Positions 1 through 64,000 of a stretch of DNA of 64,000 bases are shown in pieces. Each line of letters opens with the position of its first letter. Position 1 is the stretch's first letter. Location of the stretch: NCBI GenBank assembly GCA_027492035.1, contig JAOZFT010000032.1, forward strand, positions 7,170-71,169, in the 5' to 3' direction. The notes below the pieces were generated by a model, which saw only the letters and a list, made by a program, of their open reading frames with translations, did no database searches and had not been told where the DNA came from. The position numbers and the translations under genes were made by a program. Source of the stretch: Thermoproteota archaeon (GTDB taxonomy: Archaea; Korarchaeota; JAOZGF01; JAOZFZ01).

Positions 1-852
1 CAAAGCAGTTAAGTTTCCAATGGTCATTGTTAAAATAGATAAGACAACCAGTATCATCCCGTAATTGAAAACTTCAGGCTTAAAAACTGTGAAAAAAACC
101 CTTAACAGAGCATAAATACCTGTTTTTATAACAACTCCTGACAGAAGAGCACTTATGGGGGAAGGTGCAGCTGGGTGTGCATCAGGTAACCATGTATGGA
201 AGGGAACAATTGAAGCCTTTATTCCAAAAGCCACGATCATCATGCCTAATGAAAGATAGAAGAGGGGAGGAGGTGAACCTGAAAAAGCAAGTTTTGTAAG
301 ATACTGAAGATTTAAAGTCCCTGTTAAACCGTAAATTAAAGCTATCGAGAAAAGATAAGTTGCTGACCCTGAAGAACTCATCACAAAATACTTTAAAGCT
401 GCCTCAACAGGCTCCATTTCTTCTTTCCTGAAAGCAACTAAAACATAAGAGGAAATGGACATCATTTCCCAGAAAATAAATAGAGTGAATAGGTCCCCTG
501 AAAAAGTTACACCAACCATTCCAGCAATCATGGTTTGAACCAGCGTGTAGTAGGTAGTTAAGCCTGTGTCATGTTCCATGTAACGAATAGAGTAAAAAGT
601 AGCTATCAAACCCATACCTAGAAAGAGAGTTGAAACATAAATTGTCAACATGTCTGCAAAAAACACTGTGTAAAACTGTTTACCTGTAACTTGCACGATT
701 AAGTAGTCTTTGTAAATAAAGTAAATGGCTGCGATGAAACCTAAAGTAGCCCATACGCCGCTTAAATACTTAAACTTTATTTTCCTCCCTAAGTAATCAA
801 TTAAAGGAGTTAGTAACGCGAAAACTATTAAGGAAAGGAAAGGGTAAATCAA
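1..852 (-). CDS. nuoN: NADH-quinone oxidoreductase subunit N (partial; C-terminus beyond window start)
   Basis: The minus-strand frame reads through the window edge. Translation is a multi-TM antiporter-like protein (..FHTWLPDAHPAAPSPISALLSGVVIKTGIYALLRV..). A TTG start at 852-850 follows the nuoM stop. The ORF track missed it because it is truncated at the window edge. Confidence 0.7.
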   Translation of the reverse strand, partial: MIYPFLSLIVFALLTPLIDYLGRKIKFKYLSGVWATLGFIAAIYFIYKDYLIVQVTGKQFYTVFFADMLTIYVSTLFLGMGLIATFYSIRYMEHDTGLTTYYTLVQTMIAGMVGVTFSGDLFTLFIFWEMMSISSYVLVAFRKEEMEPVEAALKYFVMSSSGSATYLFSIALIYGLTGTLNLQYLTKLAFSGSPPPLFYLSLGMMIVAFGIKASIVPFHTWLPDAHPAAPSPISALLSGVVIKTGIYALLRVFFTVFKPEVFNYGMILVVLSILTMTIGNLTAL

Positions 853-877
853 GTTTATGTTTTGGAAGTTTATCAAT

Positions 878-2347
878 TCAAGCCACCCCTCCAATAAGGT
901 TTATAAAGTTGTGGACATAGGGCACTATTATCTTTAAAACAGGAGTTGGGTAAACTCCAAGCACCACAGCTAAAACAGTAAGTAAACCCATGGGTATCAG
1001 CATGGATAAAGGTGCATCTTTAACATTTGTTAAGTTTTCGGGTAATGGGCCAAAGTAAACTTTCCTAATCATCCAAAGCATGTAACCAACTGTCAAAGCT
1101 GTTGAAACAACCCCTATAATTGTCAAAAACGGGTGATGAGCCTGGAAACCCCCCTCAAAAATTAACCATTCACTTTGAAAACCATTTGTTGGAGGTGCAC
1201 CTGCAATACCTAAAGCCCCAACTAAAGCAGCTGTTGCTGTCACAGGCATTTTGTCAGCTAAGCCGTTCAACTTGTCCATGTTCCTTAAACCTGTTTGGTA
1301 AGTAATTGCCCCAACTGTCATAAAGAGAAGCCCTTTACATATTCCATGGTTTACAATGTGGAAAACTGAACCTGTTAAGCCTTGGATTGAAACCATGCTT
1401 AACCCAAAAGTTATGTAACCCATTTGACTTATGCTTGAGTAAGCAAGTAGTCTTTTCATGTCATCTTGAACTAAAGCCATGGCTCCACCGTAAATCATTG
1501 AAAACAAAGCTATTCCCGCCACTACATAAACAAACTCAATCCATGTAGGTGCAAAAACAGTGACAACCATTCTCACCAAGGCGTAAGCCCCTATTTCACT
1601 CATCACTCCACTCAACAACACGCTTATAGGTGTAGGTGCTTCTGCGTAAGCGTCAGGCAGCCATGTATGGAAGGGGAATAAACCCATTTTGAAAGCAAAG
1701 CCTAAGAAAAGCAGGGTGGCTATCAAGGTTTGTGCAGACCTTTGAAGCAGAGAAACCTGGGTAGGTAAATCTGAAATTGTGAAAGTGTGGGTTGGGGTTA
1801 AAACATAAATTGAAAGTATGCCGAACAATATAGCTATGGCCCCTACATGTGTGAAAAGGAAGTATTTGAAAGCCACTTTCTTGGCTTCCTTGTACCCCCA
1901 TTCAGCAATTAAGAAATAGGAAGGAACAAGCATTAACTCCCAGAACAAATAGAATTGGAGAAGGTTTGTTGATAACACTACACCAAGCATTCCTGCAACG
2001 TAAAGGACATATAAAGCAAAATATGAACCGTATTCTCCCCCGTAATCAGAGTAATTTATTGAGTAAATTGCTGTAATGGTCCCTAAAAAGGTGATCATTA
2101 AAGCTGGAGCAGCGCTTAAACCATCAACTAATAACCCGAAATTGAAGAAGTCAGTCCAACGGTATGTTTCAAGAATAGTTCCTCCATAGAAAACCTTAAT
2201 GGAGGAAAGTACAATGATTGCTGTCGATACAGCTAATGGAATAAAGGCTAACCAGCTTGTTTTTCTCTTCAGTTTCCCACCTAAGAAGTAAATTATAGGT
2301 GATGCTAAAACAGGAAGAATCACTGAAACAAGTAATAAATTATCCAT
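878..2347 (-). CDS. nuoM: NADH-quinone oxidoreductase subunit M (proton-pumping antiporter-like)
   Basis: 489-aa polytopic membrane protein carrying the HTWLPDA motif characteristic of NuoL/M/N. Its position in the nuo operon fits subunit M. Confidence 0.8.
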   Translation of the reverse strand: MDNLLLVSVILPVLASPIIYFLGGKLKRKTSWLAFIPLAVSTAIIVLSSIKVFYGGTILETYRWTDFFNFGLLVDGLSAAPALMITFLGTITAIYSINYSDYGGEYGSYFALYVLYVAGMLGVVLSTNLLQFYLFWELMLVPSYFLIAEWGYKEAKKVAFKYFLFTHVGAIAILFGILSIYVLTPTHTFTISDLPTQVSLLQRSAQTLIATLLFLGFAFKMGLFPFHTWLPDAYAEAPTPISVLLSGVMSEIGAYALVRMVVTVFAPTWIEFVYVVAGIALFSMIYGGAMALVQDDMKRLLAYSSISQMGYITFGLSMVSIQGLTGSVFHIVNHGICKGLLFMTVGAITYQTGLRNMDKLNGLADKMPVTATAALVGALGIAGAPPTNGFQSEWLIFEGGFQAHHPFLTIIGVVSTALTVGYMLWMIRKVYFGPLPENLTNVKDAPLSMLIPMGLLTVLAVVLGVYPTPVLKIIVPYVHNFINLIGGVA

Positions 2348-2354
2348 TTCATTT

Positions 2355-4367
2355 TCACCCTAAAACCCAGTAAAAAACAATGAAGAGGAACCCTAACAAT
2401 ATAAGGATCATGTTCCAACTTAGAACCCCTGTCTGAATTCTCCTGAATACGTTTGAAAACCATTTGCCCACGTCAGCTATGAAGTAATTGAATTGATCAA
2501 TTTCATACTCTAACGTTCTAAAGATTAATCTAGATAAACCAATTACGCCGTACACAAAGACTTTATAGTAGAAAGAGTTAATGTACCATCTGTTCCAGAG
2601 GAAGGTATACAGTCCCTTAAGTATAGTTGATTTTTTAATTAGTTCAAGGGGTGAAGCTGTTCTTGAAACGTAGAGGAAGTAAGCCGGCACCCCACCTAAA
2701 ACAAGAACTATTATAGTGACTATGAAAGTGGGTGAAGTGAAGGTTTCAGTTGCAAAAGTAGGTAAACTAGTTATCTCCACATGTGGAAGCACAGGTGAGA
2801 AGAACCCTTGGAGGAACGGTTGAAAAGCTCCACCTATAAGGGTAAAGAAGGCTAACACAATTAGAGGCACCCACATAATGGGTGAGGGGTCACGTATGTG
2901 GTGCCCCTCCTTCTCCAGTTCTTTTACATGTTCACTTTCTTCACCTAGGAAAGTCATCCCTATCATTCTTATGCTGTAAAAGAAGGTGAAGGCAGCTGTA
3001 ACTGCTGCAACAATTAAAAGCGGAATGTGGTTGGTTAAGTAACAAGCGTGGAATATTGTTTCTTTGCTCCAAAAACCTGCGAAAGGGGGTATTCCTGAAA
3101 GGGATAAAGCACCTATAAGCATTACCGTGAAAGTGATAGGCATCTTACCTTTTATTCCACCCATTTCATCCATGTAAATTGTTTCAGTGGCGTGAAGTAC
3201 AGCTCCTGCTCCAAGGAAAAGTAACGCCTTGAAAATAGCGTGGCTCATTAAATGGAAAACACCTGCTGAGTAACCAGCTACGAACTCTTTTGAAGCCTCA
3301 AAAGCCAACCCTCCAACACCCAAGGCAAGCATCATATACCCTATCTGCGAAACCGTGGAGTAAGCTAAAACCTTCTTTAATTGACGTGAAACCATGGCTA
3401 TTGACCCTGCAAGGAAAGCTGTGAAACCACCAATCCATGCAACTGTTAAAAAGAATGGTTGAATAGCTTCAAAAGCTAAAGCATGAGACACATAAGCTGC
3501 ATAGAATATTAAACTGACCCTTGCCACAAGGTAAACTCCAGCTTTCACCATTGTAGCTGCATGAATTAGGGCGCTTACTGTTGTCGGGCCAGCCATAGCT
3601 TCAGGCAGCCATACATGTAAAGGAAACTGAGCTGATTTACCAATAGGTCCTAAAAACAAAAGTAACGTTGTTAAGGTTAGTAACCCTGCGGAAGTTAATT
3701 GCCCAAGCCACTGGAAATTCCTTTGTAGTTCCATGAAGTTAAATGTTCCAGAGTAAAGGTAAATAATAAGCATTGCAGCAAGTAAGCCAACGTCTCCAAC
3801 TCTTGTTGTAACAAAGGCTTTCATTCCGCAATGTGAAGGAGGATATATCCCCAGCCAATGTTTCTTTTCATCGCGGTACCAGAAACCAATTAACGCGTAA
3901 CTGCATAAGCCTACCCCCTCCCACCCAATATATAACTGCAAGAAATTGTCTGATAAAACCAAGAGAACCATTGAACTTATGAAGAAGTTCATGAAGAACC
4001 AGTACCTCATCTTACAAGGGTCTTCCCGCATGTACTCAAGGGAGTAAAACATTATCAGGAACCCTATATCCGCAGCAATGTTAGCCATGAACACGCTTAA
4101 GGGATCAATTAATACTCCTGCTTTTATGTTTAAAAGCCAAGGAATTTGCCAATCGAAAGGGATACCGTGCTTTACGCCATTAATAATTACGTTTCCTGAC
4201 AAGACGTCAGGTATCATTGAAAGAGCTGATGCAGCAGCTGCAAATGAAAAGAAAACTTCTAAGTAATTCATTACTCTCTCGCTTATTTTATTTAATAAAG
4301 GAGAAAGTATGGCTCCTATAGCCGGAACAAAAATCGCTAACCAAGGAGCATATGGAAGCATCACCAT
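2355..4367 (-). CDS. nuoL: NADH-quinone oxidoreductase subunit L
   Basis: 670-aa antiporter-like subunit (HVWLPEAMAGPT motif) with a long C-terminal extension typical of NuoL. It sits between nuoK and nuoM. Confidence 0.85.
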   Translation of the reverse strand: MVMLPYAPWLAIFVPAIGAILSPLLNKISERVMNYLEVFFSFAAAASALSMIPDVLSGNVIINGVKHGIPFDWQIPWLLNIKAGVLIDPLSVFMANIAADIGFLIMFYSLEYMREDPCKMRYWFFMNFFISSMVLLVLSDNFLQLYIGWEGVGLCSYALIGFWYRDEKKHWLGIYPPSHCGMKAFVTTRVGDVGLLAAMLIIYLYSGTFNFMELQRNFQWLGQLTSAGLLTLTTLLLFLGPIGKSAQFPLHVWLPEAMAGPTTVSALIHAATMVKAGVYLVARVSLIFYAAYVSHALAFEAIQPFFLTVAWIGGFTAFLAGSIAMVSRQLKKVLAYSTVSQIGYMMLALGVGGLAFEASKEFVAGYSAGVFHLMSHAIFKALLFLGAGAVLHATETIYMDEMGGIKGKMPITFTVMLIGALSLSGIPPFAGFWSKETIFHACYLTNHIPLLIVAAVTAAFTFFYSIRMIGMTFLGEESEHVKELEKEGHHIRDPSPIMWVPLIVLAFFTLIGGAFQPFLQGFFSPVLPHVEITSLPTFATETFTSPTFIVTIIVLVLGGVPAYFLYVSRTASPLELIKKSTILKGLYTFLWNRWYINSFYYKVFVYGVIGLSRLIFRTLEYEIDQFNYFIADVGKWFSNVFRRIQTGVLSWNMILILLGFLFIVFYWVLG

Positions 4368-4675
4368 CTCAACCTCCTTAATTCACGGACATCCAGTGTC
4401 TTATATCTCCGATAAGCAATTAAGGCTAAAGCAATCCCTACACCTAAAATTGCGCCGTCAATTATTATAGCTGTTATTACAAACCCGTGAGCTAACGGAT
4501 CAATTAAGCCAGAAGCCTGGTTAGCTGAAAAAGCAATGAAAAGCAGGTTAGGTGCTGCAGACATTATTTCCAAACCAATCAATATCCTTATAATGTTTCT
4601 TTTAGTGACTAAGCAATATAGACCTATTGAAAAAAGAATTGCTGCAACTCCCAAGTAAAAACTTATTTGAATCAT
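4361..4675 (-). CDS. nuoK: NADH-quinone oxidoreductase subunit K
   Basis: 104-aa 3-TM protein at the operon position and size of NuoK/ND4L. Confidence 0.8.
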   Translation of the reverse strand: MIQISFYLGVAAILFSIGLYCLVTKRNIIRILIGLEIMSAAPNLLFIAFSANQASGLIDPLAHGFVITAIIIDGAILGVGIALALIAYRRYKTLDVRELRRLRW

Positions 4676-4678
4676 TTC

Positions 4679-4957
4679 CTACATTCCCCCCTTAACTTCT
4701 CTTCTTAAGAGACATAAAATACATATTGTTGCTGTGAAAACCACTATCCCCTGAAAAACAGTGTCGTAAAATCTTTTGCTCCAAAGAATTTCAGCGGTTG
4801 ACCTATATATTCCTTCACTGGCTCTAAGCTCATTTCTTCTCTCCTCAGGTACATTTGAAGCAAATTTTTGCGTTGCAACTATGTTTAAGTAAAGAAGTGA
4901 AACCAGAACTAAGGCTACAACCACTAAACCAACTACGTTTACAGTTTTCACTCCCAT
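4679..4957 (-). CDS. NuoJ C-terminal half-like membrane protein (2 TM)
   Basis: 92-aa ORF between the nuoJ N-terminal piece and nuoK. It has two TM helices separated by a charged loop, which matches the TM4-loop-TM5 topology of NuoJ. Confidence 0.45.
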   Translation of the reverse strand: MGVKTVNVVGLVVVALVLVSLLYLNIVATQKFASNVPEERRNELRASEGIYRSTAEILWSKRFYDTVFQGIVVFTATICILCLLRREVKGGM

Positions 4958-5208
4958 TTACCCCCTTTCGTCATTATTACAGCTAAAAGAAGGAAAACAG
5001 CCGCTGCTCCAGCAAATACCCCTATCTGGAAAAGTGAAACGTAAGGTGCCCCCAAAGTGTAAAATATAATTCCTAAAACAATGCTCATTAAAACAAAAGA
5101 AACAACTGCATAAATGAGGTTTTTTGCTTCAACAGCTAAAACTGCAAAGAAAATTAAAAGTAAACCAAGGCATATTTCAATTATCGGAGCTATAGAGGCC
5201 CAGTTCAT
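4948..5208 (-). CDS. nuoJ: NADH-quinone oxidoreductase subunit J (N-terminal TM1-3 portion)
   Basis: 86-aa 3-TM ORF containing SLFQIGVFAGAAAVFLLLAVIM, which is like the conserved NuoJ TM3 region. It overlaps the next ORF by 10 nt. Confidence 0.65.
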   Translation of the reverse strand: MNWASIAPIIEICLGLLLIFFAVLAVEAKNLIYAVVSFVLMSIVLGIIFYTLGAPYVSLFQIGVFAGAAAVFLLLAVIMTKGGKWE

Positions 5209-5708
5209 TTCTTACCCCTCTCCTTCTTTAAAGGGGCATGTCCAGCTCCCCTCACCTTACTAATCTCTAACTTGACAAGTTTAGGTTTAGGTAAAAGTTT
5301 AGGCCTTTCAGGTTGTTTCGAAAGCTTGTAAGGAGTATAAGTCAACTTGCTTTTTTCGTATTCAGCAAGTTCGACAAGCCAAGTTGACTTTAAAGCTTCA
5401 GATGGGCAGTAATCAACGCAGAAGTTACAGAAACAACATCTGCCGAAATCCAGCTGAGGCTTTTTAAATTTCTTCACTTCACTAAAACCCTCAAGTTCCT
5501 TTACTTCAACAAGCTTTATGGCTGCTGTTGGGCAGACAGATTCGCAAATACCGCATGAAATACATCTTTCTGGAAAGAATTGAATTCTGCCTCTGTAATC
5601 ATCTTCAATAACAGGTGCTTGGAAAGGGTACTTTATAGTGAAGACTCTTCTAAACATATGAGTAAAAGCCAAACATAAAGGCTTCAAAGTTCTAACGACT
5701 ACAGACAT
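5205..5708 (-). CDS. nuoI: NADH-quinone oxidoreductase subunit I (2x[4Fe-4S] ferredoxin)
   Basis: Two CxxCxxCxxxCP motifs (CISCGICESVCP and CCFCNFCVDYCP), at the NuoI operon position. Confidence 0.85.
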   Translation of the reverse strand: MSVVVRTLKPLCLAFTHMFRRVFTIKYPFQAPVIEDDYRGRIQFFPERCISCGICESVCPTAAIKLVEVKELEGFSEVKKFKKPQLDFGRCCFCNFCVDYCPSEALKSTWLVELAEYEKSKLTYTPYKLSKQPERPKLLPKPKLVKLEISKVRGAGHAPLKKERGKK

Positions 5709-5711
5709 TCA

Positions 5712-6731
5712 TTAACCCCCCAAAATCCATGGATAAAAGTAAATTAGATCCATCGTGACTAAAACATTTAAAATAGCTAAAGGGATAAGCCATTTCCAAC
5801 CTATAGACAACAATTGATCTATTCTCAGCCTCGGGTAAGCTCCACGTATAAGTATCAACAAAAATACAAGAATCCCCATTTTAATCAAGATCCAAGCCAT
5901 TGGTGGAAGAAAAGAGGGCCCCAAGTATCCCCCTAAATAAAGCGTAACAAATAAAAGTGTTCCAGCAGCAAAGGTAATGTATTCCCCAAACATTAATAAA
6001 CCGAAAAGTATTCCGCCATACTCTGTTTTCCAGCCGAAAACAAGTTCCTGTTCAGCTGTAGGAATGTCAAAAGGCACTCTCTCAATTTCACCTATTAAAG
6101 CAATAAAGAAAACTAAAGCTCCTAAAGGTTGAAGGAAAGCAAACCAAAGGCGTCTTTGGCTTTCAACTATGTTCACTAAGTTAAATGAACCTGAAAGCAT
6201 AACAACTCCCAAAGCAGAAAGAAGTAACGGTATCTCAGCCGCAACATCTTGGAAAATAACCCTTAAACTCCCTATCACAGTATACCTGTTGTTGCAAGCC
6301 CAACCTGTAATCATGGCAAGTAAAGGAGATAAAGCAAAAACAGCGAAAGCAATAAGTAAACCTAAGTCGCTTGGGAAAACAACCCAATCTTTACTAAAAG
6401 GAATGGCTGTTAACGCCAGCGTAGGAACTGAAGCTACAAAAACAGGTGTTAAATAGTAAGCTGCCTTATGAGCCCTTCTAGGGGGAATAAATTCTTTAAA
6501 AAGCAATTTTAAAGTGTCAGCTATCGTTTGCAGTATCCCAGCCACTTTGCCTACATGTAAAGGACCGTATCTCATCATGACCCTGGCTAAAATCTTCCTT
6601 TCAGCCCAAACTACAATGACAGTGAATAAAGCTATGAAAGCTATTCCTGGTATAAAAACTAATTCAAGAAACAATTTACTTTGTAGAATGTCCCAAATTA
6701 AACTCCATAAATCTGGAGACATATTTTTCAC
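5712..6731 (-). CDS. nuoH: NADH-quinone oxidoreductase subunit H
   Basis: 339-aa polytopic membrane protein between nuoD and nuoI, with a NuoH/ND1-like composition. Confidence 0.85.
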   Translation of the reverse strand: MKNMSPDLWSLIWDILQSKLFLELVFIPGIAFIALFTVIVVWAERKILARVMMRYGPLHVGKVAGILQTIADTLKLLFKEFIPPRRAHKAAYYLTPVFVASVPTLALTAIPFSKDWVVFPSDLGLLIAFAVFALSPLLAMITGWACNNRYTVIGSLRVIFQDVAAEIPLLLSALGVVMLSGSFNLVNIVESQRRLWFAFLQPLGALVFFIALIGEIERVPFDIPTAEQELVFGWKTEYGGILFGLLMFGEYITFAAGTLLFVTLYLGGYLGPSFLPPMAWILIKMGILVFLLILIRGAYPRLRIDQLLSIGWKWLIPLAILNVLVTMDLIYFYPWILGG

Positions 6732-7828
6732 CTGTCACTGTCTAAAGGGAATGGATCTAGACTGAATACTAAAATAGGTAGGTCAGCCACTAAACTCCCC
6801 TTTGAAATATGTCTTAACAAAGACAAGTTTTTGAATGAAGGGGTAGCTATTTTAACCCTGTAAGGGTTAGCTCCCCTTTTGCTTACAACATAAAAATTTA
6901 TTTCTCCCCTTGCAGACTCTACTCTACTAAATGCTTCACCAGGGGGAAGAATCCAAGGGGTTTTGACTTTTACTCGTCCAGAAGGTAACATCTCCAAAAC
7001 TTGCTTCATTATTTTGACGCTCTCCCTCATTTCTTTGTATCTAACCATACATCGGTCGTAAGCGTCTCCCCTTTCCCCAACTGGAATTTCGAAATCAACT
7101 TCTTCATAAGCTGCATATGGTTCATCCTTTCTAACATCCATTTTAACCCCTGAACCGCGTAAGGTTGGACCTGCAGCACCTAACCTTATAGCATCTTTCT
7201 TTTTTAATACTCCAACCCCTTTTGTTCTCATTTCAAACAATTTGTTGTTGAAAAACATGTCATACAGAGTTTTTAATCTTCCTTCGAAATAATCAAGGAT
7301 TTCAAAGGCTTTCTCCTTAAATCCTTCAGGGACATCGTATCTGACACCGCCTGGAACAATGTAAATATAACTGACTCTTGTTTTAGAAAGCATTGCCCCC
7401 AAATCTAGGAAAAGTTCCCTTTCATTTATAGCCCACATTAAAACAGTGTAAAAACCAGCTACAGCCCCCATTAAAGAAGTCCAGTAAAGGTGGCTTGTGA
7501 TTCTGTTAAGTTCACACATGAAAGTCCTAAGTAGTTTAGCTTTCTCAGGCACCCTTATATTCAAAAGTTCTTCCATGGCTTTTACGAAACCTAAATCAAC
7601 ATTTGAAGCATCTAAAATGCAAATTTTCTCAACGGATGGTATAGCCGAAATTATTGTTCTGAATTCGCAAACCTTTTCAATTCCTCTATGTGTGAAGCCA
7701 ATATCTGGAATTAAATCTAACAGGTTCTCTCCATCTGTCTGGAAAAGTACCCTCATTTGTCCACTTGCGGGGTGAACAGGACCCCAAGAAATCCATTTCT
7801 CTTCTAGTTTTTGTTTTTCACTCATCTT
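6728..7828 (-). CDS. nuoD: NADH-quinone oxidoreductase subunit D (49 kDa)
   Basis: Similar to the NuoD/NiFe-hydrogenase large subunit family. The longest ORF extends to 7867, but the internal ATG (MSEKQKLEEKWISWGPVHP) at 7828 avoids a 50-nt overlap with nuoC, so I place the start there. Confidence 0.85.
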   Translation of the reverse strand, partial: KMSEKQKLEEKWISWGPVHPASGQMRVLFQTDGENLLDLIPDIGFTHRGIEKVCEFRTIISAIPSVEKICILDASNVDLGFVKAMEELLNIRVPEKAKLLRTFMCELNRITSHLYWTSLMGAVAGFYTVLMWAINERELFLDLGAMLSKTRVSYIYIVPGGVRYDVPEGFKEKAFEILDYFEGRLKTLYDMFFNNKLFEMRTKGVGVLKKKDAIRLGAAGPTLRGSGVKMDVRKDEPYAAYEEVDFEIPVGERGDAYDRCMVRYKEMRESVKIMKQVLEMLPSGRVKVKTPWILPPGEAFSRVESARGEINFYVVSKRGANPYRVKIATPSFKNLSLLRHISKGSLVADLPILVFSLDPFPLDSDR

Positions 7829-8279
7829 CCTTGACCTCGAAATCTTTTCTGAGGGGAAAGCCTTCATTCCAATCTTCAGGTAAAAGTAGATACGCTAAGT
7901 TAGGGTGTCCTTCAAAAACAATGCCTAAAAGTTCCCATGTTTCTCTTTCATGCCAATTAACTCCTTCCCAAACCTTTATTAACGAGGGAAGGGAGGGGTT
8001 ATCCCTTTGAACACGGGTTTTGAGGGATAAAACAATTCCATCTGCGGTGGAAAGCACATGGTAAACAACAAGGAAATAGCCTTCCTTTATTAAATCAACT
8101 CCCGCCACTGACAAGGGATAATCAAAACCTAGTTTATCCCTAGCAAAAAATGCAGCTTCGATTAATTTCCCTTTAGACACCTCCACAGAAATCCTCTTCT
8201 CTCTTTCAATTTTAACTTCAGCCTCAGGGAAATGTGCCTTAAACTCTTCCAGAAGTTTAGTTTCTTTCATATTCTTCAC
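7818..8279 (-). CDS. nuoC: NADH-quinone oxidoreductase subunit C (30 kDa)
   Basis: 153-aa soluble protein between nuoB and nuoD, NuoC-like. Confidence 0.8.
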   Translation of the reverse strand: MKNMKETKLLEEFKAHFPEAEVKIEREKRISVEVSKGKLIEAAFFARDKLGFDYPLSVAGVDLIKEGYFLVVYHVLSTADGIVLSLKTRVQRDNPSLPSLIKVWEGVNWHERETWELLGIVFEGHPNLAYLLLPEDWNEGFPLRKDFEVKEDE

Positions 8280-8857
8280 TTCTCTTGACTTTTTTTGTTT
8301 TTGTTGCTGTGGGTTGATTTCTGGCCAGTTTTTTCCTCTAAGCTTTCTGAGTTATTCTTTGGAACTATTGCTCCACTCTCTAAATTCTCTTTTCTAATCT
8401 TCTCTTGAAGCATTCTTAAGGCATGGATTTGAGCTTCAGGTCTGGGAGGACAGCCTGGAACAAAAACATCGACTGGAATAACTTTGTCTATCCCCTTAAC
8501 TATACTATATGATTCCTTAAATAAGGCGCCAGTGATGGAGCAATTACCAAGGGCGATGACGTATTTGGGGTCGTAAAGCTGGTCATACATGTGTTTAACT
8601 CTCTTAGCCATTTTTTTAGAAACAATACCTTCAATCACCAGTAAATCATTTTGCCTAGGAGAAGAAATAGGAAGTGTTCCAAAGCGTTCCCAGTCGTAAC
8701 GAGAGCAAGAAACAGCCATGAACTCTACACAGCAGCAACCTGTTTCAAAATGTACTGACCATAAAGAACTCAGCCTTGCCCAATTGGCGACATATTGAAT
8801 CAGGTTATTTAAGGTTTTTATTACTTTAGGCCCTCTCTTCACTTTTCTCAGGGACAT
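8276..8857 (-). CDS. nuoB: NADH-quinone oxidoreductase subunit B (20 kDa, N2 cluster)
   Basis: Carries the GCCCVEFMA, GNCSITG and VPGCPP cysteine motifs of the NuoB/hydrogenase small subunit. Confidence 0.9.
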   Translation of the reverse strand: MSLRKVKRGPKVIKTLNNLIQYVANWARLSSLWSVHFETGCCCVEFMAVSCSRYDWERFGTLPISSPRQNDLLVIEGIVSKKMAKRVKHMYDQLYDPKYVIALGNCSITGALFKESYSIVKGIDKVIPVDVFVPGCPPRPEAQIHALRMLQEKIRKENLESGAIVPKNNSESLEEKTGQKSTHSNKNKKSQEK

Positions 8858-9280
8858 TTACCTTATCAGCTCCTTCCCCTTCATTGAGCTTAGGAAGTAA
8901 GTGATTGCAAACACTACCGTAACTAAATAAACTAACATAGGAAGAACTATTGTAGTTAATGTTTTAAATATGAGGGAGCCTGCAAACAAAATCCAAGTTA
9001 AAGCATCTAACACAAAGAAAATGGCAGCGTAGGAAAAATACCTTATTCCCCCCTTCATCTCATAATATGTTTCTTCTGGAGGAGTCTGGCCGCACTCAAA
9101 AGTCGCTATTTTTTTGGGGTTTGGATTTCTTTTTACAAGAATATAGGAAATTATTACTGTCGTAGCCATGAAAATTGTCATTTCTGCGAAAAATATCCAA
9201 AAAACCAAAGGACCTGGTATATTTATCACATCCACTCCTCCCCCTCCTAACCTTCGGAATGGTTTAGAAATATTATTCAA
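8858..9280 (-). CDS. nuoA: NADH-quinone oxidoreductase subunit A
   Basis: Contains the FECGQTP motif conserved in NuoA/ND3 and is the first gene of the operon. The true start may be downstream. Confidence 0.75.
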   Translation of the reverse strand: MNNISKPFRRLGGGGVDVINIPGPLVFWIFFAEMTIFMATTVIISYILVKRNPNPKKIATFECGQTPPEETYYEMKGGIRYFSYAAIFFVLDALTWILFAGSLIFKTLTTIVLPMLVYLVTVVFAITYFLSSMKGKELIR

Positions 9281-9441
9281 TTATAAATTTTTCTATTTTG
9301 AAAAAACCCTATAGTTCTCTGTTAAAAACTTGTTACAGTTAAAAAAATTTATTTTTTATGTAATATTTCTTTATTTTTTTCAAAACATAATCTTTTTGTG
9401 GGACAAGGAGAGCCTACGCCCTTTTCCACAAGTTCTTATAG

Positions 9442-10503
9442 TTACTTGCCGTTCTTTTCTTTAAAGAGAATGCCCTCCACTTCAAGCAGTCTTTGCATAC
9501 CCTTTACTTCATAGGGGAAGAGGGGGATTTCGATTATTTCTTTCTCTCTTCCAAAATCTTTCCTCAACATTTCTATGTACCTATTTTGCATCTTTTTCCT
9601 TTTGTCAAGGAAGTCACAACCTGTTTCCGGAATTACGTAATTAATTATTATTCTTTCAATGTTTACACCATAGCTTGTGAACTCCTGGATTATTCTTTCT
9701 GTTTGATAAACTCCTAACGCTTCAGGTAAAGTTACAACTATAAACTCTGTTTTTTCTGGGCTTTTTAGGAAGTCAATAACTTTTTCCGCTAACAACCGCC
9801 ACCCCCTAATTATTTCTAATGGCGACCTTTTAGCCTTTCTTAACCCAATAGTTGACCTCAATTTTTCTACGTACCCTTGTAGGGAAACATAAACTTTAGC
9901 AGCTGCTTCTAAATGGTTCAAGAAAACATAAGGTAAACTTAACAGCCTCATAGTATGCCCTGAGGGGGCTGTGTCCCAAATAATGACTTCAAATTCCTTG
10001 TTTTCAATCAATTCAAGTATGTAGTCGAGCATGAATTCCTGGTCAATCCCTGGTGCGCCGGCTATGTAATCAATTATGTTATATTCTACTGGCAGAACTG
10101 TTGACAATGCTTCATACACTTCAGGGCCGAATTTCTTTTTCCACCTTTTTATGACTTCATCAGCTCCTATTTCCACTCCATAAAGGTTGTTTAATTCCTT
10201 TATTTTTGTTTGTTTAGGTCCTATGTTTGTTTCGAAAATATCTGACAGTGAAGGCATCGCATCTGTAGAAATAATCAAGGTCTTCTTTCCTTTTCTTGCA
10301 AAATGAACAGCCGTGACAGCTGCACAAGTAGTTTTGCCTACTCCTCCTTTTCCCCCAAACATTATTACTTTTCTTCCAGCTTTTTCAAGTTCTGAAAGTG
10401 AAGGCAAATTTTTCACCTTTACCCCTTTCCTGAAAGTTAAACTTTGAGGAAAAATTTTAAAAGGGTATTTATTTCTTATGTGCAAGTTTTTAGTAAGAGC
10501 CAA
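9442..10503 (-). CDS. ArsA/Get3-family anion-transporting ATPase
   Basis: P-loop GGKGGVGKTT plus the ArsA signature DTAPSGHTMRLL. Confidence 0.75.
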   Translation of the reverse strand: MALTKNLHIRNKYPFKIFPQSLTFRKGVKVKNLPSLSELEKAGRKVIMFGGKGGVGKTTCAAVTAVHFARKGKKTLIISTDAMPSLSDIFETNIGPKQTKIKELNNLYGVEIGADEVIKRWKKKFGPEVYEALSTVLPVEYNIIDYIAGAPGIDQEFMLDYILELIENKEFEVIIWDTAPSGHTMRLLSLPYVFLNHLEAAAKVYVSLQGYVEKLRSTIGLRKAKRSPLEIIRGWRLLAEKVIDFLKSPEKTEFIVVTLPEALGVYQTERIIQEFTSYGVNIERIIINYVIPETGCDFLDKRKKMQNRYIEMLRKDFGREKEIIEIPLFPYEVKGMQRLLEVEGILFKEKNGK

Positions 10504-10616
10504 AAAAGGGTTTATGCATACTTATTTCCCTTCCTTAAGGCTTAAAAAAAGTAAATTAGTAATGTTTTAAAGAAAAAGTAGTTTCTTCTCTTTCAAGAGA
10601 AAATGATGAGGGGGAG

Positions 10617-11390
10617 GTGCATAGTTTGAATCTTTTAGGTTGGCTTTACTGGTTTACTTTCAATTTTTTCCCGCCAATAATGTTTACAATTGTCATTATA
10701 GGTGTTTTGTTTAGAATAGCTTTGTGGTTCAGGGGCGGGAAAGTTTCTTGGCTGCGTAACAGTATAGGATGGTCGAACGGGAAAGAAAAACTAGTTTTTT
10801 TTGGGAAGTTCATTGTTTATTCACTGGAGGGGTTAATTCTCGACCTGATTTTCTTCCGTAAAATAGCTAAAAGGTCGATTAAATTTTGGGCTGCAGCTTG
10901 GCCCATGCACTTTTCTGCAGGGTTGCTGATTTTAAGCGGCATCCACCATGCAGCCCACACTTACTTCCTTGGTTTCTCTGCGAATAAACCTATAACTCAC
11001 TTGAGTGATATTTTACCTCTTTCACGGGTTGCACCTTTCAATCTTCCTTTTCAAATACCTGGTTTACCAATTCCTCAACTGGTGCAAGTAGTACTTGGAA
11101 TTATTTTTTTTATTGAATTATTTGTTCTCTTAATGAGGCGTTTATTATTTGAGGCGCCTAAACTCATTTCTGAAACAGACAACTATTTCGATTTGGCTAT
11201 TATGATAGTAACTGGTTTTGCTGGGTTAATGAGCGGTTTAGGTGCAGAACCTGTTATTTTTTTCAGAACTCTCCACGGATTATTTGCTCAACTTTACTTC
11301 CTGGCCATACCATTCACTTTTTACACTCACATTTTCGGTGCACCTATAAACCAACTTGTTTTAGCTGCTTACAAAGCTAAGTTTAGTTGA
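10617..11390 (+). CDS. NarI/HdrE/DsrM-like membrane cytochrome b subunit
   Basis: 257-aa 5-6 TM protein with conserved His, overlapping by 4 nt with the downstream CCG-domain Fe-S protein. GTG start is preceded by GGGGGAGGTG. Confidence 0.55.
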   Translation: MHSLNLLGWLYWFTFNFFPPIMFTIVIIGVLFRIALWFRGGKVSWLRNSIGWSNGKEKLVFFGKFIVYSLEGLILDLIFFRKIAKRSIKFWAAAWPMHFSAGLLILSGIHHAAHTYFLGFSANKPITHLSDILPLSRVAPFNLPFQIPGLPIPQLVQVVLGIIFFIELFVLLMRRLLFEAPKLISETDNYFDLAIMIVTGFAGLMSGLGAEPVIFFRTLHGLFAQLYFLAIPFTFYTHIFGAPINQLVLAAYKAKFS

Positions 11391-12700
11391 GGTCGCCTAG
11401 GATGAGTAAAGGGATTTTTATCTCTGTAGATAAAGTATCCAAGGCTCAAATGCTTCAACTGGACATATGTTCACGCTGCGCACTCTGTGCAGAGTATTGT
11501 CCAACATATAACGAAACAAGGGACAAAGTTTTAATACCTGGTGAAAGATCTAAACAGATAATGAGTCTTGTGAAAAAACAAAAAGGACTCCTTACTTTTT
11601 TCACAGGCCCTAAATCTGTCAGTAAAGAAGAATTAAGTGACCTAAATAAAGCAGGGTACCTTTGTACACTCTGCGGCCAATGCACCTACACCTGCCCTAC
11701 CGGCATCCAAACAACTAATCTTTGGTTAACTTTAAGAAATATTTTGTTTGAAGCAGGAGTTTCTCCTCAACCCATGAAAGACTTTTCAAAAATTCTCTCT
11801 GAGAATTATAATTTTCTGGGTCACTCCAATACTGAAAGAGCTGACTGGGTGGATTTCAGGTTGAAATTCAATAAAAGGAAGATTAAGAAACTAGATGAAA
11901 AAAGAAGAAGCGAACTAAGATATGTTGAGTTAAGGAAGGAAGATATATTAAAAAGGGAAGCAGATGTTGTTTATTTTATAGGTTGTAACTCTTCCTTTTT
12001 TAAAGGGTTATCTGGTGCAGCTGACGCAATGGTTCACATCTTGAATGCTGCAGGTGAAAAAGCAACCATTTTGGGTGAAGATGAATGGTGTTGCGGCTAC
12101 CCCTTCCTCTTAGCTGGTAACATAAAAAAATTTGAAGAATTTGTGCGCCATAATTTGGGAGAATTTAAGAAAAGAAAGGCTGATACCGTTGTTTTCACAT
12201 GTGCTGGATGCTACAAAACATTTAAGCATGAGGTACCTGAAATTCTCGGTATAGAATCTAACTTAAATTTTCTACACTCCTCCCAATTAATTGAAATATA
12301 TTTTAAAGAAGGGAAGCTTCCATCTTTGCCCGAAGAGCAGGAAGAGTTAGTGATTACCTACCACGATCCGTGTGACATTGGGAGATATGGTTTAATCTAT
12401 GAAGAGCCCCGTGAAATCCTTAGAAAAGTAAATGTAACCCTTAAAGAAATGCGGGATACAAAAGAAAAAGCCCTTTGCTGCGGTGGAGGAGGATTAATGA
12501 AAGCAGTGAACAAAGAATTAACAAATAAAATAGCTGTCAAAAGAGCTCAGCAGGTGGTGGAAACAAAGGCAAGTAGAGTTTGTTCAGGTTGTCCCTCCTG
12601 CGAATCAACCCTTAAAGAAGGGTTACAGAACCTAGGAGCCAAGGTACGTGTTTTAGACATAACAGAAATAATAGCTGAAAAACTTGGTTTGCTCCCTTAA
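11387..12700 (+). CDS. HdrD/DsrK/GlpC-like Fe-S oxidoreductase with two CCG domains
   Basis: Ferredoxin motifs CSRCALCAEYCP and CTLCGQCTYTCP, followed by CCGYPF and CCGGGG cysteine-rich (CCG) domains. Confidence 0.8.
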   Translation: MRSPRMSKGIFISVDKVSKAQMLQLDICSRCALCAEYCPTYNETRDKVLIPGERSKQIMSLVKKQKGLLTFFTGPKSVSKEELSDLNKAGYLCTLCGQCTYTCPTGIQTTNLWLTLRNILFEAGVSPQPMKDFSKILSENYNFLGHSNTERADWVDFRLKFNKRKIKKLDEKRRSELRYVELRKEDILKREADVVYFIGCNSSFFKGLSGAADAMVHILNAAGEKATILGEDEWCCGYPFLLAGNIKKFEEFVRHNLGEFKKRKADTVVFTCAGCYKTFKHEVPEILGIESNLNFLHSSQLIEIYFKEGKLPSLPEEQEELVITYHDPCDIGRYGLIYEEPREILRKVNVTLKEMRDTKEKALCCGGGGLMKAVNKELTNKIAVKRAQQVVETKASRVCSGCPSCESTLKEGLQNLGAKVRVLDITEIIAEKLGLLP

Positions 12701-12747
12701 TTTAATCCTCCTTTTTTACTTTTTAAAAAAGGGAAGGGAAGTAATTT

Positions 12748-13176
12748 TTATTTTTTCAGTTTTTCAGTTATTTCTCTTTTAATCCATTGTGTTATCTCGT
12801 CTGGTGAGTGGTAAAGATTTTTTAGCTCCTCCTCTAATTTACTGGGTTTTATTACTGCAATCCATCCCTCTCCATATGGGTCTTTGTTAATTAAGGTGGG
12901 ATCATCCTCCAATGCCTCATTTGACTCAACAACTGTTCCTGAAATAGGTGAAATCAATTTCCCAACCCATTTACCGCTTTCCACAGTACCGATTGGCTGT
13001 CCTTGCTCAACTTCATCCCCTTCGAAAGGAGTATCTATGTAAACTAAATTCCCTGCAGCTTTAGCCCCAAAGTCATTATATCCTATCCTCACCTTATCCC
13101 CTTCAACTTTAACCCAACAATGGTCTTTATGGTAATATAACTCCTCTGGAAACTCATACTCATCTACCTTAACCAT
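12748..13176 (-). CDS. gcvH: Glycine-cleavage H-protein-like lipoyl carrier
   Basis: 142 aa with the GcvH fold signature; ESGKWVG places the lipoyl-lysine in the conserved position. Confidence 0.75.
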   Translation of the reverse strand: MVKVDEYEFPEELYYHKDHCWVKVEGDKVRIGYNDFGAKAAGNLVYIDTPFEGDEVEQGQPIGTVESGKWVGKLISPISGTVVESNEALEDDPTLINKDPYGEGWIAVIKPSKLEEELKNLYHSPDEITQWIKREITEKLKK

Positions 13177-13710
13177 TTTCTTTAACCTCCAAACCTATAG
13201 ATTCACAGATATTTGCTTCCTTTCAAAAAGGAAAGAAGGTAAAGGCTTTTTACACAGGGAAGTAATTTCATTAATTTAAATGTTACTAATTATTCACACC
13301 ACTTAAATGTATTCACTAGGTTTTCAAACATGTTCAGGAAAATGGAAATTTTAAACAGGAAAAGTTTATACTGAGGGAAACATGTCGAAACATCTTTTTT
13401 AAATTAAAAATATGAAGAACTATGTTAAAATGGAATTTATTACGCGTAAAAAGTATATAAAAGTAAGTGCTTTATTTAAAAACTTTTACCTAACTTCTGC
13501 GGTTCCTGTGGATATTACAAAAGTAGTTGGAGCAATTTCAATTTGAAAATTTATTTCTTCCTTAATCGTTGATTGTCGAATTGAGAAACAGCGAAAACAG
13601 TAAAATTTAAATTCCCCAGCCTCATCAAGGGGACGCAAACAAAAATTCCTTTCTAGAAATAAAAGAAAATTATTAAAAAGGAATTGTTTAAATTGAAAGA
13701 AAAGGTTTAG

Positions 13711-14316
13711 GTGATAAAGGGAATGACGGCTGAAACCGTAGAAGTTACGCCTACTGGAGCAAAAATATTAGCTGTGGTAATGATTCCAGCCATTGCTGTT
13801 CTGAACTATGTGACAGGGGTTGTTGTGGAAATACTTAAACTCCCCGTATGGGGGGACACATGGGCTACAATGTTCGGTACCCTTGTTTCAGGAGTAGTGG
13901 TAGGTGCGATTGGTGGTTTCCTCTATAACATAGTCATGGCTATGACCTTATGGGGATTACCTGCTTGGGTCTGGGGACTATGCAACATTGCAATTGCTTT
14001 GTTCAGCTGGTTATTCATAAAAGTTGGTTGGGCTGACCTTAAAAAGCCACTAAAACTAATTCCAGCATTCCTCACGCTAGGGTTTATTTATCCAATTCTT
14101 TGTACAATAATAGGGATTGTGATGTATGGTCCAGGGCCTGTTGCAAAACCTCAAGCTGCTGTTTACTATGCAGTGGAAGCAGCTACTAAAAATCTTTATT
14201 TAGCCACATATATTCAGAACGTAAGCGTGGAAATAATTGATAAAAGCATTTCTTGGGTTATTTCCCTAGCTATAGCTTCAGCAGTACCTAAAAAGTTCAT
14301 TTTGGCCAAGCGATAA
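13711..14316 (+). CDS. Putative ECF-transporter substrate-specific (S) component
   Basis: 201-aa 5-6 TM protein with a GxxxG-rich helix (GVVVGAIGGFLYN), immediately upstream of EcfT and EcfAA'. Confidence 0.45.
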   Translation: MIKGMTAETVEVTPTGAKILAVVMIPAIAVLNYVTGVVVEILKLPVWGDTWATMFGTLVSGVVVGAIGGFLYNIVMAMTLWGLPAWVWGLCNIAIALFSWLFIKVGWADLKKPLKLIPAFLTLGFIYPILCTIIGIVMYGPGPVAKPQAAVYYAVEAATKNLYLATYIQNVSVEIIDKSISWVISLAIASAVPKKFILAKR

Positions 14317-14394
14317 ATTTATATAATTTCTTTTTCTCCTTTTTTTCTTTTAAAAATAAGCCACAATAGTTTTTGGTGTAGGGGGAGGATTTTT

Positions 14395-15261
14395 TTGAGT
14401 TCTCTTGGTTCAACCATTTTGCGTAAAAGTTACACGGTTGGAAACACTTTTTTCCATAGAGCTGATGGGAGAACTAAATTTATTTTCTTTTTCTGGATCT
14501 CTATTTTGGCTTATATTTTCCATGATTTAATAATTAACACTTTTTTCATCGTTACATGTTTAGTTTTTGTTGCGATTGCTAAGTTAAAGAAACAAATTTA
14601 TTTGACTGCTGCAGTTGTTGTTATACCTCTTATGATTCTTTATTCCTTTGCTTGGGGTTTGCCCCAGCTTGGTTTCAATAAAACAGTTCTTTTTACATTT
14701 AATTTCTTCGGACGACATGTAACTTTTTATTTTGAAGGGTTAGCGGCAGCTTACATTTTCCCTTCAAGGATAGGTACAACTATAATGGCAGCCATGCTTT
14801 TTTACCTCACAACTAAACCTTCTGAAATGGTTTCTATGCTTATGAAATTCAGGTTCCCCTACAAATTTGTTTATGGAGTGGCTGCTACTTTTCAACTCAT
14901 CCCGATAACTGTTGATGAGGTATCAACGATTTTTCAGGCTCAGACTTCGAGAGGAATGAATGTAGAAGTAGGTTTACTTGCGAAGTTTAAGAATTTCTTG
15001 GCTGTTATTGTGCCGCTTACTCTCGGTACAATAAATAAGGTCCAAACAAGGGCTATAACCTTGGAGTCTAGGGGTTTTAGTGCTCCAGTGAAGAAAACAA
15101 TACTCTATGAGATTAAGTTTAAGAAAGAGGATTATCTATTGTTTGTTGGAATGTTTATTGCCTCTGCTATTCTGTTTTACCTTTATTTTGTTTATGCTCC
15201 CTCAGTTGGTCACTATATGCATTCACCATTCTCAAATCTTCAGTACTTCATTGGAAGTTGA
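14395..15261 (+). CDS. ecfT: ECF transporter transmembrane component EcfT (CbiQ family)
   Basis: Polytopic protein with the C-terminal QTRAITLESRGF motif, which matches the CbiQ/EcfT coupling motif (A-R-x-x-E-x-R-G). Confidence 0.7.
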   Translation: MSSLGSTILRKSYTVGNTFFHRADGRTKFIFFFWISILAYIFHDLIINTFFIVTCLVFVAIAKLKKQIYLTAAVVVIPLMILYSFAWGLPQLGFNKTVLFTFNFFGRHVTFYFEGLAAAYIFPSRIGTTIMAAMLFYLTTKPSEMVSMLMKFRFPYKFVYGVAATFQLIPITVDEVSTIFQAQTSRGMNVEVGLLAKFKNFLAVIVPLTLGTINKVQTRAITLESRGFSAPVKKTILYEIKFKKEDYLLFVGMFIASAILFYLYFVYAPSVGHYMHSPFSNLQYFIGS

Positions 15262-15275
15262 AAACGTGAAAGAGG

Positions 15276-16295
15276 ATGGCTAAAGAGCCTAAGAAAGTTA
15301 TTTTGGATGTTGATACAGGAATAGATGACGCTGTAGCCATTACCTTAGCTGTTAGATCTCCTGAAATAAATGTTATAGGGATAACTACTGTAGCCGGTAA
15401 TGCAACTGTTAATAATACAACAAGAAACACTTTAAGAATGCTTGAGTTCCTAGATAAAACAGGTATTCCTGTTGCTAAAGGAATGCCGAGACCTATTCTA
15501 GGTGAACTTAAAGTTGCTGAAATGGTTCATGGGAAAGATGGTTTAGGAGATGTTGATTTGCCTGACCCTAAAATTAAACCTATTAATAAACATGCTATGG
15601 ATTTCTTAATTGATAAGGTTTATAGTTACAGAAAGGGGGAAGTTAACATTGTAGCCACCGGGCCTTTAACCAATATTGCAATGGCTTTTTTGAAAGATCC
15701 TGACTTGCCTGGTAAAATAGGGCAAATTGTTTCAATGGGTGGGGCTTTCGGTGTCACAGTGTATGGTTACGGTAACGACACTCCTGTGGCTGAATTTAAT
15801 ATTTACACCGACCCTGTAGCAGCTAAAATTGTTTATAATTCTGGTGTAAATTTAACTTCTTTTGGTTTAGATGTTACAATGACTCCTGAGGCAGGTTTCA
15901 CCCGTGAAATGTATAATAACTTAGCCAGAATCAATACGAAAACAGCTAATTTGTTTCATGAAATGTTTAGGGGTTTGATAGAGTTTTCAGACCCTATAGC
16001 TATGCATGACCCCATGGCTGTTTCTTACTTAATCGATTCTTCAATTTTCAAGGTTGAGAAGTACCATGTTGACGTGGAAATTTTTGGTGAATTAACTAGG
16101 GGGCAAACTGTGGCTGACAGGAGGTTTTGGTTTAAAGAAACTGTTGAAAAGTTTTTAAAGAAACCTTTACCCGAAGAATTGAAGAACACATTAAGAAACA
16201 TGGTTAAAGAACCAAACGTTAATGTTTGTGTAGATTTAGACTCTAAAAAATTTCTCGATTTACTTCTCAAAAGAACAATTTATGAAAAAGTTTGA
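15276..16295 (+). CDS. Inosine-uridine-preferring nucleoside hydrolase family protein
   Basis: N-terminal DVDTGIDDA (the DxDxxxDD Ca-binding signature of IU-NH), 339 aa. Confidence 0.85.
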   Translation: MAKEPKKVILDVDTGIDDAVAITLAVRSPEINVIGITTVAGNATVNNTTRNTLRMLEFLDKTGIPVAKGMPRPILGELKVAEMVHGKDGLGDVDLPDPKIKPINKHAMDFLIDKVYSYRKGEVNIVATGPLTNIAMAFLKDPDLPGKIGQIVSMGGAFGVTVYGYGNDTPVAEFNIYTDPVAAKIVYNSGVNLTSFGLDVTMTPEAGFTREMYNNLARINTKTANLFHEMFRGLIEFSDPIAMHDPMAVSYLIDSSIFKVEKYHVDVEIFGELTRGQTVADRRFWFKETVEKFLKKPLPEELKNTLRNMVKEPNVNVCVDLDSKKFLDLLLKRTIYEKV

Positions 16296-16298
16296 AAG

Positions 16299-17195
16299 GT
16301 GTTTTTTGTTATGGGTAATGAAACAAAAAAAGCCGGTGAAGAAAATGTTGTAGTGGTTGAGAACTACTCCTATTCATACCCTACCAAGAAAAACGTTATC
16401 CAAAACATTTCATTCACTGTGAAAAAGGGGGAAGTGTTGGGTATTATAGGACCCAATGGTGCAGGTAAATCAACCCTCTGTAAAACATTAAACGGTTTGG
16501 TTCCTCACTTTTATGGAGGATTTTTTGGAGGAAACGTTACAGTTGCAGGGATGGAAGTCCTTAAACATACAACTGCTGAACTCTCCACCAAAGTTGGTTT
16601 AGTTTTTCAGGATCCTGAAAGCCAAATTTCAGGAATGATGATGACGGTTTGGGAAGAGGTGGGGTTTGGTTTATCCATGCTTGGTTTCCCAAGAGAGGAA
16701 GTAGATGAGAGAGTGAATGACGCAATAAAGAAGGTCGGCTTAGAAGGGTTAGAGAAAAGATCCCCCTTTGAGTTATCTGGCGGCCAACAACAGAGGCTTG
16801 CTATAGCTACAGTTTTAGCTATCAAACCTGAAATAATGGTTTTGGATGAACCTACTGCTCAACTGGATCCCATTGGCAAATACGAAGTTTTTAAAGTAAT
16901 TGAAGACCTTACACTGGAAGGATTAACAACTATTGTGGTTGAACATGAAATAGAGGAGCTTGCGCATTTTGCAGATAATATTATCCTTCTACATGAAGGA
17001 AAAATACTTTCTTATGGAAAAGCCAAAAAGGTTTTAACAGAAGTTGAAAAATTAAAAGCAATAGGTGAGGACCCCCCTTCAGTTACGGAACTAACTTACT
17101 TATTGGATAAAGAACTTGATTTAAGTCTCGTCAACTACCCAATAACTCTAGATGAAGCAATAAAAATTTACAAAGAGTTAATGGTGAGTTCATGA
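16299..17195 (+). CDS. ecfA: ECF transporter ATPase EcfA
   Basis: Walker A GPNGAGKST, ABC signature LSGGQQQR, Walker B VLDEPT. Confidence 0.8.
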   Translation: MFFVMGNETKKAGEENVVVVENYSYSYPTKKNVIQNISFTVKKGEVLGIIGPNGAGKSTLCKTLNGLVPHFYGGFFGGNVTVAGMEVLKHTTAELSTKVGLVFQDPESQISGMMMTVWEEVGFGLSMLGFPREEVDERVNDAIKKVGLEGLEKRSPFELSGGQQQRLAIATVLAIKPEIMVLDEPTAQLDPIGKYEVFKVIEDLTLEGLTTIVVEHEIEELAHFADNIILLHEGKILSYGKAKKVLTEVEKLKAIGEDPPSVTELTYLLDKELDLSLVNYPITLDEAIKIYKELMVSS

Positions 17196-18019
17196 AAGAA
17201 AAAATAATAGAAACCAAGAACCTTTGGTTCTCTTACAGCCCAGAAGTCACAGCTTTAAGGAACATAAACTTGGAAATTTATAAGGGTGAATTAATAGCTT
17301 TAATTGGTCAAAACGGAGGTGGAAAAACGACCCTGGCTAAACATTTCAATGGTTTATTGAAGCCAACGAAAGGCGATGTATACGTTAAGGGCCAAAACAC
17401 TAAAGATGTCCCTGCAAACAGGTTAGCCTTAACTGTGGGCTACGTTTTTCAAAACCCAGCTCACCAGATTTTTACAAGCAAAGTCTATGATGAGGTAGCT
17501 TATGGTGCAAGAAATGAAGGTTTGAATGAAGAAGAAGTTAAAGAAAGGGTGGAATATGCCTTAGAGGAAGTAGGGTTAATAGGTTATGAAGATTGGCACC
17601 CTTACGACTTAGACTATGGAAAAATGAAGCTTTTAACTGTTGCCTCCATCATTTCAATGAAACCTGAGGTTTATGTTTTAGATGAACCCACAACTGGACA
17701 AGATCATAAAGGAAGAAGAGTCCTAGCTGACTTAGTAATTAAATTAAACAAGGAAGGAAACACTGTGATAGTAATTACACATGATATGAAGTTTGTTGCT
17801 AGAACGGCTAAAAGAACGATACTGCTTGCAAACGGTGAAGTAATAAAGGATGGAGCTACAAATGAAGTATTGCATGATCTTGAAACACTTAAGAAGGCAA
17901 TGATTAAACCTCCTCAAGTAGTGCAACTAGCCTACTCTCTAAAATCATACGGGGTCCCCACAAACATTTTAACGATAGATGATGCCTTTAATTCTTTTAA
18001 GAAATTAATAAATAGGTAG
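17192..18019 (+). CDS. ECF transporter ATPase EcfA'
   Basis: Walker A GQNGGGKTT, Walker B VLDEPTTGQD; overlaps the preceding ATPase gene by 4 nt. Confidence 0.8.
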   Translation: MKEKIIETKNLWFSYSPEVTALRNINLEIYKGELIALIGQNGGGKTTLAKHFNGLLKPTKGDVYVKGQNTKDVPANRLALTVGYVFQNPAHQIFTSKVYDEVAYGARNEGLNEEEVKERVEYALEEVGLIGYEDWHPYDLDYGKMKLLTVASIISMKPEVYVLDEPTTGQDHKGRRVLADLVIKLNKEGNTVIVITHDMKFVARTAKRTILLANGEVIKDGATNEVLHDLETLKKAMIKPPQVVQLAYSLKSYGVPTNILTIDDAFNSFKKLINR

Positions 18020-18299
18020 GAAGACAAATTTTTTAGGATGTGCTGTTTCTTAAATGAAGTCTTTTTTCATGTTTTTTGATTTTAGTGAAACAGAGAATGG
18101 GAATGAATGTTTCTTCGGTTTCTTAGCTTTAACGGTCTATGCTTTGTTTTTTCAGTAAATTTTACATTTTCTTATCCTTTGATTTTTTTAAAAGGGTAAA
18201 TTTTAAATTTCTCTTTCAATTCACTCGTATCGGAGAAAATCAAATTTAATCGCTTATCTCTCCTCACCTTTAAAAGCCTAATGGTACATTTACTAGAAC

Positions 18300-18719
18300 A
18301 TGGGGTTGTTTATGATGGCTGAAAAGATAAGGGTTTTATTGGCTAAACCTGGACTTGACGGGCATGATAGGGGAATAAAAGTTGTAGCTAGGGCTTTAAG
18401 GGACAGCGGAATGGAAGTAATTTATCTAGGAATAAGGAACACACCTGAACAAATAGTTGAAACAGCCATTCAAGAAGATGTGGATGTAATAGGTTTAAGC
18501 ATTCTTTCCGGTTCTCACATGTACCATTTCCCAAGAATTTTACAGCTTCTTAAAGAAAGGAAAGCTGAAGACATAGTGGTGATAGGTGGAGGGATAATAC
18601 CTCAGGAAGACAAGGAAAAACTAGAAAAAATGGGAGTTAAAGCAATTTTTGGACCTGGAACCTCAACTCAAGAAATAATAAAGAAAATTAAGGAACTAAT
18701 AGGGAATAAGAAAAACTAA
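18300..18719 (+). CDS. Methylmalonyl-CoA mutase B12-binding (small) subunit
   Basis: Cobalamin-binding DxHxxG motif (DGHDRG) and a Rossmann-like domain, 139 aa. Confidence 0.85.
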
Positions 18720-18740
18720 AGGGATACTTAAGGTGTCATA

Positions 18741-19682
18741 ATGGGTTTGGTTGAAGACATGCTTAAAGGAGATAAGAGAGCCCTCTCTAGAGTCATTACT
18801 TTAGTGGAAAACAACTCTCAAAATTGTGAAGAGATACTCTCCAAACTTTACCCTCACACAGGTAACTCCCAAATCATAGGGGTTACCGGTCCACCTGGAA
18901 GTGGTAAATCTACTTTAATTAATCACTTAGTAAGAGAATTTGTGAGGAAGGGATATAAAGTAGGAGTTCTTGCAATTGATCCTTCAAGTGAATTCACGGG
19001 AGGGGCCTTGCTTGGTGACAGAATAAGGATGCTGGAAGTTTCTTTAGACAGTAACGTGTTTATTAGGAGTATGGGTACTAGAGGTACTCTTGGAGGTATT
19101 TCAAGAAAAACAAAGGAGGTTGTGAGGGTTTTAGAAGCATTTGGGAAAGATAAAATAATAATTGAAACCATAGGTGCTGGCCAAAGCGACATTGAAATAA
19201 CTAGAACAGCCCACACGGTTATAGTTGTCTTAACCCCTGAAACTGGGGATGATGTCCAAGTTTTAAAGGCAGGAATAATGGAGATTGGAGACATATACGT
19301 GGTAAACAAGGCCGACATAGGGAATGCTGAGTTTATGGTTGAAGAAATAAAGGCTTTAATTGCCAGTAAATCCAGTAACGTAAGTAAAGAATGGACTGCC
19401 CCAGTTATTAAAGCTTCAGCTAAAAAGAAGGAAGGAATAAGAGAATTAGTTGAGCAGGTAGAGAAACATTGGAATTACCTTAAAGTTTCAGGTGAAATTA
19501 ATAAACTAGAGGAAAGAAGAGTTAAAAATGAAGTAGTAGATACTTTAAACAGGAAAATCTCAAATTACCTACTTTCTAAACTGGAATCTGAATTCGGTAA
19601 AGAAATTTTTGATGAGATTTTAAAACGGAAAGAATCCCCTTACTCTGTAGTTAATCGTTTAATAAAGAAATTTCTTTGTTAA
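18741..19682 (+). CDS. meaB: MeaB/ArgK-family G-protein chaperone for the B12 mutase
   Basis: P-loop GVTGPPGSGKST, NKAD G4 motif, 313 aa; adjacent to the mutase genes. Confidence 0.85.
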   Translation: MGLVEDMLKGDKRALSRVITLVENNSQNCEEILSKLYPHTGNSQIIGVTGPPGSGKSTLINHLVREFVRKGYKVGVLAIDPSSEFTGGALLGDRIRMLEVSLDSNVFIRSMGTRGTLGGISRKTKEVVRVLEAFGKDKIIIETIGAGQSDIEITRTAHTVIVVLTPETGDDVQVLKAGIMEIGDIYVVNKADIGNAEFMVEEIKALIASKSSNVSKEWTAPVIKASAKKKEGIRELVEQVEKHWNYLKVSGEINKLEERRVKNEVVDTLNRKISNYLLSKLESEFGKEIFDEILKRKESPYSVVNRLIKKFLC

Positions 19683-19724
19683 ATTTTAGACAATTAATAA
19701 GTTAAATTTGCCTTTTTTCTCAAA

Positions 19725-21422
19725 ATGTGTAGGGGAATAAACTTGTTTAATTCCAAAAAAATTGATGAAATGAAAAAGAGCATAGACAAGTGGGAAAAAA
19801 CTACTTTAGAAGAATCCTTGAAGCTTAAAAGTGAGAGGAAAAAGGAATTCTTCACTTCTTCAAACATAGTGGTTAAAAGGGTTTATACTCCCCTAGATAT
19901 TGCAAACAAAGACTATCTAAAGGAAATAGGTTTACCTGGAGAATACCCTTTCACAAGAGGGATTCATGCCACCATGTACAGGGCCAGAATATGGACAATG
20001 AGGCAGTTTGCAGGTTTTGGAACAGCCGAACAAACGAATAAAAGATTTAAATACCTACTTCAACATGGAGAGACAGGTTTAAGTGTAGCTTTTGATTTTC
20101 CAACTTTGTGCGGGTACGATTCAGATGATTTAATGTCTAAGGGGGAAGTTGGAGCTTGTGGAGTAGCAGTTGACACTTTGAAAGACATGGAAATACTGTT
20201 TGAAGGGATTCCCTTAAATAAAGTAACTACAAGTATGACTATTAACGGCCCTGCAGCAACTATTTGGTCCATGTACATAGTTACTGCTGAAAAACAAGGT
20301 GCAAAAAAGGAAGAACTCGGCGGCACAATCCAAAATGATATCTTAAAGGAGTATATGGCACAAAAGTCATTTATCTTTCCTCCTGAGCCCTCGCTTAAAC
20401 TGGTGGTTGACACAATAGAGTATGCTTCAAAATACCTACCTAAATGGAACCCTATAAGTATTAGCGGCTACCATATAAGGGAAGCTGGAGCTAACGCTGT
20501 TCAAGAATTAGCTTTCACTTTAGCTGATGGATTAACATATGTTGAAGCCACTTTGGAGAGAGGTTTAAAAGTTGATGACTTCGCTCCACGCTTATCTTTC
20601 TTTTTCGCTTGCCACAATAACTTCTTTGAAGAAATAGCTAAGTTCAGGGCTGCAAGAAGGATATGGGCTAGAGAAATGAAGGAAAGATTTCAAGCCAAGA
20701 AGAAAAGAAGTTTATGGTTAAGGTTTCATACCCAAACCTCAGGTTGCACATTAACAGCCCAACAACCTTACAACAACATAGTAAGGGTTGCTATTCAAGC
20801 TTTGGCTGCTGTGCTTGGGGGTACTCAAAGTTTACACACTAACAGCATGGATGAAGCATTAAGTTTACCTACTGAATTCGCTGTAAGAATAGCTTTGAGA
20901 ACGCAGCAAATAATAGCCCATGAATCAGGCGTAACTGATACAATAGATCCGTTAGGGGGGTCATATTATGTTGAATGGTTAACTGATAAAATGGAGGAGG
21001 AATGTTACAAATACTTTGACAAAATAGATAAGCTAGGAGGGGTTGTGGAGGGAATAAAAAGAGGGTTTTTCCAAAAAGAAATTGCTAATTCAGCTCATAA
21101 GTATCAAGAAGGTATAGATAAAGGGGAGATAATAGTGGTTGGTGTTAACGGCTACGCAACTGAAGAATTAATGCCTGTTCCCATTTTCAGAATTGAGCCA
21201 GAAGTTGAAAAGAAACAAATTGAAAGGTTAAAAAGGGTTAAAATGGAAAGAAATAGTAAGAAGGTTGAGGAAGCTATTGATCAACTTAAAAAAGCCGCTG
21301 AAAAAGAAGAAAACCTTATGCCTTACATAATAAATGCAGTGAAAGAGTATGCAACCTTGGGAGAAATCACTAAAGCTTTAAAAGAAATTTATGGAGAATA
21401 TCATGAACTACTAATTTACTGA
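19725..21422 (+). CDS. Methylmalonyl-CoA mutase large (catalytic) subunit, paralog 1
   Basis: 565 aa with the (beta/alpha)8 mutase core motifs (RGIHATMYRARIWTMRQFAGFGTAEQTNKRFKYLL; [21 protein letters not shown]). Confidence 0.9.
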   Translation: MCRGINLFNSKKIDEMKKSIDKWEKTTLEESLKLKSERKKEFFTSSNIVVKRVYTPLDIANKDYLKEIGLPGEYPFTRGIHATMYRARIWTMRQFAGFGTAEQTNKRFKYLLQHGETGLSVAFDFPTLCGYDSDDLMSKGEVGACGVAVDTLKDMEILFEGIPLNKVTTSMTINGPAATIWSMYIVTAEKQGAKKEELGGTIQNDILKEYMAQKSFIFPPEPSLKLVVDTIEYASKYLPKWNPISISGYHIREAGANAVQELAFTLADGLTYVEATLERGLKVDDFAPRLSFFFACHNNFFEEIAKFRAARRIWAREMKERFQAKKKRSLWLRFHTQTSGCTLTAQQPYNNIVRVAIQALAAVLGGTQSLHTNSMDEALSLPTEFAVRIALRTQQIIAHESGVTDTIDPLGGSYYVEWLTDKMEEECYKYFDKIDKLGGVVEGIKRGFFQKEIANSAHKYQEGIDKGEIIVVGVNGYATEELMPVPIFRIEPEVEKKQIERLKRVKMERNSKKVEEAIDQLKKAAEKEENLMPYIINAVKEYATLGEITKALKEIYGEYHELLIY

Positions 21423-21829
21423 ATTAGGAATTCTGCACTCTAATAAACTAATTTTTTAGGCCATGTTCCGCATACTGCATAACTTCACTGTTTTTTGGTT
21501 CAGTTTTTCTTTATAATTCCCTCTGCAGCAGATAAATTTATAGTGAAGCGTCATAGAACTTGTATTTAGGTTTCAGGTTTTCTTTAAGCCCTTTTTTCTG
21601 GCGTTATTAACATCTTCATATTTAGCCAATTCATAACTTAGAACCTTCAGTCTTGACCAGCTTCTTCAAAATAAATACTACATTTTTGGGAAACTTCCAC
21701 AACTTTAAATCTACTTCTCTTGCTTTATTTGACCCGGTGTAGGAAAATTGTTTTAAGGAGAGTTTTAACTGGTAGGAACTTATCTTGGAATATAAAAACG
21801 TTCATTTATAATATCTTTAAGTTTTTTAA

Positions 21830-22411
21830 ATGAACAAAATGGAATTGATCAACATAAAGATTTTTTGCGGGTGTAGTGGAGTGAAGAAACTTAAGAAGGG
21901 CCTTGTCCAAGTTTATACAGGTAACGGTAAAGGTAAAACAACCGCTGCTTTAGGTTTGGCTTTAAGGGCTTTAGGTCACGGTTACAGGGTTTGTATGGTT
22001 CAATTTATGAAAGGTGGGATAAGGTACGGTGAAATAGAGATTGCTAAAAAACTTGACAATTTTGAGGTTAAGAGTTTTGGGAGGCCTGAATTTGTAGATA
22101 AAAACAATCCAGAAGAAATAGATATAAAATTAGCCCATGAAGCTTTAAACTACGCCTCTGAAATAATTAAATCTAGGAAATGTGACATAGTGATCCTAGA
22201 TGAAATTAATGTCGCCCTCGAGTGGAAACTCATAAAGCTAGGTGATGTCCTAGATATATTAAAAAGTAAACCTGAAGATGTAGAAATTATTTTGACAGGT
22301 AGATACGCCCCTAAAGAAATAATTAACTTAGCTGATTTAGTTACTGAAATGAAAGAAATTAAACATCCTTACCAAAAGGGTGTAAAGGCTAGGGAAGGGA
22401 TAGAGTTTTAG
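21830..22411 (+). CDS. cobO: Cob(I)alamin adenosyltransferase (CobA/CobO/BtuR type)
   Basis: P-loop YTGNGKGKTTAALG followed by VQFMKGG, both conserved in CobA. The true start may be an internal Met. Confidence 0.85.
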   Translation: MNKMELINIKIFCGCSGVKKLKKGLVQVYTGNGKGKTTAALGLALRALGHGYRVCMVQFMKGGIRYGEIEIAKKLDNFEVKSFGRPEFVDKNNPEEIDIKLAHEALNYASEIIKSRKCDIVILDEINVALEWKLIKLGDVLDILKSKPEDVEIILTGRYAPKEIINLADLVTEMKEIKHPYQKGVKAREGIEF

Positions 22412-22456
22412 AGGGAGAAAGAAGCTTTCTTTAACCTCTTCAATCCATTTTCTTTG

Positions 22457-22807
22457 TCAAGTTGCTGGTTTGAATTTGAAACCATAAACTTCTTTACTGT
22501 CTATTTTTCTCAGAAAACCCCATACTGGCTTCATCTTCATTCCTATTTCGACATTTTCTGAAGTTAATTGCCCAGTTGCTCTAACCCCGTTTTCAAATTC
22601 AACAATGCCTAAAATTAAGGGTTTCTCTTCAACTCCTTTAGGTGTAGCGTAAAGTTTGGTATAAGTTATTAGTTTGCATTTGTCACCTAGTTCGACTTTT
22701 TCGAATTCTCGAGAGTCACAGTTCATACACACAGCATGTTTAGGGTAATATATCCTTCCGCAACGCTTACACCTGTATCCAATCATCCTCTTTTCTGTTT
22801 CATTCAT
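22457..22807 (-). CDS. DUF35 Zn-ribbon/OB-fold protein (thiolase partner)
   Basis: 116 aa with a CKRCG...CMNC zinc ribbon then an OB-fold-like C-terminus, immediately downstream of the thiolase gene as in archaeal thiolase/DUF35 pairs. Confidence 0.75.
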   Translation of the reverse strand: MNETEKRMIGYRCKRCGRIYYPKHAVCMNCDSREFEKVELGDKCKLITYTKLYATPKGVEEKPLILGIVEFENGVRATGQLTSENVEIGMKMKPVWGFLRKIDSKEVYGFKFKPAT

Positions 22808-22810
22808 TTC

Positions 22811-24046
22811 TTAATCCCCTCTTTTTAAAACGAAAGCTACAACGTTACTTCCGAAACTGAAAAAGTTACAGGAGAAACCTATTTCAGCGTTTTCAACCTG
22901 CCTTTCCCCAGCTTCGTTTCTAAGCTGCCAGACTAACTCCACTATTTGTGCAGCCCCTGTAGCTCCTACAGGATGGCCTCGTGCTTTCAATCCACCCGAG
23001 GGGTTAATTGGTATTTTTCCACCTATTTCTGTTAACCCTTCTTCTAAGGCCTTATGTCCTTCTCCCTTTTTAAAGAAACCAGCTTCTTCGCTTTCAGCTA
23101 TTTCAAGTATGGTGAATGCGTCATGCAGCTCAGCTACATCTACATCTTTAGGTTCAACCTTAGCTATTTCAAATGCTTTCTTAGCTGCTATTCTTAAAGA
23201 TTTAATTTCTGTCGGATCCTCTCTTTCGTGGACAGCTTGAACCTCTGTAGCCTGGCCAAAACCTATTATTTCAACAGGTGTGTCAATGTATTTCTTTGCT
23301 TCCTCTAATGGGCATAGAATAACTGAGGCTGCGCCGTCACTTACGGGGCAGCAATCATAAAGTCTTAGGGGGTCAGCTATAACTGGGTTTTTTATTCCGG
23401 ATTTTTCAGGGTATAGTATGTCGTCAACAGTTACTGCTTTATGTATGTGTGCATAAGGGTTTTTTAAAGCATTTTTATGGTTTTTTGCTGCAACCATTGC
23501 TAAATGTTTCCTTTCTACACCGTATTTATGCATGTAAAGCCTGGTAAACATTCCAGCTAAAGAAGGTAATGTTACTCCTTGTGCATATTCAGCTTCAGGA
23601 TGAGTCATGGTAGCTATGAAATCAGTGATTTCATTTCCAGTTGTAACCCTCATTTTTTCACCTGCAGCCACTAATACTTTGTCAAAATAACCTGAAGCCA
23701 CTGCCAAAAAACCATTTTTTATGGCTGAAGAACCTGAAGCAGTTCCGTTCTGTACGGTGTCAACAGCTGCTGGTAAAAGGTTTAAGTTGGCTGTTAAAGC
23801 TGTAGCTAAACCTGTTTGGTGATTAAGCAATAAACTACCCATGTTTCCCACATAAACAGCATCTATTTGTTTATTGTCTAAGTTTGAGTCATCTAAAGCT
23901 TTTAAAGAAGCTTCAGTTAAAAGATCCATCAAGGTTGCATTTTCGTGTTTACCGAATTTAGTCATGCCGCACCCAATTATTGCCACTTTCCTCATTTTCT
24001 TTCTTACCTCCCAGGGAAATGGATAAGAATGGTCACTTACCTTCAC
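22811..24046 (-). CDS. Thiolase-family acyl-CoA C-acyltransferase (SCP-x/archaeal type)
   Basis: 411 aa; N-terminal active-site Cys region (VAIIGCGMTKFG) and C-terminal GHPVGATGAAQ motif. Confidence 0.8.
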   Translation of the reverse strand: MKVSDHSYPFPWEVRKKMRKVAIIGCGMTKFGKHENATLMDLLTEASLKALDDSNLDNKQIDAVYVGNMGSLLLNHQTGLATALTANLNLLPAAVDTVQNGTASGSSAIKNGFLAVASGYFDKVLVAAGEKMRVTTGNEITDFIATMTHPEAEYAQGVTLPSLAGMFTRLYMHKYGVERKHLAMVAAKNHKNALKNPYAHIHKAVTVDDILYPEKSGIKNPVIADPLRLYDCCPVSDGAASVILCPLEEAKKYIDTPVEIIGFGQATEVQAVHEREDPTEIKSLRIAAKKAFEIAKVEPKDVDVAELHDAFTILEIAESEEAGFFKKGEGHKALEEGLTEIGGKIPINPSGGLKARGHPVGATGAAQIVELVWQLRNEAGERQVENAEIGFSCNFFSFGSNVVAFVLKRGD

Positions 24047-24199
24047 TTTTTAAATTTTCCCTTTAATTCCTCCCTGTTTTGTTGGAATAGAAAACTTTTT
24101 TAAGTGAAGGGAAGAGAATTTCTTTGTTCACTTATTTAACGCTCTGTTGTCACATTTTTTTCAATGAAGGTTTTTGGAGGCTTATAAAGGGTATAAATA

Positions 24200-25885
24200 A
24201 TGAATAGGAGCAATTTAGAAAAAATAAGTAAGGGCAAAAAGGAATGGGAGGAAAAACAATTGAAGAACCTTTTGAAGAAAGCACCTGAAAGAAAGAGTGT
24301 TTTCAAAAATTCCTCAGGAATAGAAGTGGGAAGGGTCTACACCCCCCTTGAGATCCAAGGTTTTGATTACTTAACCAAGTTAGGCTTCCCCGGCAGTTAC
24401 CCTTACACTAGAGGCCCCTATGCAACAATGTATAGAGGCAGGTTATGGACCATGAGGCAATACGCCGGCTTCGGAACAGCTGAAGAAACAAATAAACACT
24501 TCAAATACTTGCTGAGTCAGGGTCAGACAGGTTTAAGTGTAGCTTTCGACTTGCCTACACAGATAGGCTACGACTCTGATCACCCCTTAGCTAGAGGGGA
24601 AGTAGGGAGGGTGGGTGTAGCTGTTGATTCATTAAAAGACATGGAAATACTATTTCAGGGGATTCCTCTGGACAAAGTAAGCACCTCAATGACAATTAAT
24701 GCACCCGCCAATGTGTTATTGGCGATGTACTTAACCCTAGGGGAAATGCAAGGTATAAATAGATCTCTTTTAAGAGGAACTGTTCAGAACGACATATTGA
24801 AGGAATACATTGCTAGGGGAACCTACATCTTTCCTCCAACACCCTCACTGAAAATAGCTGTAGATGTTTTTGAATTTTGTTCGAAAGAAATGCCTAAATG
24901 GAACTTCATAAGCGTAAGTGGCTACCATATGAGAGAAGCTGGGGCTAATGCTGTTCAAGAATTAGCTTTCACTTTAGCTGATGGGTTAGCTTACATAAAT
25001 GCTGCTTTAGAAAGAGGTTTAAAAATTGATGACTTTGCTCCCAGGATCTCCTTCTTTTTCGCTTGCCACAATAACTTCTTCGAAGAAATAGCTAAGTTCA
25101 GGGCTGCAAGAAGGTTGTGGGCTGAAATTTTAAAGGAAAAGTATTCTCCAAAGAAAGAAAGATCCTTACTTATGAGGTTCCACACTCAAACCTCAGGTTG
25201 TACATTAACTGCTCAGCAGCCTATGAACAATATAATACGTGTAGCTTATCAAGCTTTGGCTGCTGTGCTTGGGGGTACTCAAAGTTTACACACTAACAGC
25301 ATGGATGAAGCCCTATGTTTACCCAGTAAACAATCAGTTAAGATTGCTTTAAGAACTCAACAAATCCTAGCTTATGAAACAGGCGTCTCTGACACTATAG
25401 ACCCCTTAGGTGGATCCTATTACCTTGAATGGTTAACTGATGAATTAGAAGAAAAAGCTAGGAAGTATATTGATGAAATAGAGGAAATGGGGGGAATGGC
25501 GAAAGCTATTGAGAAAGGATTTATCCAGAAGGAAATACTTGAAACAGCTTATCACTACCAGAAAGAAATAGAGAAAGGAGAAACTGTAGTTGTGGGAGTG
25601 AATAAATTCAAGGAAGAAAGGGAAGAAATAAAAATTGAAATTTTCAACGTTTCAAAACTTGAAGAAACAGCTAAAATGCAAATTAAAAAACTTCAAATAG
25701 TTAAAAGAGAAAGGAATAAGTCTAAGGTTGAAGAGGCATTGTGTAAACTAGGTAAAGCGGCTGAAAAGAATGAAAACCTTGTACCTCCAATAATTGAGGC
25801 AGTTAAAGCTTATGCCACTTTAGGAGAAATATGTGGTGTGTTAAGAAACATTTATGGGGAGTATAGAGCCCCAAATATTCTTTAA
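24200..25885 (+). CDS. Methylmalonyl-CoA mutase large (catalytic) subunit, paralog 2
   Basis: 561 aa, roughly 70% identical in protein to the ORF at 19725-21422, with several 40-60-nt stretches of perfect nucleotide identity. Confidence 0.9.
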
Positions 25886-25901
25886 AAAAGGGTGAAAGAT
25901 A

Positions 25902-26300
25902 ATGTTTAAGAAGATAGACCATATTGGAATAGCTGTCAAAGACCTTGAAGAAACCATGAAAAAATTTAAGGATGTTTACGGTTTAGAACTGCATAAAGTA
26001 AGGGAAGTGAAGGATCAAAAAGTGAAAATTGCAGTTTTTAAAATAGGTGAAACCAAAATAGAACTTCTTGAACCAACCGAAGAAGAAAGTGCAGTTGGAA
26101 GATTTATTCGAAAAAGAGGGGAAGGTTTCCATCACATAGCTTTTCAAGTTGAAGATTTAGGATCTACATTGGAAAAAATTGAGGGGGCAGGCATAAAAAC
26201 AGTGACTGATAAGCCGACTTTAGGCTACGAAAACCACAAAATCATTTTCTTGCATCCAAAAACAACTAACGGCGTATTAATAGAACTTGTGGAAAAGTAA
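25902..26300 (+). CDS. Methylmalonyl-CoA epimerase (glyoxalase/VOC family)
   Basis: 132 aa; N-terminal IDHIGIAV and a later HHIAFQV metal-binding motif typical of MCE. Confidence 0.8.
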   Translation: MFKKIDHIGIAVKDLEETMKKFKDVYGLELHKVREVKDQKVKIAVFKIGETKIELLEPTEEESAVGRFIRKRGEGFHHIAFQVEDLGSTLEKIEGAGIKTVTDKPTLGYENHKIIFLHPKTTNGVLIELVEK

Positions 26301-26440
26301 AAAACTAAGTATTCTTCCTAAATTCTTTTCCTTACCTTTTAAAGTGGGTTTTTCCTTTAATTCAATATTAAGAAAAACTTTTAAAAAAGAAGATATGAAA
26401 ACAGGTTATTCATTTAACTAGGAAAAAAAGGTGATCTGTA

Positions 26441-27715
26441 TTGGCTTCTTCAAGCATTAAGGAAGAGATAGAAAAGGCAAATCAGGAATCTGTTACAAGA
26501 ATGATGGAGTCAGATCCACTGTGGGTCGATATAGGATTTGCTAAGAAAGTAATTCCGGGAATGAAGGATTATAAACTGATACATGCAGGTCCCCCAATTG
26601 AATGGGAAAGAATGAGCGGACCCATGAGAGGGGCAATAATAGGTGCTATACTCTACGAAAAGTGGGCTGAAACACCTAAAGAAGCTGAGGAATTAGCTAA
26701 GTCAGGTAAAGTTAGTTTCGAACCTAACCATCACTATAACGCAGTAGGTCCCATGAGCGGGGTTATTTCCCCAACTATGCCAGCAATTGTTCTGAAAGAT
26801 AAAAAGTATGGGAACCAAACCTATTCTCTCCTTAATGAAGGAATAGGGAAAGTGCTCCGTTACGGCGGCTACGACAAGGAAGTAATAGATAGGTTAAACT
26901 GGATAAGAGACGTCTTAGGCCCAGTTTTAGAAGCTACAATAAAGGAAGTAAAGAAGGAGAAGGAAGGTGTAGCTTTAAAACCAATTATGTCGCAGGCTCT
27001 CCACATGGGTGACGAATGCCATAACAGACATGTAGCTGCTACTTCTCTCTTCCTGAGGGAAATAATTCCTTACATGATGCAGACAAGGTTAGACAAGAAA
27101 GACCTAATTGATGCATACAACTTCATGAACAAAAATAACTTCACTTTCCTAGGGTTCGCTATGGCTGCAGCTAAGGCAATGACTTTAGCAGCTCACAATA
27201 TTAAGTACAGTACAATAGTGACTGTCATGAGTAGGAACGGTACAGACATAGGTATTTGGGTTAGTGGTTTAGGTAATGAATGGTTCACTGCACCAGCTCC
27301 TGTACCTAAGGGTGTTTGGTTCCCAGGGTTCAGTGAGAAAGATGCTAACCCTGATCTAGGAGACAGCGCCATAATGGAAACAGCTGGTATAGGAGGATTT
27401 GCTATGGCGGCAGCACCCGCGATTGTAGCCTGGGTTGGAGGATCTGTTTCCTTCGCTGTTGAAAACACTAAAAAGATGCAAGAAATCTGTTACACCAAAC
27501 ATAAATACTTCACCATACCCTATCTTGAATTTGAAGGAACCCCTACAGGCGTAGATATAAGAAAGGTTGTGAAGACAGGGATAACTCCAACTATAAACAC
27601 AGGCATTGCTCACAAGGAAGCAGGAATAGGTCAAGTGGGGGCAGGAATTGTGAAATTCCCAATGAAGATGTTTAAAGATGCGTTAAAAGCCTTTGCAGAA
27701 AAATATGGGTTATAA
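26441..27715 (+). CDS. DUF1116-like protein (YlbE/AllG-like, putative oxamate carbamoyltransferase component)
   Basis: 424 aa, matching the size of E. coli YlbE. Assigned by gene context (FdrA-like, DUF2877-like and carbamate kinase neighbours); I could not confirm a family motif by eye. Confidence 0.4.
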   Translation: MASSSIKEEIEKANQESVTRMMESDPLWVDIGFAKKVIPGMKDYKLIHAGPPIEWERMSGPMRGAIIGAILYEKWAETPKEAEELAKSGKVSFEPNHHYNAVGPMSGVISPTMPAIVLKDKKYGNQTYSLLNEGIGKVLRYGGYDKEVIDRLNWIRDVLGPVLEATIKEVKKEKEGVALKPIMSQALHMGDECHNRHVAATSLFLREIIPYMMQTRLDKKDLIDAYNFMNKNNFTFLGFAMAAAKAMTLAAHNIKYSTIVTVMSRNGTDIGIWVSGLGNEWFTAPAPVPKGVWFPGFSEKDANPDLGDSAIMETAGIGGFAMAAAPAIVAWVGGSVSFAVENTKKMQEICYTKHKYFTIPYLEFEGTPTGVDIRKVVKTGITPTINTGIAHKEAGIGQVGAGIVKFPMKMFKDALKAFAEKYGL

Positions 27716-27766
27716 AACCCATCCCTTATTCTTTTTTGCCTACAAAAATATGCGAAAGACCGATTT

Positions 27767-28729
27767 TTGATGCATTTAGAAAGTATTGGCGAAATAGCTT
27801 TAAATGAAATAACCAAGTCAGAAGGGGAAAGTAAATTAGGGACAGTGTTGAACGTTTTCAAATCCACAGCCTACATAAAAACAATAAGTAATGAATTAAT
27901 TATATTAACCACCCTCCCCTTAAAATCCCCTATAACCATGAACTTAAACTATAGAGGTAACCTTAAATCTGTTTTAAAACCTTTAGCAAAAATTAAAGTA
28001 AGGGACGGTAAACTTCAAACAAATGGTTTCACAGCATCTTTAGTTGAAGCCAAAAAATATGTTGTTCAAAAACAATGCCTTAACGCTGATGTATTGTTTT
28101 CTATTCTGGAAAAAGATTTCCGAAACATCCTTTCTCTCTTAAACCTTGAACTTTATAATGCATCAATTACTTGGTTAAAAACTTATCAAGTAGTTACCGA
28201 AAAGTTTATGGAGTGTCTTAACGAAACTAAAAAATTGAAAAATAATTTACAGAACTCAATTTTAAATTTTTTAACTAAAATTATAGGGTTAGGGCCTGGT
28301 TTCACCCCTTCAGGGGATGACTTTGCGGCAGGTTTTCTTTTCATATTCAACACCTTTTCTCCCTTACTCAAACTTAAAAAAATAAAAATAAGCAATAGTA
28401 TCCTCTTCTCCCACACAAATTGGGTTAGTGGAAAAATAGTAGATTATATACAGCGAGGTATTGCTGATGAAGTGCTTTACAAGGTTCTTTGCTGCTTAAA
28501 GAACCTTCAAAGGAATTCTTTAACAGATTCCTTCCTAGACCTGATTTCAAGGGGTCATACCACCGGAGTAGATCTTGCGATGGGGTTTCTTGCAGCTATT
28601 TCCTTTCTACAAGATACTGCCTATAACTCAAGTTTAACTTCTAAACTGATCCTTTTCTTGCTTGAAAATACAAAGCAAGTTTTGTTTGTTGGGGGAGATG
28701 GGAACCTAAGGAAATTACCTAAGAACTAA
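27767..28729 (+). CDS. Hypothetical protein, possibly DUF2877 (YlbF/AllH-like)
   Basis: 320-aa soluble protein directly downstream of the DUF1116-like gene. Assignment is by size and context only. Confidence 0.3.
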   Translation: MMHLESIGEIALNEITKSEGESKLGTVLNVFKSTAYIKTISNELIILTTLPLKSPITMNLNYRGNLKSVLKPLAKIKVRDGKLQTNGFTASLVEAKKYVVQKQCLNADVLFSILEKDFRNILSLLNLELYNASITWLKTYQVVTEKFMECLNETKKLKNNLQNSILNFLTKIIGLGPGFTPSGDDFAAGFLFIFNTFSPLLKLKKIKISNSILFSHTNWVSGKIVDYIQRGIADEVLYKVLCCLKNLQRNSLTDSFLDLISRGHTTGVDLAMGFLAAISFLQDTAYNSSLTSKLILFLLENTKQVLFVGGDGNLRKLPKN

Positions 28730-28905
28730 AACATTTATCTTTTTTCAGGGAGGAAAAGTAAACATTTAAAAATGAAGCCTTTCCTGTGAAAGGGTATTAC
28801 CCATACTCCCCTACAATTCCTTTAATGAATGTCTCAGGGGGAAAACATGTTAAAGAACTGTTTTTCTTATTCTGAAAAGGGTGAAGTAATGCAGGTGAAA
28901 TTTAT

Positions 28906-31290
28906 TTGAGGCAGAAATATATAGGTAAAGCTTTACCTCAGCTTGATTCATTTCATAAAGTTACCGGTATAGCCAAATACACACACGACATCTCCCTTCC
29001 CGGTATGCTCCACGTTAAACTCGTAACTAGTACGGAGCCACATGCAGAAATAATCAACATTGATGCAAGTGAAGCTTTAAAAATTCCTGGAGTGGTGGCA
29101 GTTCTTACAGGGAAAGATTTTCCTTACAGGCTTGGGATTTATGTAGGAGATAGAGATGTTTTGGCAATTGACAAAGTTAACTGGGTAGGTCATCCTGTAG
29201 CCGCTGTAGTTGCCGAAACAATGGAGGCAGCTGAGAAAGCCATTGACTTGGTTGAAGTAGATTATAAGCCTTTGAAACCTGTCTTCGACCCCTTTGAAGC
29301 TTTAAAGGAAGAAGCGCCGATTATCCACCCAAAACTTGGTGAATATAGACGTGCACCTGCTTTTACGCCGGTTCCAGGAACAAATATAGCTAATAAATTC
29401 ACTTTAAGGAAGGGAGATGTGGAGAAAGGGTTTAAAGAAGCAGATGTGGTGGTTGAAAACAGATTTTACATGCCCTTCGTAAGTCACTGTTACATGGAGA
29501 CACAATCCGTGGTTGCACATTACCACAAAGACGGGACAATTGAAATATGGACGAGTGCACAGTCTCCATTCGCTGTAAGGAACCTAATGGGTTTGTCACT
29601 AGGTATCCCTATCGGTAAAATAATTATTTATCAGCCCTTTGTGGGAGGAGGTTTCGGAGGTAAAGCAGGGTTACATTGGGAACCATTGGCAGCCTTAATT
29701 TCTAAAAAGGTAGGTTACAAACCTGTTAAGCTTAAACTTTCAAGGAAGGAACAGTTTACTTCAGCACCTGTAAGGGAAGGGTTCCATGCAGAAGTTAAAG
29801 TAGGGGCTAAAAGAAACGGTAAATTAACAGCTTTAAAAGCAAAATTCATTCTTGACAGTGGAGCATTCGCAGATTACACAGTAAATGTTTCTAGAGCTGC
29901 AGGTTACTCTGTGGGGGAAGTATATGACATTCCTAATGTGTACTGTGACTCCTTAGCTGTTTACACAAACAAAGTACCTACTACAGCTATGAGAGGTTTT
30001 GGTCACCCGGAAAGTGCGTGGGCTGTTGAAAGATCCATTGAAATGTTAGCTAACGAATTAAAAATGGATCCCCTAAAACTAAGGTTAATGAATGTTGTTA
30101 AAGCAGGCATATCAACAACCGTAACAGGTGAAAGACTTAGGGAAGATGCAGGTAATCCAGTCCAGTGTTTGGAGGCTGTAGCTAAAGCAATTAACTGGGG
30201 TAAAACCGAAGAAAAACCCAAGGAACCTTGGAAATTTATAGGTAAAGGGTTAGCTGTTTTCTCCAAGGGTCCAGCTCAACCTCCTAATGCTGCTTCTGCA
30301 GCTATTATAAAAATAAATGAGGATGTAACTGTCGATTTAATGGTTGGGACTGGAAACTTCGGACAAGGCACCCTAACAAGTCTGGCGCAAATTGTCGCTG
30401 ATGAATTGGGGGTACCTGTAGAAAAAGTAAGAATAAGAACTATGCGTAGTACAGACACTGTAGCCTATACTTGGCAAACAGTAGGTAGTAGAGGCCTTTT
30501 CACTGATGGAAACGCTGTGCTTGAAGCACTAAAGGATGCTAAAAAACAAATAAAGGAAGTAGCTTCACAGGTCCTTAGAGTTAAGCCTGCAGATTTGGAA
30601 ATAAAAGACGGAAAAGTTATGGTAAAGGGCAGACCCTGGGAAAATGTCCCTTTGAGTGACATAGTCATGGGATATACTTACCCCAATGGCAACTCTATAG
30701 GAGGCCCAATAATAGGTAGAGGTAAATACATCTCCCCAATAAATACTTATTTAGATCCTGAAACAGGTCAAGGAATACCCACTATCTTCTACACCTTTGG
30801 TGCTGCTGCATGCAAAGTTGAAGTTGACGTCCTTACAGGTAAAGTGAAAGTGCTGGAAGCTGCCCAGGCTTTCGATCTAGGAAAAGCCATAAACCCATTA
30901 CTTGTCCGTCAACAAGTTGAAGGGGGCTTTATAATGGGTCTAAGTGTAGCGTTATTTGAAGAGATACAATTTGATGAAAGAGGGTGGGTTCTTAACCCTA
31001 ACTTCTCAACTTACTGGGTTGCCAGGGCTGCAGATATTCCTTCAAAAATAGACACTATACCAGTGGAGAATCCTCAGAAAGATGCACCTTACGGCGCAAG
31101 AGGGATAGGGGAAGTAGTAATGTTAGGTGTCCCCCCTACAATAGCCAACGCTGTACAGAATGCAATAGGGGTAAACATCAATAATTTGCCTTTAACGCCT
31201 GAAAACGTTTGGAAAGCTATAAAGAAGCAGAGGCCTGAATTGGTAGAAGAAATAAAGAAGAAATTGGTTTCATGGAAATGGAAAGTTTAG
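28906..31290 (+). CDS. Xanthine-dehydrogenase-family molybdopterin-binding large subunit
   Basis: 794 aa with a TTG start. Contains the MRGFGHPE (XDH-type RGFG) and QVEGGF (catalytic Glu) motifs. It lacks the VAYRCSFR loop of form I CODH. Confidence 0.85.
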   Translation: MRQKYIGKALPQLDSFHKVTGIAKYTHDISLPGMLHVKLVTSTEPHAEIINIDASEALKIPGVVAVLTGKDFPYRLGIYVGDRDVLAIDKVNWVGHPVAAVVAETMEAAEKAIDLVEVDYKPLKPVFDPFEALKEEAPIIHPKLGEYRRAPAFTPVPGTNIANKFTLRKGDVEKGFKEADVVVENRFYMPFVSHCYMETQSVVAHYHKDGTIEIWTSAQSPFAVRNLMGLSLGIPIGKIIIYQPFVGGGFGGKAGLHWEPLAALISKKVGYKPVKLKLSRKEQFTSAPVREGFHAEVKVGAKRNGKLTALKAKFILDSGAFADYTVNVSRAAGYSVGEVYDIPNVYCDSLAVYTNKVPTTAMRGFGHPESAWAVERSIEMLANELKMDPLKLRLMNVVKAGISTTVTGERLREDAGNPVQCLEAVAKAINWGKTEEKPKEPWKFIGKGLAVFSKGPAQPPNAASAAIIKINEDVTVDLMVGTGNFGQGTLTSLAQIVADELGVPVEKVRIRTMRSTDTVAYTWQTVGSRGLFTDGNAVLEALKDAKKQIKEVASQVLRVKPADLEIKDGKVMVKGRPWENVPLSDIVMGYTYPNGNSIGGPIIGRGKYISPINTYLDPETGQGIPTIFYTFGAAACKVEVDVLTGKVKVLEAAQAFDLGKAINPLLVRQQVEGGFIMGLSVALFEEIQFDERGWVLNPNFSTYWVARAADIPSKIDTIPVENPQKDAPYGARGIGEVVMLGVPPTIANAVQNAIGVNINNLPLTPENVWKAIKKQRPELVEEIKKKLVSWKWKV

Positions 31291-31302
31291 AGGTGAAGAA
31301 AA

Positions 31303-32184
31303 ATGTCTTTTGGTGCACCCTATATTTCAATACCTGAATTCCAGTATCTTAAACCTAAAACTTTGAAAGAAGCGCTTGAAACACTTTCAAAATATGAAGA
31401 TGAAGCTAAAGTGTTAGCTGGGGGTGTAGGCCTTTTAAATCTCATGAAAGAAAGACTAGTGGAGCCTGAATATGTAGTTGATATTAAAGGGATTCCTGAA
31501 CTTAGGAAGGTAACATATGAAGAGGGGAAAGGGTTGACTATAGGGGCAACAGTGACTTTAAGTGAACTGGAAAACAATGAAATAGTGGAGAGGAAGTACA
31601 CAGCCTTACATGAAGCAATAAAGGTTTTAAGTGACCCAGTTTTAAGAAATAGGTCAACATTGGTTGGAAATGTCTGTGAAGCCTTTGCTTGGATGGATAG
31701 TCTATCTCCTCTACTTGTTTTCGACGCTGAATTAAAAGCTTTAAGCGTAAACGGTGAAAGAATGATAAAAGCCAAAGATTTTATTATCGGCCTAGCTGAA
31801 ACAGCCTTGGAACCAAATGAACTGGTTGCATCCATTTTTCTGCCAGAACCACCTAAAAACTCGGCAAGTAAATTTATTAAATTCAGGTCCAGAAGCGAAT
31901 TCAGTGTGATCAACGTGGCTTCTCTCTTGGCAAACAGGGACAATCCTCCAGAAAGAATCTTGAGATTAGCTTATGGAGGAGCTACGCCTTCTCCCGTTAG
32001 GGTATTTGCAGTAGAAAAAGTTTTTAAGCAACAGAAACCCTTAAATGAATTACTTAAGGAAGCTTTAGATGTTGTTTTCAAAGAAGTTTCCCCAATGGAA
32101 GACATGCATGCTTCTAAGGAATACAGGGAACATTTAATGGAAACTTTAACCATTAAAATTATTAGGGAACTCTGGGGTGAATGA
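31303..32184 (+). CDS. Molybdenum hydroxylase FAD-binding medium subunit (CoxM/XdhB-like)
   Basis: 293 aa with a FAD-binding PCMH-type domain (AGGVGLLNLMKE) and a CO-DH flavoprotein C-terminal domain. It lies between the L and S subunit genes. Confidence 0.8.
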   Translation: MSFGAPYISIPEFQYLKPKTLKEALETLSKYEDEAKVLAGGVGLLNLMKERLVEPEYVVDIKGIPELRKVTYEEGKGLTIGATVTLSELENNEIVERKYTALHEAIKVLSDPVLRNRSTLVGNVCEAFAWMDSLSPLLVFDAELKALSVNGERMIKAKDFIIGLAETALEPNELVASIFLPEPPKNSASKFIKFRSRSEFSVINVASLLANRDNPPERILRLAYGGATPSPVRVFAVEKVFKQQKPLNELLKEALDVVFKEVSPMEDMHASKEYREHLMETLTIKIIRELWGE

Positions 32185-32657
32185 AAATGCCAAGAAAAAT
32201 CACCTTCACCGTGAATGGTGTGAAAAAACAGGTGGAGGTTAAGGATAATGAGTTGTTGGCTGATGTTTTAAGAGATAAGCTTCAACTTACAGGTGTAAAG
32301 CAGGCATGTTGGAGAGGGGAATGTGGACTTTGCACAGTACTCCTTAACGGTAAACCTGTTAAATCATGCCTTATCTTAGCTGTTGAAGCAAACGGGGCTG
32401 AAATAGTTACCAGTGAAGGATTAATGGAGGGTGACAAACTATCCCATCTACAAAAGTCATTTGTTGAAAACGGAGCTCTTCAATGTGGTTTCTGCACACC
32501 AGCTTTCACATTGGTAACTCATTATTTACTGACTCAAAAACCTGACGCGTCAGAAGAAGAAATAAGGGAATATATTAGTGGCTTAATTTGTAGGTGTGGA
32601 ACCTATAATGAAATAGTGAAAGCTGTGAAACAGGCTTCTCAATACTACAAAAAATAA
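32181..32657 (+). CDS. Molybdenum hydroxylase [2Fe-2S] small subunit (CoxS/XdhC-like)
   Basis: 158 aa; plant-type 2Fe-2S motif CWRGECGLCTV and a second cluster motif CGFCTP...CRCGTY. Confidence 0.9.
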   Translation: MKMPRKITFTVNGVKKQVEVKDNELLADVLRDKLQLTGVKQACWRGECGLCTVLLNGKPVKSCLILAVEANGAEIVTSEGLMEGDKLSHLQKSFVENGALQCGFCTPAFTLVTHYLLTQKPDASEEEIREYISGLICRCGTYNEIVKAVKQASQYYKK

Positions 32658-32689
32658 GGAAATGAATTTCTTTTCCTCTTTTTCTTTCT

Positions 32690-32875
32690 TTAAAGGATTT
32701 TTGAAAGGATGTCCTTGTATTCTTTTTCTAGTTTAGGGGGCGGCTGCCAAGTGACGTGTACAGCCTTTATTTCTTGGTCAAGCAAGGCATTATAAAATAT
32801 TTCTATGCCTATGTTTATTACTTTTAATTCAGATTTAAATAACTCCATCACTTTCTCACTCATTCCTTTTTTCAC
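32690..32875 (-). CDS. Small hypothetical protein (61 aa)
   Basis: Short ORF 2 nt downstream of the fdrA-like gene on the same strand. No recognisable motif, so it may be spurious. Confidence 0.2.
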   Translation of the reverse strand: MKKGMSEKVMELFKSELKVINIGIEIFYNALLDQEIKAVHVTWQPPPKLEKEYKDILSKIL

Positions 32876-32877
32876 CT

Positions 32878-34500
32878 CTATTGTGGAAACAGGAAAGATT
32901 CATATGTTCTTTCTAATGTATCCTCTTTCATTCTCCCCTTCGATGCCACTGCTGAAGCTAATATAGCCATTAAAGCATTAGTTGGAAGAACTGTAACACC
33001 TAAACTTTCCAGTTTCTTTGTTTGGAGCGAAAGGTTTTGGGGGTCTCTATCCGTCCCGCATACATGGGCTAAAATAGCTAAGTACCTTCCGTTTTTTTCA
33101 GCTGTTTCTTTTGCTTTCCTTATAGCTTCTGTATGGGCTTCAGCTGGGTCTGAATGTGAACCGTAACCTAGAACGAAATCAAGGAGTATAACAGCAACTT
33201 CTGGGTCCTTTGCCTCTTCTATCAACCTTAAATTCCTAATCGTCGGGTCAATCATCGGATGAGCTCTGCCTATGGTGAACTCTTCCTCCCCTAAATCAAC
33301 TACTGTGTGTTGAAAACTTTTGTAAGGGTTTTTTAATCCAAGCCTAGGTTCTAGGGGTGCATTGGAGTAAACGTCTCCCAAAGTTTCTTTTAAGATAATA
33401 AGTGACTCATACGTTAATGTTCCCCCTGTAAAAAGTCCCCTTATGTATTTCTGTTTTTCTTCAAATTGAGAATAAAGCTTTTCACTTTTCCTTAACAACT
33501 CCTCTGCAGGTATTGAAATCTTCTTTTCTGCCTCTTTGAAAAGTTTTTCGTCAAGGAGTCTTACCGACTCTAAAGCTGCTGCATGTAACGTTCTTGTTTG
33601 GACAAGTCTTTCCTTAAGTTGATTGGGTACTTCAAAAACTTTCCCGCCCATGAAACAGGTAACATATTTCTTTTTTGTGTTGTATGTTATATAATCAAGT
33701 ATTTTTTTCTGAACTTCGGGATCTGGTGGTTTAGCCACTAGAGTTACTACTTTTGTTTCGGTATCTTTCTCTAAAGCCTTTATTGACTCTAAAGCCATTA
33801 TTCCCCCCACTTTCTTTTTAACATCTCCTCCACCTATTCCTATTCCCTGTGAAACACCTGAACCGGCTACAGTTATTAAAACACTTACCTCCTGTAAACC
33901 TGTTCCAGCTGCTGCAACTATGCCTATTGGTCCCTTATTTACTACGTTAGCGAAAGCTATTGCTTTGTTATTTATTATTGAGGTGCCTGCAGCAGCCCCC
34001 ATTACAAGGAGACCCCTCTCCTTTGCGTATTCCTTTATTTCAAGTTCATCCTCAATGGGTACATGGTCACTGAATAAGTGCACGTGAATTCCTCTATCTA
34101 AAAGTTTCAGCGTTATTTCTTTAGCGTATTCCCCTGGGACGGAAACGATTGCTAAATTAGCATCAGGTAATGCCTCTAATGCAGTTTCTAAGCTGTAAAA
34201 GTATTGTCCAGCTTTTGGAGGCTTAGTTAGCATTTTTTCAATTGTTTCAACAGCCTTATTTATTATTTCTTCAGTTGATGCGGAAACAGCTATTACCATG
34301 TCGCTTTCTCCAGCTATTTTCCCTTCCTCAACCAATAAACCTAGTTTTTCCAGTATTTCCTTGTTTGTTTTTGTACCCATAACTACAGCTGCATCCATTA
34401 CTCCCTCTATTTTTTTAGCTTGTTCTGACAAATGGAGGAGCTGTAAAGAGTCCCTATAAAAATTCTTCTTCACCACATTTTTTACAGGCAAATTTATCAC
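32878..34500 (-). CDS. FdrA-like acyl-CoA synthetase-fold protein (AllF-like)
   Basis: 540 aa with a succinyl-CoA-synthetase-alpha-like CoA-binding/ligase architecture, as in E. coli FdrA. It neighbours carbamate kinase. Confidence 0.6.
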   Translation of the reverse strand: MINLPVKNVVKKNFYRDSLQLLHLSEQAKKIEGVMDAAVVMGTKTNKEILEKLGLLVEEGKIAGESDMVIAVSASTEEIINKAVETIEKMLTKPPKAGQYFYSLETALEALPDANLAIVSVPGEYAKEITLKLLDRGIHVHLFSDHVPIEDELEIKEYAKERGLLVMGAAAGTSIINNKAIAFANVVNKGPIGIVAAAGTGLQEVSVLITVAGSGVSQGIGIGGGDVKKKVGGIMALESIKALEKDTETKVVTLVAKPPDPEVQKKILDYITYNTKKKYVTCFMGGKVFEVPNQLKERLVQTRTLHAAALESVRLLDEKLFKEAEKKISIPAEELLRKSEKLYSQFEEKQKYIRGLFTGGTLTYESLIILKETLGDVYSNAPLEPRLGLKNPYKSFQHTVVDLGEEEFTIGRAHPMIDPTIRNLRLIEEAKDPEVAVILLDFVLGYGSHSDPAEAHTEAIRKAKETAEKNGRYLAILAHVCGTDRDPQNLSLQTKKLESLGVTVLPTNALMAILASAVASKGRMKEDTLERTYESFLFPQ

Positions 34501-34546
34501 CTAAATTTTTAATTCTATTTCTCCTTCTTTGTTTCCAAGAGTTTAC

Positions 34547-35506
34547 TCATTTATTTTTGTATATTAAGGTCCCTGTTTTTCCATCTAAAGCGTCAACCGC
34601 TTTATTTAACGAGGTAATTATCGCCTTTTTCCCCCCAAACTCCAGAAACCTTATGCAAGCCTTTACTTTCGGCCCCATACTTCCAGCCAAGAAATGGCCC
34701 TCCTCTAAATATTTTTTGGCTTCTTCAATAGACATTGTGTCAATGTCTTTCTCGTTTGGTTTTCCATAGTTCAATTTAGCTTTTTCTACATCCGTCAAGA
34801 TAAGGAAAATGTCGGGTTTCACCACTTCAGCTAGTCTCTCCCCTGCTAAATCTTTATCTATCACTGCTTCAACTCCCTTTAATGAGCCATCCTTCTGCGA
34901 AACAACAGGTATTCCTCCGCCTCCTGAGGCTATAACTATTACCCCTGCATTAACTAGCCTCTTTATTGCTTCCCCCTCTATTGGACGTATAGGGTCAGGT
35001 GAAGGAACAACTCTCCGGTACACTCGTTCACCAGCAGGTTTCACTTTTCTAATGAAGTAATTTCTTTCTTTCTTCAATTCTTCAGCCTCTTCTAAAGTGT
35101 AAAACGGTCCAACGGGTTTATGTGGATCTTGGAAATCCGGATCGTCCTCTCTAACCAACACTTGTGTCACAATAGTTGCTACAGGAATGTTTATACCCTC
35201 TCTTTGTAAATAGTTTATTAATGTCTGTTGTAACATGTAACCTATTTGTCCTTGTGTCATAGCACCTAAGACATCTAAGGGTTGTGCAGGAACTTTACTT
35301 ACTCCCTCTTCCTGTTGGATAAGTAAGTTACCCACCTGAGGACCGTTTCCATGAGTAATAACTAAACCGTAGCCTCTTTTCACTATTTCAAGCAAGTGTT
35401 TACATGTTTCTCTAACGTTTCTAAACTGTTCTTCAGCTGTTCCTTTTTCATCGGCTTGTTTTATTGCGTTTCCTCCCAATGCAATAAGAATAACTTCTTT
35501 TTTCAT
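34547..35506 (-). CDS. arcC: Carbamate kinase
   Basis: 319 aa, amino-acid-kinase family; N-terminal ILIALGGNAI and C-terminal GGGGIPV motifs typical of carbamate kinase. Confidence 0.85.
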   Translation of the reverse strand: MKKEVILIALGGNAIKQADEKGTAEEQFRNVRETCKHLLEIVKRGYGLVITHGNGPQVGNLLIQQEEGVSKVPAQPLDVLGAMTQGQIGYMLQQTLINYLQREGINIPVATIVTQVLVREDDPDFQDPHKPVGPFYTLEEAEELKKERNYFIRKVKPAGERVYRRVVPSPDPIRPIEGEAIKRLVNAGVIVIASGGGGIPVVSQKDGSLKGVEAVIDKDLAGERLAEVVKPDIFLILTDVEKAKLNYGKPNEKDIDTMSIEEAKKYLEEGHFLAGSMGPKVKACIRFLEFGGKKAIITSLNKAVDALDGKTGTLIYKNK

Positions 35507-35638
35507 GTTATCAACCTTTGCAAAAGCGTTTTATCCTTATTTAGAAAGGATGTGAAATAAAGAATAAGGGAAAGCAGTAGTGCTTTTAAAAAATTTTTGC
35601 TTAATTTACCATTTTTCCAGCGTAGAATGTAAAATTCT

Positions 35639-36430
35639 TTATTTTCTTTTAAGAACAATCCCCGCTGGATCTATTTCTTCCCTCAAAACTTTTAATTCCT
35701 TTTCAGTTGGAGAAGGAGTTTGAGGTATCTTTTCCGGGATTATCAGTTCAAAGCTTGTATTTTCAACCACTTCCTTAACAGTTACTCCCGGGTGTAGTGA
35801 AAGTAATTTCATCCTTTTAGTTTCTTCATCGAAACCCATAACCCCTAACTGTGTAATTACTCTGTAAGGACCTGTATCTTCCGGTAAACCAGCTTTTTCC
35901 CTTTCACCTGGCCCTGTTAAATAACCTGGCGTAGTTATGAAATCTACCTTCTTCACGAATCTTTTCTTGTCCTGCCTCATAATAATGATGGTTTTCCATG
36001 CAAGGGAGCCTGCGTCATTAGCCCCACCACTACCAGGCAACCTAACCTTTGGTTTATCAATATCCCCTATCACTGTTGTGTTTATGTTCCCATACATATC
36101 TATTTGAGCGGCACCCAGGAAACCATAGTCAGCGTAACCAGCTTGTAAAAAGGACATTACATAATTCATTGAAGTAGCCATCACTGCCTTGTAGAAAGTT
36201 CTGGAGTCACCAACTGAAATAGGCAGGGTGGGAAGCTGAGGCCCTACTCCTCCTGCTTCAAAAATAATTAAGAGATGGGGTGCATGGGTTTTTTGGGCAA
36301 GTGAAGCTGCTATTATAGGTAAACCAGTGCCCACTAAAACTGATCTGTTATCTTTAAGCATTTTAGAAGCTGCGCAAGCCATTAATTCAATAGTAGAAAA
36401 TCCTCCTTTATCCCTTTCCACAACTCTCAC
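35639..36430 (-). CDS. 3-oxoacid/glutaconate CoA-transferase subunit B
   Basis: 263 aa with family I CoA-transferase beta-subunit features (LPGSGGANDAGS); overlaps the subunit A gene by 4 nt. Confidence 0.75.
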   Translation of the reverse strand: MRVVERDKGGFSTIELMACAASKMLKDNRSVLVGTGLPIIAASLAQKTHAPHLLIIFEAGGVGPQLPTLPISVGDSRTFYKAVMATSMNYVMSFLQAGYADYGFLGAAQIDMYGNINTTVIGDIDKPKVRLPGSGGANDAGSLAWKTIIIMRQDKKRFVKKVDFITTPGYLTGPGEREKAGLPEDTGPYRVITQLGVMGFDEETKRMKLLSLHPGVTVKEVVENTSFELIIPEKIPQTPSPTEKELKVLREEIDPAGIVLKRK

Positions 36431-37440
36431 CTCTCCATCCAGGGAGCTTCCAACCTTACTTGAAGTTTCTCAAGTTTCTTCAAGTAGTTAAGCTTCTTCA
36501 CTCCCCCTACTAAGTTTAAATATTCCACGAAGTCTTTAACACCGTAAACGTATTTGTCTAAATATTGCTCAACCCCTTCATCTGTTTTAGAAAGTTTGAG
36601 CCATTCACCAATATGTTCCTCATCAAAATAGTAAAGATACGGCATGTGACAGGGGTGGCTGCCGTAAGGCACCTCCACAACAGCATCTACGAGGAAGAAA
36701 GGAATAACTGTTCTGTCAGGCCTCTTCCTAATTTCTTCTTCCTCAACTATCTCCTCAGTTGTAACAATTAACCTTCTAGCAGCCCTAGCTAATTCGAAAT
36801 CCATAACCAATATTCCGTCAATTTGGGAGTTTCCGTAAATATCACATCTGTGTACATGCAGTATTGCAACATCTGGATAGCATGCAGGAACAAGGCATAT
36901 TCTTTTCCCAGAGAAGGGGTCTTTCACAACCTTTGATGAACTTCTTTTAAAAGTGTCTGTTCCAAGCAAAACCCTTACAGGCATAAAAGGTAAACCTAAA
37001 GCCGCAGCTTCTAACCTCCATTGGAAAGCAGCGTTGCTCCATTCACTGGCTACTTTCACCTTGCCTTTTTCAACTGCTCTTCTTGAAGCTGGAGACAACC
37101 CCCTTAATTCATGTCCAAAACAGTAAGCAACCTCTACCTTGCTTGCACAACCCGAAGCCATGAGCAAATCTGTGTCATGAACCCCTGTTTTCCCTCCAAC
37201 AATCAAATCCTTCTTTTTCTGCCTAATTATTTCATAAACAGCAGCCATTGGAACTCTTACATGACCAAAGCCGCCGAAAGCAATGTAGCAGCCATTTTTG
37301 ACGTATCTTTTCACCGCTTCCCTTAGATCCATCCTTTTATCCTTTAATGTCCTAAACTTGTTCCTTTCCACCCATTTCCTATGCTCATCAGGATCATGCC
37401 AAGCTAGAAGTTCACCCTCACCTTCCTCGACCACTTCCAT
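36427..37440 (-). CDS. 3-oxoacid/glutaconate CoA-transferase subunit A
   Basis: 337 aa, GctA/AtoD-like, upstream partner of subunit B. Confidence 0.75.
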   Translation of the reverse strand: MEVVEEGEGELLAWHDPDEHRKWVERNKFRTLKDKRMDLREAVKRYVKNGCYIAFGGFGHVRVPMAAVYEIIRQKKKDLIVGGKTGVHDTDLLMASGCASKVEVAYCFGHELRGLSPASRRAVEKGKVKVASEWSNAAFQWRLEAAALGLPFMPVRVLLGTDTFKRSSSKVVKDPFSGKRICLVPACYPDVAILHVHRCDIYGNSQIDGILVMDFELARAARRLIVTTEEIVEEEEIRKRPDRTVIPFFLVDAVVEVPYGSHPCHMPYLYYFDEEHIGEWLKLSKTDEGVEQYLDKYVYGVKDFVEYLNLVGGVKKLNYLKKLEKLQVRLEAPWMER

Positions 37441-37723
37441 TCCTAAACCCCAGTAAAAGTTTTATCTTTATTTGAGGAAGGTAAGGTGTCCCCTCTAAAA
37501 TAAATATTTTACTACTTTCCTTTTGGTTCAATTGACGATTAAGCCTAACCTATTCAGTTGGAAGTAATTATTAAAAAAATAAGACTATTCTTTGAACTTT
37601 TCAGCTTTAAGGTTATGTGTAAATATTTAAAAGAAATTAAGTTAGGAAAAAGAGAATCTGTTTTTAAAACGTTAAAATAAACAAGGAATTAACCAGTAAA
37701 GATAGAAAGAAAAAGAAGGGGAA

Positions 37724-38458
37724 TTAAATTTCTACTTTTTCCGAAATTGTAAAGTTCTTGGCCTTTTTCAACATGTCTTCAGGGACAGGTCTCTCCCCTA
37801 TAAAGTAGGGGAACCTCTTTTTTATGAAACTGTCCCAGTCTTCTTTGGTTATATAAAAGACTCTTGCTCCTCCGAGTTCATGCTGATATTCAGGCCATGG
37901 CTTTTGTTTTTTACCCCATTTTAGTGCAAATACACGTATCCCTATGTAAGACTCGAAAGTCGCCCACCACTCCTTCACTCCAAGGTAGTCGAAAGCGTAT
38001 TCAACTTTTGCAGCATATAGTGACGGACCTAATCCTACTCCCCTTACAAATGACATTGTATGTAAACTATATGCTATGTCGTTGCTATATAACCTAGCAT
38101 TCACTATTCCTGCTAATTTCCCGTCTATTGTCCCCAATAGTAAGTAATGATCTTTTATTCTGTACCTGTACCATGCAAGGATCTCTGCGTAAGTTCTCAC
38201 TGCGACTATGTCGTAGAAATCTTTCTCTACATCGAAATAGGGCCTTATTGCCTTTAAAACTTTTGGTACATCTTCTCTAGTTGCTTGGTGGACAACCATT
38301 TTTGTTCCATCTCTCAAAGTAAGTACTTTCGGTGGGTAAGGAGTGTTTTGCAGTACTGGTGACTCCGGAGGCCTTAAGTTTGGTTCTAAATCCTCAACTT
38401 TAACAGTATATTCAGTTGCTGAAACAGGACAAGGCGGTTTTAAAGCCACGTTCATCAC
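37724..38458 (-). CDS. GNAT-family acetyltransferase (start uncertain)
   Basis: GNAT motif A FVRGVGLGPSLY (R-G-x-G-x-G). The longest ORF is 244 aa, and the true start is probably an internal Met (about 38299). Confidence 0.45.
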   Translation of the reverse strand: MMNVALKPPCPVSATEYTVKVEDLEPNLRPPESPVLQNTPYPPKVLTLRDGTKMVVHQATREDVPKVLKAIRPYFDVEKDFYDIVAVRTYAEILAWYRYRIKDHYLLLGTIDGKLAGIVNARLYSNDIAYSLHTMSFVRGVGLGPSLYAAKVEYAFDYLGVKEWWATFESYIGIRVFALKWGKKQKPWPEYQHELGGARVFYITKEDWDSFIKKRFPYFIGERPVPEDMLKKAKNFTISEKVEI

Positions 38459-38595
38459 TCTCCTTTTTATTTTATTTAAAAAGCTTAAAGCTTACTTTTC
38501 TAACCTATTAGGAAATAAGTATGCATAAGTTTGTGGGTTCAAATTTAAATATTTCTAATTTTTCATTTATCTTTCGATTCTTCCTTTATGTTTTT

Positions 38596-39072
38596 TTAAG
38601 TTGCTTCTAATGATTCCTTCACGCATTCAAACATTTTCTTAATCACTTTATCCATGGCTCCTTGGATCATTCCCTTTGCTAATCCCCCAAGTAAGCCACT
38701 TGTTTCTGCAGTTGCTTTCCAAGCAAAGGTTGTAGTGTTTGGTGATTCCTCCTCCAATTTTATCTCTACCTCTGAATTAAATGAACTGTTCACTCCTTTA
38801 CCTTTTAAAGCAAGTCTTGCGAAGTAGTCATCGGGTTTTTCCTCCAAAATTGCCACGTTTATATTGAAGGTTCCCTTAATAAACCCAACTCCAGCCTTGA
38901 CTTTAGCTGTGAAAGATCTTTCTCCTGTCTTTTCGTATTCTTTTAAGCCTGGAACACATTTAACTATTTCATCTGTATTGGAAACAAACTCCCAAACTTT
39001 GTTCCGAGGCGCATTTATTAAGAACTTACCTTCAAACTCCATACGAAAGTCACCCTCTACAGGAAAATTCAA
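38596..39072 (-). CDS. CoxG-like SRPBCC protein (molybdenum-hydroxylase accessory)
   Basis: 158 aa with the CoxG/polyketide-cyclase fold signature (NAPRNKVWEFVSNTDEIVKCVPGL). Confidence 0.7.
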   Translation of the reverse strand: MNFPVEGDFRMEFEGKFLINAPRNKVWEFVSNTDEIVKCVPGLKEYEKTGERSFTAKVKAGVGFIKGTFNINVAILEEKPDDYFARLALKGKGVNSSFNSEVEIKLEEESPNTTTFAWKATAETSGLLGGLAKGMIQGAMDKVIKKMFECVKESLEAT

Positions 39073-39193
39073 ATAGTAAAAGGTTACTTTCGCTTGCTCT
39101 TTTTAAATGTATCCTTCATTTTCTTGCTCTGAAAACTTTCTTAAGGCTTTTTCTAAGTTTTTCTCATGTTTTATATCAAATATAAAATTTAAT

Positions 39194-39207
39194 GAGCCTA
39201 CGTAGGC
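39194..39207. promoter_or_regulatory. 14-bp perfect palindrome AGCCTACGTAGGCT in the intergenic region upstream of the BMP transporter operon
   Basis: Read directly from the sequence; candidate dimeric regulator binding site. Confidence 0.2.
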
Positions 39208-39474
39208 TGCAAATTAATGCTTATCCCTGTCTCTTCTTGAACAAAAGCCAATTCCCTTTGAAATTTATTCAAGTTTATTTATTGGGTTCTTAATAAAATA
39301 GGAAACACATCGGCTGAAAAAAGATAAAGTGAGGTTCTGAAACATTAAAATTTAAATATAAAGTGAAGGATAAGTATGAGTTATTCCCTTACGGAGGCAT
39401 TTCCCGTCCAAAAAAGGGAAAAAATCTATGGAATCACTTAAGAATTTGTTTTTTAAAAATACGAGGGGTAAAAT

Positions 39475-40617
39475 GTGATTGAGAATAAAATAAAGGTTGG
39501 ATCTGCAGTCTTTATCTTTGTATTGGCAATAGTTCTAGCTGGATGCGTTGGTCAACCACCATCTCCAACTCCTACACCTACACCAACAGCAACTCCTACA
39601 CCTACACCAACTGTTTCACCAACAGCAACTCCGACTCCTAAACATCCAGAAATAAAAATTGCTCTCATCTTACCGGGTTCAATAACTGACAGAGGATGGG
39701 ATCAAGATCCTTACGAGGGTTTCATGCAAGCTAAGAAAGATTTCGGAATTACTGCTGAATACACTGAAGGGACAGACATCACAGGTACCGCTGAAGACTA
39801 CCCAAGGATAATAAGAGATTATTGTAGAAGAGGGTTCCAATTAATCATTGCACATGGATTCCAGTACAGAGACGCTGTAAAAGAAGCTGCTAAGGATTAT
39901 CCGAATGTTTGGTTCACTTTCGATGGTTCAGCTGAAGACATAACTAGCAATACTGCTCCGTGGATATCCCTAGGCCATGAACCAGCTTATTTAGCGGGCA
40001 TATTAGCTGCAAAAATGACAAAATCAAAAATTGTAGGCGTCTATAATGGAATGCCTGTACCTATTGAAGTCCCATGCATGGAGGCTTTCAAGGCAGGTGT
40101 ACACTCAGTTGACCCTAATATAAAAATATTGTCAACTTACATAGGTGTTTGGCATGACGTACAGAAGGGGTATGACACTGCTTCCTCAATGATTGATGCA
40201 GGAGCGGATGTAATCTATGGTATCGGAGACGGAATCAATGTCGGAGGCCAGCAGGCATGTAAAGAGAAAGGAGTTTGGTTCATTGGAGGAACAGGTGGTA
40301 TACATCAAGTAGAAGGAGCCCCTGATATAACCTTGGCCTCTGTCTCATGGGGACTCGACAGAGTAATTTATCACTTAGTTAAGATCTTTGTTGAAAACGG
40401 TAAATTAGAACCTAAATTCTACCAATACTCAATGCACACTACTATAACCGAGAAAGGCAAACGCGTAGGACCATACTTTGTCTGGAACATGGATTTAGTA
40501 AATAAAGGAGTTATTCCCAAAGACGTCTACAACCTCATAGAATCAACTAAAGAAGATATAATGAAAGGATTAGTCCAAGTTCCACTTGTCTTCACAGCCC
40601 CTGAGGCGCAGGGCTAA
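39475..40617 (+). CDS. BMP-family (basic membrane protein/PnrA-like) ABC substrate-binding lipoprotein
   Basis: Signal peptide with a lipobox-like LAGC, a Thr/Pro-rich linker (PPSPTPTPTPTATPTPTPTVSPTATPTPK), and a BMP-family periplasmic binding fold. Confidence 0.8.
   Translation: MIENKIKVGSAVFIFVLAIVLAGCVGQPPSPTPTPTPTATPTPTPTVSPTATPTPKHPEIKIALILPGSITDRGWDQDPYEGFMQAKKDFGITAEYTEGTDITGTAEDYPRIIRDYCRRGFQLIIAHGFQYRDAVKEAAKDYPNVWFTFDGSAEDITSNTAPWISLGHEPAYLAGILAAKMTKSKIVGVYNGMPVPIEVPCMEAFKAGVHSVDPNIKILSTYIGVWHDVQKGYDTASSMIDAGADVIYGIGDGINVGGQQACKEKGVWFIGGTGGIHQVEGAPDITLASVSWGLDRVIYHLVKIFVENGKLEPKFYQYSMHTTITEKGKRVGPYFVWNMDLVNKGVIPKDVYNLIESTKEDIMKGLVQVPLVFTAPEAQG
39554..39654 (+). repeat. Thr/Pro-rich low-complexity linker repeat inside the BMP lipoprotein gene
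   Basis: Repeated ACNCCN codons (cctacaccaaca...) encoding a TPTPTP tether. Confidence 0.6.
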
Positions 40618-40672
40618 CCCCTTCCCCTTTTTTCTTTATTTTTTAAATATAACGCAATGGAGGTCTTTTGCT

Positions 40673-41731
40673 GTGTACTTGGGAGGTGGACAGCGTTACA
40701 TACTCTGGAGAGTTATTTCGGTCATAATTTCACTTGCCATAGCTTTAGGTATAGCTTCCATTTTTATTGTAGCAGTGGGTGCTAACCCTTTAGTTGCTTT
40801 TTATGCTATATATGATGGCTCATTAAGCAATCCAGAAGGTATTTCTGAAACCTTAATTAAAGCAACTCCTTTAATTTTTACTTCTTTAGCTTGTGCGGTG
40901 GCTTTTAAGTCTAACATGTTGAACATAGGTGCTGAAGGACAAATGTATATAGGACAAGCAGTAGCTGCAGTTGCAGCCTTAACAATGCCTTTAAATTTAC
41001 CTATTTACCTTTTTATTCCCTATCTTATAGCAGTAAGTTTTATTGGCGGCGCAGCATGGGCAGCTATACCAGGATATTTAAAGTTGAAATTTGGGATAAG
41101 TGAAGTAGTAACTACTATGTTAATGAACTGGATCCCTATTTATTTAGTGGATTACTTGGTTTTTGGCCCGTTTTATGAAACAGAGCATATTCATCCTCAA
41201 ACAAATCCTATCCCTGAGGCAGCTAGGCTTCCGAGGCTTTTTCCAAGGTACAGAGTTCACGCAGGCATTTTCATAGCTGTAGCTACGGCTGTTATTCTTT
41301 ATTTCTTTTTGTGGAAGACTCATAAAGGGTTTGAGTTTAGAGCTACTGGAGCTAGTGTAACTGGGGCCAGGGCCATGGGTATTAACGTGAATAAGAGGCT
41401 GATGCAAGCTATGATAATAAGTGGGGGAATTGCTGGTTTAGCAGGTTTCTCAATTGTTTCAGGCACTTACCATAAGCTCAAACTTGGAACTACAGCCATC
41501 CTCGGACATGGTTATGCAGGTATACTAGTAGCCTTAGTAGCCAATAATCACCCCTTAGGAACCGCTGTTGCAGCGTTTATTTTTGCAGTCCTAATCATTG
41601 GCTCTGAAACCATGCAACGTGCAGCAGGAGTTCCTTTCCCGGTAATAAACATAGTAGAAGCGTTGCTAGTTTTAGCTGTTTTGTTAAGTGGGAGAATGTT
41701 TGAGTACTTGTCAAAGAAGGTGAAACTTTGA
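40673..41731 (+). CDS. ABC transporter permease (BMP/nucleoside-type), subunit 1
   Basis: Polytopic permease. The longest ORF starts at TTG 40586, inside the upstream gene. GTG 40673 is preceded by GGAGG and is the more plausible start. Confidence 0.75.
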   Translation: MYLGGGQRYILWRVISVIISLAIALGIASIFIVAVGANPLVAFYAIYDGSLSNPEGISETLIKATPLIFTSLACAVAFKSNMLNIGAEGQMYIGQAVAAVAALTMPLNLPIYLFIPYLIAVSFIGGAAWAAIPGYLKLKFGISEVVTTMLMNWIPIYLVDYLVFGPFYETEHIHPQTNPIPEAARLPRLFPRYRVHAGIFIAVATAVILYFFLWKTHKGFEFRATGASVTGARAMGINVNKRLMQAMIISGGIAGLAGFSIVSGTYHKLKLGTTAILGHGYAGILVALVANNHPLGTAVAAFIFAVLIIGSETMQRAAGVPFPVINIVEALLVLAVLLSGRMFEYLSKKVKL

Positions 41732-41732
41732 A

Positions 41733-42695
41733 ATGTTTCCATTAAGTGAAACAATTGCTAGTATAGTTGGGAGAGGAATAATGTTCGGTGCAGCTTTACT
41801 GCTAGCTTCCCTGGGAGAAATATTTGCCCAAAAATCAGGTTTCATGAATTTAGCCATGGAAGGATTAATGACGCTTGCAGCCTCCGTCTCTTACCAAGTT
41901 ATGTTTTTAACAGGTAATCCAGCTTTAGCTCTTGCAGCAGCAATGGCTAGCAGTATGGCCGTCTCGTTCATAAGTGTTTATCTCAACCAAAGATTTTACC
42001 TTGACCAAGTAGTTGCAGGCATGGCACTCTACATCTTCTCTTTCGGCCTAGGTGTTTATATCCATAGGGTTGTTTCTGGAGGAGTTACAGGCGTAAAATT
42101 TATTGAAGTACTTAAACCTATAAATATACCCTTACTATCTAATATTCCAATCCTAGGACCTATTCTTTTCAAACAAAACGTACTAGTCTACACGGCAATT
42201 ATTTTGTCTTTTATTGCTTACATAGTTTTATTCAGGACCAGTTGGGGCTTAACAGTTAGGGCGGTTGGGGAGAACCCTAAGGCTGCTGACAATGCCGGTA
42301 TAAACGTTTATAGGACAAGGTACTTAGCGACTCTACTTAGCGGGGCTGGTGCAGGTTTAGGTGGGGCATACATTGTCTTAGCAGTGCTAGGCAATTTCCA
42401 AGAACTTGTAGTTAGCGGAAGAGGATGGATAACCATTGCAATGGTTATTTTTTCGCAATGGAACCCCCTTTACGCAATAATAGGTTCCTTCTTTTTTGGT
42501 ACCATGGAGTCGGTGGCGAAATTCATGGAAATAACTAGAGAAATATCTATTACCGGAGGTATACCCTACCAGTTTTTCTGGATGATACCTTACATAGCCA
42601 GTATTTTAGCTTTAGTGGTAGCCTTTAAGAAAGCAGCTCTACCCTCTGCTTTGTTTAAAGTTTATAAAAGAGAAGAAGCTATAAGTGAAGTATAG
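41733..42695 (+). CDS. ABC transporter permease (BMP/nucleoside-type), subunit 2
   Basis: 320-aa polytopic permease immediately after permease 1. Confidence 0.75.
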   Translation: MFPLSETIASIVGRGIMFGAALLLASLGEIFAQKSGFMNLAMEGLMTLAASVSYQVMFLTGNPALALAAAMASSMAVSFISVYLNQRFYLDQVVAGMALYIFSFGLGVYIHRVVSGGVTGVKFIEVLKPINIPLLSNIPILGPILFKQNVLVYTAIILSFIAYIVLFRTSWGLTVRAVGENPKAADNAGINVYRTRYLATLLSGAGAGLGGAYIVLAVLGNFQELVVSGRGWITIAMVIFSQWNPLYAIIGSFFFGTMESVAKFMEITREISITGGIPYQFFWMIPYIASILALVVAFKKAALPSALFKVYKREEAISEV

Positions 42696-42813
42696 GATCC
42701 TCAGAGAGGCGATATTGAAATGGTTCCTTTTTTCTTCGGTACCTTTATTAATTGGAAAAAGGTTAAGTGTATTTTTGGTTTTTCGAAAATTTCAATATGT
42801 AAAAAATTTTTTG

Positions 42814-44418
42814 ATGGGGGAGCCATTAATGGGAAAACAATACACAAAGGGAGAAATCAGGGAAAAATTGACTAAATTAGAGATAGGAACCACCGTTCTG
42901 GAAATGAAAAACATAACTAAAACATTTCCAGGTGTTGTAGCGGATGACCATGTTAATTTCGAATTGAAGAAAGGTGAAATTCATGGCTTACTTGGGGAAA
43001 ATGGAGCAGGTAAAACAGTTCTTATGAGTGTTTTATATGGTCTCTACAAGCCTGATGAAGGCGAGATATGGTTAGCCGGTGAAAAAGTTGACATAAAATC
43101 CCCTAAAGACGCTATAGAGCTGGGTATTTCAATGGTTCATCAAAGGTTTGCGTTAGTTAAAAACATTACTGCTTTAGAGAACATAATTCTTGGAACTCAA
43201 TCCTCCAAGAAATTCTTTCTTGATGAGAAAGAGGCCGAGGAAAAAGTAAAGAAACTTTCAGAAAAATTCGGGTTGGAAGTGAAACTAAACTCTTTAGTAA
43301 TGGATTTATCAATGGGTGAAAGGCAGAAAGTTGAAATTTTAAAAGCTCTCTACCGTGGCTCAAACATTTTAATACTTGATGAACCCACAACCATGATTAC
43401 CCCTCAAGAAATCGATTCATTATTTGAAACATTAAGGAAAATGGTTAAGGAAGGGCTATCCATCGTGTTTATCTCCCACAAAATACCTGTTGTCCTAAGA
43501 GTAACTGACAGAATAACTATTTTAAGAAACGGGAGAGTGATAACTACTGTAAAAACAAGTGAAACAAATGAAAGGGACCTAGCAGTGAAAATGGTTGGGA
43601 GGGAAGTTCTTTACAGGCTTCCAAAAGTTAAAAGAGAAAGAGGTGAAAGAATTTTGCACATAGAAAATCTTTGGGCCCCTGGCGAAGAGGAAGGAGTTCC
43701 TGTTCTAAAAAGCATTTCCTTCTCCGTCCATAAAGGTGAAATTCTAGGAATAGCGGGAGTAGCAGGTAACGGGCAGAAAGAACTGGTTGAGTGTATCTTG
43801 GGGCTTAGGAAAGTAAGTAAAGGGAAAATTTTCCTAAACGGGAAAGATTACACTAACAAATTTACAAGAGAAATATATGAAGCAGGAGTTGCTTGGATAC
43901 CTGACGAAAAAGACAGGGGAGCAATTCTTGGTTTATCAGTTGCTGAAAATTTAGTTATGAAAAAATTCTATAAACCACCCTTCTCTAAAGGATTAATGTA
44001 TAATGAAAAGGAATCCTTAAGCTTCGCTGAAAAAATTGTAAAGGAGTACGGTGTCAAAACAGCGGGAGTTAAGGCTCCAGTTAGAACACTTTCAGGGGGG
44101 AACATCCAAAGATTAATTCTAGCACGTGAATTTTCAGCAAACCCTAAACTATTGATAGCTTTCAACCCAACCCAAGGCTTAGATGTCAACGCTACGGAAT
44201 TCACTAGAAGAAAAATACTTGAATTGAGGGAAAAGGGATCAGGGGTGCTTCTTGTTTCAATGGACCTGGACGAAGTTATGATGTTAAGTGACAGAATAGC
44301 GGTAATGTATAAGGGGGAGATAGTAGGTATAATTGATGCAGCTAAAGCTGAAAGATACGAATTAGGTTTAATGATGGCTGGATCCAAACGTTTAGAATCA
44401 AGCAACTGGGCCAGCTAA
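42814..44418 (+). CDS. ABC transporter ATPase with duplicated nucleotide-binding domains
   Basis: Two Walker A sites (GENGAGKTV and GVAGNGQKE) and two ABC signatures (LSMGERQK; LSGGNIQR). I chose the ATG at 42814 rather than the overlapping longest ORF. Confidence 0.8.
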   Translation: MGEPLMGKQYTKGEIREKLTKLEIGTTVLEMKNITKTFPGVVADDHVNFELKKGEIHGLLGENGAGKTVLMSVLYGLYKPDEGEIWLAGEKVDIKSPKDAIELGISMVHQRFALVKNITALENIILGTQSSKKFFLDEKEAEEKVKKLSEKFGLEVKLNSLVMDLSMGERQKVEILKALYRGSNILILDEPTTMITPQEIDSLFETLRKMVKEGLSIVFISHKIPVVLRVTDRITILRNGRVITTVKTSETNERDLAVKMVGREVLYRLPKVKRERGERILHIENLWAPGEEEGVPVLKSISFSVHKGEILGIAGVAGNGQKELVECILGLRKVSKGKIFLNGKDYTNKFTREIYEAGVAWIPDEKDRGAILGLSVAENLVMKKFYKPPFSKGLMYNEKESLSFAEKIVKEYGVKTAGVKAPVRTLSGGNIQRLILAREFSANPKLLIAFNPTQGLDVNATEFTRRKILELREKGSGVLLVSMDLDEVMMLSDRIAVMYKGEIVGIIDAAKAERYELGLMMAGSKRLESSNWAS

Positions 44419-44540
44419 TTAAAACAACCAAGTCTTTCACAGCTTCAAAAGAAGTTTAACATAAGCCCCCTTTAAATAACTCATTTTAAAAAGTTTAATT
44501 TGTCGTAGAGATAGTTTAGGAAGGTTACAGCTGGTGGAAA

Positions 44541-46241
44541 ATGAAATATTCCCTAGTTTTAACAATTTACTTGCCTTTACTCTTGATTTTTCTGTTTTCT
44601 TTCACTTCTAACATCCGCTGCTTAAACTCCTATGACCTTAACCCTCAGAACCCTTTAGAAGCTAAGAGTGACAAATGTTTCTCTTTAACTCTCCCACTTC
44701 AAGGTTCACGGTTTCAGAAGGGGACAAGTCTAAACCATAACCTATCAAGTAACTTAACTCCCCAAATCCAGTTAGAAGTTTTACCTCATTACCAAACAGC
44801 CAGATTTAAGAGTTTTGTGTCTTATCTCCTCCTTATTAAAGTAATTAATGTGACCAAAAATGTAACTATACATCTTAAAGTAAGTGGTTTACCTTTTGAA
44901 ATGAATCCCACCTTTGGAGAAACACGTTACTTGTCAAAGAATTCTGCAACTGTTGAATTGTTGCTCTACTCAGGTAAAAAGGAAGGAGTTTACTCCTTCA
45001 ACGTTACGGCTTCAGCTCCTAACACAAGTAAGGGCTTCTGTAATGTTCAATTGCGGGTAGTTAATATAGAAAAAGACTTTTCTCTTCCCCTAAATAGATA
45101 CAATGCTAAGGTAGTGCCTGGAGGCAATCTCATCTTTTCAGTTTATATAAATCCTATAAATGGATATAATAGACTTGTCGCTTTAAGCTGTCCAAATTTA
45201 CCTGAAGGGTTTAAAATAAAATTCACGCCTTCAAAGGCGTATCCGTCTTACAATGTCCAAATTAATTTATCAATACCCGAAAATGTTAAGCCTCAGGAAA
45301 AGATTTTTGTTATAGAGGGTGAAGACAACCAAGGGTTGCATCATGCCTCAATTTTCAGGTTAGGAATTCTTGAACCTGGTTCAATAGATTTCAAACTGAA
45401 AATCAAACCAGAGAAAGGAAGTGTTCTCCAAGGTGGGAAAATATATTTTAAAGTCGAAGTAATCAATTTGACACAGGAAAAAGATAAAGTTTTTCTTTTT
45501 GTTAAAGGCATCCCAAACGACACCTTGTACGGGTTTGGGGAAGATGAACTTGAACCTCCGGGTGAATCAGATCTTGTTATTCAAGCAGGAAACATAACAG
45601 GTACTTACCTTTTCACAGTCTATGGTGTGGGGGGAGGTTTAAAAAGAATAACTCATGCAACCCTTACAATCAAAAAGAAAGAATGCTTTATAGCTACAGC
45701 CACTTTTAATTCAGAAGTTTCAGATGAAGTCAATACTTTAAGAAAATTCAGAGACAGCCTGATACTTAAAACCTACACTGGAACCCTGTTTTACAAAGTG
45801 TTTGATGAAATTTATTACGCATTCAGTCCACAAATAGCTGAACAGGAGAAGGTTAATCCCTCTCTCCAACTCTTTTTCAAATTCACACTTTATCCATTAA
45901 TCTACACCCTGAAACTAGCAACTTTTGTCTCTGAACCACTTTCTTACATAAACTTGGAAGCAGCCGCCTTAACAGCGGGGGCAATAGCCTCTTTTTTGCT
46001 AGGCTTCATTTATATAAGCCCCCTTATCTTCATCGTTTCTAAAATGGTTGGGGGAAAAGTTAAGTTCTGGGAAGAAATAAAAGTCTTTTTACTCCTTTTC
46101 TTAATCTCTTCTATGTCAATAATGGTAGGGGTTATCTTTAGGGAAAACAATTTAACAACATTCTTCATCTTCAGTTACATCATGTCCTTCCTTTACTTAG
46201 GTACCGTATCTGCTCTAAACTTTCTAAATAAGTTCTTTTAA
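44541..46241 (+). CDS. Secreted/membrane-anchored protein with a C-terminal CFIATAT...LRKFRD module plus TM tail
   Basis: N-terminal signal/TM; the motif KKECFIATATFNSEVSDEVNTLRKFRDSLIL at 45675-45764 is followed by about 160 aa with 3-4 TM helices. Confidence 0.6.
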   Translation: MKYSLVLTIYLPLLLIFLFSFTSNIRCLNSYDLNPQNPLEAKSDKCFSLTLPLQGSRFQKGTSLNHNLSSNLTPQIQLEVLPHYQTARFKSFVSYLLLIKVINVTKNVTIHLKVSGLPFEMNPTFGETRYLSKNSATVELLLYSGKKEGVYSFNVTASAPNTSKGFCNVQLRVVNIEKDFSLPLNRYNAKVVPGGNLIFSVYINPINGYNRLVALSCPNLPEGFKIKFTPSKAYPSYNVQINLSIPENVKPQEKIFVIEGEDNQGLHHASIFRLGILEPGSIDFKLKIKPEKGSVLQGGKIYFKVEVINLTQEKDKVFLFVKGIPNDTLYGFGEDELEPPGESDLVIQAGNITGTYLFTVYGVGGGLKRITHATLTIKKKECFIATATFNSEVSDEVNTLRKFRDSLILKTYTGTLFYKVFDEIYYAFSPQIAEQEKVNPSLQLFFKFTLYPLIYTLKLATFVSEPLSYINLEAAALTAGAIASFLLGFIYISPLIFIVSKMVGGKVKFWEEIKVFLLLFLISSMSIMVGVIFRENNLTTFFIFSYIMSFLYLGTVSALNFLNKFF

Positions 46242-46317
46242 CTAGCCATTTTAAAATAAAGGTTCTCTTAATGGTTAAAAGGAAATTATGCAAGAAGTTA
46301 AATAGGAGGGCCTAAGA

Positions 46318-47244
46318 TTGATTCACTCTCTCAGAAATGGAACGTTGAAACTTATTGAATTAAGGCCAGAAATCCCTGGCTTCAAAAAATTTATAGGTTC
46401 ATGGGTTTGGACTGAGGAAAAGGAAAAGTTTTTAGTGGATGTAGGGCCCAGTTCAACAGTTCCTCTCCTTCTTGAGTCATTAAAGAAATTAAAAATTAAC
46501 AAACTGGATTATGTTTTTCTCACCCACATTCATATAGATCATGCTGGAGGCTTGGGAGAATTTGTTAAACACTTCCCTGAAACAAAAATCTTCTGTTATG
46601 AAAAAGCAGTTAAACACTTACTGAAACCTTCAAAGCTATGGGAGGCCAGCAAAAAAGTTTTGGGGGATTTAGCAATCAAATACGGGGAAATACTCCCTGT
46701 TCCTAAAGAAAACTTTATTAAAAGGGAAGAAATTGAAATAGAAGGGTTCAAAGTAATTAATACACCAGGCCACTCTTCCCATCATGTAAGTTTCCTTTAC
46801 AAAAATTATCTTTTTGTTGGAGAGGCAGCTGGAGTTTTTCAATCACTAAACAATGAATTTTACCTAAGACCTGTTACACCTCCGAAATTCTTTTTCGAAA
46901 CATACCTGAACAGTTTAGAAAAACTTTTAAACTTAGTAAGTACAGAAAAAATCTGTTATGGTCATTTCGGAATCTATGTAAATGCGAAAAAAATGCTAAG
47001 AACCCATAAAAAACAACTTCTACTTTGGGGAAAGGTTATAAAAGAAGAAATTGAAACCGCTACTGAAACGAATTCAGAAGATGTAATAGATAAATGCCTC
47101 AGAATCTTGCTGGAAAAAGATCAACTGTTGAAACTGGATAAATTAGAAAAAGATATCCAGCAAAGAGAAAAAGAATTCCTTAGAAACAGTATAAAAGGAT
47201 ATTTAAGGTATTTCAAGCAAAGAAAAAGACTAACAAACCTGTAA
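46318..47244 (+). CDS. Metallo-beta-lactamase-fold hydrolase
   Basis: HIHIDHAGG (HxHxDH) and a downstream GHSSHH motif. Confidence 0.7.
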   Translation: MIHSLRNGTLKLIELRPEIPGFKKFIGSWVWTEEKEKFLVDVGPSSTVPLLLESLKKLKINKLDYVFLTHIHIDHAGGLGEFVKHFPETKIFCYEKAVKHLLKPSKLWEASKKVLGDLAIKYGEILPVPKENFIKREEIEIEGFKVINTPGHSSHHVSFLYKNYLFVGEAAGVFQSLNNEFYLRPVTPPKFFFETYLNSLEKLLNLVSTEKICYGHFGIYVNAKKMLRTHKKQLLLWGKVIKEEIETATETNSEDVIDKCLRILLEKDQLLKLDKLEKDIQQREKEFLRNSIKGYLRYFKQRKRLTNL

Positions 47245-47309
47245 CTCTCTTCCCTGTACCCTTTCACTCTCAACAATCCCTACTGAAAAACTTCTCCAAA
47301 GATTTTTGT

Positions 47310-47609
47310 TCAACCACCACCTACAGTCTCCATTATAGTTATCATGTCTCCTGTCACCAAATCCCCCTCTGCCAATGGAGTATCCAAACCCTTAAGTAAT
47401 TTAACGCTGTGCCCATTAACTAATATTATAAGTTGGCTTCTCACTGTGGGAGAATCTTGCTCCTTCACTAAGTCAGCAAACTTTGGCCCCAGCTTCTGGT
47501 TTAAAACATTCAATAATTCACGTACCGTTTTAGGTGGAGGATCGATCTCTAACTCCGAAACCCCTGCAGCTTCCCTTAATGTAGAGTAAAACTTAACTTT
47601 CACACCCAC
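47310..47609 (-). CDS. MoaD/ThiS/SAMP-like ubiquitin-fold sulfur-carrier or modifier protein
   Basis: 99 aa, beta-grasp-like, ending in ...VGGG with a free C-terminal Gly-Gly. Confidence 0.6.
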   Translation of the reverse strand: MGVKVKFYSTLREAAGVSELEIDPPPKTVRELLNVLNQKLGPKFADLVKEQDSPTVRSQLIILVNGHSVKLLKGLDTPLAEGDLVTGDMITIMETVGGG

Positions 47610-47817
47610 AAATCAACCCCTCAAAAACTTTCCCTTAAGTTTCCTGAAAGTATTGTGTTCTAAGTTTAATTCAAAAACCATTATGTTGAAAAATTAAAAC
47701 CCTCTTTTCCAACTTGGGAAAAACAAAATATATAAAAATTTTGGCGAGAATTCATTCTTTTCATAGATACCTCTCCTCTATGGCCTTTTTCTGTAGAAAG
47801 CTGTAAAGGGGTTTAAA

Positions 47818-48972
47818 ATGGAGTTTAAGTTAAAACCTGAACATGAATTAATGAAGAAAATGCTTCGAGAATTTGTAGATAATGAAGTTATTCCCGTAGC
47901 TGGAGAAATAGATGAAAAAGAGAAGTTTCCCTGGGAGCTAATTAAAAAAATGAGTAAATTAGGCTTAATGGGTTTAACAATACCCGAAAAATATGGGGGA
48001 GCAAACCTGGACTCCATAGGAGTCGTTATTGTGGCGGAAGAAATAGCCAGAGGATCAGGTTCACTAGCTTTAATTTTAGACGCCCATGATTGTTTAGCCT
48101 TGGAACACATTTACAAATTCGCAAACGAAAAACAAATTGAAAAATATGTACCTCCCTTGACTAAAGGCGAAAAAATAGGTGCATGGGCTTTAACAGAGCC
48201 TGGTGCAGGTTCAGACGTTAAATCCATGCAAACATTCGCTAAACAAGAAAATGGTAAATGGGTTCTCAACGGAACAAAAATCTTTATCACTAACGGCCCT
48301 GTGGCAGACGTTATAGTTACAATGGCTAAGACAAAAGATGAAAAAGGGAAAATCGGGATAAGTGCCTTCATTGTTGAGAAAAACTTTAAAGGATTTAAGG
48401 TGGGGCAGAAATTCAGGAAACTAGGTCTAAAAGCTTCTCCAATAGGTGAACTCGTCTTTGAAAACTGTGAAGTGCCAAAAGAAAATTTGATAGGCAATGT
48501 AAATGAGGGCTTTAACCAACTACTTCACGTCTTAAACAACGGAAGAATCTACATCTCGGGGATGGCTATAGGATTAGCAGTTGCAGCTTTTGAAGAAGCA
48601 ATGAAGTATTCACTTGAAAGGAAGCAGTTCAATAAATTAATTTCAGAGTTTCAGGGGATTCAGTTCCCCTTAGCGGAAATATATACAGAAATAGAGGCAG
48701 CTAGGCTGCTGGCCTATAAAGCAGCTTGCTTAAAAGATAAAGGGGAAAAGTATGTTAAAGAGGCTGCAATGGCCAAATTATTCTCTTCACAAGTGGCTAT
48801 GAAGGCAACGGTAAAAGCTGTTCAAATTCATGGAGGATATGGTTACACAAAGGATTATCCGGTAGAAAGATTCCTCAGAGACGCTAAACTAACAGAAATA
48901 GGGGAAGGGACAAGTGAAATTCAAAAAATAGTCATATTTAAACAGCTTCTGAAGGAATATGGGAAAGCATAG
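47818..48972 (+). CDS. Acyl-CoA dehydrogenase
   Basis: 384 aa ACAD; catalytic-base region IGEGTSEIQ near the C-terminus and the TEPGAGSD motif. Confidence 0.9.
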   Translation: MEFKLKPEHELMKKMLREFVDNEVIPVAGEIDEKEKFPWELIKKMSKLGLMGLTIPEKYGGANLDSIGVVIVAEEIARGSGSLALILDAHDCLALEHIYKFANEKQIEKYVPPLTKGEKIGAWALTEPGAGSDVKSMQTFAKQENGKWVLNGTKIFITNGPVADVIVTMAKTKDEKGKIGISAFIVEKNFKGFKVGQKFRKLGLKASPIGELVFENCEVPKENLIGNVNEGFNQLLHVLNNGRIYISGMAIGLAVAAFEEAMKYSLERKQFNKLISEFQGIQFPLAEIYTEIEAARLLAYKAACLKDKGEKYVKEAAMAKLFSSQVAMKATVKAVQIHGGYGYTKDYPVERFLRDAKLTEIGEGTSEIQKIVIFKQLLKEYGKA

Positions 48973-48979
48973 TCACAGG

Positions 48980-49498
48980 TCAAAACAGCACCCTTCCTTC
49001 CTTTATCCTCACCCCCTCAAGTTTAAGAAGCTCCTTTTTTATTTCTATTCCACTCCCGAATCCACCTACTTCACCATTGCTCTTAATTACTCGATGGCAA
49101 GGTATTATTATGAGGATAGGATTCTTGTCTAAAGCATTGCCAACTGCCCTGTATGCTTTAGGCTTTCCTATCCTTTCAGCTACCCATTTATATGTTTTTA
49201 CTTCACCATATTCAATTTTCCTTGTTGTTTCCCAAACCATCCTCTCAAATTTTGAACCTGTAAGAAAACAGGTTTCTGTGTTTCTAAAAACTGTTTTTGT
49301 TTTCTTGAAGTATTTGTCAAGTTCTCCTACTACCTCCTCACCTCCCCTTTTCTGATAAATCTCTATTTCCCCCTGTAACTTTTTGATTTGGTTTAAAAAG
49401 GAGCTTTCCTCCAGAACTAAGCCGCAAACCCTTTTTCTGTAGAAGAATATTGTCAACGAACCTATTGGTGAATCATACCCTTTTTTATAAATCTTCAT
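48980..49498 (-). CDS. ogt: Methylated-DNA-protein-cysteine methyltransferase
   Basis: Active-site IPCHRVI (PCHR) motif. The longest ORF is 193 aa, and the internal Met (MKIYKKGYDSPIG) gives a typical 172 aa. Confidence 0.8.
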   Translation of the reverse strand: MKIYKKGYDSPIGSLTIFFYRKRVCGLVLEESSFLNQIKKLQGEIEIYQKRGGEEVVGELDKYFKKTKTVFRNTETCFLTGSKFERMVWETTRKIEYGEVKTYKWVAERIGKPKAYRAVGNALDKNPILIIIPCHRVIKSNGEVGGFGSGIEIKKELLKLEGVRIKEGRVLF

Positions 49499-49607
49499 AA
49501 TCCCCCCCTTTTTTAAAAAGGGTTTTATTCCTTTAATTCCTCCCAATTTCTCTAAAGTCAAAATTTCATTAAAGGTTTCCCCCTAAAATTTTTTTAGGTG
49601 TGTCTGT

Positions 49608-50309
49608 TTGAAATTTTTTTTTGGAGGGATTAAGAGGAAAGAGCTTCTTGAAAGCCTAATCATTATTTTATTCCTTGTAATTGTTAGTTTCCTTTTTCTG
49701 ATTTATTATTCACAAATAAAGTGGTTACTGCTTAATCTACCTCCTAACTTAATATGGCTCAGTTCTTTCCTTCTCGGCTTCATTGGAGCAGCGAGCATAA
49801 TCATTCCAATTCCCTACACTGCACTCTTTCTTCTCCTTTCAGCTAACTTCCCTGAACTTGACATTTTAAGCCTATCTATCTTCAGCGGCATCGGTTCAGG
49901 ATTCGGAGAATTAACAGGTTGGATTCTCGGTTACTACTTAACCAATCCTTTAACAGGCAAATACAAAAAAAGAATTGAAACTTTTGAAAAGTTTCTGGAG
50001 AACACTAGTGAGTGGCTTCTCTTAACATTCGTTTTTCTTTTCGCCTTCACGCCTCTTCCGGATGACTTGATTTTTATAGCTTTGGGGATGCTTAGGTATA
50101 GTTTATGGAAGGCTGTTCTCAGCTGTACAACCGGAAAAATCCTCATGTTTCTTACAATAGGGTGGTTTGGAAAACTTTTAGGCTTAAGTGTAGGAAAGGT
50201 CTCTGAACAGTTAGTAATGGCGGTAACTCTTGTTCTTGTCATTCTTCTTTTTTTAATTCTTGTAGTTATTGATTGGGAAAGAATTTTAAGCGAGAAACTG
50301 GAAAAATAA
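49608..50309 (+). CDS. DedA/TVP38 (VTT-domain) family membrane protein, putative
   Basis: 233-aa polytopic protein with a VTT-like core (GxxxG ... FTPLPDDLIFIALG). Confidence 0.45.
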   Translation: MKFFFGGIKRKELLESLIIILFLVIVSFLFLIYYSQIKWLLLNLPPNLIWLSSFLLGFIGAASIIIPIPYTALFLLLSANFPELDILSLSIFSGIGSGFGELTGWILGYYLTNPLTGKYKKRIETFEKFLENTSEWLLLTFVFLFAFTPLPDDLIFIALGMLRYSLWKAVLSCTTGKILMFLTIGWFGKLLGLSVGKVSEQLVMAVTLVLVILLFLILVVIDWERILSEKLEK

Positions 50310-50420
50310 ATCCAATGTTTTTAGAACTTTCGTTTAAAGGGAGGGAAATTTATTATTTGCTTGTTAAGGGAGTTTCTCTTCCTAAAGAGAGAGGTAAGGA
50401 TCCAAAAAATAATTGAGAAA

Positions 50421-50513
50421 ATGGGGAAAGGAAAAGTTAAATACGTTAAACTTGTCTTTACGGACATAAACAGCTTAGTTAAGGGTGTACTTGCTCCCTT
50501 CAGCTACTCTTAG
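50421..50513 (+). pseudogene. Possible remnant of a glutamine synthetase N-terminus
   Basis: A 30-codon ORF MGKGKVKYVKLVFTDINSLVKGV... resembles the GS N-terminal beta-grasp start (..VKFVRLQFTDILG..). It sits in a 630-bp gap with no gene. Confidence 0.2.
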
Positions 50514-50941
50514 TCAGGCTTTAACTTTTTTGGAATACATCTGAAAAAGGCTTTTTCCTTACTTTTTCAAGTAATTTCTTCCCGGTGCCTCTGAAAGAGT
50601 TCAGGCTTTTTCTTTTCCTTAAATAATTGATCGTACCTCAATTTATGCCTAATTGAACTGCAAATGTAGACTTCTGGGTTAATTCTCTATTTCTCAGCTC
50701 CCCGTTATCTATATCCCTTAATGTAACCCAACCTTTACTTGTGAGGAGCTTTTAAAAAAAGGAGGTAGTGGGAATCTTCTCCTCCCATAGATTTCTAGTA
50801 ACATATACTTTTCATGCTTAGTTTGAAGGGAGGGATAACTTAACATAAAACACATTTTTCCTGGTTAGAGAGGCGTTGCACCCCAAAGAATTCAGACTCT
50901 TTATTTTTTGGTATTTCTGCAACTGAAAGGGATCCTTGGTG

Positions 50942-51913
50942 TTAATGGATGTATTGTTGAAGTGTTCTAAGTCTTTTCACTATGTTGGGATGCGTAGAAA
51001 ACATTTCTGACACTTTATCCAGCCAAGTCAATTTCCTACTGGCTATCTCTTCCACTGCTCCCCATTCTCTCCTCAAGTTTGAAGCTTTAATATATGCTGA
51101 ATCCTTTATTGATGTGTCAGGGTCCGTTATGAACAGAGTTTTAAATGCATGCACTCCTCCTTTGTTTCTTGAGTAACTTTTCAAATTGCTCGTTGTGTTA
51201 ACTATTTTAGCTAAGGCTGTTGAAAGCTTCTCTGCTCCATTATGAACTACCTGTACACTGTGACGGTCTGCATAGTATTCCCTCAACCTGCTGAAGTAAA
51301 GGACAAACAACGTAAGTATCCAATAGAAAACGTAGGAGACTGCACCTATAGCCATTGTTAACGCTCCTGCCTCTTCCCCCTCTCTTGAATCCGAAAACAT
51401 GCTTGAATAAAGCAGGGTCATACCTATATAATAGAATATGGAGGGCAGGACTGAAACAAACATCATAGTTTGTGCATCTCTATGGGTCAAATGCCCAATT
51501 TCATGGCCTAGGACAGCTTCTACCTCGTCCATGTTGAGGGTTTGTAGGAGCCCTCTCGTTACAGCCACTCTATAACCCGTTAGTGGTGAGCCATAAGCGA
51601 AAGCATTTGGGATATTTGTTTCAGCTATCATTAGTTTGGGAGTTTTTATTCCGCTTTTATGACTTAGGTCTTTCACTACTTCATGAAGTTCAGGGGCTTC
51701 GTTGTAACTTAATGGTTTAACGCGGTAAACTAAATCTACTATATAGGGAGCTATTAACCACTGGATGAAGTTGAAAATTATTACGAACCCGAGTAGGAAG
51801 TAGAGATTTGTTACCCCAAGTAAATTCATCAGGAACACTCCGAAAAGTGTTGATAACCCAATTATTAAGGCCAATGTCGTAAACATTGAAATTTTCAGTT
51901 TCCATATCTTCAT
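50942..51913 (-). CDS. htpX: HtpX-like M48 zinc metalloprotease
   Basis: HEIGHLTHRD (HExxH) and TM helices both N-terminal to and following the motif; 323 aa. Confidence 0.8.
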   Translation of the reverse strand: MKIWKLKISMFTTLALIIGLSTLFGVFLMNLLGVTNLYFLLGFVIIFNFIQWLIAPYIVDLVYRVKPLSYNEAPELHEVVKDLSHKSGIKTPKLMIAETNIPNAFAYGSPLTGYRVAVTRGLLQTLNMDEVEAVLGHEIGHLTHRDAQTMMFVSVLPSIFYYIGMTLLYSSMFSDSREGEEAGALTMAIGAVSYVFYWILTLFVLYFSRLREYYADRHSVQVVHNGAEKLSTALAKIVNTTSNLKSYSRNKGGVHAFKTLFITDPDTSIKDSAYIKASNLRREWGAVEEIASRKLTWLDKVSEMFSTHPNIVKRLRTLQQYIH

Positions 51914-52099
51914 TTTACCACCTTCCTAACCTTCTCTCACTTACCTTTAAAGTGAACTTAAAGTGAAAAATAGGTTTTAAATTTTTCCCTTATTTTCTTT
52001 CTTCCTTACCTCCTCCCATAACCTCTTTTCCTCCTTTAAAACCGCCCCTTTGTTTTGAATTTCTTTGGGAAGAAACTGGAAAAGTGCGTAGGTCAGTGT

Positions 52100-55000
52100 T
52101 TAAGCCTTCTCCTCCACTGGAAAAACTGTTTTGTTGGGGCCTTGCCTAAGAAATAACTTTAGAATATGAGGTGTAGTTAAAGCTGTGAAAGCGATGAAAG
52201 AAATAATTAGGAGAGTGGCTGAGATCATTGCTAGGGTGCTGTTATGCAAAATCTCGCTCATTGTTAAAAGTAACAATGGAGTTACTGTAAGCAAAGTTTT
52301 ATTTAAGAGTTTCTTTTTATTTTTTAATTGAATTTTCTCTCTTTCGCTTCTACATTCCTCAGCTCCTTTCCTTTCCTTCCATTCCTTATGAATACTCAGT
52401 GGTAAACCTAAGTAGGTGAAACCTAGTAACATACTTACAATTAATCCTGCCGTTATGGACCCAATTTCTTTGTTTATTTTGAAGATTGGAAGTGTCAGGG
52501 TTGCTGCTGCATGTAGGGAGCCTATTAATGGGTAGAGGATTGTTTTAAATATTGGTTTGGTTTGTGGGTGTTTGTAAATGAAATCTGCAACGTACGGACT
52601 GAATGAATAATAGAAAAGGTTAAACGCTCTATAGAAATTCTTTCCAATGAAGGAAGAAAGAATGAAACGGTTCCTGAATTTCCTTAGGAAAATAACTTCT
52701 GGAGATAATTCTGAACCGTAAGTGGCTGTTGCTATGAAACATTTCCTTTTTTCGACCATTAACTTGATTGTTTTCTTATGTGTAACACCTCCTCCTGAAG
52801 CTTTAATACTCACCAAGAAATATCCTGTAGTGGTTCCTGTTTTGATTGTTAGGTTAGCTGTTTCTCCTGTTTTTAAGTTCTTAGGTATCAATTTATAACT
52901 AGCATCTTCAGGTAAACCTGTAATCTCCAGTTTTATCGTTTGAGGCTGCCCCTTAACAAGAGAAACTTTAACTGTTATGTATGTTTTCTCTCCCTCCTCG
53001 ATTTTCACTTCCTCAGGTTCAACTCTTAATTTAAAGTCAAAACCTGTGGAAGGGTGCTTCTTTTTTTCAGTGACATGTAAAGTCAAGGTGCAGCTGTGTA
53101 TTTTGTTATCTGTCCCTGTTGCCTTCACCATTAACTTGTAAGTTCCCGACGGACATGAATCGGACACTGTAATTTTCATTTCGGAGTTGAAATTAGGCTT
53201 AGCCTGGGAAGGGTTAAACTTTACCCCTATATTCACTGGCGGAGTTGAACAACTCAATGTCACGTTATTGCTGTAACCTGATGTAGAAGTAACTGAAACA
53301 GCTAATGTTAATGATTCCCCTGGCACTATTTCGATGTCTTTTTTATTTAACGCTATATTGAAGTCTCTAACTGGTTTTTCCTGAATTATTAACACGGCAG
53401 GTGCGCTGCGGATTAAATCTCCACTTGAAACATTAATTGTTAATTCGTAGTTTCCAACAGTGTTCCCTGCTTGAATGTTTACTTTAATTTTTTTGCTTCC
53501 ACCTGTACCGTTTTCAGGCGGAGATACTTGGTAATAGGTGTCTGAAGGCAGGTTTAGGACAGTGACTGCTACTGTTTGGATTGTGAACGAACCTGTAGGA
53601 GTTAAGGTTAGGGTGTAGCTTGTGTTTCCGCCTTGGTAAACTACTCTCGTTGGAGGATTAATCAATAACTGGAAACCTGGTGCTTCTCCCCTTATTACTA
53701 ATGTTTCATTTACAGGATTTGACCATGCTCCTTTGTTATCTTTCACTTTAAAGGTTATTGTGTGGTTGCCTGGTGATAAGTTAGAAATAGAAAAAATAGC
53801 TTGGTTGCTTAGGTGCCCGTCTATGTTTGAGTCCCAACTGTAGCCTGTAATTGCCCCATCTGGGTCTGAACCATGTCCTGTAAAGGTTACAGTATCACTT
53901 ACATTTGCTGGGTTAGGGGTTATTGAGTCAATAAATGCAACAGGTGGTTGATTAGCTGTACTTACTACTTGAACTGGAACCACAACATATTCAGACCATG
54001 CTCCTTCATTATCTTGAACCCTTAAAGTTATGTTAAACGTGGCAGGGAGTGAATAAGTATGATTAATTGTTTTTGAAATGTTGTTCCCGATTAAATTGCC
54101 TGTAACAAGTGGGGAGCCATCTCCCCAAGCTATTTCATATTTTGTGACGTTTCCATCTGGGTCAAACCCTGCGAAACTGAATACGATTTCCTCACTTACA
54201 TTTACGGGTGCAGTTGGATGCTCTAGAACTAAGGTGATAGGTGGTTTATTTCCTGAAATTCTTTGGTTGTAAGTATTGCTTGACCAAATCCAGTAATACA
54301 TTTTTTCGGTGTTAGAGGAGAAATTTAGGTAGTAAAGTTTGTTGGGGTCACCTGAATCTGTTATTTCTCCAATAGAGGGTACTTCAACAAGTGAATCCTT
54401 TACAAAATCAAATAGGTTAGCAACAGTTGCAGTTGTTAAGGTGGTGTAAAATAAGAAATTGTTTTTTTCGCAAGCGAAAATCCACCCTATTCTCCCTATG
54501 GAGGGATTAGCTACTGCTAGCATGAAAGGTTCTCCCGGTGGAAAAATAATAGAGTTGCTGTTTGGAGCCTTTACACTACCTTGACTGTAAGAGTTACGTG
54601 ACCAAATAGCGAAGTCAATATTTCCTTGGAGTGAGTGAATAAAAAGTGTATAAGGGTTTGTGCTGCTTCCTGAATCCTTAACTTCAGCTAGGCTAGTAAG
54701 ATTTATTAAGATGTCTTGGTTACTGTCGCCAATGTTTACAAATTGGGGGGACTCTTTACTTGAAGAAACAAGAATGTTACCGTGTTTAAAACAGAAAATC
54801 CATCCAGATTTATTTGAGGAGGGGTTTATAAGAGTTACAACGAAAAATTTTGAATCAGGGAAGGGCACTTGCACAAAACTTCCAGCTGAAACCGACCCTG
54901 AGAAATAAGAACCATAAAACCATACAAAGTAGTAAAGTGTCGAATTAAAAGCATATATCTCTAAAATAAGGGGCTGTGCCGGATTGCCTGAATCCCTAAC

Positions 55001-55285
55001 TCCACCTAAACCTGAAACATTTATTAAAACCTGTTTTGAAGTATCATTTAAGTAAGCGACATTAGTTGCTGTTAAAGGTGACGAAACTAAAATGTAATCC
55101 CTCTCTTTACTAAAAACTAGCCCTAGGCCTTCACCAGCTGAAAATCCTCCAATAAAAAACTTATTGCTTGGAAACTCGATTCCGCCAGTTAAAGCCTGAG
55201 AGAAAACAGGAGAAACATGTAATGACAAATCAGGAATCAAAATAAGTGAAAGGAGAAAAAGAATATTGTAAAATCTTTTCAACAT
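52100..55285 (-). CDS. Large secreted PKD-domain surface protein with a C-terminal CFIATAT...LRKFRN module plus TM tail
   Basis: Signal peptide; two PKD-like repeats (IAWGDGSP...HTYSLPATFNITLRVQDNEGAWS; ...HTITFKVKDNKGAWS); the motif KRKCFIATATYGSELSPEVIFLRKFRNRFIL (nt about 52660-52745), then a multi-TM C-terminus. Confidence 0.7.
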   Translation of the reverse strand: MLKRFYNILFLLSLILIPDLSLHVSPVFSQALTGGIEFPSNKFFIGGFSAGEGLGLVFSKERDYILVSSPLTATNVAYLNDTSKQVLINVSGLGGVRDSGNPAQPLILEIYAFNSTLYYFVWFYGSYFSGSVSAGSFVQVPFPDSKFFVVTLINPSSNKSGWIFCFKHGNILVSSSKESPQFVNIGDSNQDILINLTSLAEVKDSGSSTNPYTLFIHSLQGNIDFAIWSRNSYSQGSVKAPNSNSIIFPPGEPFMLAVANPSIGRIGWIFACEKNNFLFYTTLTTATVANLFDFVKDSLVEVPSIGEITDSGDPNKLYYLNFSSNTEKMYYWIWSSNTYNQRISGNKPPITLVLEHPTAPVNVSEEIVFSFAGFDPDGNVTKYEIAWGDGSPLVTGNLIGNNISKTINHTYSLPATFNITLRVQDNEGAWSEYVVVPVQVVSTANQPPVAFIDSITPNPANVSDTVTFTGHGSDPDGAITGYSWDSNIDGHLSNQAIFSISNLSPGNHTITFKVKDNKGAWSNPVNETLVIRGEAPGFQLLINPPTRVVYQGGNTSYTLTLTPTGSFTIQTVAVTVLNLPSDTYYQVSPPENGTGGSKKIKVNIQAGNTVGNYELTINVSSGDLIRSAPAVLIIQEKPVRDFNIALNKKDIEIVPGESLTLAVSVTSTSGYSNNVTLSCSTPPVNIGVKFNPSQAKPNFNSEMKITVSDSCPSGTYKLMVKATGTDNKIHSCTLTLHVTEKKKHPSTGFDFKLRVEPEEVKIEEGEKTYITVKVSLVKGQPQTIKLEITGLPEDASYKLIPKNLKTGETANLTIKTGTTTGYFLVSIKASGGGVTHKKTIKLMVEKRKCFIATATYGSELSPEVIFLRKFRNRFILSSFIGKNFYRAFNLFYYSFSPYVADFIYKHPQTKPIFKTILYPLIGSLHAAATLTLPIFKINKEIGSITAGLIVSMLLGFTYLGLPLSIHKEWKERKGAEECRSEREKIQLKNKKKLLNKTLLTVTPLLLLTMSEILHNSTLAMISATLLIISFIAFTALTTPHILKLFLRQGPNKTVFPVEEKA

Positions 55286-55577
55286 TCAATTAAGCCCTCC
55301 TACCTTCCATTTCATTTTTGAAAGCTTATTTCCTTTCTAAACTATTAAATTTAGGTTTATAATTAAGATCTACGAAAATTAAGAAAACCACTTCCAGAGT
55401 TTTTATTTAAACTTTGTTCTTAAAAAACAATCATACCTTACTTCCCTAAAAATGGAAATTTTTATTTTTTTAAGGTTTCCATCTTGGATGAACCGTAAAG
55501 TTTATAAGTTTCCTTCGTAAGAAATCCTCATTACATATTACGTTGCAAAGTTTGATGTGGAAGAGGAATTTTCCTGA

Positions 55578-56120
55578 ATGGCTCACGAAGTCTGTTTGAA
55601 CGTGGTTGTAACAGGTAAAGTTCAGAATTTCGGTTTCAGAGAATTCACTGTCAATTTAGCGAACATACTTGGTTTGAAGGGGTATGTTTTTAATGATGTG
55701 GATGGCACCGTCAAAATGGTTGTTGCTGGAAATAAAGAAGAAATCCTTGGCTTTTTAAATGAACTAAAAAGTAAATCCGGTAAAACAGGGGCTGTGATTG
55801 AAGAAATTAATTTTTCAGAAATTGGAGCTACAGTTTTTCTTCCTCCTAAATTTGTTAAGCTCGAAACTGAAGAAGTTATGGATTTAGCAAGAAAATTTGA
55901 TAAAGGAATTGAAATTTTAAGAGAAATAAAAAATAATACAGAAGCTATTCCGAGGGTTGAAAGTGCCATCCAGGAAATGAATGTGAAGCTTGGTAAGTTG
56001 GACAATGTGGAAAAGGGTATTAATGAATTGAATACTTCCATTAAATCTAACACTGAGTACTTAAGAAAGTTGGGGGAAGCTATCTTGGAGATCCTAAAGA
56101 AAAAGAGCATGGAAGAGTGA
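55578..56120 (+). CDS. Acylphosphatase-like domain fused to a C-terminal coiled-coil region
   Basis: N-terminal VVTGKVQNFGFREF and GYVFNDVDGTVKMVVAG match the two acylphosphatase signatures. Residues about 95-180 are heptad-rich. Confidence 0.55.
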   Translation: MAHEVCLNVVVTGKVQNFGFREFTVNLANILGLKGYVFNDVDGTVKMVVAGNKEEILGFLNELKSKSGKTGAVIEEINFSEIGATVFLPPKFVKLETEEVMDLARKFDKGIEILREIKNNTEAIPRVESAIQEMNVKLGKLDNVEKGINELNTSIKSNTEYLRKLGEAILEILKKKSMEE

Positions 56121-56123
56121 AAA

Positions 56124-57980
56124 TCAGGTCTGTTTTTCTAGTTCTTTCTTAAGGAAACTTAAAATTATTTCTTCATTGTTCTCGGTTCCCACAAAAATTG
56201 GTATGTTTTTTCTTTTTGTTGCGGTATGGGAAATAAAAATCCACTCCCCTGGCTCCAGCTGAGAAGTTTTTTCAAGTATTTCTGGGCTAACTCCAGCTGC
56301 TTCTGCTACAACATGCCTATCATAGCTCCTAGGTAATGTTCCGGTAAAGTATGAATGAATCTGTTGGATAGCGTTTACGTTTAAATGGGCTACTCTTTGT
56401 GTAGCAACCCAGCAGTGTAAACGATACTTTCTTCCTTGCCTTAACAGTCTTTCCACTGCCTCATTTGATTGCCAAGTATAATCCTCCCTCCTCACCCTGT
56501 CAGGTATGAATTCCTGGGCTTCATCTATGACAACCAGTACTCTAGATCCTCTGCTAGTGTATTTTCTCAGCTTGAAAAGATTGCTTATTAACTTCTCAGT
56601 TAAAATTCTTGTTTTTAAAGGGTCAGGAGTATAAAGTATAAACAGTCTGCACTTTTCTTCCTCTACAGTTTTTATAGCTTCTAAAGCTATTTTTTCAGGG
56701 GTGTATTCTACTTCCTTAACTTTAGCAGATTCTGACGAGGTTGAATCTATAACCCTTACTACTTCTTCAATTACGTTAATTACTTTGTAAACTCTTTTCT
56801 TCTCTAGATCCGCTGCTTCTTCCTTAAGTACTTTCTTTATTTCATCTATTGCTTGAGATTTTTCCTTAAATACTTCACTTAATTCCTTGCTTGGATTTAT
56901 TCCTTCCTTTTCAAGTATGTTTTTCAGTTTTCCATAGATTTCTCTTGACCTAAACTTTGTTACTGGATGTAGATCATTAAACAAGCTTTCAAATGACTCA
57001 AGTACTTCTTTGAAACTCAACTTTTTACTTGTTAAATCTAAACGTTTTACTTTACTTTCTTTGAAAAGTTTTGTAACTTGATAAGCTATTTTCTGATAAA
57101 CCTCTTCTTCATTTTTTCCCAATTTTTCTAAAAAAGTTTCTGGTATAGCTTGTGAGGCAATGAAAGCACCAATAGGGTTTTCAGTCCCGAAATAATTCTC
57201 TGTTGAAAGAATTATTCCCTCCTCCAAAACCTTGTCCAGTAAGTTGAGGGAGTACTCGCCAGGTATGTCGATTACTATAACCTTTAAATCATCTAAGTTG
57301 TCCATCAACCTCCTTACCAGTAAAGATGTTAAATTGGATTTACCGGCTCCTGTAAAACCGAAAACTCCTACGTGGTGGCTTATAAGTTTAACAGGGTCAA
57401 CCTTTAAAGGGTGGTTAAACCCTGCCATGACCCCTATACTCATTCCGTTTTCGAAATTCACCAATTTATTAACAGCTTTAGTTGAAAGCAAAAAGGTTTC
57501 TGCCCCTACAAGAGGCATCATGGTTTCATCTCTGACGAAATCAACTCCTTTATTCCTTAAATCCATTAAGTAACCAGTGTAAACTGCATGTATATCTATC
57601 CATGTATCCTCTGTCTCACCCCACATTCTATATATTTTCTCTAGGAAATCAAGCCTTATTGGTTTAGGTAGAGAAATATCCATGGAAAGCTGTTGGTAAT
57701 GCATAGGGTTTGTGCTTACAACTTCATAAATTAAATATTTTTCTCTTTCCTTCATAGGCCTTTTTAAAGCTAAAAAACAAGGTTTCCTCAATCTGTCTAA
57801 AACTTCTAAGTTAAAAGAAGCCTCAAATGTTCCAACTATACTTTTTAAGGTGATTCTTCCTTCCTCTATAGAAGTCACTTTTATGTGGGTGCTTCTAAGT
57901 CTAGCTTTAAATTTTCCGTTTAAATCGTCAAGAAAGGGATTCCCTTCTTCTGAATTTTTCTCTTGCATGTTCAGCTTCAC
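56124..57980 (-). CDS. HerA/DUF87-family hexameric ATPase (HerA-like)
   Basis: Walker A GFTGAGKSN (about 57337-57360), Walker B VLVVIDEAQEF, and a sensor WVATQRV (TQR). An N-terminal region of about 200 aa precedes the ATPase core; 618 aa. Confidence 0.7.
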   Translation of the reverse strand: MKLNMQEKNSEEGNPFLDDLNGKFKARLRSTHIKVTSIEEGRITLKSIVGTFEASFNLEVLDRLRKPCFLALKRPMKEREKYLIYEVVSTNPMHYQQLSMDISLPKPIRLDFLEKIYRMWGETEDTWIDIHAVYTGYLMDLRNKGVDFVRDETMMPLVGAETFLLSTKAVNKLVNFENGMSIGVMAGFNHPLKVDPVKLISHHVGVFGFTGAGKSNLTSLLVRRLMDNLDDLKVIVIDIPGEYSLNLLDKVLEEGIILSTENYFGTENPIGAFIASQAIPETFLEKLGKNEEEVYQKIAYQVTKLFKESKVKRLDLTSKKLSFKEVLESFESLFNDLHPVTKFRSREIYGKLKNILEKEGINPSKELSEVFKEKSQAIDEIKKVLKEEAADLEKKRVYKVINVIEEVVRVIDSTSSESAKVKEVEYTPEKIALEAIKTVEEEKCRLFILYTPDPLKTRILTEKLISNLFKLRKYTSRGSRVLVVIDEAQEFIPDRVRREDYTWQSNEAVERLLRQGRKYRLHCWVATQRVAHLNVNAIQQIHSYFTGTLPRSYDRHVVAEAAGVSPEILEKTSQLEPGEWIFISHTATKRKNIPIFVGTENNEEIILSFLKKELEKQT

Positions 57981-59748
57981 TCCTTATATCCCTAAATCTT
58001 CTTGAAATGAAAAATGCCTTGTTTTTAGAGGCTACTTTGCTAATCTCTAAATCAGCAACTCCCTTAATTGCGAACCCAGCTTGTTTAGCTAATGCTTTAA
58101 CATATTTATCAGCTAGAAACAGGAGGTGATTATGCCCAGACTCCTCTATAACGTTTGGGTTGTCTGTACAGCTTAAAATATACAGAACAATATCTCCCAC
58201 TCTACTCGTAGTTTCTTGTTCAAAAAAGGGCTCCAACACTGCTTCGCCACTAAATTCCCTAACTTCAATTTTTTTGACTAGTTTCTCATCCCATGAGGGA
58301 TAGTAGGGTCTGTCATAAACAAAAACAGGGCTTCTAAGAGAAACATCCTTCGCTGCACATCTTAATTGAAAATATCCTTTAATGAACCTTTTCTCTTGAA
58401 GAATAACCTTCCTTGCAGCTTTTAAAGCGCAATTATTTCTTTCACTTTTTACCGTGGTTGTTAACGAAGAGTCATATTCGATGGTTCTCCAAGGGACAGG
58501 TATTTCAAAATAATTTAAAGCGCTTAGAATGGATAGAAGAGCTTTGTCACTTTTAAATGTTGGGAGAGCCTCCTTACTTGGTTTTGGTTCACTTAAAAAT
58601 TGGAAGGTTGGGATAACTGACCTAACCATGTCAGTTGCAGTTGTGTCCTTAGCTATGCCAATAACTAATTTGCTTTTTTCTTTAGCTTCGTTCATTAAGA
58701 AATGCAGAGTTAACATGTTAATCGTGTTTATGTCAAGGGTTGTAACCCATTTTTCCTCTTTACCTTTCCAAAGGAGAGGATGCCCATCTCTTCCATTGAA
58801 AATTTTATTTCTTATTTTTTCTGAAGCTTCCCAAACTCTTTCCCAATAGAAACAAGTGTTTTCTGCAACAGTTACCTCACCTTCCTCTATTTCTTCAAGA
58901 AGTAAGCCGTTATGTTTTTCGTTTAATCTCTGGAGTTTATCAAGATAAAACTTAACCTTTTCTTTAGGAAGGTTTAACGCGGTAGGTAAATCATCTATTC
59001 TTATTCTCTTCCTCCTATTTTTTATCAGGAAATTAATCAGTGCATAGACCCCGTAAACCCCTCTAAAAGGTAAAAACTCTTTTCCAGGACCAAGGTACCC
59101 AGCTAACTGTAAATCAAGCATTGAAGGCTTCCCTTTACTCGTGTCAATGCTAGTAATTACAGACTTCCCTTTCTTAATAAGTAACCTGAAATCTCTACTT
59201 GTTGGCCCATATGTTCCTGAAAGCGTCCGGTCGAGAAAAATAACCTTAACATCATTCTCTTTTAAAGCTTTAGTTGCAAGTGTAAGTTCTGAAAGGGTCA
59301 TCAATGCGGAAGGAACACTTTCAATTGATTTTTTAATTTCATAATCTGTAGAACCGCCTATTGATTCAAGGGCTATATCGGGTAAATCTTCAAGCCAAAG
59401 AGGCACAGCAGTTGAGAGGTAAATAGGTTCACTTCTTTCAGCTTTGGAGACATCAATTGAGACCTTTTTTTCATCGATGTTCATCTCTCCATAATAGGCT
59501 GCGGCGCAGATGTAAAAGAGAAGCATTTCAAGCCTTTCCTCTTGTGTCTGTGAACCATCTATTCCTACCAACTTATATCTTCCTTTCCCAAAAAATTTTT
59601 TAACATATTTTTCAGCTTCACTCTTATCCAGGGAATGAATTATTTTGATTAACTTCTTTTGTTTAGCTAAGTTAGAGACTCTCCTTCTAAATAAATCAAT
59701 TAAATCCGTTGTTCCCACATATATTTGGTCTATCCCCAAAAAAGACAT
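57928..59748 (-). CDS. NurA-like nuclease domain protein with a C-terminal extension
   Basis: GIDGS motif at 59551-59565, plus later VIFLDRTLSG and VIGIAKDTTATD segments resembling NurA catalytic motifs. 606 aa; overlaps the herA-like start by 53 nt. Confidence 0.5.
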   Translation of the reverse strand: MSFLGIDQIYVGTTDLIDLFRRRVSNLAKQKKLIKIIHSLDKSEAEKYVKKFFGKGRYKLVGIDGSQTQEERLEMLLFYICAAAYYGEMNIDEKKVSIDVSKAERSEPIYLSTAVPLWLEDLPDIALESIGGSTDYEIKKSIESVPSALMTLSELTLATKALKENDVKVIFLDRTLSGTYGPTSRDFRLLIKKGKSVITSIDTSKGKPSMLDLQLAGYLGPGKEFLPFRGVYGVYALINFLIKNRRKRIRIDDLPTALNLPKEKVKFYLDKLQRLNEKHNGLLLEEIEEGEVTVAENTCFYWERVWEASEKIRNKIFNGRDGHPLLWKGKEEKWVTTLDINTINMLTLHFLMNEAKEKSKLVIGIAKDTTATDMVRSVIPTFQFLSEPKPSKEALPTFKSDKALLSILSALNYFEIPVPWRTIEYDSSLTTTVKSERNNCALKAARKVILQEKRFIKGYFQLRCAAKDVSLRSPVFVYDRPYYPSWDEKLVKKIEVREFSGEAVLEPFFEQETTSRVGDIVLYILSCTDNPNVIEESGHNHLLFLADKYVKALAKQAGFAIKGVADLEISKVASKNKAFFISRRFRDIRSEAEHAREKFRRRESLS

Positions 59749-59977
59749 TTTCTAGCCTCTTTTTCGTAAGTGTTAAAAGATTTAGGTTCATAAAGTAATC
59801 TTATTTTATACGTGGGCTCCAATTAACTTTATAAAGGAATCTTTTCAAAGGTTTAAATCAATCCCCCCTTACGTAAATTTTTAAATGAAAAACCTTTGGA
59901 GTTTAAAGGTTTTTTATTCTTGATATCTCCTTAATTTCCTGTTTTGTCAAGTAAGAGATGTTTAGGTTGGTCTTGAA

Positions 59978-60961
59978 ATGGGAAAATTGAATGCTTTCTT
60001 CCAACTTTCTAAACCGAAGGTTTCGCTTGCTTTTTATTTCCTTTACTTTCTGTCTTTCTTGGCTTCCTCCTCCCTTTACTTCAAGGAAAATTCACTTTAT
60101 TTATTCACCTTAGGAAGCTTAGCTCTTTTTGCTTCCATATCAGGAAGTAATATAATAAACAATTATTATGACAGGGACATAGACTCCTTAATGTTCAGAA
60201 CCAAAAGGAGACCGTTGCCTCTGGGTTTGGTTTCGCCTAGTCAGGCTTTAAGTTCAGGCTTGTTGCTTCTAGGTTTTTCATTTATTTTATCATTTTTTCT
60301 TGGTTCATTCTCTTTCCTCCTCCTTATAATCGGCACCTCCTTTTATTTGCTTTTATACACTGTCTATTTTAAGAGAAAGAGTTTCCTTAACGTTTTATTA
60401 ACAATTCCTTCTGTCGCTTCCCCTGTTTGGTTTGGTTGGTTTATAGGGTCCGGTAATTTAGGTTTAGAAGGTTTCTTAACAGGTTTAACAGTTTCATTCT
60501 GGGGTGTAACTCATCTATGGTCCCTATCCCTCGTTTATAGTAGAGATTATGAAAGAGCCGACGTGCCTATGTTAACTGCTACGGTAAGCAGGAAAAAGGC
60601 GGTGTGGCATGTGTTAATCTCTTCCCTTTCCTTGATTCTTTACACCTTTTCGCTGTATCTACTAGGTTTTTATGGATCTGTTTTTCTTTCAGGGATTGTT
60701 GTACCTAACTTTCTGCTTTTCTTTTTAAATTTGAAAGCATTGAAAAACAACCCCACACGATATAGTTGGTGGATATATAAGTTCTCAACCTTTTACATTT
60801 TAGAGTTTTTACTTTCAACTGTGTTTGACCGATCTTTCCCAGTCTCTCTCCAAACCTTAATGACTTGTTCTGCAGTGAACCTTTTGATTTCATTAATGCC
60901 TCTGTTTTTTATCTTTAGAAGCGCGAAAAAAGCACTCTTCTTTTTTCATGAAGTAGTTTAA
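59978..60961 (+). CDS. UbiA-family prenyltransferase (possibly heme O synthase-like)
   Basis: First Asp-rich motif NNYYDRDID and second RDYERADVPMLTATV, with 8-9 TM helices; 327 aa. Confidence 0.65.
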   Translation: MGKLNAFFQLSKPKVSLAFYFLYFLSFLASSSLYFKENSLYLFTLGSLALFASISGSNIINNYYDRDIDSLMFRTKRRPLPLGLVSPSQALSSGLLLLGFSFILSFFLGSFSFLLLIIGTSFYLLLYTVYFKRKSFLNVLLTIPSVASPVWFGWFIGSGNLGLEGFLTGLTVSFWGVTHLWSLSLVYSRDYERADVPMLTATVSRKKAVWHVLISSLSLILYTFSLYLLGFYGSVFLSGIVVPNFLLFFLNLKALKNNPTRYSWWIYKFSTFYILEFLLSTVFDRSFPVSLQTLMTCSAVNLLISLMPLFFIFRSAKKALFFFHEVV

Positions 60962-60969
60962 ACATTAAT

Positions 60970-61668
60970 TTACTGTTTCTCTTTTTTCCCAATTAGTGGA
61001 AGGATTTCCTTCACTATATAATTTATAAACTGTTCCTGTGTAATTTTCGTAAAAACTGTAACGATCCCGTTCCGAGTTAACCCCACCACTAAATTGTTTG
61101 GTTTATCTTCAAAAACTACATACCAAATTTTCCCATGCTTTAAGTATTCCATATAAAGAGAACAGTCTGCTAAGCTTGGTCCGTAAAGGGATAATTTATT
61201 CACGTTCGGAATGTCCACTTCATCAAAAAATATAACTTTAGTAGATTCAGGGTTACTTTCATGTATTGTTTTTAAGGTGTTGTGAGGTATCTTTGCTTCA
61301 ACTAATCCTCCTGTTGGAACAAGCAAGATTTCCCTTATTTGATTAGCTACATTGTTTGCTTTTAGTTTCTTCTCCAAAACAATAAGGAAAATCTTTCTCC
61401 CTTCTTCAATCATTAAAAAAGGAGTTTGTTTTGTAACGGGTACGTTCCGTTTTTCTCCTTTAAAGCTTAAAGTTATTAAGTAATCGTAGGAGAAAATTCC
61501 CCTTAAAAAATTTTTTTGCAAAACCAATTCTTTTATTTCCTTAACCAAATCTATTTTCTCTTGATTTGTTTCTGTTTCTTCTACTTTCTTGAAGTTCTTA
61601 AGTTTCTGAGCTGCAACTTTTAAAGTTAAATCTGTTTCTATAGTGAAAATTTTAGCGGCTGAAACCAT
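60970..61668 (-). CDS. Hypothetical protein (232 aa)
   Basis: Long ORF with coding-like composition and a 4-nt gap to the upstream ORF. No recognisable motifs. Confidence 0.45.
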   Translation of the reverse strand: MVSAAKIFTIETDLTLKVAAQKLKNFKKVEETETNQEKIDLVKEIKELVLQKNFLRGIFSYDYLITLSFKGEKRNVPVTKQTPFLMIEEGRKIFLIVLEKKLKANNVANQIREILLVPTGGLVEAKIPHNTLKTIHESNPESTKVIFFDEVDIPNVNKLSLYGPSLADCSLYMEYLKHGKIWYVVFEDKPNNLVVGLTRNGIVTVFTKITQEQFINYIVKEILPLIGKKEKQ

Positions 61669-61672
61669 TCCT

Positions 61673-62512
61673 TTACTCTGCCTCTTCCTCCTTTACTTCT
61701 GACAAGAAATCCTTAATTTTTTTAACTTTTTCTTCCAGTTTTATTTTTTCGTAAATTTTCAATTCTCTACCTATCTCCTTCAGTGTTTCTTTTTTTATCT
61801 TTTCAGGAGCCTTTGAAAAAATTTCTTTCGCCTTTTCCTTCTTTCCTTTGAAAACTAAATCAAGAACATATTCATACAATCTCTTAGTGTAAATTGTTTC
61901 ATTACTCATGTAAATTACGTAACCAGCGTCATAATCTATTTCAACCTGTGTTATTTCTTCCTTTAATTCATCAATTCTAAGCATTGCCTTAAATGCCTCA
62001 TTGCTTAGAATTTCTGAGTAACTATACGCACTTATTACTTTGTCCAGTTTCTGTGCAGCTTTTTCCCCCATTGAATAAATTTCTTTTAAGTCTTCCCTTG
62101 TTAAGGGTACGTTAAATTTCCTGTCTTCAATTGTTAGATACCCCTCTAACCCTTTAACTTTGTCTGTGGGAAGTTTTAAACCTAGGAATCCATCGTAAAT
62201 GTAAACAGGTACAACTTCTTCTTTTCCATTTTGAAAAACTATTTTTACACATTCGTTCCAGAGTTTAGCACTTGTTTCTCCCAGAATCAGGTGCCTTCCA
62301 CCCTCTAAACCTGCTACTTGGAATTTGAAAGCCAGTTTCTTAGCTATTCCCCCCACAAACCCAAGCACTTCCGCTACAAAAAACTTAATCCATCCTTCAC
62401 TTGTTTTAACTTCAATCTCCATTGAACCTATAGGTTTAAAACCTATGGAGAGAAGGAAATCCAAAAATTTATTTTTCTCCATTTTCCTTGTTTCAATCCC
62501 TACCCAAGGCAA
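61673..62512 (-). CDS. Hypothetical protein (279 aa) with a Lys/Glu-rich C-terminus
   Basis: Long ORF, probably co-transcribed with 60970-61668. No recognisable motifs. Confidence 0.45.
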   Translation of the reverse strand: MPWVGIETRKMEKNKFLDFLLSIGFKPIGSMEIEVKTSEGWIKFFVAEVLGFVGGIAKKLAFKFQVAGLEGGRHLILGETSAKLWNECVKIVFQNGKEEVVPVYIYDGFLGLKLPTDKVKGLEGYLTIEDRKFNVPLTREDLKEIYSMGEKAAQKLDKVISAYSYSEILSNEAFKAMLRIDELKEEITQVEIDYDAGYVIYMSNETIYTKRLYEYVLDLVFKGKKEKAKEIFSKAPEKIKKETLKEIGRELKIYEKIKLEEKVKKIKDFLSEVKEEEAE

Positions 62513-62736
62513 CTTTAAACCTCTTTTTCCTGTTTATAAACTTTAAGAAATTCTTGGTTATTTTAAAAAGTTAATTTTTATCATCTCCTCCAAAATTTTT
62601 AAATAAAATATGTTAAAACACTTTCTATTCCCCTCTAAACTTTTCCGATGTGAATTCCTTAAGAGAAAAAACTTATATTTTCTTTTAGAAGGTCTAAAAA
62701 TAAAAAGATTTCAGTTTACATGTGGTGTTGCTGAGA

Positions 62737-63825
62737 ATGGATGTAGAAAAGAGAATGCAACTAATTAAAGGAGTAGCAGAAGAAATTGTTACTGAGAAAG
62801 AGTTAAAGGAACTTTTAGAGAAGAAAAAGCACCCTGTTGCATATGACGGTTTTGAACCTTCCGGTGTAGCTCATTTACCCTTTGGTGTTTTGAGGCCTCT
62901 TCTCTTAAAGGATTTACTGGCTGCAGGTATACATTTCAAGCTTTTACTTGCTGATTGGCATGCATGGATCAACAACAAAATGGGAGGAGACCTAGAAAAA
63001 ATAAGAACTGTTGGTGAATACTTCGTTGAAGTGTGGAAAATAGCAGGTGTAGATTTCAACAAAGTTGAAGTTATATGGGCCAGTGACCTTGTTTCAAAAC
63101 CTGACTACTGGAAAACCGTTATTTTAGTTGCTAAACAGACAACTTTAAACAGGGCCCTTAGGTGTTTAACAATAATGGGAAGGAAAGCTCAGGAACTAAA
63201 GGAAACAGCTCAACTTTTTTACCCCATGATGCAATGTGCAGACATTTTCCATTTAAGCGCTGACATGACACAGTTAGGACTCGACCAAAGAAGAGTAAAT
63301 ATTTTAGCTAGGGAAGTAGGGCCAAAAATAGGTTACTGGAAACCTGTAATTGTCAGCCATCATATGCTCCTTGGTCTACAGGGTAGAAAGGAACCAGGAG
63401 GATACGATGAAAAACCTGAAATAGACATAGCTATTTCTTCAAAAATGAGTAAAAGCAAGCCCTCCACAAACATTACTGTTCATGATTCTCAGGAGGAGAT
63501 ACGTCGAAAAATTAGGTTAGCTTACTGTCCACCTAAACAGGCGGAATGGAACCCTCTACTTGACTACGCTAAACACATAATATTCCGAGCCTTTAAGGAA
63601 ATGAAAATTGAAAGACCTATTAAGTATGGTGGTGAAGTAATGTTTAACAATTATGAAGAACTTGAGAGGGAATATGTTACAGGGCGTCTTCACCCTTTAG
63701 ACCTTAAAGAAGCCATTGCTTCATACTTGGATAAATTAATTAAACCAATAAGGGAGCATTTTGAAAGAAATAGTCATGCAAGGGAACTTTACAGACTGGT
63801 TAAGACACAAGAAGTAGAAACTTAG
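62737..63825 (+). CDS. tyrS: Tyrosyl-tRNA synthetase (archaeal type)
   Basis: HIGH-class motif PSGVAHLPFG and KMSKS. It lacks the bacterial C-terminal S4 domain. I chose the ATG at 62737 rather than the GTG at 62722. Confidence 0.85.
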   Translation: MDVEKRMQLIKGVAEEIVTEKELKELLEKKKHPVAYDGFEPSGVAHLPFGVLRPLLLKDLLAAGIHFKLLLADWHAWINNKMGGDLEKIRTVGEYFVEVWKIAGVDFNKVEVIWASDLVSKPDYWKTVILVAKQTTLNRALRCLTIMGRKAQELKETAQLFYPMMQCADIFHLSADMTQLGLDQRRVNILAREVGPKIGYWKPVIVSHHMLLGLQGRKEPGGYDEKPEIDIAISSKMSKSKPSTNITVHDSQEEIRRKIRLAYCPPKQAEWNPLLDYAKHIIFRAFKEMKIERPIKYGGEVMFNNYEELEREYVTGRLHPLDLKEAIASYLDKLIKPIREHFERNSHARELYRLVKTQEVET

Positions 63826-63847
63826 ACAGCATAAATTACCCCAATTT

Positions 63848-64000
63848 TCAAACAGGGCTTATGGAAACTTTCTCGATTTTAATTTTTACTTTCTCCCCCA
63901 CTGTCGGCCTCCCTATTTTTTCGTAGTCCTTCATGTTCAACACTAAATTTATTGAAATAAATGTGCCGACAGTTACTGGAACCATCCCTAGTTCCTTCAT
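63848..64000 (-). CDS. Small hypothetical ORF (about 50 aa), start at or beyond the window edge
   Basis: Minus-strand ORF MKELGMVPVTVGTF...KVKIKIEKVSISPV running from the ATG at 64000 to a stop at 63848. It may be longer upstream. Confidence 0.25.
   Translation of the reverse strand: MKELGMVPVTVGTFISINLVLNMKDYEKIGRPTVGEKVKIKIEKVSISPV

Follow-up and report, generated by a model that had tools for sequence, protein, structure and literature searches.

A gene module linking a molybdenum hydroxylase to carbamoyl phosphate in a Thermoproteota archaeon: a candidate route for pyrimidine breakdown

The window (the whole 64-kb stretch of DNA analysed) contains genes for a molybdenum (Mo) hydroxylase, a carbamoyl-transfer enzyme, carbamate kinase and several CoA-related proteins (Table 1). 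All open reading frames (ORFs) named in an earlier note on this DNA lie where it placed them, and its family calls stand, including those for FdrA, carbamate kinase, a two-subunit CoA-transferase, GNAT and CoxG on the opposite strand.

Table 1. Genes of the module and its surroundings, with positions in the window.
Feature	Position	Strand	Evidence
Thiolase-like protein (22811-24046) and DUF35 OB/zinc-ribbon protein (22457-22807)	22457..24046	-	Pfam
Methylmalonyl-CoA mutase large subunit	24200-25885	+	PF01642
Methylmalonyl-CoA epimerase-like glyoxalase-fold protein	25902-26300	+	PF13669
DUF1116/AllG-family subunit of FdrA-DUF1116-DUF2877 carbamoyl-transfer enzyme	26441..27715	+	PF06545 E 1.9e-88
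DUF2877/AllH-family subunit	27767..28729	+	PF11392 E 4.6e-18, residues 172-277
Mo hydroxylase large (Moco-binding) subunit, distinct clade	28906..31290	+	PF01315, PF02738, PF20256
FAD-binding medium subunit	31303..32184	+	PF00941, PF03450
2x[2Fe-2S] small subunit	32181..32657	+	PF01799, PF00111
FdrA/YahF-family subunit, succinyl-CoA-synthetase alpha-related	32878..34500	-	NF004760 447 bits, cut-off 433
Carbamate kinase	34547..35506	-	TIGR00746 419 bits, cut-off 358
Family-I CoA-transferase beta, glutaconate-CoA-transferase type	35639..36430	-	PF01144; PDB 1POI_B (GctB) E 1.5e-56
Family-I CoA-transferase alpha, glutaconate-CoA-transferase type	36427..37440	-	PF01144; PDB 1POI_A (GctA) E 1.1e-45
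Divergent GNAT-fold protein, conserved module partner	37724..38458	-	
CoxG/SRPBCC accessory protein of Mo hydroxylases	38596..39072	-	PF06240 E 9e-27
Bmp/PnrA-type ABC importer: binding protein (39475-40617), permeases (40586-41731, 41733-42695), double ATPase (42685-44418)	39475..44418	+	PF02608, PF02653 x2, PF00005 x2
Metallo-beta-lactamase-fold hydrolase	46318..47244	+	PF00753
ThiS/MoaD-like small protein	47310..47609	-	52% identity to ThiS-family ORFs

The 424-aa and 320-aa ORFs had been taken for DUF1116 and DUF2877 proteins, and Pfam searches agree, so that an FdrA/DUF1116/DUF2877 trio adjoins carbamate kinase. The AllG-family protein (424 aa) is 45% identical to E. coli YlbE/AllG and 44% to YahG, and matches PDB 3CLQ with E 2e-125. 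The AllH-family protein (320 aa) scores 66 bits on PF11392 (cut-off 25) and has just 26% identity to YlbF, in the C-terminal part. The FdrA-like subunit matches PDB 3DMY (E. coli FdrA) with E 3e-74 and is closer to YahF (41%, 364 bits) than to FdrA/AllF (35%, 283 bits); the trio resembles the uncharacterised YahEFG of E. coli at least as much as AllFGH. E. coli AllFGH interconverts oxalurate plus phosphate and oxamate plus carbamoyl phosphate, without CoA (PMC11326118). A gap of 46 bp separates the carbamate kinase gene from that for FdrA, and the kinase is 46% identical to YqeA, 44% to YahI and 41% to YbcF/AllK. This arrangement fits the proposed ATP gain from carbamoyl phosphate, and a logic leading from a ureide through carbamoyl phosphate to ATP is well supported. 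Neither arginine deiminase (ADI) nor ornithine carbamoyltransferase was found in the 64-kb window.

The AllG, AllH and Mo hydroxylase genes form one transcription unit; the spaces between them measure 51, 176 and 12 bp, and the last two genes overlap by 4 bp. The Mo large subunit had been described as XDH-type on the basis of the motifs MRGFGHPE (residue 362, nt 29989) and QVEGGF (residue 670, nt 30913) and of a missing CODH loop. The motif positions are correct and the loop, VAYRCSFR, was not found in this subunit, but such motifs are shared by the non-CODH part of the family at large and are not specific to XDH, and the subunit stays below every XDH equivalog cut-off (best NCBIfam match XdhA, 522 bits, cut-off 780). 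It also falls short of the glyceraldehyde/aldehyde oxidoreductase models (450 bits, cut-off 790). The catalytic Glu (GARGIGE) and Gln (SAQSPF) are kept. Xanthine dehydrogenases carry a substrate-binding Glu after GGGFGGK, for which we take bovine Glu802 as the reference, whereas the whole clade of the window subunit has Ala directly after this motif. The subunit shares 43-66% identity with Mo subunits whose genes adjoin AllFG (archaea, Moorella, Anaerospora) but 33% with E. coli XdhA. In the tree it belongs to a clade of archaeal proteins (51-66% identity), and the sister group is formed by those subunits of Moorella and Anaerospora that have AllF-AllG as gene neighbours. CoxG adjoins the Mo subunit in loci L009, L088 and L086/L087 too, and in 9 loci ThiS-family ORFs matching the ThiS/MoaD-like protein have the Mo subunit or AllF as neighbour; this small protein probably serves in Moco supply.

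The thiolase/DUF35 pair is 57% and 42% identical to its counterparts in Pelolinea (L062). In bacterial modules such a pair directly follows the GNAT gene, giving the order GNAT-thiolase-DUF35 in Moorella, L051, L054, L062 and L079. Translation of the window GNAT probably begins a few codons further on than the ORF does; homologues have 241 aa. The mutase and epimerase-like genes lie directly upstream of AllG, and in the closest locus (L005) mutase and carboxyltransferase genes adjoin AllK as well. They are a possible downstream carbon route, and we infer their membership of the module. The ABC importer is divergent to the CoxG operon, and transporters of its type adjoin the module in L021, L023, L025-L028, L038, L080 and L086-L088. 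A nucleoside hydrolase, with RihC, UriH and RihA as best matches, is also encoded in the window. No ring-opening enzyme was recognised there: AtzD/barbiturase, a PF04199 cyclase and a CodA-like amidohydrolase were not found, and the same is true of an NCS2 permease and carboxyltransferase. Speculatively, the metallo-beta-lactamase-fold hydrolase, which is syntenic in a related MAG (L087), could open the ring or hydrolyse an amide in this lineage, which lacks the cyclase-type enzyme.

The window cluster is one case of a module conserved across domains and common to many archaea and bacteria. Among the best 80 of 577 GTDB species loci with an AllG relative (32 archaeal, 48 bacterial), a Mo large subunit occurs within 10 kb in 31, a PF04199 cyclase-type amidohydrolase in 33, the window-type GNAT in 20 and a PF01039 carboxyltransferase in 14; as these loci are the closest to the window AllG, the counts come from a biased sample. 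All four occur in archaeal as well as bacterial loci, and just 5 of the 45 Mo/cyclase/GNAT-type loci have carbamate kinase within 10 kb. Mo subunits, trio and GNAT are found in varied gene order in Desulfurococcales, Nitrososphaeria, Caldarchaeales, Pyrodictiaceae, Anaerolineae, Firmicutes and Burkholderiales. The parts of the module are the Mo hydroxylase, the AllFGH-like trio, GNAT and thiolase/DUF35; cyclase-type amidohydrolase, CoA-transferase and Na+-pumping acyl-CoA decarboxylase are variable. As an example, Moorella thermoacetica has the order AllF-AllG-cyclase-FAD-FeS-Mo, then uracil permease, PucR, GNAT, thiolase and DUF35, followed by a cytosine-deaminase-like amidohydrolase (430.5 bits vs 438), an NCS1 permease, a second Mo enzyme and carbamate kinase. 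The uracil permease (NF007995, 650 bits, cut-off 477) is 58% identical to E. coli UraA, and an Anaerospora permease is 70% identical to UraA. The archaeal NCS2 permeases of relatives are uninformative on substrate, being ~25% identical to uracil carriers and equally so to xanthine/urate carriers. PucR regulators, like XdhA as best NCBIfam match, are compatible with purines too. Among other variants, L091 includes genes for a nucleoside phosphorylase and a DCD-family protein, and L088 has a gene with weak similarity to 2-thiouracil desulfurase. CoA-transferases recur: four bacterial loci have one of family III, and the window has a dicarboxylate type like GctAB. BCCP, OAD_beta, BioY and carboxyltransferase occur within archaeal and bacterial versions (L009, L040, L090), which implies a malonyl/methylmalonyl-type CoA ester. 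Such an ester is expected from C4-C5-C6 of a pyrimidine, not from purines.

We read the region, with about an even chance of being right, as a module that breaks down an N-heterocycle containing a ureide unit, most likely a uracil/thymine-type pyrimidine base imported as base or nucleoside. The pathway would degrade pyrimidines oxidatively, with phosphorolysis instead of hydrolysis of an N-acylurea, and would yield ATP and a malonyl-type CoA ester. What the substrate is, how the steps follow one another and what each accessory protein does, GNAT and thiolase/DUF35 included, we infer. The three-subunit Mo hydroxylase, with CoxG, would oxidise the ring (model reaction, uracil to barbiturate), and ring opening would give an N-acylurea such as ureidomalonate or a CoA ester of it. 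Ureidomalonate is oxalurate plus one carbon. From the N-acylurea the trio would split off the carbamoyl group with phosphate instead of water, and carbamate kinase would convert the carbamoyl phosphate to ATP, NH3 and CO2. The remaining three carbons may be processed as a dicarboxylic-acid CoA ester, in the window by GNAT, CoA-transferase, thiolase/DUF35 and the adjoining epimerase/mutase, and in relatives by a biotin-dependent Na+-pumping acyl-CoA decarboxylase. Four pyrimidine routes are known (PMC12507026), and none of the papers in the library searched ties these families together; the proposed route is probably new. The earlier view that no such archaeal pathway had been described holds in part: allFGHK adjoining bmpA-nupABC was reported in 2025 from MAGs of ammonia-oxidising and other Nitrososphaerales, with a Bmp-type transporter as in the window, in a report that involves no Mo hydroxylase (PMC12625717).

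The earlier note had suggested that the island may oxidise a purine-like heterocycle. In such a purine route xanthine dehydrogenase would lead through urate, allantoin and oxalurate to oxamate and carbamoyl phosphate, and hence ATP, by AllFGH. Pfam does label two ORFs AllG and AllH, the sole characterised trio member is the E. coli oxamate carbamoyltransferase (PMC11326118), XdhA is the best match of the Mo subunit, and bacterial relatives have PucR-type regulators. We nevertheless consider this route unlikely. Homologues of AllA-E, Gcl and GlxK are absent from the 64-kb window and 85+ related loci, and no homologue of the YgeW/X/Y-HyuA-SsnA set was found in the window or any related locus. 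The XdhA score is far below its cut-off, Ala follows GGGFGGK, and YahF, not AllF, is the nearer relative of the FdrA-like subunit. In syntenic clusters of bacteria a uracil permease and a cytosine-deaminase-like gene are present where purine genes would be expected; neither these nor the Na+-pumping decarboxylase of syntenic clusters fit oxamate as the end product. It is quite unlikely that the trio and kinase serve to recover nitrogen from small acylureas, linear or of triazine origin (biuret, triuret, allophanate, cyanurate-derived), which the Bmp-type ABC system would import, with unrelated Mo and CoA genes. This has been proposed for nitrifier MAGs, and AOA and comammox MAGs combine biuH and bmpA-nupABC with allFGHK (PMC12625717); a second class of AllG loci has an AtzD-family ring-opening amidohydrolase, isochorismatase and AllK. 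In the window, however, AtzD, isochorismatase/BiuH and allophanate hydrolase were not found, its AllG groups in the tree with Mo/cyclase/GNAT-type and not AtzD/AllK-type loci, and the Mo genes share the AllG-AllH transcription unit.

There is a small but real chance that the Mo enzyme acts late, as an aldehyde oxidoreductase. The ring would then be opened unhydroxylated to a ureido compound such as 3-ureidoacrylate, the trio would form carbamoyl phosphate, and malonic semialdehyde would be oxidised to malonate by the Mo (or W) enzyme, activated by CoA-transferase and decarboxylated. Two variants have AllFGH, cyclase and GNAT with no nearby Mo hydroxylase, one of them with an AFOR-family tungsten enzyme instead; the Mo enzyme may therefore have a task other than hydroxylating the ring. 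In L090 the AFOR-family enzyme lies beside AllH, the usual place of the Mo enzyme; L091 has trio, amidohydrolase, cyclase, nucleoside phosphorylase and GNAT, with no Mo enzyme found within 10 kb. The archaeal glyceraldehyde dehydrogenase model scores little under XdhA, Ala instead of Glu follows GGGFGGK, and a malonate intermediate is compatible with CoA-transferase and decarboxylase. Against this, the glyceraldehyde dehydrogenase cut-off is missed, the AFOR replacement is one case with ring reductases also among AFOR relatives, and minimal archaeal clusters (L088, L013/L014/L016) have Mo enzyme and trio with no hydrolase able to open an unactivated ring. To our knowledge, no direct hydrolytic opening of aromatic uracil has been described. 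Finally, Mo enzyme, trio with kinase and CoA-metabolism genes might be chance neighbours from unrelated pathways, which we judge very unlikely indeed. The glutaconate-type CoA-transferase has no homologue in any of the best 80 of 577 AllG loci, one GNAT homologue (L092) does not adjoin the trio, and Thermoproteota often have mutase and epimerase genes on unrelated grounds; the combination of Mo subunits, trio and GNAT nevertheless recurs in differing gene orders across archaeal and bacterial groups.

The ORF map of the window agrees exactly with the coordinates of the earlier note, and the two motifs that it had read in the large subunit of the molybdenum (Mo) hydroxylase lie at the nucleotides it named. 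Its prediction that the two ORFs upstream of the Mo genes encode DUF1116 (AllG) and DUF2877 (AllH) proteins is borne out by Pfam, and its calls of FdrA (AllF), carbamate kinase, a two-subunit family-I CoA-transferase and CoxG are all upheld by Pfam or NCBIfam models. The kinase and FdrA-like genes are separated by 46 bp. Upstream of AllG there are genes for methylmalonyl-CoA epimerase-like and mutase proteins, MeaB, a B12-binding subunit and an adenosyltransferase, as well as a thiolase and DUF35 pair and an ECF-type transporter with a nucleoside hydrolase. The methylmalonyl-CoA mutase large subunit is present as two paralogues, which are packed directly upstream of AllG together with the B12-binding small subunit, MeaB, the ATP:cob(I)alamin adenosyltransferase and the epimerase-like gene of glyoxalase fold. 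The ECF-type operon consists of a 201-aa protein, a CbiQ-like T component, two ABC ATPases and, between the T component and the ATPases, an inosine/uridine-type nucleoside hydrolase with best matches to RihC, UriH and RihA, all below cut-off.

Features of the window, with strand and supporting match where the analysis gives them
Feature	Coordinates	Strand	Support
ECF-type transporter operon	13711-18019		
Nucleoside hydrolase	15276-16295		RihC, UriH, RihA
Mutase region	18300-26300		
Methylmalonyl-CoA mutase large-subunit paralogues	19725-21422; 24200-25885		
Thiolase and DUF35 pair	22457-24046		
AllG/DUF1116	26441-27715	+	PF06545, E 1.9e-88
AllH/DUF2877	27767-28729	+	PF11392, E 4.6e-18
Mo hydroxylase: large (Moco), FAD and 2x[2Fe-2S] subunits	28906-32657	+	Pfam domains on three consecutive genes
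FdrA	32878-34500	-	NF004760, 447 bits (cut-off 433)
Carbamate kinase	34547-35506	-	TIGR00746, 419 bits (cut-off 358)
Two-subunit family-I CoA-transferase	35639-37440	-	Pfam/NCBIfam
CoxG	38596-39072	-	Pfam/NCBIfam
Bmp/PnrA-type ABC importer	39475-44418	divergent from CoxG operon	
orf566 (566 aa)	44541-46241		CFI-box-CTERM (NF041770)
Complex-I-like nuo set (minus strand), 1061-aa PKD-domain surface protein, HerA/NurA pair	878-9280 and 52100-59748		

The window thus encodes together the same three families as E. coli AllFGH (FdrA-YlbE-YlbF) and a carbamate kinase like AllK (YbcF). In E. coli, AllFGH interconverts oxalurate plus phosphate and oxamate plus carbamoyl phosphate, with Mg2+ and without CoA, and it is the only trio that has been characterised (PMC11326118). 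The same type of chemistry would be expected here, with phosphorolysis of an N-acylurea giving carbamoyl phosphate and then ATP. AllG of the window is 45% identical to YlbE (AllG) and 44% to YahG, with 385 and 390 bits respectively, and is equidistant between the All and Yah sets. The FdrA-like subunit is nearer to YahF (41%, 364 bits) than to FdrA/AllF (35%, 283 bits), and AllH is weakly related to both sets (∼26% to YlbF over ∼137 residues of the C-terminal part, and a weak match to YahE). The bit scores therefore do not favour orthology with AllF, AllG and AllH over the paralogous YahF, YahG and YahE. Since the FdrA-like subunit is nearer to YahF and AllG is equidistant, the Pfam names prove family membership, not oxalurate specificity. 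The carbamate kinase is 41% identical to YbcF/AllK, 44% to YahI and 46% to YqeA. The second set of E. coli K-12, yahE-yahF-yahG-yahI-yahJ (L095:5926-12508), is uncharacterised and encodes DUF2877, FdrA-like, DUF1116, carbamate-kinase-like and amidohydrolase proteins. Relatives of the module also carry a YahJ-like or CodA-like amidohydrolase, but in the yah cluster itself genes for a Mo hydroxylase, a GNAT or CoA metabolism are absent, and it provides no functional anchor.

The earlier note had described the Mo enzyme as being of the xanthine dehydrogenase (XDH) type, a classification that the equivalog models do not support. The large subunit stays below every XDH cut-off (522 bits against 780 for XdhA, 521 against 916 for PRK09970, 437 against 784 for PucD and 346 against 850 for the XdhB-type model), and it scores 493 bits on the 4-hydroxybenzoyl-CoA reductase model, where the cut-off is 995. 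The archaeal glyceraldehyde/aldehyde oxidoreductase models of NCBIfam are missed as well (alpha 450 against 790, beta 191 against 350, gamma 189 against 290), and so are the CODH models (380 against 991 and 367 against 950 bits). As the earlier note had observed, the CODH loop VAYRCSFR with its Cu-binding Cys is absent, and AMRGFGHPE occupies that position. Judged by these scores, the large subunit is the equivalog of no curated family. No solved relative is markedly closer to it than the others, the top PDB matches shown being 4-hydroxybenzoyl-CoA reductase, quinoline oxidoreductase and CoxL. The enzyme resembles XdhABC of E. coli and PucCDE of B. subtilis in subunit architecture, cofactor domains, catalytic Glu and Mo-proximal Gln, both residues being conserved, with 33% identity between the large subunit and E. 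coli XdhA. Unlike in those enzymes, the clade is defined by synteny with AllFG genes. In a tree of Mo subunits from related loci, the window copy falls inside an archaeal clade (51–66% identity), which is sister to the subunits of Moorella and Anaerospora (44–46% identity) that are encoded directly beside AllF-AllG. Across the whole Mo clade, the residue after GGGFGGK, as a position in the sequence alignment and not in a structural one, is Ala; this is presumably where XDH has its substrate-binding Glu (bovine Glu802). Some clusters carry more than one such enzyme. In Moorella thermoacetica a second Mo hydroxylase with the gene order L-M-S (L081:15266-20134) lies between an NCS1 permease, accompanied by a cytosine-deaminase-like gene, and the carbamate kinase, and several archaeal clusters, including L009, L025 and L027, have two large subunits each, which may mean that there are two oxidation steps or two substrates. 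In Caldarchaeales (L023-L028) there is also a divergent large subunit in which VRGAGRP replaces RGFGxxE (e.g. L025:3431-5746). It adjoins GNAT and Bmp genes, alongside a copy of the standard type.

With one genome scanned per GTDB species, 577 relatives of AllG were obtained, and the best 80 were analysed with 10-kb flanks by calling and clustering the ORFs and annotating representatives. In this similarity-biased sample of 80 loci, AllG is accompanied by AllF in 63, AllH in 52, a cyclase-type amidohydrolase (PF04199) in 33, a Mo large subunit in 31, carbamate kinase in 27, the module GNAT in 20, an NCS2 nucleobase permease in 16, a PF01039 carboxyltransferase in 14, and a ThiS/MoaD-like protein and PucR in 9 each. 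In several loci the carboxyltransferase is joined by BCCP, OAD_beta and BioY. Two flavours can be told apart. In 45 loci the Mo enzyme, the cyclase or the GNAT accompanies the trio, and in the AllG tree the window falls with this flavour, of which only five loci have a carbamate kinase nearby. The other 35 loci mostly have carbamate kinase alone, or a ring-opening amidohydrolase of the AtzD family together with an isochorismatase. The module GNAT has a GNAT fold with an R/Q-x-x-G-x-G/A pyrophosphate-binding loop, and one of its homologues is unlinked to the trio. Three more genes of the module have close counterparts in the window outside the cluster delimited by the earlier note, namely the thiolase (57% to the Pelolinea copy), DUF35 (42%) and a ThiS-like protein (52%). 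The cyclase-type protein was considered as a replacement for AllH, an idea that was rejected because many loci have both. Two variants have no Mo enzyme within 10 kb. In one of them, L090, an AFOR-family gene (tungsten aldehyde:ferredoxin oxidoreductase, L090:11252-14129) overlaps the start of AllH, in a cluster with carboxyltransferase, BCCP, OAD_beta, GNAT, cyclase, a CodA-like amidohydrolase, AllF and AllG.

Several loci give clues to the substrate. In the module of Moorella thermoacetica the permease passes the uracil-permease equivalog cut-off (650 against 477 bits; 58% to UraA), and the CodA-like amidohydrolase, with 430.5 bits, is just under the cytosine-deaminase cut-off of 438; an NCS1 permease, the second Mo enzyme and carbamate kinase are also part of it. 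The permease of Anaerospora is 70% identical to UraA, and three further bacterial Mo-type loci have UraA-like carriers. Loci of the AtzD/kinase type, in contrast, have XanQ/UacT-like carriers, and the archaeal permeases are uninformative on substrate. A nucleoside phosphorylase and a DCD-family gene are found in L091, and a weakly TudS-like gene in L088. On the product side, a biotin-dependent acyl-CoA decarboxylase containing OAD_beta lies inside several clusters (L009, L040, L090). CoA-transferases, too, turn up repeatedly, of family III in four loci and as a GctAB-like pair in the window (E 1e-45 and 1.5e-56 to 1POI). Taken together, these enzymes point to malonyl-CoA, methylmalonyl-CoA or another CoA ester of a dicarboxylic acid. 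When uracil or thymine is degraded by the oxidative pyrimidine pathway, its atoms C4-C5-C6 become malonate or methylmalonate, and opening of the ring gives ureidomalonate, which has one carbon more than its homologue oxalurate. The products of purine routes are instead glycine and formate, glyoxylate or oxamate.

The classical form of this pathway in Rhodococcus and Corynebacterium consists of uracil/thymine dehydrogenase, barbiturase and ureidomalonase. It begins with uracil hydroxylation of the Mo/FAD/Fe-S type, passes through the N-acylurea ureidomalonate and ends at malonate, a course in keeping with the module's genes for pyrimidine transport and deamination and with its malonyl-type CoA chemistry. 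The classical pathway, however, uses an AtzD-family barbiturase and hydrolyses ureidomalonate to urea and malonate without energy gain. No AtzD-family barbiturase was found in the window by tblastn with family members from related loci, and no amidase-signature ureidomalonase either; here the carbamoyl-phosphate-forming trio and the kinase would replace hydrolysis. In the proposed sequence of steps, the base or nucleoside would be taken up by the Bmp ABC system (a nucleoside hydrolase is encoded elsewhere in the window) and hydroxylated by the Mo enzyme, a step for which the conversion of uracil to barbiturate serves as model. The ring might then be opened by the cyclase-type or AtzD-type hydrolase in the relatives, and in the window by an MBL-fold hydrolase or the GNAT as candidates. 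The trio would phosphorolyse the N-acylurea to carbamoyl phosphate, carbamate kinase would form ATP, and the C3/C4 acid would be disposed of as a CoA ester. In the decarboxylase clusters without CoA-transferase, the GNAT is the sole CoA-binding candidate besides FdrA and thiolase, and thus one may speculate that it makes a thioester from an activated amide. Put together, the module could be an energy-conserving oxidative pyrimidine pathway of thermophilic archaea and anaerobic bacteria. The Mo enzyme would be the long-orphan uracil/thymine dehydrogenase, the GNAT would open the activated acylurea/imide or transfer it onto CoA, and an enzyme of the AllFGH/YahEFG family would phosphorolyse ureidomalonate or ureidomalonyl-CoA, with one ATP gained via carbamate kinase. 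A Na+ pump would then decarboxylate the malonyl-/methylmalonyl-CoA, or the mutase would isomerise it. What the cell gains from uracil would in this way be ATP, a thioester and an ion gradient, not just urea and malonate by hydrolysis. With all of its steps taken jointly, this reading is a tentative one, and rather doubtful in its entirety.

Other explanations have to be weighed against a pyrimidine substrate, among them a purine/oxalurate route, the scavenging of nitrogen from compounds of the biuret/triuret type (PMC12625717) and a chance neighbourhood of the genes. The earlier note had linked the trio to allantoin and oxalurate, but tblastn found no match to E. coli AllA-E, Gcl or GlxK in the window or in 85+ loci. 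Of the reductive uric-acid set (YgeW/X/Y, HyuA, SsnA, YgfK, XdhD; PMC12507026), the sole match in the window and the related loci is the carbamate kinase, and the scanned window ORFs contain no uricase, allantoinase, barbiturase or XdhC. The module differs from the E. coli AllFGH system further in its archaeal host, in an AllH that is barely alignable, and in being coupled to the Mo hydroxylase, GNAT, CoxG, CoA-transferase and thiolase/DUF35. The earlier note had also reckoned with an arginine deiminase pathway beside the kinase. Neither arginine deiminase nor ornithine carbamoyltransferase, nor any match to PF02274, PF00185 or PF02729, is present in the scanned ORFs of the 64-kb window, which are all but a few short ones.

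Clusters with allFGHK and bmpA-nupABC (in some cases with biuH) were described in 2025 from ammonia-oxidising and other Nitrososphaerales archaea (PMC12625717). They share with the window archaeal AllFGH-family genes, carbamate kinase and an adjoining Bmp-type ABC transporter. Archaeal allFGHK with a Bmp transporter, known from MAGs, has been read as oxalurate use, with no upstream genes found (PMC12625717). In these clusters the partner genes encode biuret/triuret hydrolases, and an upstream oxidising enzyme is lacking (PMC12625717), whereas the window has a Mo hydroxylase, CoxG, the GNAT and CoA-ester enzymes. The Mo enzyme may, on the other hand, oxidise a late aldehyde such as malonic semialdehyde; the two variants without a Mo enzyme within 10 kb, one of them with an AFOR-family tungsten enzyme, leave room for such a role. 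In the pyrimidine reading, the window carries a candidate for the Mo-dependent uracil/thymine dehydrogenase, an enzyme for which the literature searched gave no gene-level description or reference sequence.

To our knowledge, none of the oxidative, reductive, Rut and URC routes of pyrimidine breakdown conserves energy via carbamoyl phosphate. These four are the only routes recognised in a 2025 overview (PMC12507026). The earlier note knew of no archaeal pathway of this kind, a statement that has to be narrowed, as allFGHK beside a Bmp transporter is on record from archaea (PMC12625717). Full-text searches gave nothing that links the FdrA/DUF1116/DUF2877 trio with a Mo hydroxylase, the module GNAT or pyrimidines, and a paper on the cyanuric acid hydrolase of Moorella contains no information on its genomic surroundings. 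The enzyme families and the carbamoyl-phosphate logic are already known; the conserved gene combination is undescribed, and the substrate probably is too. The trio was assigned a reaction only in 2024, for oxalurate and in E. coli only. In hot-spring archaea, Anaerolineae and acetogens it is here tied to a distinct Mo clade, a dedicated GNAT, thiolase/DUF35 and acyl-CoA decarboxylases. This points to widespread nucleobase fermentation or respiration and is relevant to how nucleic acids are recycled in anoxic and geothermal settings. The module also supplies a candidate for the uracil dehydrogenase gene. The findings suggest acylurea phosphorylases as the general role of the trio family, with several substrates among its members; if true, this would also give the YahEFG-type paralogues of E. 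coli a function. The cultured hosts Moorella thermoacetica and Anaerospora hongkongensis allow direct tests.

Some further observations concern the second flavour and the surroundings of the cluster. Loci combining an AtzD/TrzD-family enzyme (barbiturase/cyanuric acid hydrolase) with AllF/G/H and the kinase (L031, L032, L036, L049, L057 and L063; for example L049:12485-13594) often add a BiuH-like isochorismatase, PucR and a XanQ/UacT-like permease. They come from Amphibacillus, Paraliobacillus, Carnobacterium, [Clostridium] ultunense and two archaeal MAGs, and they suggest that the trio also acts on acylureas derived from cyanurate, barbiturate or biuret. The host of the window is an uncultured archaeon that encodes HerA/NurA. 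The MAGs with the nearest AllG relatives (69–75% identity) bear the labels Desulfurococcales or Nitrososphaeria; for the GNAT, the nearest named relative is from Geothermarchaeales. There are no tRNAs and no Rfam matches in the window, and the nuo set, the PKD-domain protein and the HerA/NurA pair are ordinary archaeal housekeeping context. It is also worth noting that orf566, just downstream of the ATPase gene of the ABC importer, has no Pfam match and CFI-box-CTERM as its sole domain. It has no counterpart among the 80 loci analysed; in L086 and L087, which are related MAGs, a protein of 530 aa corresponds to it and is encoded between the permease and the ATPase.

Follow-up and report, generated by a model that had tools for sequence, protein, structure and literature searches.

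The CFI-box C-terminal module of two Thermoproteota surface proteins, a probable polytopic membrane anchor with an invariant cysteine

Two large surface proteins encoded in the 64-kb stretch of Thermoproteota DNA analyzed here (the window) end in the same C-terminal module, which is catalogued in NCBIfam as CFI-box-CTERM and hence is not a new domain. On balance we think it probable that this module of approximately 190 residues anchors Sec-exported Thermoproteota surface proteins in the cytoplasmic membrane. An anchor is supported by the family match, the C-terminal placement, the helix-bundle model, the charge pattern, the surface ectodomains and the absence of a gene-neighbor partner.

The gene for the first protein (copy 1, 566 residues) was taken from the ORF list at 44541..46241 on the forward strand, and an identical protein is encoded in the GenBank MAG assembly GCA_027492235.1 (contig JAOZFM010000219.1). 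Its N-terminus, MKYSLVLTIYLPLLLIFLFSF, reads directly as signal-peptide-like; this hydrophobic segment is followed by Ig-like repeats (residues 74–381, 44760..45683, forward strand) and then by the CFI-box module. A Pfam scan of copy 1 returned no match. The gene for the second protein (copy 2, 1061 residues; 52100..55285, reverse strand, ORF list) encodes a PKD-domain surface protein with PKD_4/PKD matches at residues 357–521 in the Pfam scan. The sequence-only reading had taken the ectodomains of the two proteins to be otherwise unrelated, which BLASTP contradicts: residues 74–492 of copy 1 align with residues 536–959 of copy 2 at 29% identity (E = 1e-57), and some 310 residues of Ig-like repeats directly N-terminal to the module's cysteine (residues 536–848 in copy 2) are common to both. 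The window holds two carriers of the module, and a six-frame scan of its whole length revealed the CFIATAT motif in these two copies only. Scans of the window for tRNA genes and Rfam families found nothing.

Scanning NCBIfam for CTERM-type domains revealed NF041770 (CFI_box_CTERM) on both proteins, at residues 382–454 of copy 1 (hmmscan, 64.4 bits, E = 6e-18) and residues 849–921 of copy 2 (72.9 bits, E = 1.4e-20). With a curated cut-off of 40 bits and all 69 model positions covered (1–69), the match is far beyond chance and both copies are members of this family, which corresponds to the CFI-box-type C-terminal domain in archaea that the sequence-only reading had tentatively named. NF041770 has the same invariant cysteine, [FIL]IATA[TA][YF]GS motif, C-terminal placement and archaeal hosts as the window proteins. 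The model stops after the first ~70 residues, whereas the conserved unit described here extends 110–140 residues further; beyond the matched stretch the modules run another 112 (copy 1) and 140 (copy 2) residues to the C-terminus. A literature search on the name CFI-box and on its motif found no paper.

Both ORFs, the C-F-I-A-T-A-T..LRKFR[DN] block, the FYxxF..YYxFSP segment and the hydrophobic helices are present as initially described. The block had also been called near-identical, and it is indeed conserved from the cysteine onward, but the term is generous for 19 of 28 positions identical by eye. Over the first 75 residues of the module 37 are identical, and in an alignment of the whole module the proteins are 31% and the DNA 52% identical, which makes the two copies old paralogues and not recent duplicates. 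This bears on the possibility, which the sequence-only reading had raised against itself, that the shared tail is trivial, being either a generic transmembrane helix confined to two paralogues or the product of a recent duplication of one gene in this genome. The Ig-like repeats that the copies also have in common, at 29% identity, would speak for such a resemblance; it is refuted by the curated HMM that scores both copies, by the low identity between them, and by the occurrence of the same module behind varied and unrelated ectodomains in 20,658 protein clusters, and we leave it next to no probability.

That figure comes from an exhaustive profile search beyond this genome, which showed the module to be widespread (20,658 representative clusters at 50% identity with E <= 1e-3, and 793 with E <= 1e-30). 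A word-index protein search with the 197-residue tail gave 3 relatives only, and one with a 54-residue CFI-box profile gave only fragments of 48–94 residues, mostly frameshifted or truncated gene calls without informative names. In all of the best 150 profile matches the whole profile of ~190 positions lies at the extreme C-terminus, the cysteine is 180–213 residues from the protein end in 69 of 69 locus-encoded members, and every one of 75 sampled relatives scores above the NF041770 cut-off with all 69 model positions covered. The hosts are Thermoproteota (Bathyarchaeia, Nitrososphaeria and Thermofilaceae), with several carriers per MAG, such as loci L034, L045 and L070 in CAYZRW01 and loci L043, L059 and L073 in CAZLHM01. 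Two bacterial-labelled loci, L029 and L053, are probably mis-binned contigs, their CFI-box stretch being almost identical to the one in the Bathyarchaeia loci L022 and L049; a bacterial distribution is therefore not claimed. A further bacterial-labelled match, P0198 from a Deltaproteobacteria MAG, is an isolated 82-residue ORF that looks like a remnant.

The ectodomains are highly varied, with 66 Pfam families among 75 members (including Big_3_5, Filamin, CarboxypepD_reg, MG2, PKD, beta-propellers and choice-of-anchor X), and an N-terminal hydrophobic segment is found in 78 of 112 full-length members. One sampled protein has an ectodomain of the PGF-pre-PGF type. A free-standing module without an ectodomain was looked for among the short matches and none was found; these are truncated gene calls, because all of them start mid-domain and without a signal peptide. 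Two paralogues (L024, 10386–12698, and L028, 12341–14755) have the helix bundle without the CFI box and its cysteine, so the bundle can evidently persist without the cysteine.

The region singled out at the start, 45675–46241, runs from K379 through the stop codon of copy 1. The family alignment places the first residue of the conserved module at Cys382 (codon 45684..45686, forward strand), 185 residues from the C-terminus. In copy 2 the module comprises residues 849–1061 (52103..52741, reverse strand), as located by the NF041770 match, BLASTP and the motif scan; its equivalent cysteine is C849 (codon 52741–52739, reverse strand), 213 residues from the C-terminus, and its H5–H6 loop is longer and highly charged. 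All 151 aligned family members whose sequence extends to this column have the cysteine, while nothing is conserved N-terminal to it; the preceding residue is variable (G, K, R or P), glycine being the commonest (83 of 219). Invariant or nearly invariant positions continue through the module: C382, IATAT, GSE, V397, L400, R401, F403, R404, D405, T411, G414, F417, F421, N422, Y425, Y426, S427, S429, P430, Y451, P452, E473, G480 and Y491.

In an AlphaFold2 model of the module (pLDDT 94.2, pTM 0.86), five long helices follow a short one and an amphipathic one. The NF041770-matched stretch (residues 382–454, 45684..45902, forward strand) takes in the CFI box, the amphipathic helix, the first membrane helix and the start of the second. 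The amphipathic helix H2 (residues 395–408, DEVNTLRKFRDSLI; 45723..45764, forward strand; helix 22–35 of the model) has invariant V397, L400, R401 and R404 and nearly invariant D405, and the predicted topology would put it on the outer membrane face. H3 (residues 412–438, 45774..45854, forward strand; model helix 39–65), which carries the G..F...FN..YYSFSP motif, is only weakly hydrophobic (mean hydropathy 0.33) and is taken as the first membrane span because the charge distribution fits only if it crosses. H4 and H5 (residues 440–470 and 472–503; 45858..46049, forward strand), delimited from the model, the alignment and charge counts, contain LYPL and the invariant E473, G480 and Y491. H6 and H7 (residues 509–533 and 536–565; 46065..46235, forward strand) were placed by the model and charge counts. 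Most members have five helices; in Nitrosopumilaceae and some Bathyarchaeia there are three, H6 and H7 being absent, and these variants keep the core H3–H5, again with an odd number of helices and a basic cluster at the end. Across the family the mean number of K+R is 2.0 in the H3–H4 loop, 5.4 in the H5–H6 loop and 2.8 in the C-terminal tail, against 0.15–0.18 in the other two loops. Together with an exported N-terminal part, this distribution fits five spans, and with the predicted model it suggests an N-out/C-in topology for the bundle. The module has no solved structural relative: the best Foldseek match in the PDB had E = 1.7 and a TM-score below 0.3, and a PDB sequence profile search with the module found nothing.

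These features can be assembled into an anchoring mechanism. The ectodomain would be sent across the membrane by its N-terminal signal peptide, and the module would insert N-out/C-in as a bundle of five helices, or three in the shorter variant. From the predicted model and the charge counts, the CFIATAT segment and the amphipathic helix (ELSPEVQFLRxFRD) may fold back and cap the outer face of the bundle, which would leave only a few residues between the last Ig-like domain and the membrane. The ectodomain would then remain attached via its polytopic anchor, with the invariant cysteine at the outer membrane surface, where it probably takes part in covalent chemistry, be it a lipid thioether, a disulfide bond with a partner or cleavage. 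Permanent anchoring gains support from the invariant residues throughout the module, which a disposable signal would not need. A plain anchor accounts less well for the cysteine itself, since an invariant cysteine at a domain boundary without upstream conservation is the pattern that would be expected of a processing or attachment site. The name CTERM, which the NCBI curators also use for their sorting signals, likewise counts against a plain anchor.

The sequence-only reading had proposed a sorting or lipid-attachment role and had likened the module to exosortase and archaeosortase targets. The first part stands insofar as the module occupies the position of a sorting or anchoring domain, at the C-terminus of proteins with diverse ectodomains and with several paralogues per genome; the likeness does not, as the architecture differs. 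Signals of the exosortase/archaeosortase type are short and tripartite, with a motif, one transmembrane helix and an Arg cluster, CGP-CTERM having 20 residues (10.1101/2023.06.07.544157), whereas the CFI module has 180–213 residues, five or sometimes three helices, and invariant residues deep within them. Other cysteine-containing C-terminal signals, proposed to be lipid-modified and cut (10.1101/2023.06.07.544157), resemble the CFI module in having an invariant cysteine in a short motif at the ectodomain/membrane junction, a C-terminal position on many secreted paralogues per genome, and a basic C-terminal end. Their length lies between 20 and a few tens of residues, and a single transmembrane helix comes right after the motif; in the CFI module, by contrast, the cysteine is followed by ~30 residues of helix-forming extracellular sequence and then by three or five helices with conserved polar residues, and no cognate protease was found in the window or in 67 loci. 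Set against the tripartite scheme, the CFI box with its invariant cysteine provides the short starting signature motif, there are many paralogous carriers with diverse ectodomains, and the family has the C-terminal Arg/Lys cluster (mean 2.8 K+R), although it is weak in copy 1, which ends in ...LNKFF with one Lys; a single transmembrane helix directly after the motif and a length of a few tens of residues are lacking. Like the CFI module, PGF-CTERM, the archaeosortase A signal of Euryarchaeota, sits at the C-terminus of archaeal surface (glyco)proteins; the CFI module differs in the absence of a PGF motif, in being polytopic rather than a single helix, in its Thermoproteota host, and in the absence of an archaeosortase gene from the window and the loci examined. 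A comparison in outline can also be drawn with bacterial autotransporters, in which a large conserved C-terminal membrane domain is likewise fused to diverse N-terminal surface "passengers", but where they have an outer-membrane beta-barrel the CFI module has a bundle of helices in a single, cytoplasmic membrane; there is no homology, and nothing calls for or points to a role in translocation.

If a separate enzyme nevertheless recognized and cut the module as a sorting signal, the cysteine would be lipid-modified on the outer face and a membrane protease would cut at or after it, so that the lipid holds the ectodomain and the bundle is discarded; the cutter could be a CPBP/Rce1-like "myxosortase" relative, an archaeosortase or an M48/Ste24-like enzyme. 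We regard such a cleaved, lipid-attaching signal as less likely than an anchor, and on the doubtful side. It is suggested by the invariant cysteine at the exact start of conservation, by the many paralogues per genome and their "choice-of-anchor" ectodomains, and by the MYXO-, JDVT-, Synerg- and CGP-CTERM signals, which share an invariant cysteine and have been assigned to Rce1-like proteases (10.1101/2023.06.07.544157). The variants CFIA, CIIA, CLIA and CVIA (C-[FILV]-[IV]-A) also share the C-aliphatic-aliphatic-X pattern of eukaryotic CaaX processing (prenylation, then Rce1/Ste24 cleavage). We consider this resemblance formal only: a CaaX box sits at the very end of a cytosolic protein, as its last four residues, and neither copy has one there; the CFI cysteine is 180–213 residues from the end and predicted to be extracellular. 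An M48 peptidase gene (Ste24/HtpX family) does lie 186 bp downstream of copy 2 on the same strand, but this adjacency recurs in only two other loci, at ~4 kb, and the gene was set aside as a candidate processing enzyme. The 64-kb window contains no sortase-, CPBP-, rhomboid- or exosortase-like gene, and no neighboring gene family is kept in more than 8 of 67 related loci. Because sorting enzymes are usually encoded away from their substrates, the lack of a neighbor is weak evidence. What argues against cleavage is the module itself, at five to ten times the length of any described tripartite signal and with strong conservation within its helices that is unexpected in a discarded segment, together with the retention of the bundle by the cysteine-less paralogues.

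The same lack of a partner gene in 67 loci would suit a bundle that acts on its own X–Cys bond by an N-to-S acyl shift, as in Hedgehog proteins and inteins, with no separate sortase. The ectodomain would be released, or its new C-terminus (or the cysteine thiol) transferred to a lipid of the archaeal membrane or a polymer of the envelope, which would make the module an archaeal equivalent of Hedgehog-type autoprocessing or autotransporter logic. The conservation is enzyme-like, with invariant E, R, D, S, T, N and Y residues, many of them predicted near the outer face around the cysteine; every module seen is joined in cis to its "substrate", with no free-standing example; the cysteine marks the exact domain boundary and is most often preceded by glycine (83 of 219). 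Against this stand the variable position before the cysteine, the cysteine-less paralogues, and the Foldseek and profile searches of the PDB, which showed nothing that resembles Hint or another autoprocessing fold. The proposal is purely inferential, and in either form we consider it very unlikely. Scarcely less unlikely, in our estimate, is a docking or oligomerization platform, in which bundle and cap would associate with a shared partner in the membrane or envelope, or with each other, and the lone cysteine would form an intermolecular disulfide; such a platform would organize diverse surface proteins in one envelope structure. It would explain a single invariant, predicted extracellular cysteine without a conserved partner cysteine in the module, the sharing of one module by many different ectodomains within a genome, and conserved polar residues in helices, which are typical of specific helix–helix contacts. 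The analysis found no such partner. The family is abundant both in the strictly anaerobic Bathyarchaeia and in the aerobic Nitrososphaeria, a spread that argues against a disulfide as its general role.

Considered by themselves, the two window proteins are mostly ordinary, their shared domain being already modelled by NCBI and used for naming. The full extent of the module, with three or five helices, misfits the tripartite-signal scheme that the CTERM name implies. Among the C-terminal modules found on surface proteins of Bathyarchaeia and ammonia-oxidizing Nitrososphaeria, whose cell envelopes are poorly understood, the CFI module ranks as one of the commonest, and the role of its cysteine, whether lipidated, cross-linked or cleaved, would show how these abundant archaea attach their surface proteins.

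In a six-frame motif scan of the window, C[FILVM][IVL]A[TS]A and LRx[FY]R[DN] were confined to two listed ORFs: the 566-aa copy 1 (44541-46241, + strand; Cys codon at 45684, +) and the 1061-aa copy 2 (52100-55285, − strand; Cys codon at 52741, −). Positions 45675-46241 cover copy 1 from K379 through the stop codon, and GenBank assembly GCA_027492235.1 encodes a protein identical to copy 1. Both proteins start with hydrophobic segments that look signal-peptide-like by eye, and copy 2 possesses PKD domains (aa 357-521, Pfam). A sequence-only reading had described a Cys-containing tail shared by two otherwise unrelated secreted proteins and resembling a sorting signal; the observation holds up, subject to two corrections, and its interpretation is partly supported. 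The shared block is present in both proteins together with the FYxxF..YYxFSP segment and a hydrophobic tail, but their ectodomains are not unrelated: approximately 310 residues of Ig-like repeats immediately preceding the Cys are common to both in BLASTP (copy 1 aa 74-492 versus copy 2 aa 536-959, 29% identity, E = 1e-57). Over the module, i.e. the conserved unit that begins with the Cys and runs to the C-terminus, the copies share 31% protein and 52% DNA identity, which led us to reject a recent duplication of one gene; 37 of the first 75 residues are identical. The two copies are old paralogues.

Both copies match the full 69-position NCBIfam model NF041770, “CFI_box_CTERM”, at 64.4 and 72.9 bits (curated cut-off 40 bits), bearing out the tentative earlier suggestion of a CFI-box-type C-terminal domain. 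The model is matched by all 75 sampled relatives and ends ~110-140 residues short of the C-terminus. A Pfam scan of the window proteins and sampled relatives returned no model for the module, and a literature search on the CFI-box name and motif found no paper on the domain. The two modules are new members of a curated but uncharacterised family.

A search of 1.84 billion representative proteins with a profile built from five tails yielded 20,658 matches at E ≤ 1e-3; tightening the threshold to 1e-10 left 6,831, and to 1e-30, 793. The 150 strongest matches all aligned over the entire ~190-position profile, which ended no more than a few residues from the C-terminus, and all 69 of 69 module proteins in related genomic loci have 180-213 residues between the Cys and their C-terminal end. 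When 154 tails were aligned, no conservation was seen upstream of the Cys; conservation begins exactly at this residue, present in 151 of the 151 sequences reaching the column. The CFI box and next helix read C-x-I-A-T-A-T-[YF]-G-S-E-L-x-P-E-V-Q-F-L-R-x-F-R-D and the first membrane helix T-x-A-G-x-x-F-M-x-x-F-N-x-[WF]-Y-Y-S-F-S-P-x-V-A, while the later helices conserve L-Y-P-L, an invariant Glu (E473), G480 and A-S-x-L-x-G-x-x-Y, with a mostly conserved Glu near position 531.

Scanning one genome per species confirmed at least 569 loci. The best 80 of these, counted by hand, comprise 47 from Bathyarchaeia, 19 from Nitrososphaeria/Thaumarchaeota, nine from Thermofilaceae or other Thermoprotei, and one each from Methanomethylicota, Hecatellales and an unclassified archaeon. 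The remaining two lie on contigs labelled Candidatus Acidoferrum (L029) and Methylomirabilota (L053); their CFI-box stretches are nearly identical to those of the Bathyarchaeia loci L022 and L049, and both contigs, despite their bacterial labels, probably consist of archaeal DNA that was mis-binned. Several MAGs contributed two or three loci, and seven sources, the window included, have at least two module genes within ~20 kb. Ectodomains are diverse, with 66 Pfam families among 75 members (led by Big_3_5, Filamin, CarboxypepD_reg, MG2, Big_1, beta-propellers and PKD) alongside NCBIfam “choice-of-anchor X”. Surface proteins with Ig-like repeats resembling those of the window proteins also occur with a different C-terminal anchor (L044 at 4530-5594, +, with related ORFs across 19 loci), built from one TM helix, an RRRRR cluster and a cytoplasmic tail that is charged and possibly forms a coiled coil; one ectodomain type therefore uses alternative anchors.

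AlphaFold2, given a 35-sequence alignment, produced a confident model of the module (mean pLDDT 94.2, pTM 0.86), which begins with a short helix over FIATAT and an amphipathic helix (aa 395-408), followed by five long helices, H3 to H7 (aa 412-438, 440-470, 472-503, 509-533 and 536-565). No similar structure was found by Foldseek against the PDB (best E = 1.7, TM-score below 0.3), and the sequence profile matched no PDB chain. Basic residues (K+R) concentrate in the H5-H6 loop (family mean 5.4), the C-terminal tail (2.8) and the H3-H4 loop (2.0), against 0.15-0.18 in the H4-H5 and H6-H7 loops. Together with the exported N-terminal ectodomain and the positive-inside rule, this distribution predicts five spans, N-out and C-in, counting the weakly hydrophobic H3 as a span; the CFI box, amphipathic helix and E473 would then lie on the outer face.

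Natural variation supports this topology. A hmmsearch over all ORFs of the 80 loci and the window identified 71 five-helix modules and 10 three-helix modules that end after H5 with a basic cluster, so that helix number is odd in both forms. Three-helix modules occur in Nitrosopumilaceae (L039, L056, L066, L067, L069, L072, L074 and L078), whose copies have LRE[LI]RD in place of LRxFRD, and in some Bathyarchaeia (L045 15184-16227; L060 11221-13494). Two surface-protein paralogues retain H4-H7 without the CFI box and Cys (L024 10386-12698, +; L028 12341-14755, −), with a canonical CFI gene ~1.6 kb upstream of the former, and the Cys persists in divergent copies with a decayed IATAT (L022, NCPMSYATSGSEL). 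One L022 CFI gene is split by a frameshift or is a pseudogene, with overlapping ORFs at 5986-6393 and 6341-8182 (−) covering profile positions 8-87 and 94-193; many 48-94-aa CFI-box fragments from long contigs (P0153-P0202) likewise appear to stem from broken gene calls.

No neighbouring gene family occurred in more than 8 of 67 loci, the commonest neighbour being another surface protein. Directly upstream of copy 1 lies a BMP/PnrA-type ABC transporter operon (39475-44418, +) encoding a binding protein with a lipobox-like LAGC and Pro/Thr-rich linker, two permeases and an ATPase; the arrangement recurs in a related MAG (L007, 4518-10205), where the CFI gene sits between permeases and ATPase. 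The GTG start assigned mechanically to the window ATPase (42685-44418, +; 577 aa) probably lies upstream of the true one; GenBank calls the same ATPase at 529 aa (L081 289-1878). The window otherwise carries ordinary chromosomal functions. An ArsA/Get3-type ATPase gene (9442-10503, −) adjoins a complex-I-like cluster (878-9280), and a HerA-NurA DNA-end-resection pair is found at 56124-59748 (−). A dense metabolic region on both strands (18300-36430) encodes two methylmalonyl-CoA mutase large subunits with a B12-binding subunit, AllG/AllH oxamate carbamoyltransferase subunits, a molybdopterin (xanthine-dehydrogenase-type) enzyme, a CoA ligase and an amino-acid (carbamate-type) kinase, suggesting purine/ureide and propionate-type metabolism.

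The module fills the position of an anchoring or sorting domain at the C-terminus, and to this extent the sorting-signal idea holds. Exosortase-, archaeosortase- and myxosortase-type signals, however, consist of a short motif, a single TM helix and a cluster of Arg residues, with CGP-CTERM signals only 20 residues long (10.1101/2023.06.07.544157), and the CFI module lacks this defining tripartite form. No exosortase, archaeosortase, CPBP or rhomboid gene was found in the 64-kb window. Copy 2 is followed, 186 bp downstream on its own strand, by a gene (50942-51913, −) for an M48 family (HtpX/Ste24-type, HEIGH motif) membrane metallopeptidase; CaaX proteases include Ste24, and C-aliphatic-aliphatic-A in the CFI motif has the same shape as a CaaX box. 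Only two other loci (L022, L029) have an M48 homologue close to a CFI gene, so this adjacency is probably coincidental. We consider a sorting signal processed in trans rather unlikely.

The length of the module, its invariant residues deep in the helices, its three- and five-helix forms and the bundle-only paralogues without Cys are better explained by a portable polytopic membrane anchor that would be kept on the mature protein, and we lean towards such a permanent anchor. The invariant Cys, predicted to be extracellular and placed exactly where the domain begins, has yet to be accounted for: it may be a site of lipid modification or of a cross-link, or the point at which a separate enzyme, or the module on its own, cuts the protein. 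We regard a docking or oligomerisation platform as improbable and a self-processing module as slightly more so. The family is a good experimental target.

Follow-up and report, generated by a model that had tools for sequence, protein, structure and literature searches.

The 64-kb stretch of DNA analyzed here, which we refer to as the window, encodes a long NurA-like nuclease followed directly by a HerA-like ATPase. On the basis of their folds, conserved catalytic and ATPase residues, linkage, co-variation, distribution, and genomic contexts, we interpret this pair, with moderate confidence, as a distinct clade of HerA/NurA that acts as a resident chromosomal machine for processing DNA ends or DNA breaks beside a canonical Mre11-Rad50-HerA-NurA set. 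HerA-NurA itself is already known: earlier work has dealt with a handful of model thermophiles and lately also with defense systems of bacteria; the long-NurA/HerA clade is an uncharacterized variant, currently labeled "hypothetical" or "DUF87," and its HerA partner is never called HerA in public annotation. Should our interpretation hold, a second, architecturally distinct HerA-NurA would be present in sizable archaeal groups of environmental importance (Bathyarchaeia, Nitrososphaeria outside the Nitrosopumilus-type groups, and Methanomethylicia/Culexarchaeia).

Gene pair and protein folds

Both open reading frames were found where the preliminary description had placed them (Table 1), and both are real genes because homologs match them over their full length at E ~1e-170. 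The 53-nt overlap given earlier holds only for the first GTG start of herA. Starting from ATG 57968, which automated gene calling selected in another assembly and which agrees better with the N-termini of homologs, the overlap is 41 nt; among relatives, the most frequent nurA/herA overlap is 4 nt. Within the intergenic region upstream of nurA, two A/T-rich stretches, TTTATAAA and TATAAAAT, are candidate TATA-like boxes ~50–80 nt before the nurA ATG. Pfam searches identified the window neighbors of the pair as an acylphosphatase, UbiA, two unknown ORFs, and TyrRS, and showed that the neighbor described as an acylphosphatase with a coiled coil is a real gene.

Table 1. Features of the nurA-herA locus, in window coordinates
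Feature	Coordinates	Strand	Remarks
nurA-like gene ("long NurA")	57928..59748	-	606 aa
herA-like gene	56124..57968	-	614 aa from ATG 57968; 618 aa if GTG 57980
Divergent intergenic region upstream of nurA	59749..59977	.	229 bp; sequence reading
HerA N-terminal beta-rich domain (HAS barrel), ~aa 18–190	57399..57917	-	Model, strands 22–190
Walker A GFTGAGKS	57336..57359	-	G207, G209, K210, S211 invariant
Walker B VVIDEAQEF	56508..56534	-	D482, E483 invariant
RQGRKYR (candidate arginine finger) and TQR sensor	56394..56441	-	Function presumed
Winged-helix (wHTH) domain inserted in NurA core, ~aa 228–295	58864..59067	-	
GIDGS	59551..59565	-	Invariant D64, presumed first catalytic Asp (~ Sulfolobus NurA D58)
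E120-D121	59386..59391	-	Presumed second catalytic acidic position (~ Sulfolobus NurA E116)
FLDR	59227..59238	-	Invariant D173, presumed third catalytic Asp (~ Sulfolobus NurA D133)
GIAKDT	58642..58659	-	Invariant K367, D368; K367 presumed ~ Sulfolobus NurA K202
C-terminal motif GHNHLLFLADK	58105..58137	-	Loop and helix before C-terminal helices

The HerA motifs GFTGAGKS, VVIDEAQEF, and TQR are all present in the translation, as first reported, and the protein scores 68 bits against the Pfam DUF87/HerA family PF01935 (cut-off 23.2). Across the 20–22 homologs used to judge conservation, R510, G512, R513, K514, Y515, Q524, and R525 are invariant in addition to the Walker residues. The HAS barrel plus RecA-like core layout of solved HerA is present. 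An N-terminal region of ~200 aa had been considered atypical; this view does not hold, as the region is beta-rich and the model matches 382 of 458 residues of Sulfolobus HerA. Residue 74 of Sulfolobus HerA falls at position 126 of the HerA family profile, and we read the N-terminus as an ordinary HAS barrel, ~50 aa longer than that of Sulfolobus HerA. The HAS barrel has a role in NurA binding (PMC3326311).

The NurA assignment of the 606-aa protein is likewise borne out: GIDGS, FLDR (aa 171), and GIAKDT (aa 364) are all present in the translation, and Pfam NurA PF09376 matches with 26.8 bits (cut-off 21, E 4.3e-6), although only over profile positions 3–107 of 254, across aa 60–296, with the match beginning at GIDGS. 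Precomputed PF09376 matches exist for some of the homologs, and searching PDB with the family profile recovered no solved NurA by sequence. The C-terminal extension of ~200 aa proposed earlier does not hold up: the NurA fold covers the whole protein, and the extra ~270 aa are internal insertions, among them the winged helix. The motif GHNHLLFLADK is conserved (G538, D547, and K548 do not vary, and N540 is found in ≥90% of sequences; the helix spans 541–575), and thus the C-terminal third belongs to the conserved nuclease and is no appendage.

The invariant catalytic-type residues of NurA are D64, D121, D173, K367, D368, and D547. Judging by spacing and secondary structure, D64, E120/D121, D173, and K367 are probably equivalent to D58, E116, D133, and K202 of Sulfolobus NurA, where roles of D58 and K202 have been described (PMC3326311). 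D64 and G65 are invariant across 21 diverse homologs, and the D64–E120 spacing is 56 aa compared with 58 aa for D58–E116. D121 never varies, E120 is retained in 90% or more of the sequences, and this acidic pair closes the third long strand; FLDR lies at the end of strand 167–172, and GIAKDT on strand 361–366.

The top fold matches of both proteins are HerA-NurA of Sulfolobus (Saccharolobus) solfataricus (PDB 4D2I, 2YGK), which functions in end resection. The two systems share the RNase H-like core with N- and C-terminal helices in NurA, the HAS barrel and RecA-like ATPase in HerA, adjacency of the two genes, and, presumably, the catalytic positions, where conserved acidic residues and a lysine are found. 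However, the window's NurA has 606 aa compared with 319 residues in 2ygk_B, the surplus being insertions that include the winged helix; the gene order is nurA then herA, without mre11 or rad50; and sequence similarity is nearly nil (NCBIfam HerA_Thermprot, 38 bits against a cut-off of 800). The stand-alone herA-nurA operon of Deinococcus radiodurans (PDB 7F6D) is a weaker structural match than the Sulfolobus proteins, and differs in being bacterial and in having a short canonical NurA without the winged-helix insertion.

Linkage, genomic context, and inheritance

Across relatives, nurA is directly followed by herA in 83 of 84 loci (72 with herA directly after nurA and 11 in which the contig ends inside herA), and pairwise identities of NurA and HerA correlate with r = 0.96 (62 loci). 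The two genes are an obligate two-gene module. No other gene is conserved beside the pair in the 84 loci. The surroundings in the window and in relatives' loci are ordinary chromosomal genes of many kinds, including several with housekeeping functions; in three Bathyarchaeia species, the pair lies within the cluster of ribosomal-protein genes, between rpl2 and rps19, and its position is syntenic in Nitrososphaerales.

The preliminary description had noted a HerA/NurA pair in an arrangement other than the textbook herA-mre11-rad50-nurA operon, and we agree: the order is nurA to herA, and mre11/rad50 are not linked. Neither was found among the 27 window ORFs searched with Pfam (20 larger ORFs, the pair, and five neighbors), nor did any ORF of at least 250 aa in the 1.5 Mb of window and loci match an mre11 or rad50 motif. 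Only three window ORFs reach the length needed for Rad50 (>650 aa), and each of them encodes something else.

We counted at least 210 species genomes with the pair; 80 of these were kept, nearly all labeled Thermoproteota. Its carriers are non-Thermoprotei Thermoproteota, namely Culexarchaeia/Methanomethylicia, Bathyarchaeia, Nitrososphaeria, Brockarchaeota, and Nezhaarchaeales. In a neighbor-joining tree, the family groups roughly by lineage, although the taxon labels are coarse and several labeled groups are split. We found no copy in 2.9 million viral contigs. Altogether, the window's clade appears to have been passed on mostly vertically.

Defense and end resection as alternatives

The preliminary description had suggested a specialized or defense-type system. 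In that case, HerA-NurA would engage linear DNA that is foreign or unmodified and degrade it, as has been proposed for TdpAB and the CRISPR-linked Cas-HerA/Cas-NurA, with the winged helix sensing a DNA feature or a partner. We consider this possible but doubtful. By sequence, the window's HerA scores higher against defense-associated models than against the double-strand break repair equivalogs: the top PADLOC model is PDLC01055 "Type III coevolved" (137.5 bits over aa 143–601; PADLOC gives no cut-off), and NCBIfam HerA_antiphage scores 75.5 bits, above the repair models NF040819 (42.6 bits, cut-off 970) and NF040937 (38.2 bits, cut-off 800). Nonetheless, the cut-off is missed by a wide margin for every NCBIfam HerA equivalog, including the anti-phage equivalogs NF042943 (75.5 bits against 800) and NF042944 (31.4 bits against 850). 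The NurA-like protein had no PADLOC match.

A further link to defense comes from a sister clade, a four-gene module of nurA-like, herA-like, DpdA-like (TGT), and DUF6884 (PDC-M57A) genes that looks like a mobile defense or modification module. Its long NurA (~600–630 aa) matches the family profile over positions 40–559, its HerA (~605 aa) is encoded immediately after, the two extra genes overlap within the same operon, and toxin-antitoxin genes are neighbors. Sister-clade HerAs score 293–324 bits over the full PDLC01055 profile. The module is scattered over unrelated bacterial phyla plus one Nitrosotenuis MAG, at 44–54% identity. The window's clade likewise has a long NurA and then HerA directly, but it lacks both the DpdA-like and DUF6884 genes, which we found only in the sister clade, and the patchy bacterial distribution.

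CRISPR-linked Cas-HerA/Cas-NurA pairs are documented and always associated with each other (PMC3973734), and the window's pair resembles them in its constant pairing; PDLC01055 is the top defense-library model for its HerA. However, the sister clade scores more than twice as high against PDLC01055, and cas genes are absent from the 1.5 Mb of loci, with no cas-like cluster among neighbors in the 84 loci and no CRISPR-like tandem array in the window. TdpAB (PDB 8WET), SIR2-HerA, and DUF4297-HerA are structural matches below the Sulfolobus repair proteins; the window's HerA is partnered with a NurA fold, not a SIR2 or DUF4297 effector, and unlike TdpAB, the pair has no linked DNA-modification genes (dnd/PT or DpdA-like). 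Defense genes were not found in the window flanks, and none recur in the 84 loci. The lineage-restricted distribution that roughly follows taxonomy, the fixed place in the Bathyarchaeia ribosomal-protein cluster, the synteny in Nitrososphaerales, the lack of viral copies, and the 3–4 Nitrososphaeria loci in which inteins with a homing endonuclease split the HerA P-loop also argue against defense.

The pair could instead be the sole HerA-NurA of the organism, resecting 5' strands at DNA ends in the canonical way with an Mre11-Rad50 encoded at another locus, which we regard as unlikely. Both proteins have Sulfolobus repair proteins as top fold matches, the chromosomal context is ordinary, and stand-alone herA-nurA operons of Deinococcus act in recombination (PMC12977600). 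Since the reported clustering with mre11-rad50 concerns thermophilic archaea (PMC7776575), the lack of linkage is not remarkable by itself. On the other hand, ancestral reconstructions of ammonia oxidizers contain two HerA/NurA family pairs, one that goes with mre11/rad50 in all nodes and another whose loss is placed in the Nitrosopumilales/Nitrosotaleales ancestor (PMC7554672, Table S3). The window's family matches this second pair in distribution, as opposed to sequence identity to those families: it is present in Nitrosocaldaceae and in MAGs labeled Nitrososphaerales/Nitrososphaera, and no Nitrosopumilus- or Nitrosotalea-type genus is among the named matches, yet the canonical set is kept in the abundant Nitrosopumilus-type genomes (PMC7554672). 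Four further family loci bear only the order-level MAG label "uncultured Nitrosopumilales." We infer that the pair coexists with a canonical Mre11-Rad50-HerA-NurA set in the window's own genome as well.

Extreme sequence divergence from canonical NurA and HerA also speaks against this alternative: the pair forms a discrete clade, PDB NurA is not found by sequence, the repair equivalogs reach 38–43 bits against cut-offs of 800–970, and public annotation does not name the partner HerA. Even if this proved to be an ordinary repair system, its annotation would still be corrected, and gene order and missing mre11-rad50 linkage would prove poor guides to function.

Proposed machine and two possible lifestyles of its family

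For the resident processing machine that we favor, we infer stoichiometry, substrate, and biological role, and we take the mechanism from solved HerA-NurA complexes (PMC3326311, PMC12977600). The two genes, kept as a translationally coupled operon, would yield a machine of the HerA hexamer/NurA dimer type. HerA, through its HAS barrel and RecA-like ATPase, would use ATP to pump DNA into a toroidal dimer of NurA, to be cut there by RNase H-like active sites in a metal-dependent manner, and the winged helix may provide an additional contact to DNA or a partner. This insertion is a concrete, testable feature. The machine would work alongside the canonical Mre11-Rad50-HerA-NurA set rather than replace it.

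A very improbable alternative is that the pair mainly translocates DNA in some other chromosomal process, for example FtsK-like segregation or resolution or preparation for DNA transfer, with the nuclease secondary. HerA belongs to the FtsK-HerA superfamily, and its fold matches include FtsK, TrwB, and VirB4; archaeal HerA has been suggested as a possible player in cell division (PMC12977600), and generation of ssDNA for Ced/Ted transfer has been hypothesized (PMC9905601). However, the family shows no variation at the nuclease residues, which argues for cutting as central to the function. The 84 loci contain no linked pilus, Ced/Ted, or division genes, and the NCBIfam CedD model scores just 48.5 bits (cut-off 600).

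We tentatively suggest a broader view in which the long-NurA/HerA family has two lifestyles. One would be the mobile four-gene module, probably a modification-linked restriction system in which the DpdA-like protein would be a base-exchange enzyme and DUF6884 is predicted to bind DNA and possibly flip bases. The other lifestyle would be that of the window's branch, a two-gene version domesticated as a core machine and vertically inherited as the second DNA-processing machine of most non-Thermoprotei Thermoproteota, whose winged-helix NurA would fill a chromosomal role unlike that of any HerA-NurA studied so far. Comparing the two clades is a natural way to learn how nuclease-translocase modules shift between defense and core DNA metabolism, and in some Bathyarchaeia the putatively domesticated branch sits inside the ribosomal-protein gene cluster itself.

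The gene pair and the fold of the long NurA

Both ORFs and every motif quoted for them in the preliminary description translate where they had been placed (see table), and the 606-aa ORF, proposed to be a NurA-like nuclease, passes the Pfam NurA model (26.8 bits against a cut-off of 21). The second ORF matches DUF87/HerA at 68 bits. For each protein, over 100 homologues match along the full length, and the closest of those that are not identical reach E-values of ~1e-175 to 1e-219, so both ORFs are real genes. The described 53-nt overlap holds if herA is read from its first GTG; the more likely start is the ATG at 57968, which was chosen by another assembly's gene caller and better fits the N-termini of homologues, giving a 614-aa HerA and a 41-nt overlap with nurA. 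In relatives the overlap is usually 4 nt.

Modelled with AlphaFold from 21 diverse homologues, the NurA-like protein gives a confident structure (pLDDT 89, pTM 0.88). The ten best Foldseek matches to this structure are all NurA, with alignments covering nearly the entire model. The C-terminal third, previously taken for an atypical extension, carries family-invariant residues of its own (D479, R480, G538, D547, and K548). Together, the span of the fold matches and these residues indicate that no foreign domain sits at the C-terminus: the NurA fold runs throughout, and the ~270 aa of extra length relative to Sulfolobus NurA appear in the model as insertions between core elements. Neither atypical terminal extension of the preliminary description was borne out, and we read the HerA N-terminus as an ordinary HAS barrel. 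One insertion (about aa 228-295) has winged-helix secondary structure in the model, for which the secondary fold matches are ScpB, MarR/ArsR, and RPA32C. This predicted winged helix would be the main structural novelty of the long NurA and is a candidate for binding either duplex DNA or another protein of the system. Further invariant residues (D64, D121 with E120, D173, and K367), placed by spacing rather than by residue-level superposition, would lie on the strands bearing the catalytic D58, E116, and D133 and the essential K202 of Sulfolobus NurA. Neither the NurA-like protein nor its family profile retrieved a NurA from the PDB by sequence, so the link to solved NurAs is by fold comparison only.

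By analogy with solved complexes (PMC3326311, PMC12977600), a HerA hexamer would most likely dock via its N-terminal HAS barrels onto a toroidal NurA dimer and, powered by ATP, would drive DNA towards two RNase H-like, metal-dependent active sites. That the ATPase and nuclease residues are intact and invariant favours an active enzyme; we infer the stoichiometry, substrate, and role of the complex. Searched against the PDB, the HerA family profile (64, 58, and 55 bits) failed to tell repair and defence HerAs apart. We regard some other translocase role for the pair as very improbable.

Coordinates of features in the window and in loci carrying relatives (L numbers)
Location	Feature	Coordinates	Strand	Details
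Window	nurA-like ORF	57928-59748	minus	606 aa
Window	GIDGS motif	59551-59565		NurA-like ORF, from translation
Window	FLDR motif	aa 171		NurA-like ORF, from translation
Window	GIAKDT motif	aa 364		NurA-like ORF, from translation
Window	herA-like ORF	56124-57980	minus	618 aa from first GTG
Window	GFTGAGKS, VVIDEAQEF, TQR motifs			herA-like ORF, from translation
Window	Acylphosphatase-coiled-coil gene	55578-56120	plus	180 aa; acylphosphatase at aa 8-83, ~95-aa predicted coiled-coil tail
Window	Two unknown ORFs	60970-61668, 61673-62512	minus	232 and 279 aa; no significant Pfam, NCBIfam, or PADLOC match
Window	Unknown ORF	44541-46241	plus	566 aa; no significant Pfam, NCBIfam, or PADLOC match
Window	Protein with PKD repeats	52100-55285	minus	1061 aa; several Ig-like stretches, hydrophobic C-terminal region
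Window	Methylmalonyl-CoA mutase large-subunit paralogues	19725-21422, 24200-25885	plus	Full-length, 565 and 561 aa, <5 kb apart
L001/L002/L062	Pair between rpl2 and rps19	6807-14101		Otherwise conserved L3-L4-L23-L2-S19 cluster
L045	Pair between rpl2 and rps19	358-6841		As above
L083	Pair between rpl2 and rps19	1220-5337		As above
L006	Divergent herA, nurA	2106-6179		Gap ~400 bp
L009	Divergent herA, nurA	7722-11794		Gap ~400 bp
L044	Intein-bearing herA-like gene	5583-8939		~1120-1140 aa
L051	Intein-bearing herA-like gene	2405-5818		~1120-1140 aa
L082	Intein-bearing herA-like gene	11721-15122		~1120-1140 aa
L043	Probable intein-bearing herA-like gene	from 6336		~1120-1140 aa
L085/L086	Sister-clade operon	8001-13284		Overlapping frames: nurA-like 617-628 aa, herA-like 604-611 aa, DpdA/TGT-like 292-388 aa, DUF6884/PDC-M57A 151 aa
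L087	Sister-clade operon			As above
L088	Sister-clade operon	8001-13051		As above

Distribution and genomic context of the pair

Scanning one genome per species, we found NurA-like relatives in at least 210 species genomes. Of these, 80 were kept, and almost all bear a Thermoproteota label; their lineages include Culexarchaeia, Methanomethylicia, Bathyarchaeia, Nitrososphaeria (with Nitrosocaldaceae among them), Brockarchaeota, and Conexivisphaerales. Nezhaarchaeales and a single Njordarchaeota record come in through the HerA search. The nearest relatives of the window pair are Culexarchaeia/Methanomethylicia MAGs, at ~48% identity. Two of the 80 carry bacterial labels (L053, DAIDAO010000037.1, "bacterium"; L070, DASQZS010000093.1, "Candidatus Acidoferrum sp."); they cluster with the Nitrososphaerales and Bathyarchaeia clades, respectively, and these archaeal-type loci are probably mis-binned or mislabelled.

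When 1.84 billion representative proteins were searched exhaustively with the family profile, 404 relatives only came up. Nearly every full-length relative has ~570-680 aa, and the best 150 of the 404 include no short NurA of the canonical type, which indicates that the family is discrete. The window HerA comes near the cut-off of no NCBIfam HerA equivalog. Public names are mostly "hypothetical protein", with a few NurA, for the nuclease, and "DUF87 domain-containing protein" or "ATP-binding protein" for its partner. Fused long-NurA variants also occur (P0350, 897 aa; P0418, 946 aa): one has a ~345-aa N-terminal extension, and the other, an Armatimonadota sister-clade member, has an aldo/keto-reductase domain (PF00248).

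In 83 of 84 loci herA directly adjoins nurA (72 in full, 11 with the contig end inside herA), and NurA and HerA pairwise identities are strongly correlated (r = 0.96, 62 loci). The sole exceptions to the nurA-then-herA order are Culexarchaeum nevadense and one Methanomethylicia MAG (L006, L009), where herA is divergent and upstream of nurA. In a neighbour-joining tree, sequences cluster largely by lineage, the labels being coarse.

The window itself is ordinary chromosome, with nuo genes, two methylmalonyl-CoA mutases, thiolase, acyl-CoA dehydrogenase, and ABC transporters; we found no tRNA or rRNA genes and no CRISPR-like array in it. The thiolase gene lies between the two mutase paralogues, and acyl-CoA dehydrogenase and CoA-transferase genes occur elsewhere in the window. 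The acylphosphatase-coiled-coil fusion is present as described, convergent with herA with stop codons 3 nt apart, and is not kept beside the pair in other lineages. The 232- and 279-aa ORFs are indeed uncharacterized; they lie past an opposite-strand UbiA gene and are kept beside the pair in no locus, which rules them out as members of the system. The 1061-aa protein, probably a surface protein, recurs next to the pair in L084, which comes from a different assembly of the window organism. Besides assembly GCA_027491475.1 of this organism, two further assemblies have near-identical copies (at least 90% identity) on contigs of 89 kb and 74 kb, and other carriers of the family include OY970211.1 and JAVZJD010000001.1.

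Contexts in the other loci are equally ordinary and differ by lineage. In three Bathyarchaeia species the pair is inserted between rpl2 and rps19 on the ribosomal-protein strand; in a Nitrosocaldus-like locus (L020), rpl2 is ~3.5 kb upstream. Nitrososphaerales-type loci have syntenic flanks. Clustering of all locus ORFs revealed no third conserved gene beside the pair, nor any cluster of mre11, rad50, or cas. A motif scan of 1.5 Mb of window and locus DNA likewise gave no Mre11 or Rad50 match, in line with the reported lack of mre11-rad50 near the pair. In three Nitrososphaeria loci, and probably a fourth, the HerA Walker A P-loop is split by an intein (Intein_splicing plus LAGLIDADG_3 homing endonuclease).

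A reconstructed second HerA/NurA pair in ammonia oxidisers

In the reconstruction of ammonia-oxidiser ancestors by Abby et al. 2020, HerA/NurA families form two pairs: the first at all nodes, with mre11 and rad50, and the second lost in the ancestor that Nitrosopumilales and Nitrosotaleales share (PMC7554672, Table S3). The long-NurA family is present in Nitrosocaldaceae and in MAGs with the label Nitrososphaerales or Nitrososphaera, and no named match among several hundred falls in a Nitrosopumilus- or Nitrosotalea-type genus. Four loci are labelled only to order, as "uncultured Nitrosopumilales"; in the neighbour-joining tree three of the four cluster with Nitrososphaerales-type MAGs. From this matching distribution we infer that the family is the second pair, for which the candidate counterparts in the reconstruction are 76G-FAM003221 and 76G-FAM000368, coexisting with the canonical Mre11-Rad50-HerA-NurA set at least in Nitrososphaeria.

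The discrete family and this second pair lend partial support to the earlier suggestion of a specialised, non-canonical system, which is plausible. We give about an even chance to the pair being a DNA-processing system that resides in the chromosome alongside the canonical one. That it is instead the sole canonical resection system of the window genome seems unlikely. A literature search gave no useful repair-gene inventory for Bathyarchaeota or Culexarchaeia. Haloferax was rejected as a case of unlinked herA-nurA because both genes are absent there according to a review (PMC7776575).

The sister clade and the question of defence

Long NurAs that score 120-180 bits against the family profile form a sister clade, whose nurA-like and herA-like genes share an operon with two others: the third has a weak DpdA match and the fourth matches candidate defence family PDC-M57A (PADLOC). 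The sister-clade HerAs match the PADLOC model "HerA, Type III coevolved" over their full length at 293-324 bits. This looks like a modification-linked module for restriction or defence that has so far gone undescribed. The clade is scattered over many bacterial phyla (Desulfobacterales, Cyanophyceae, Armatimonadota, Anaerolineae, Terriglobales, Peptococcaceae) and also occurs in one Nitrosotenuis MAG, with identities of 44-54%. A horizontally mobile system would be expected to show such a pattern, which is opposite to that of the window clade.

These sister-clade traits, including toxin-antitoxin genes found once, count towards a defence role for the window pair, as do the best PADLOC model for its HerA (again "HerA, Type III coevolved", 137 bits) and an NCBIfam anti-phage HerA model that scores above the repair models, all far below their cut-offs. 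Against this, the window flanks have no meaningful PADLOC matches, contexts are ordinary and chromosomal, the tree largely follows lineage, and no copy of the pair was found in IMG/VR viral contigs. The defence-type system first proposed is unsupported for the window clade, and we keep it as a less probable alternative to a resident DNA-processing system. The most useful lead is the contrast between the two clades: two genes and mostly vertical inheritance in the window clade, four genes and a mobile pattern in its sister.

In individual sister-clade loci, the four-gene operon is directly preceded by a QueD-like (PTPS) gene (L085/L086) or followed by ParE/RelB toxin-antitoxin genes (L088).
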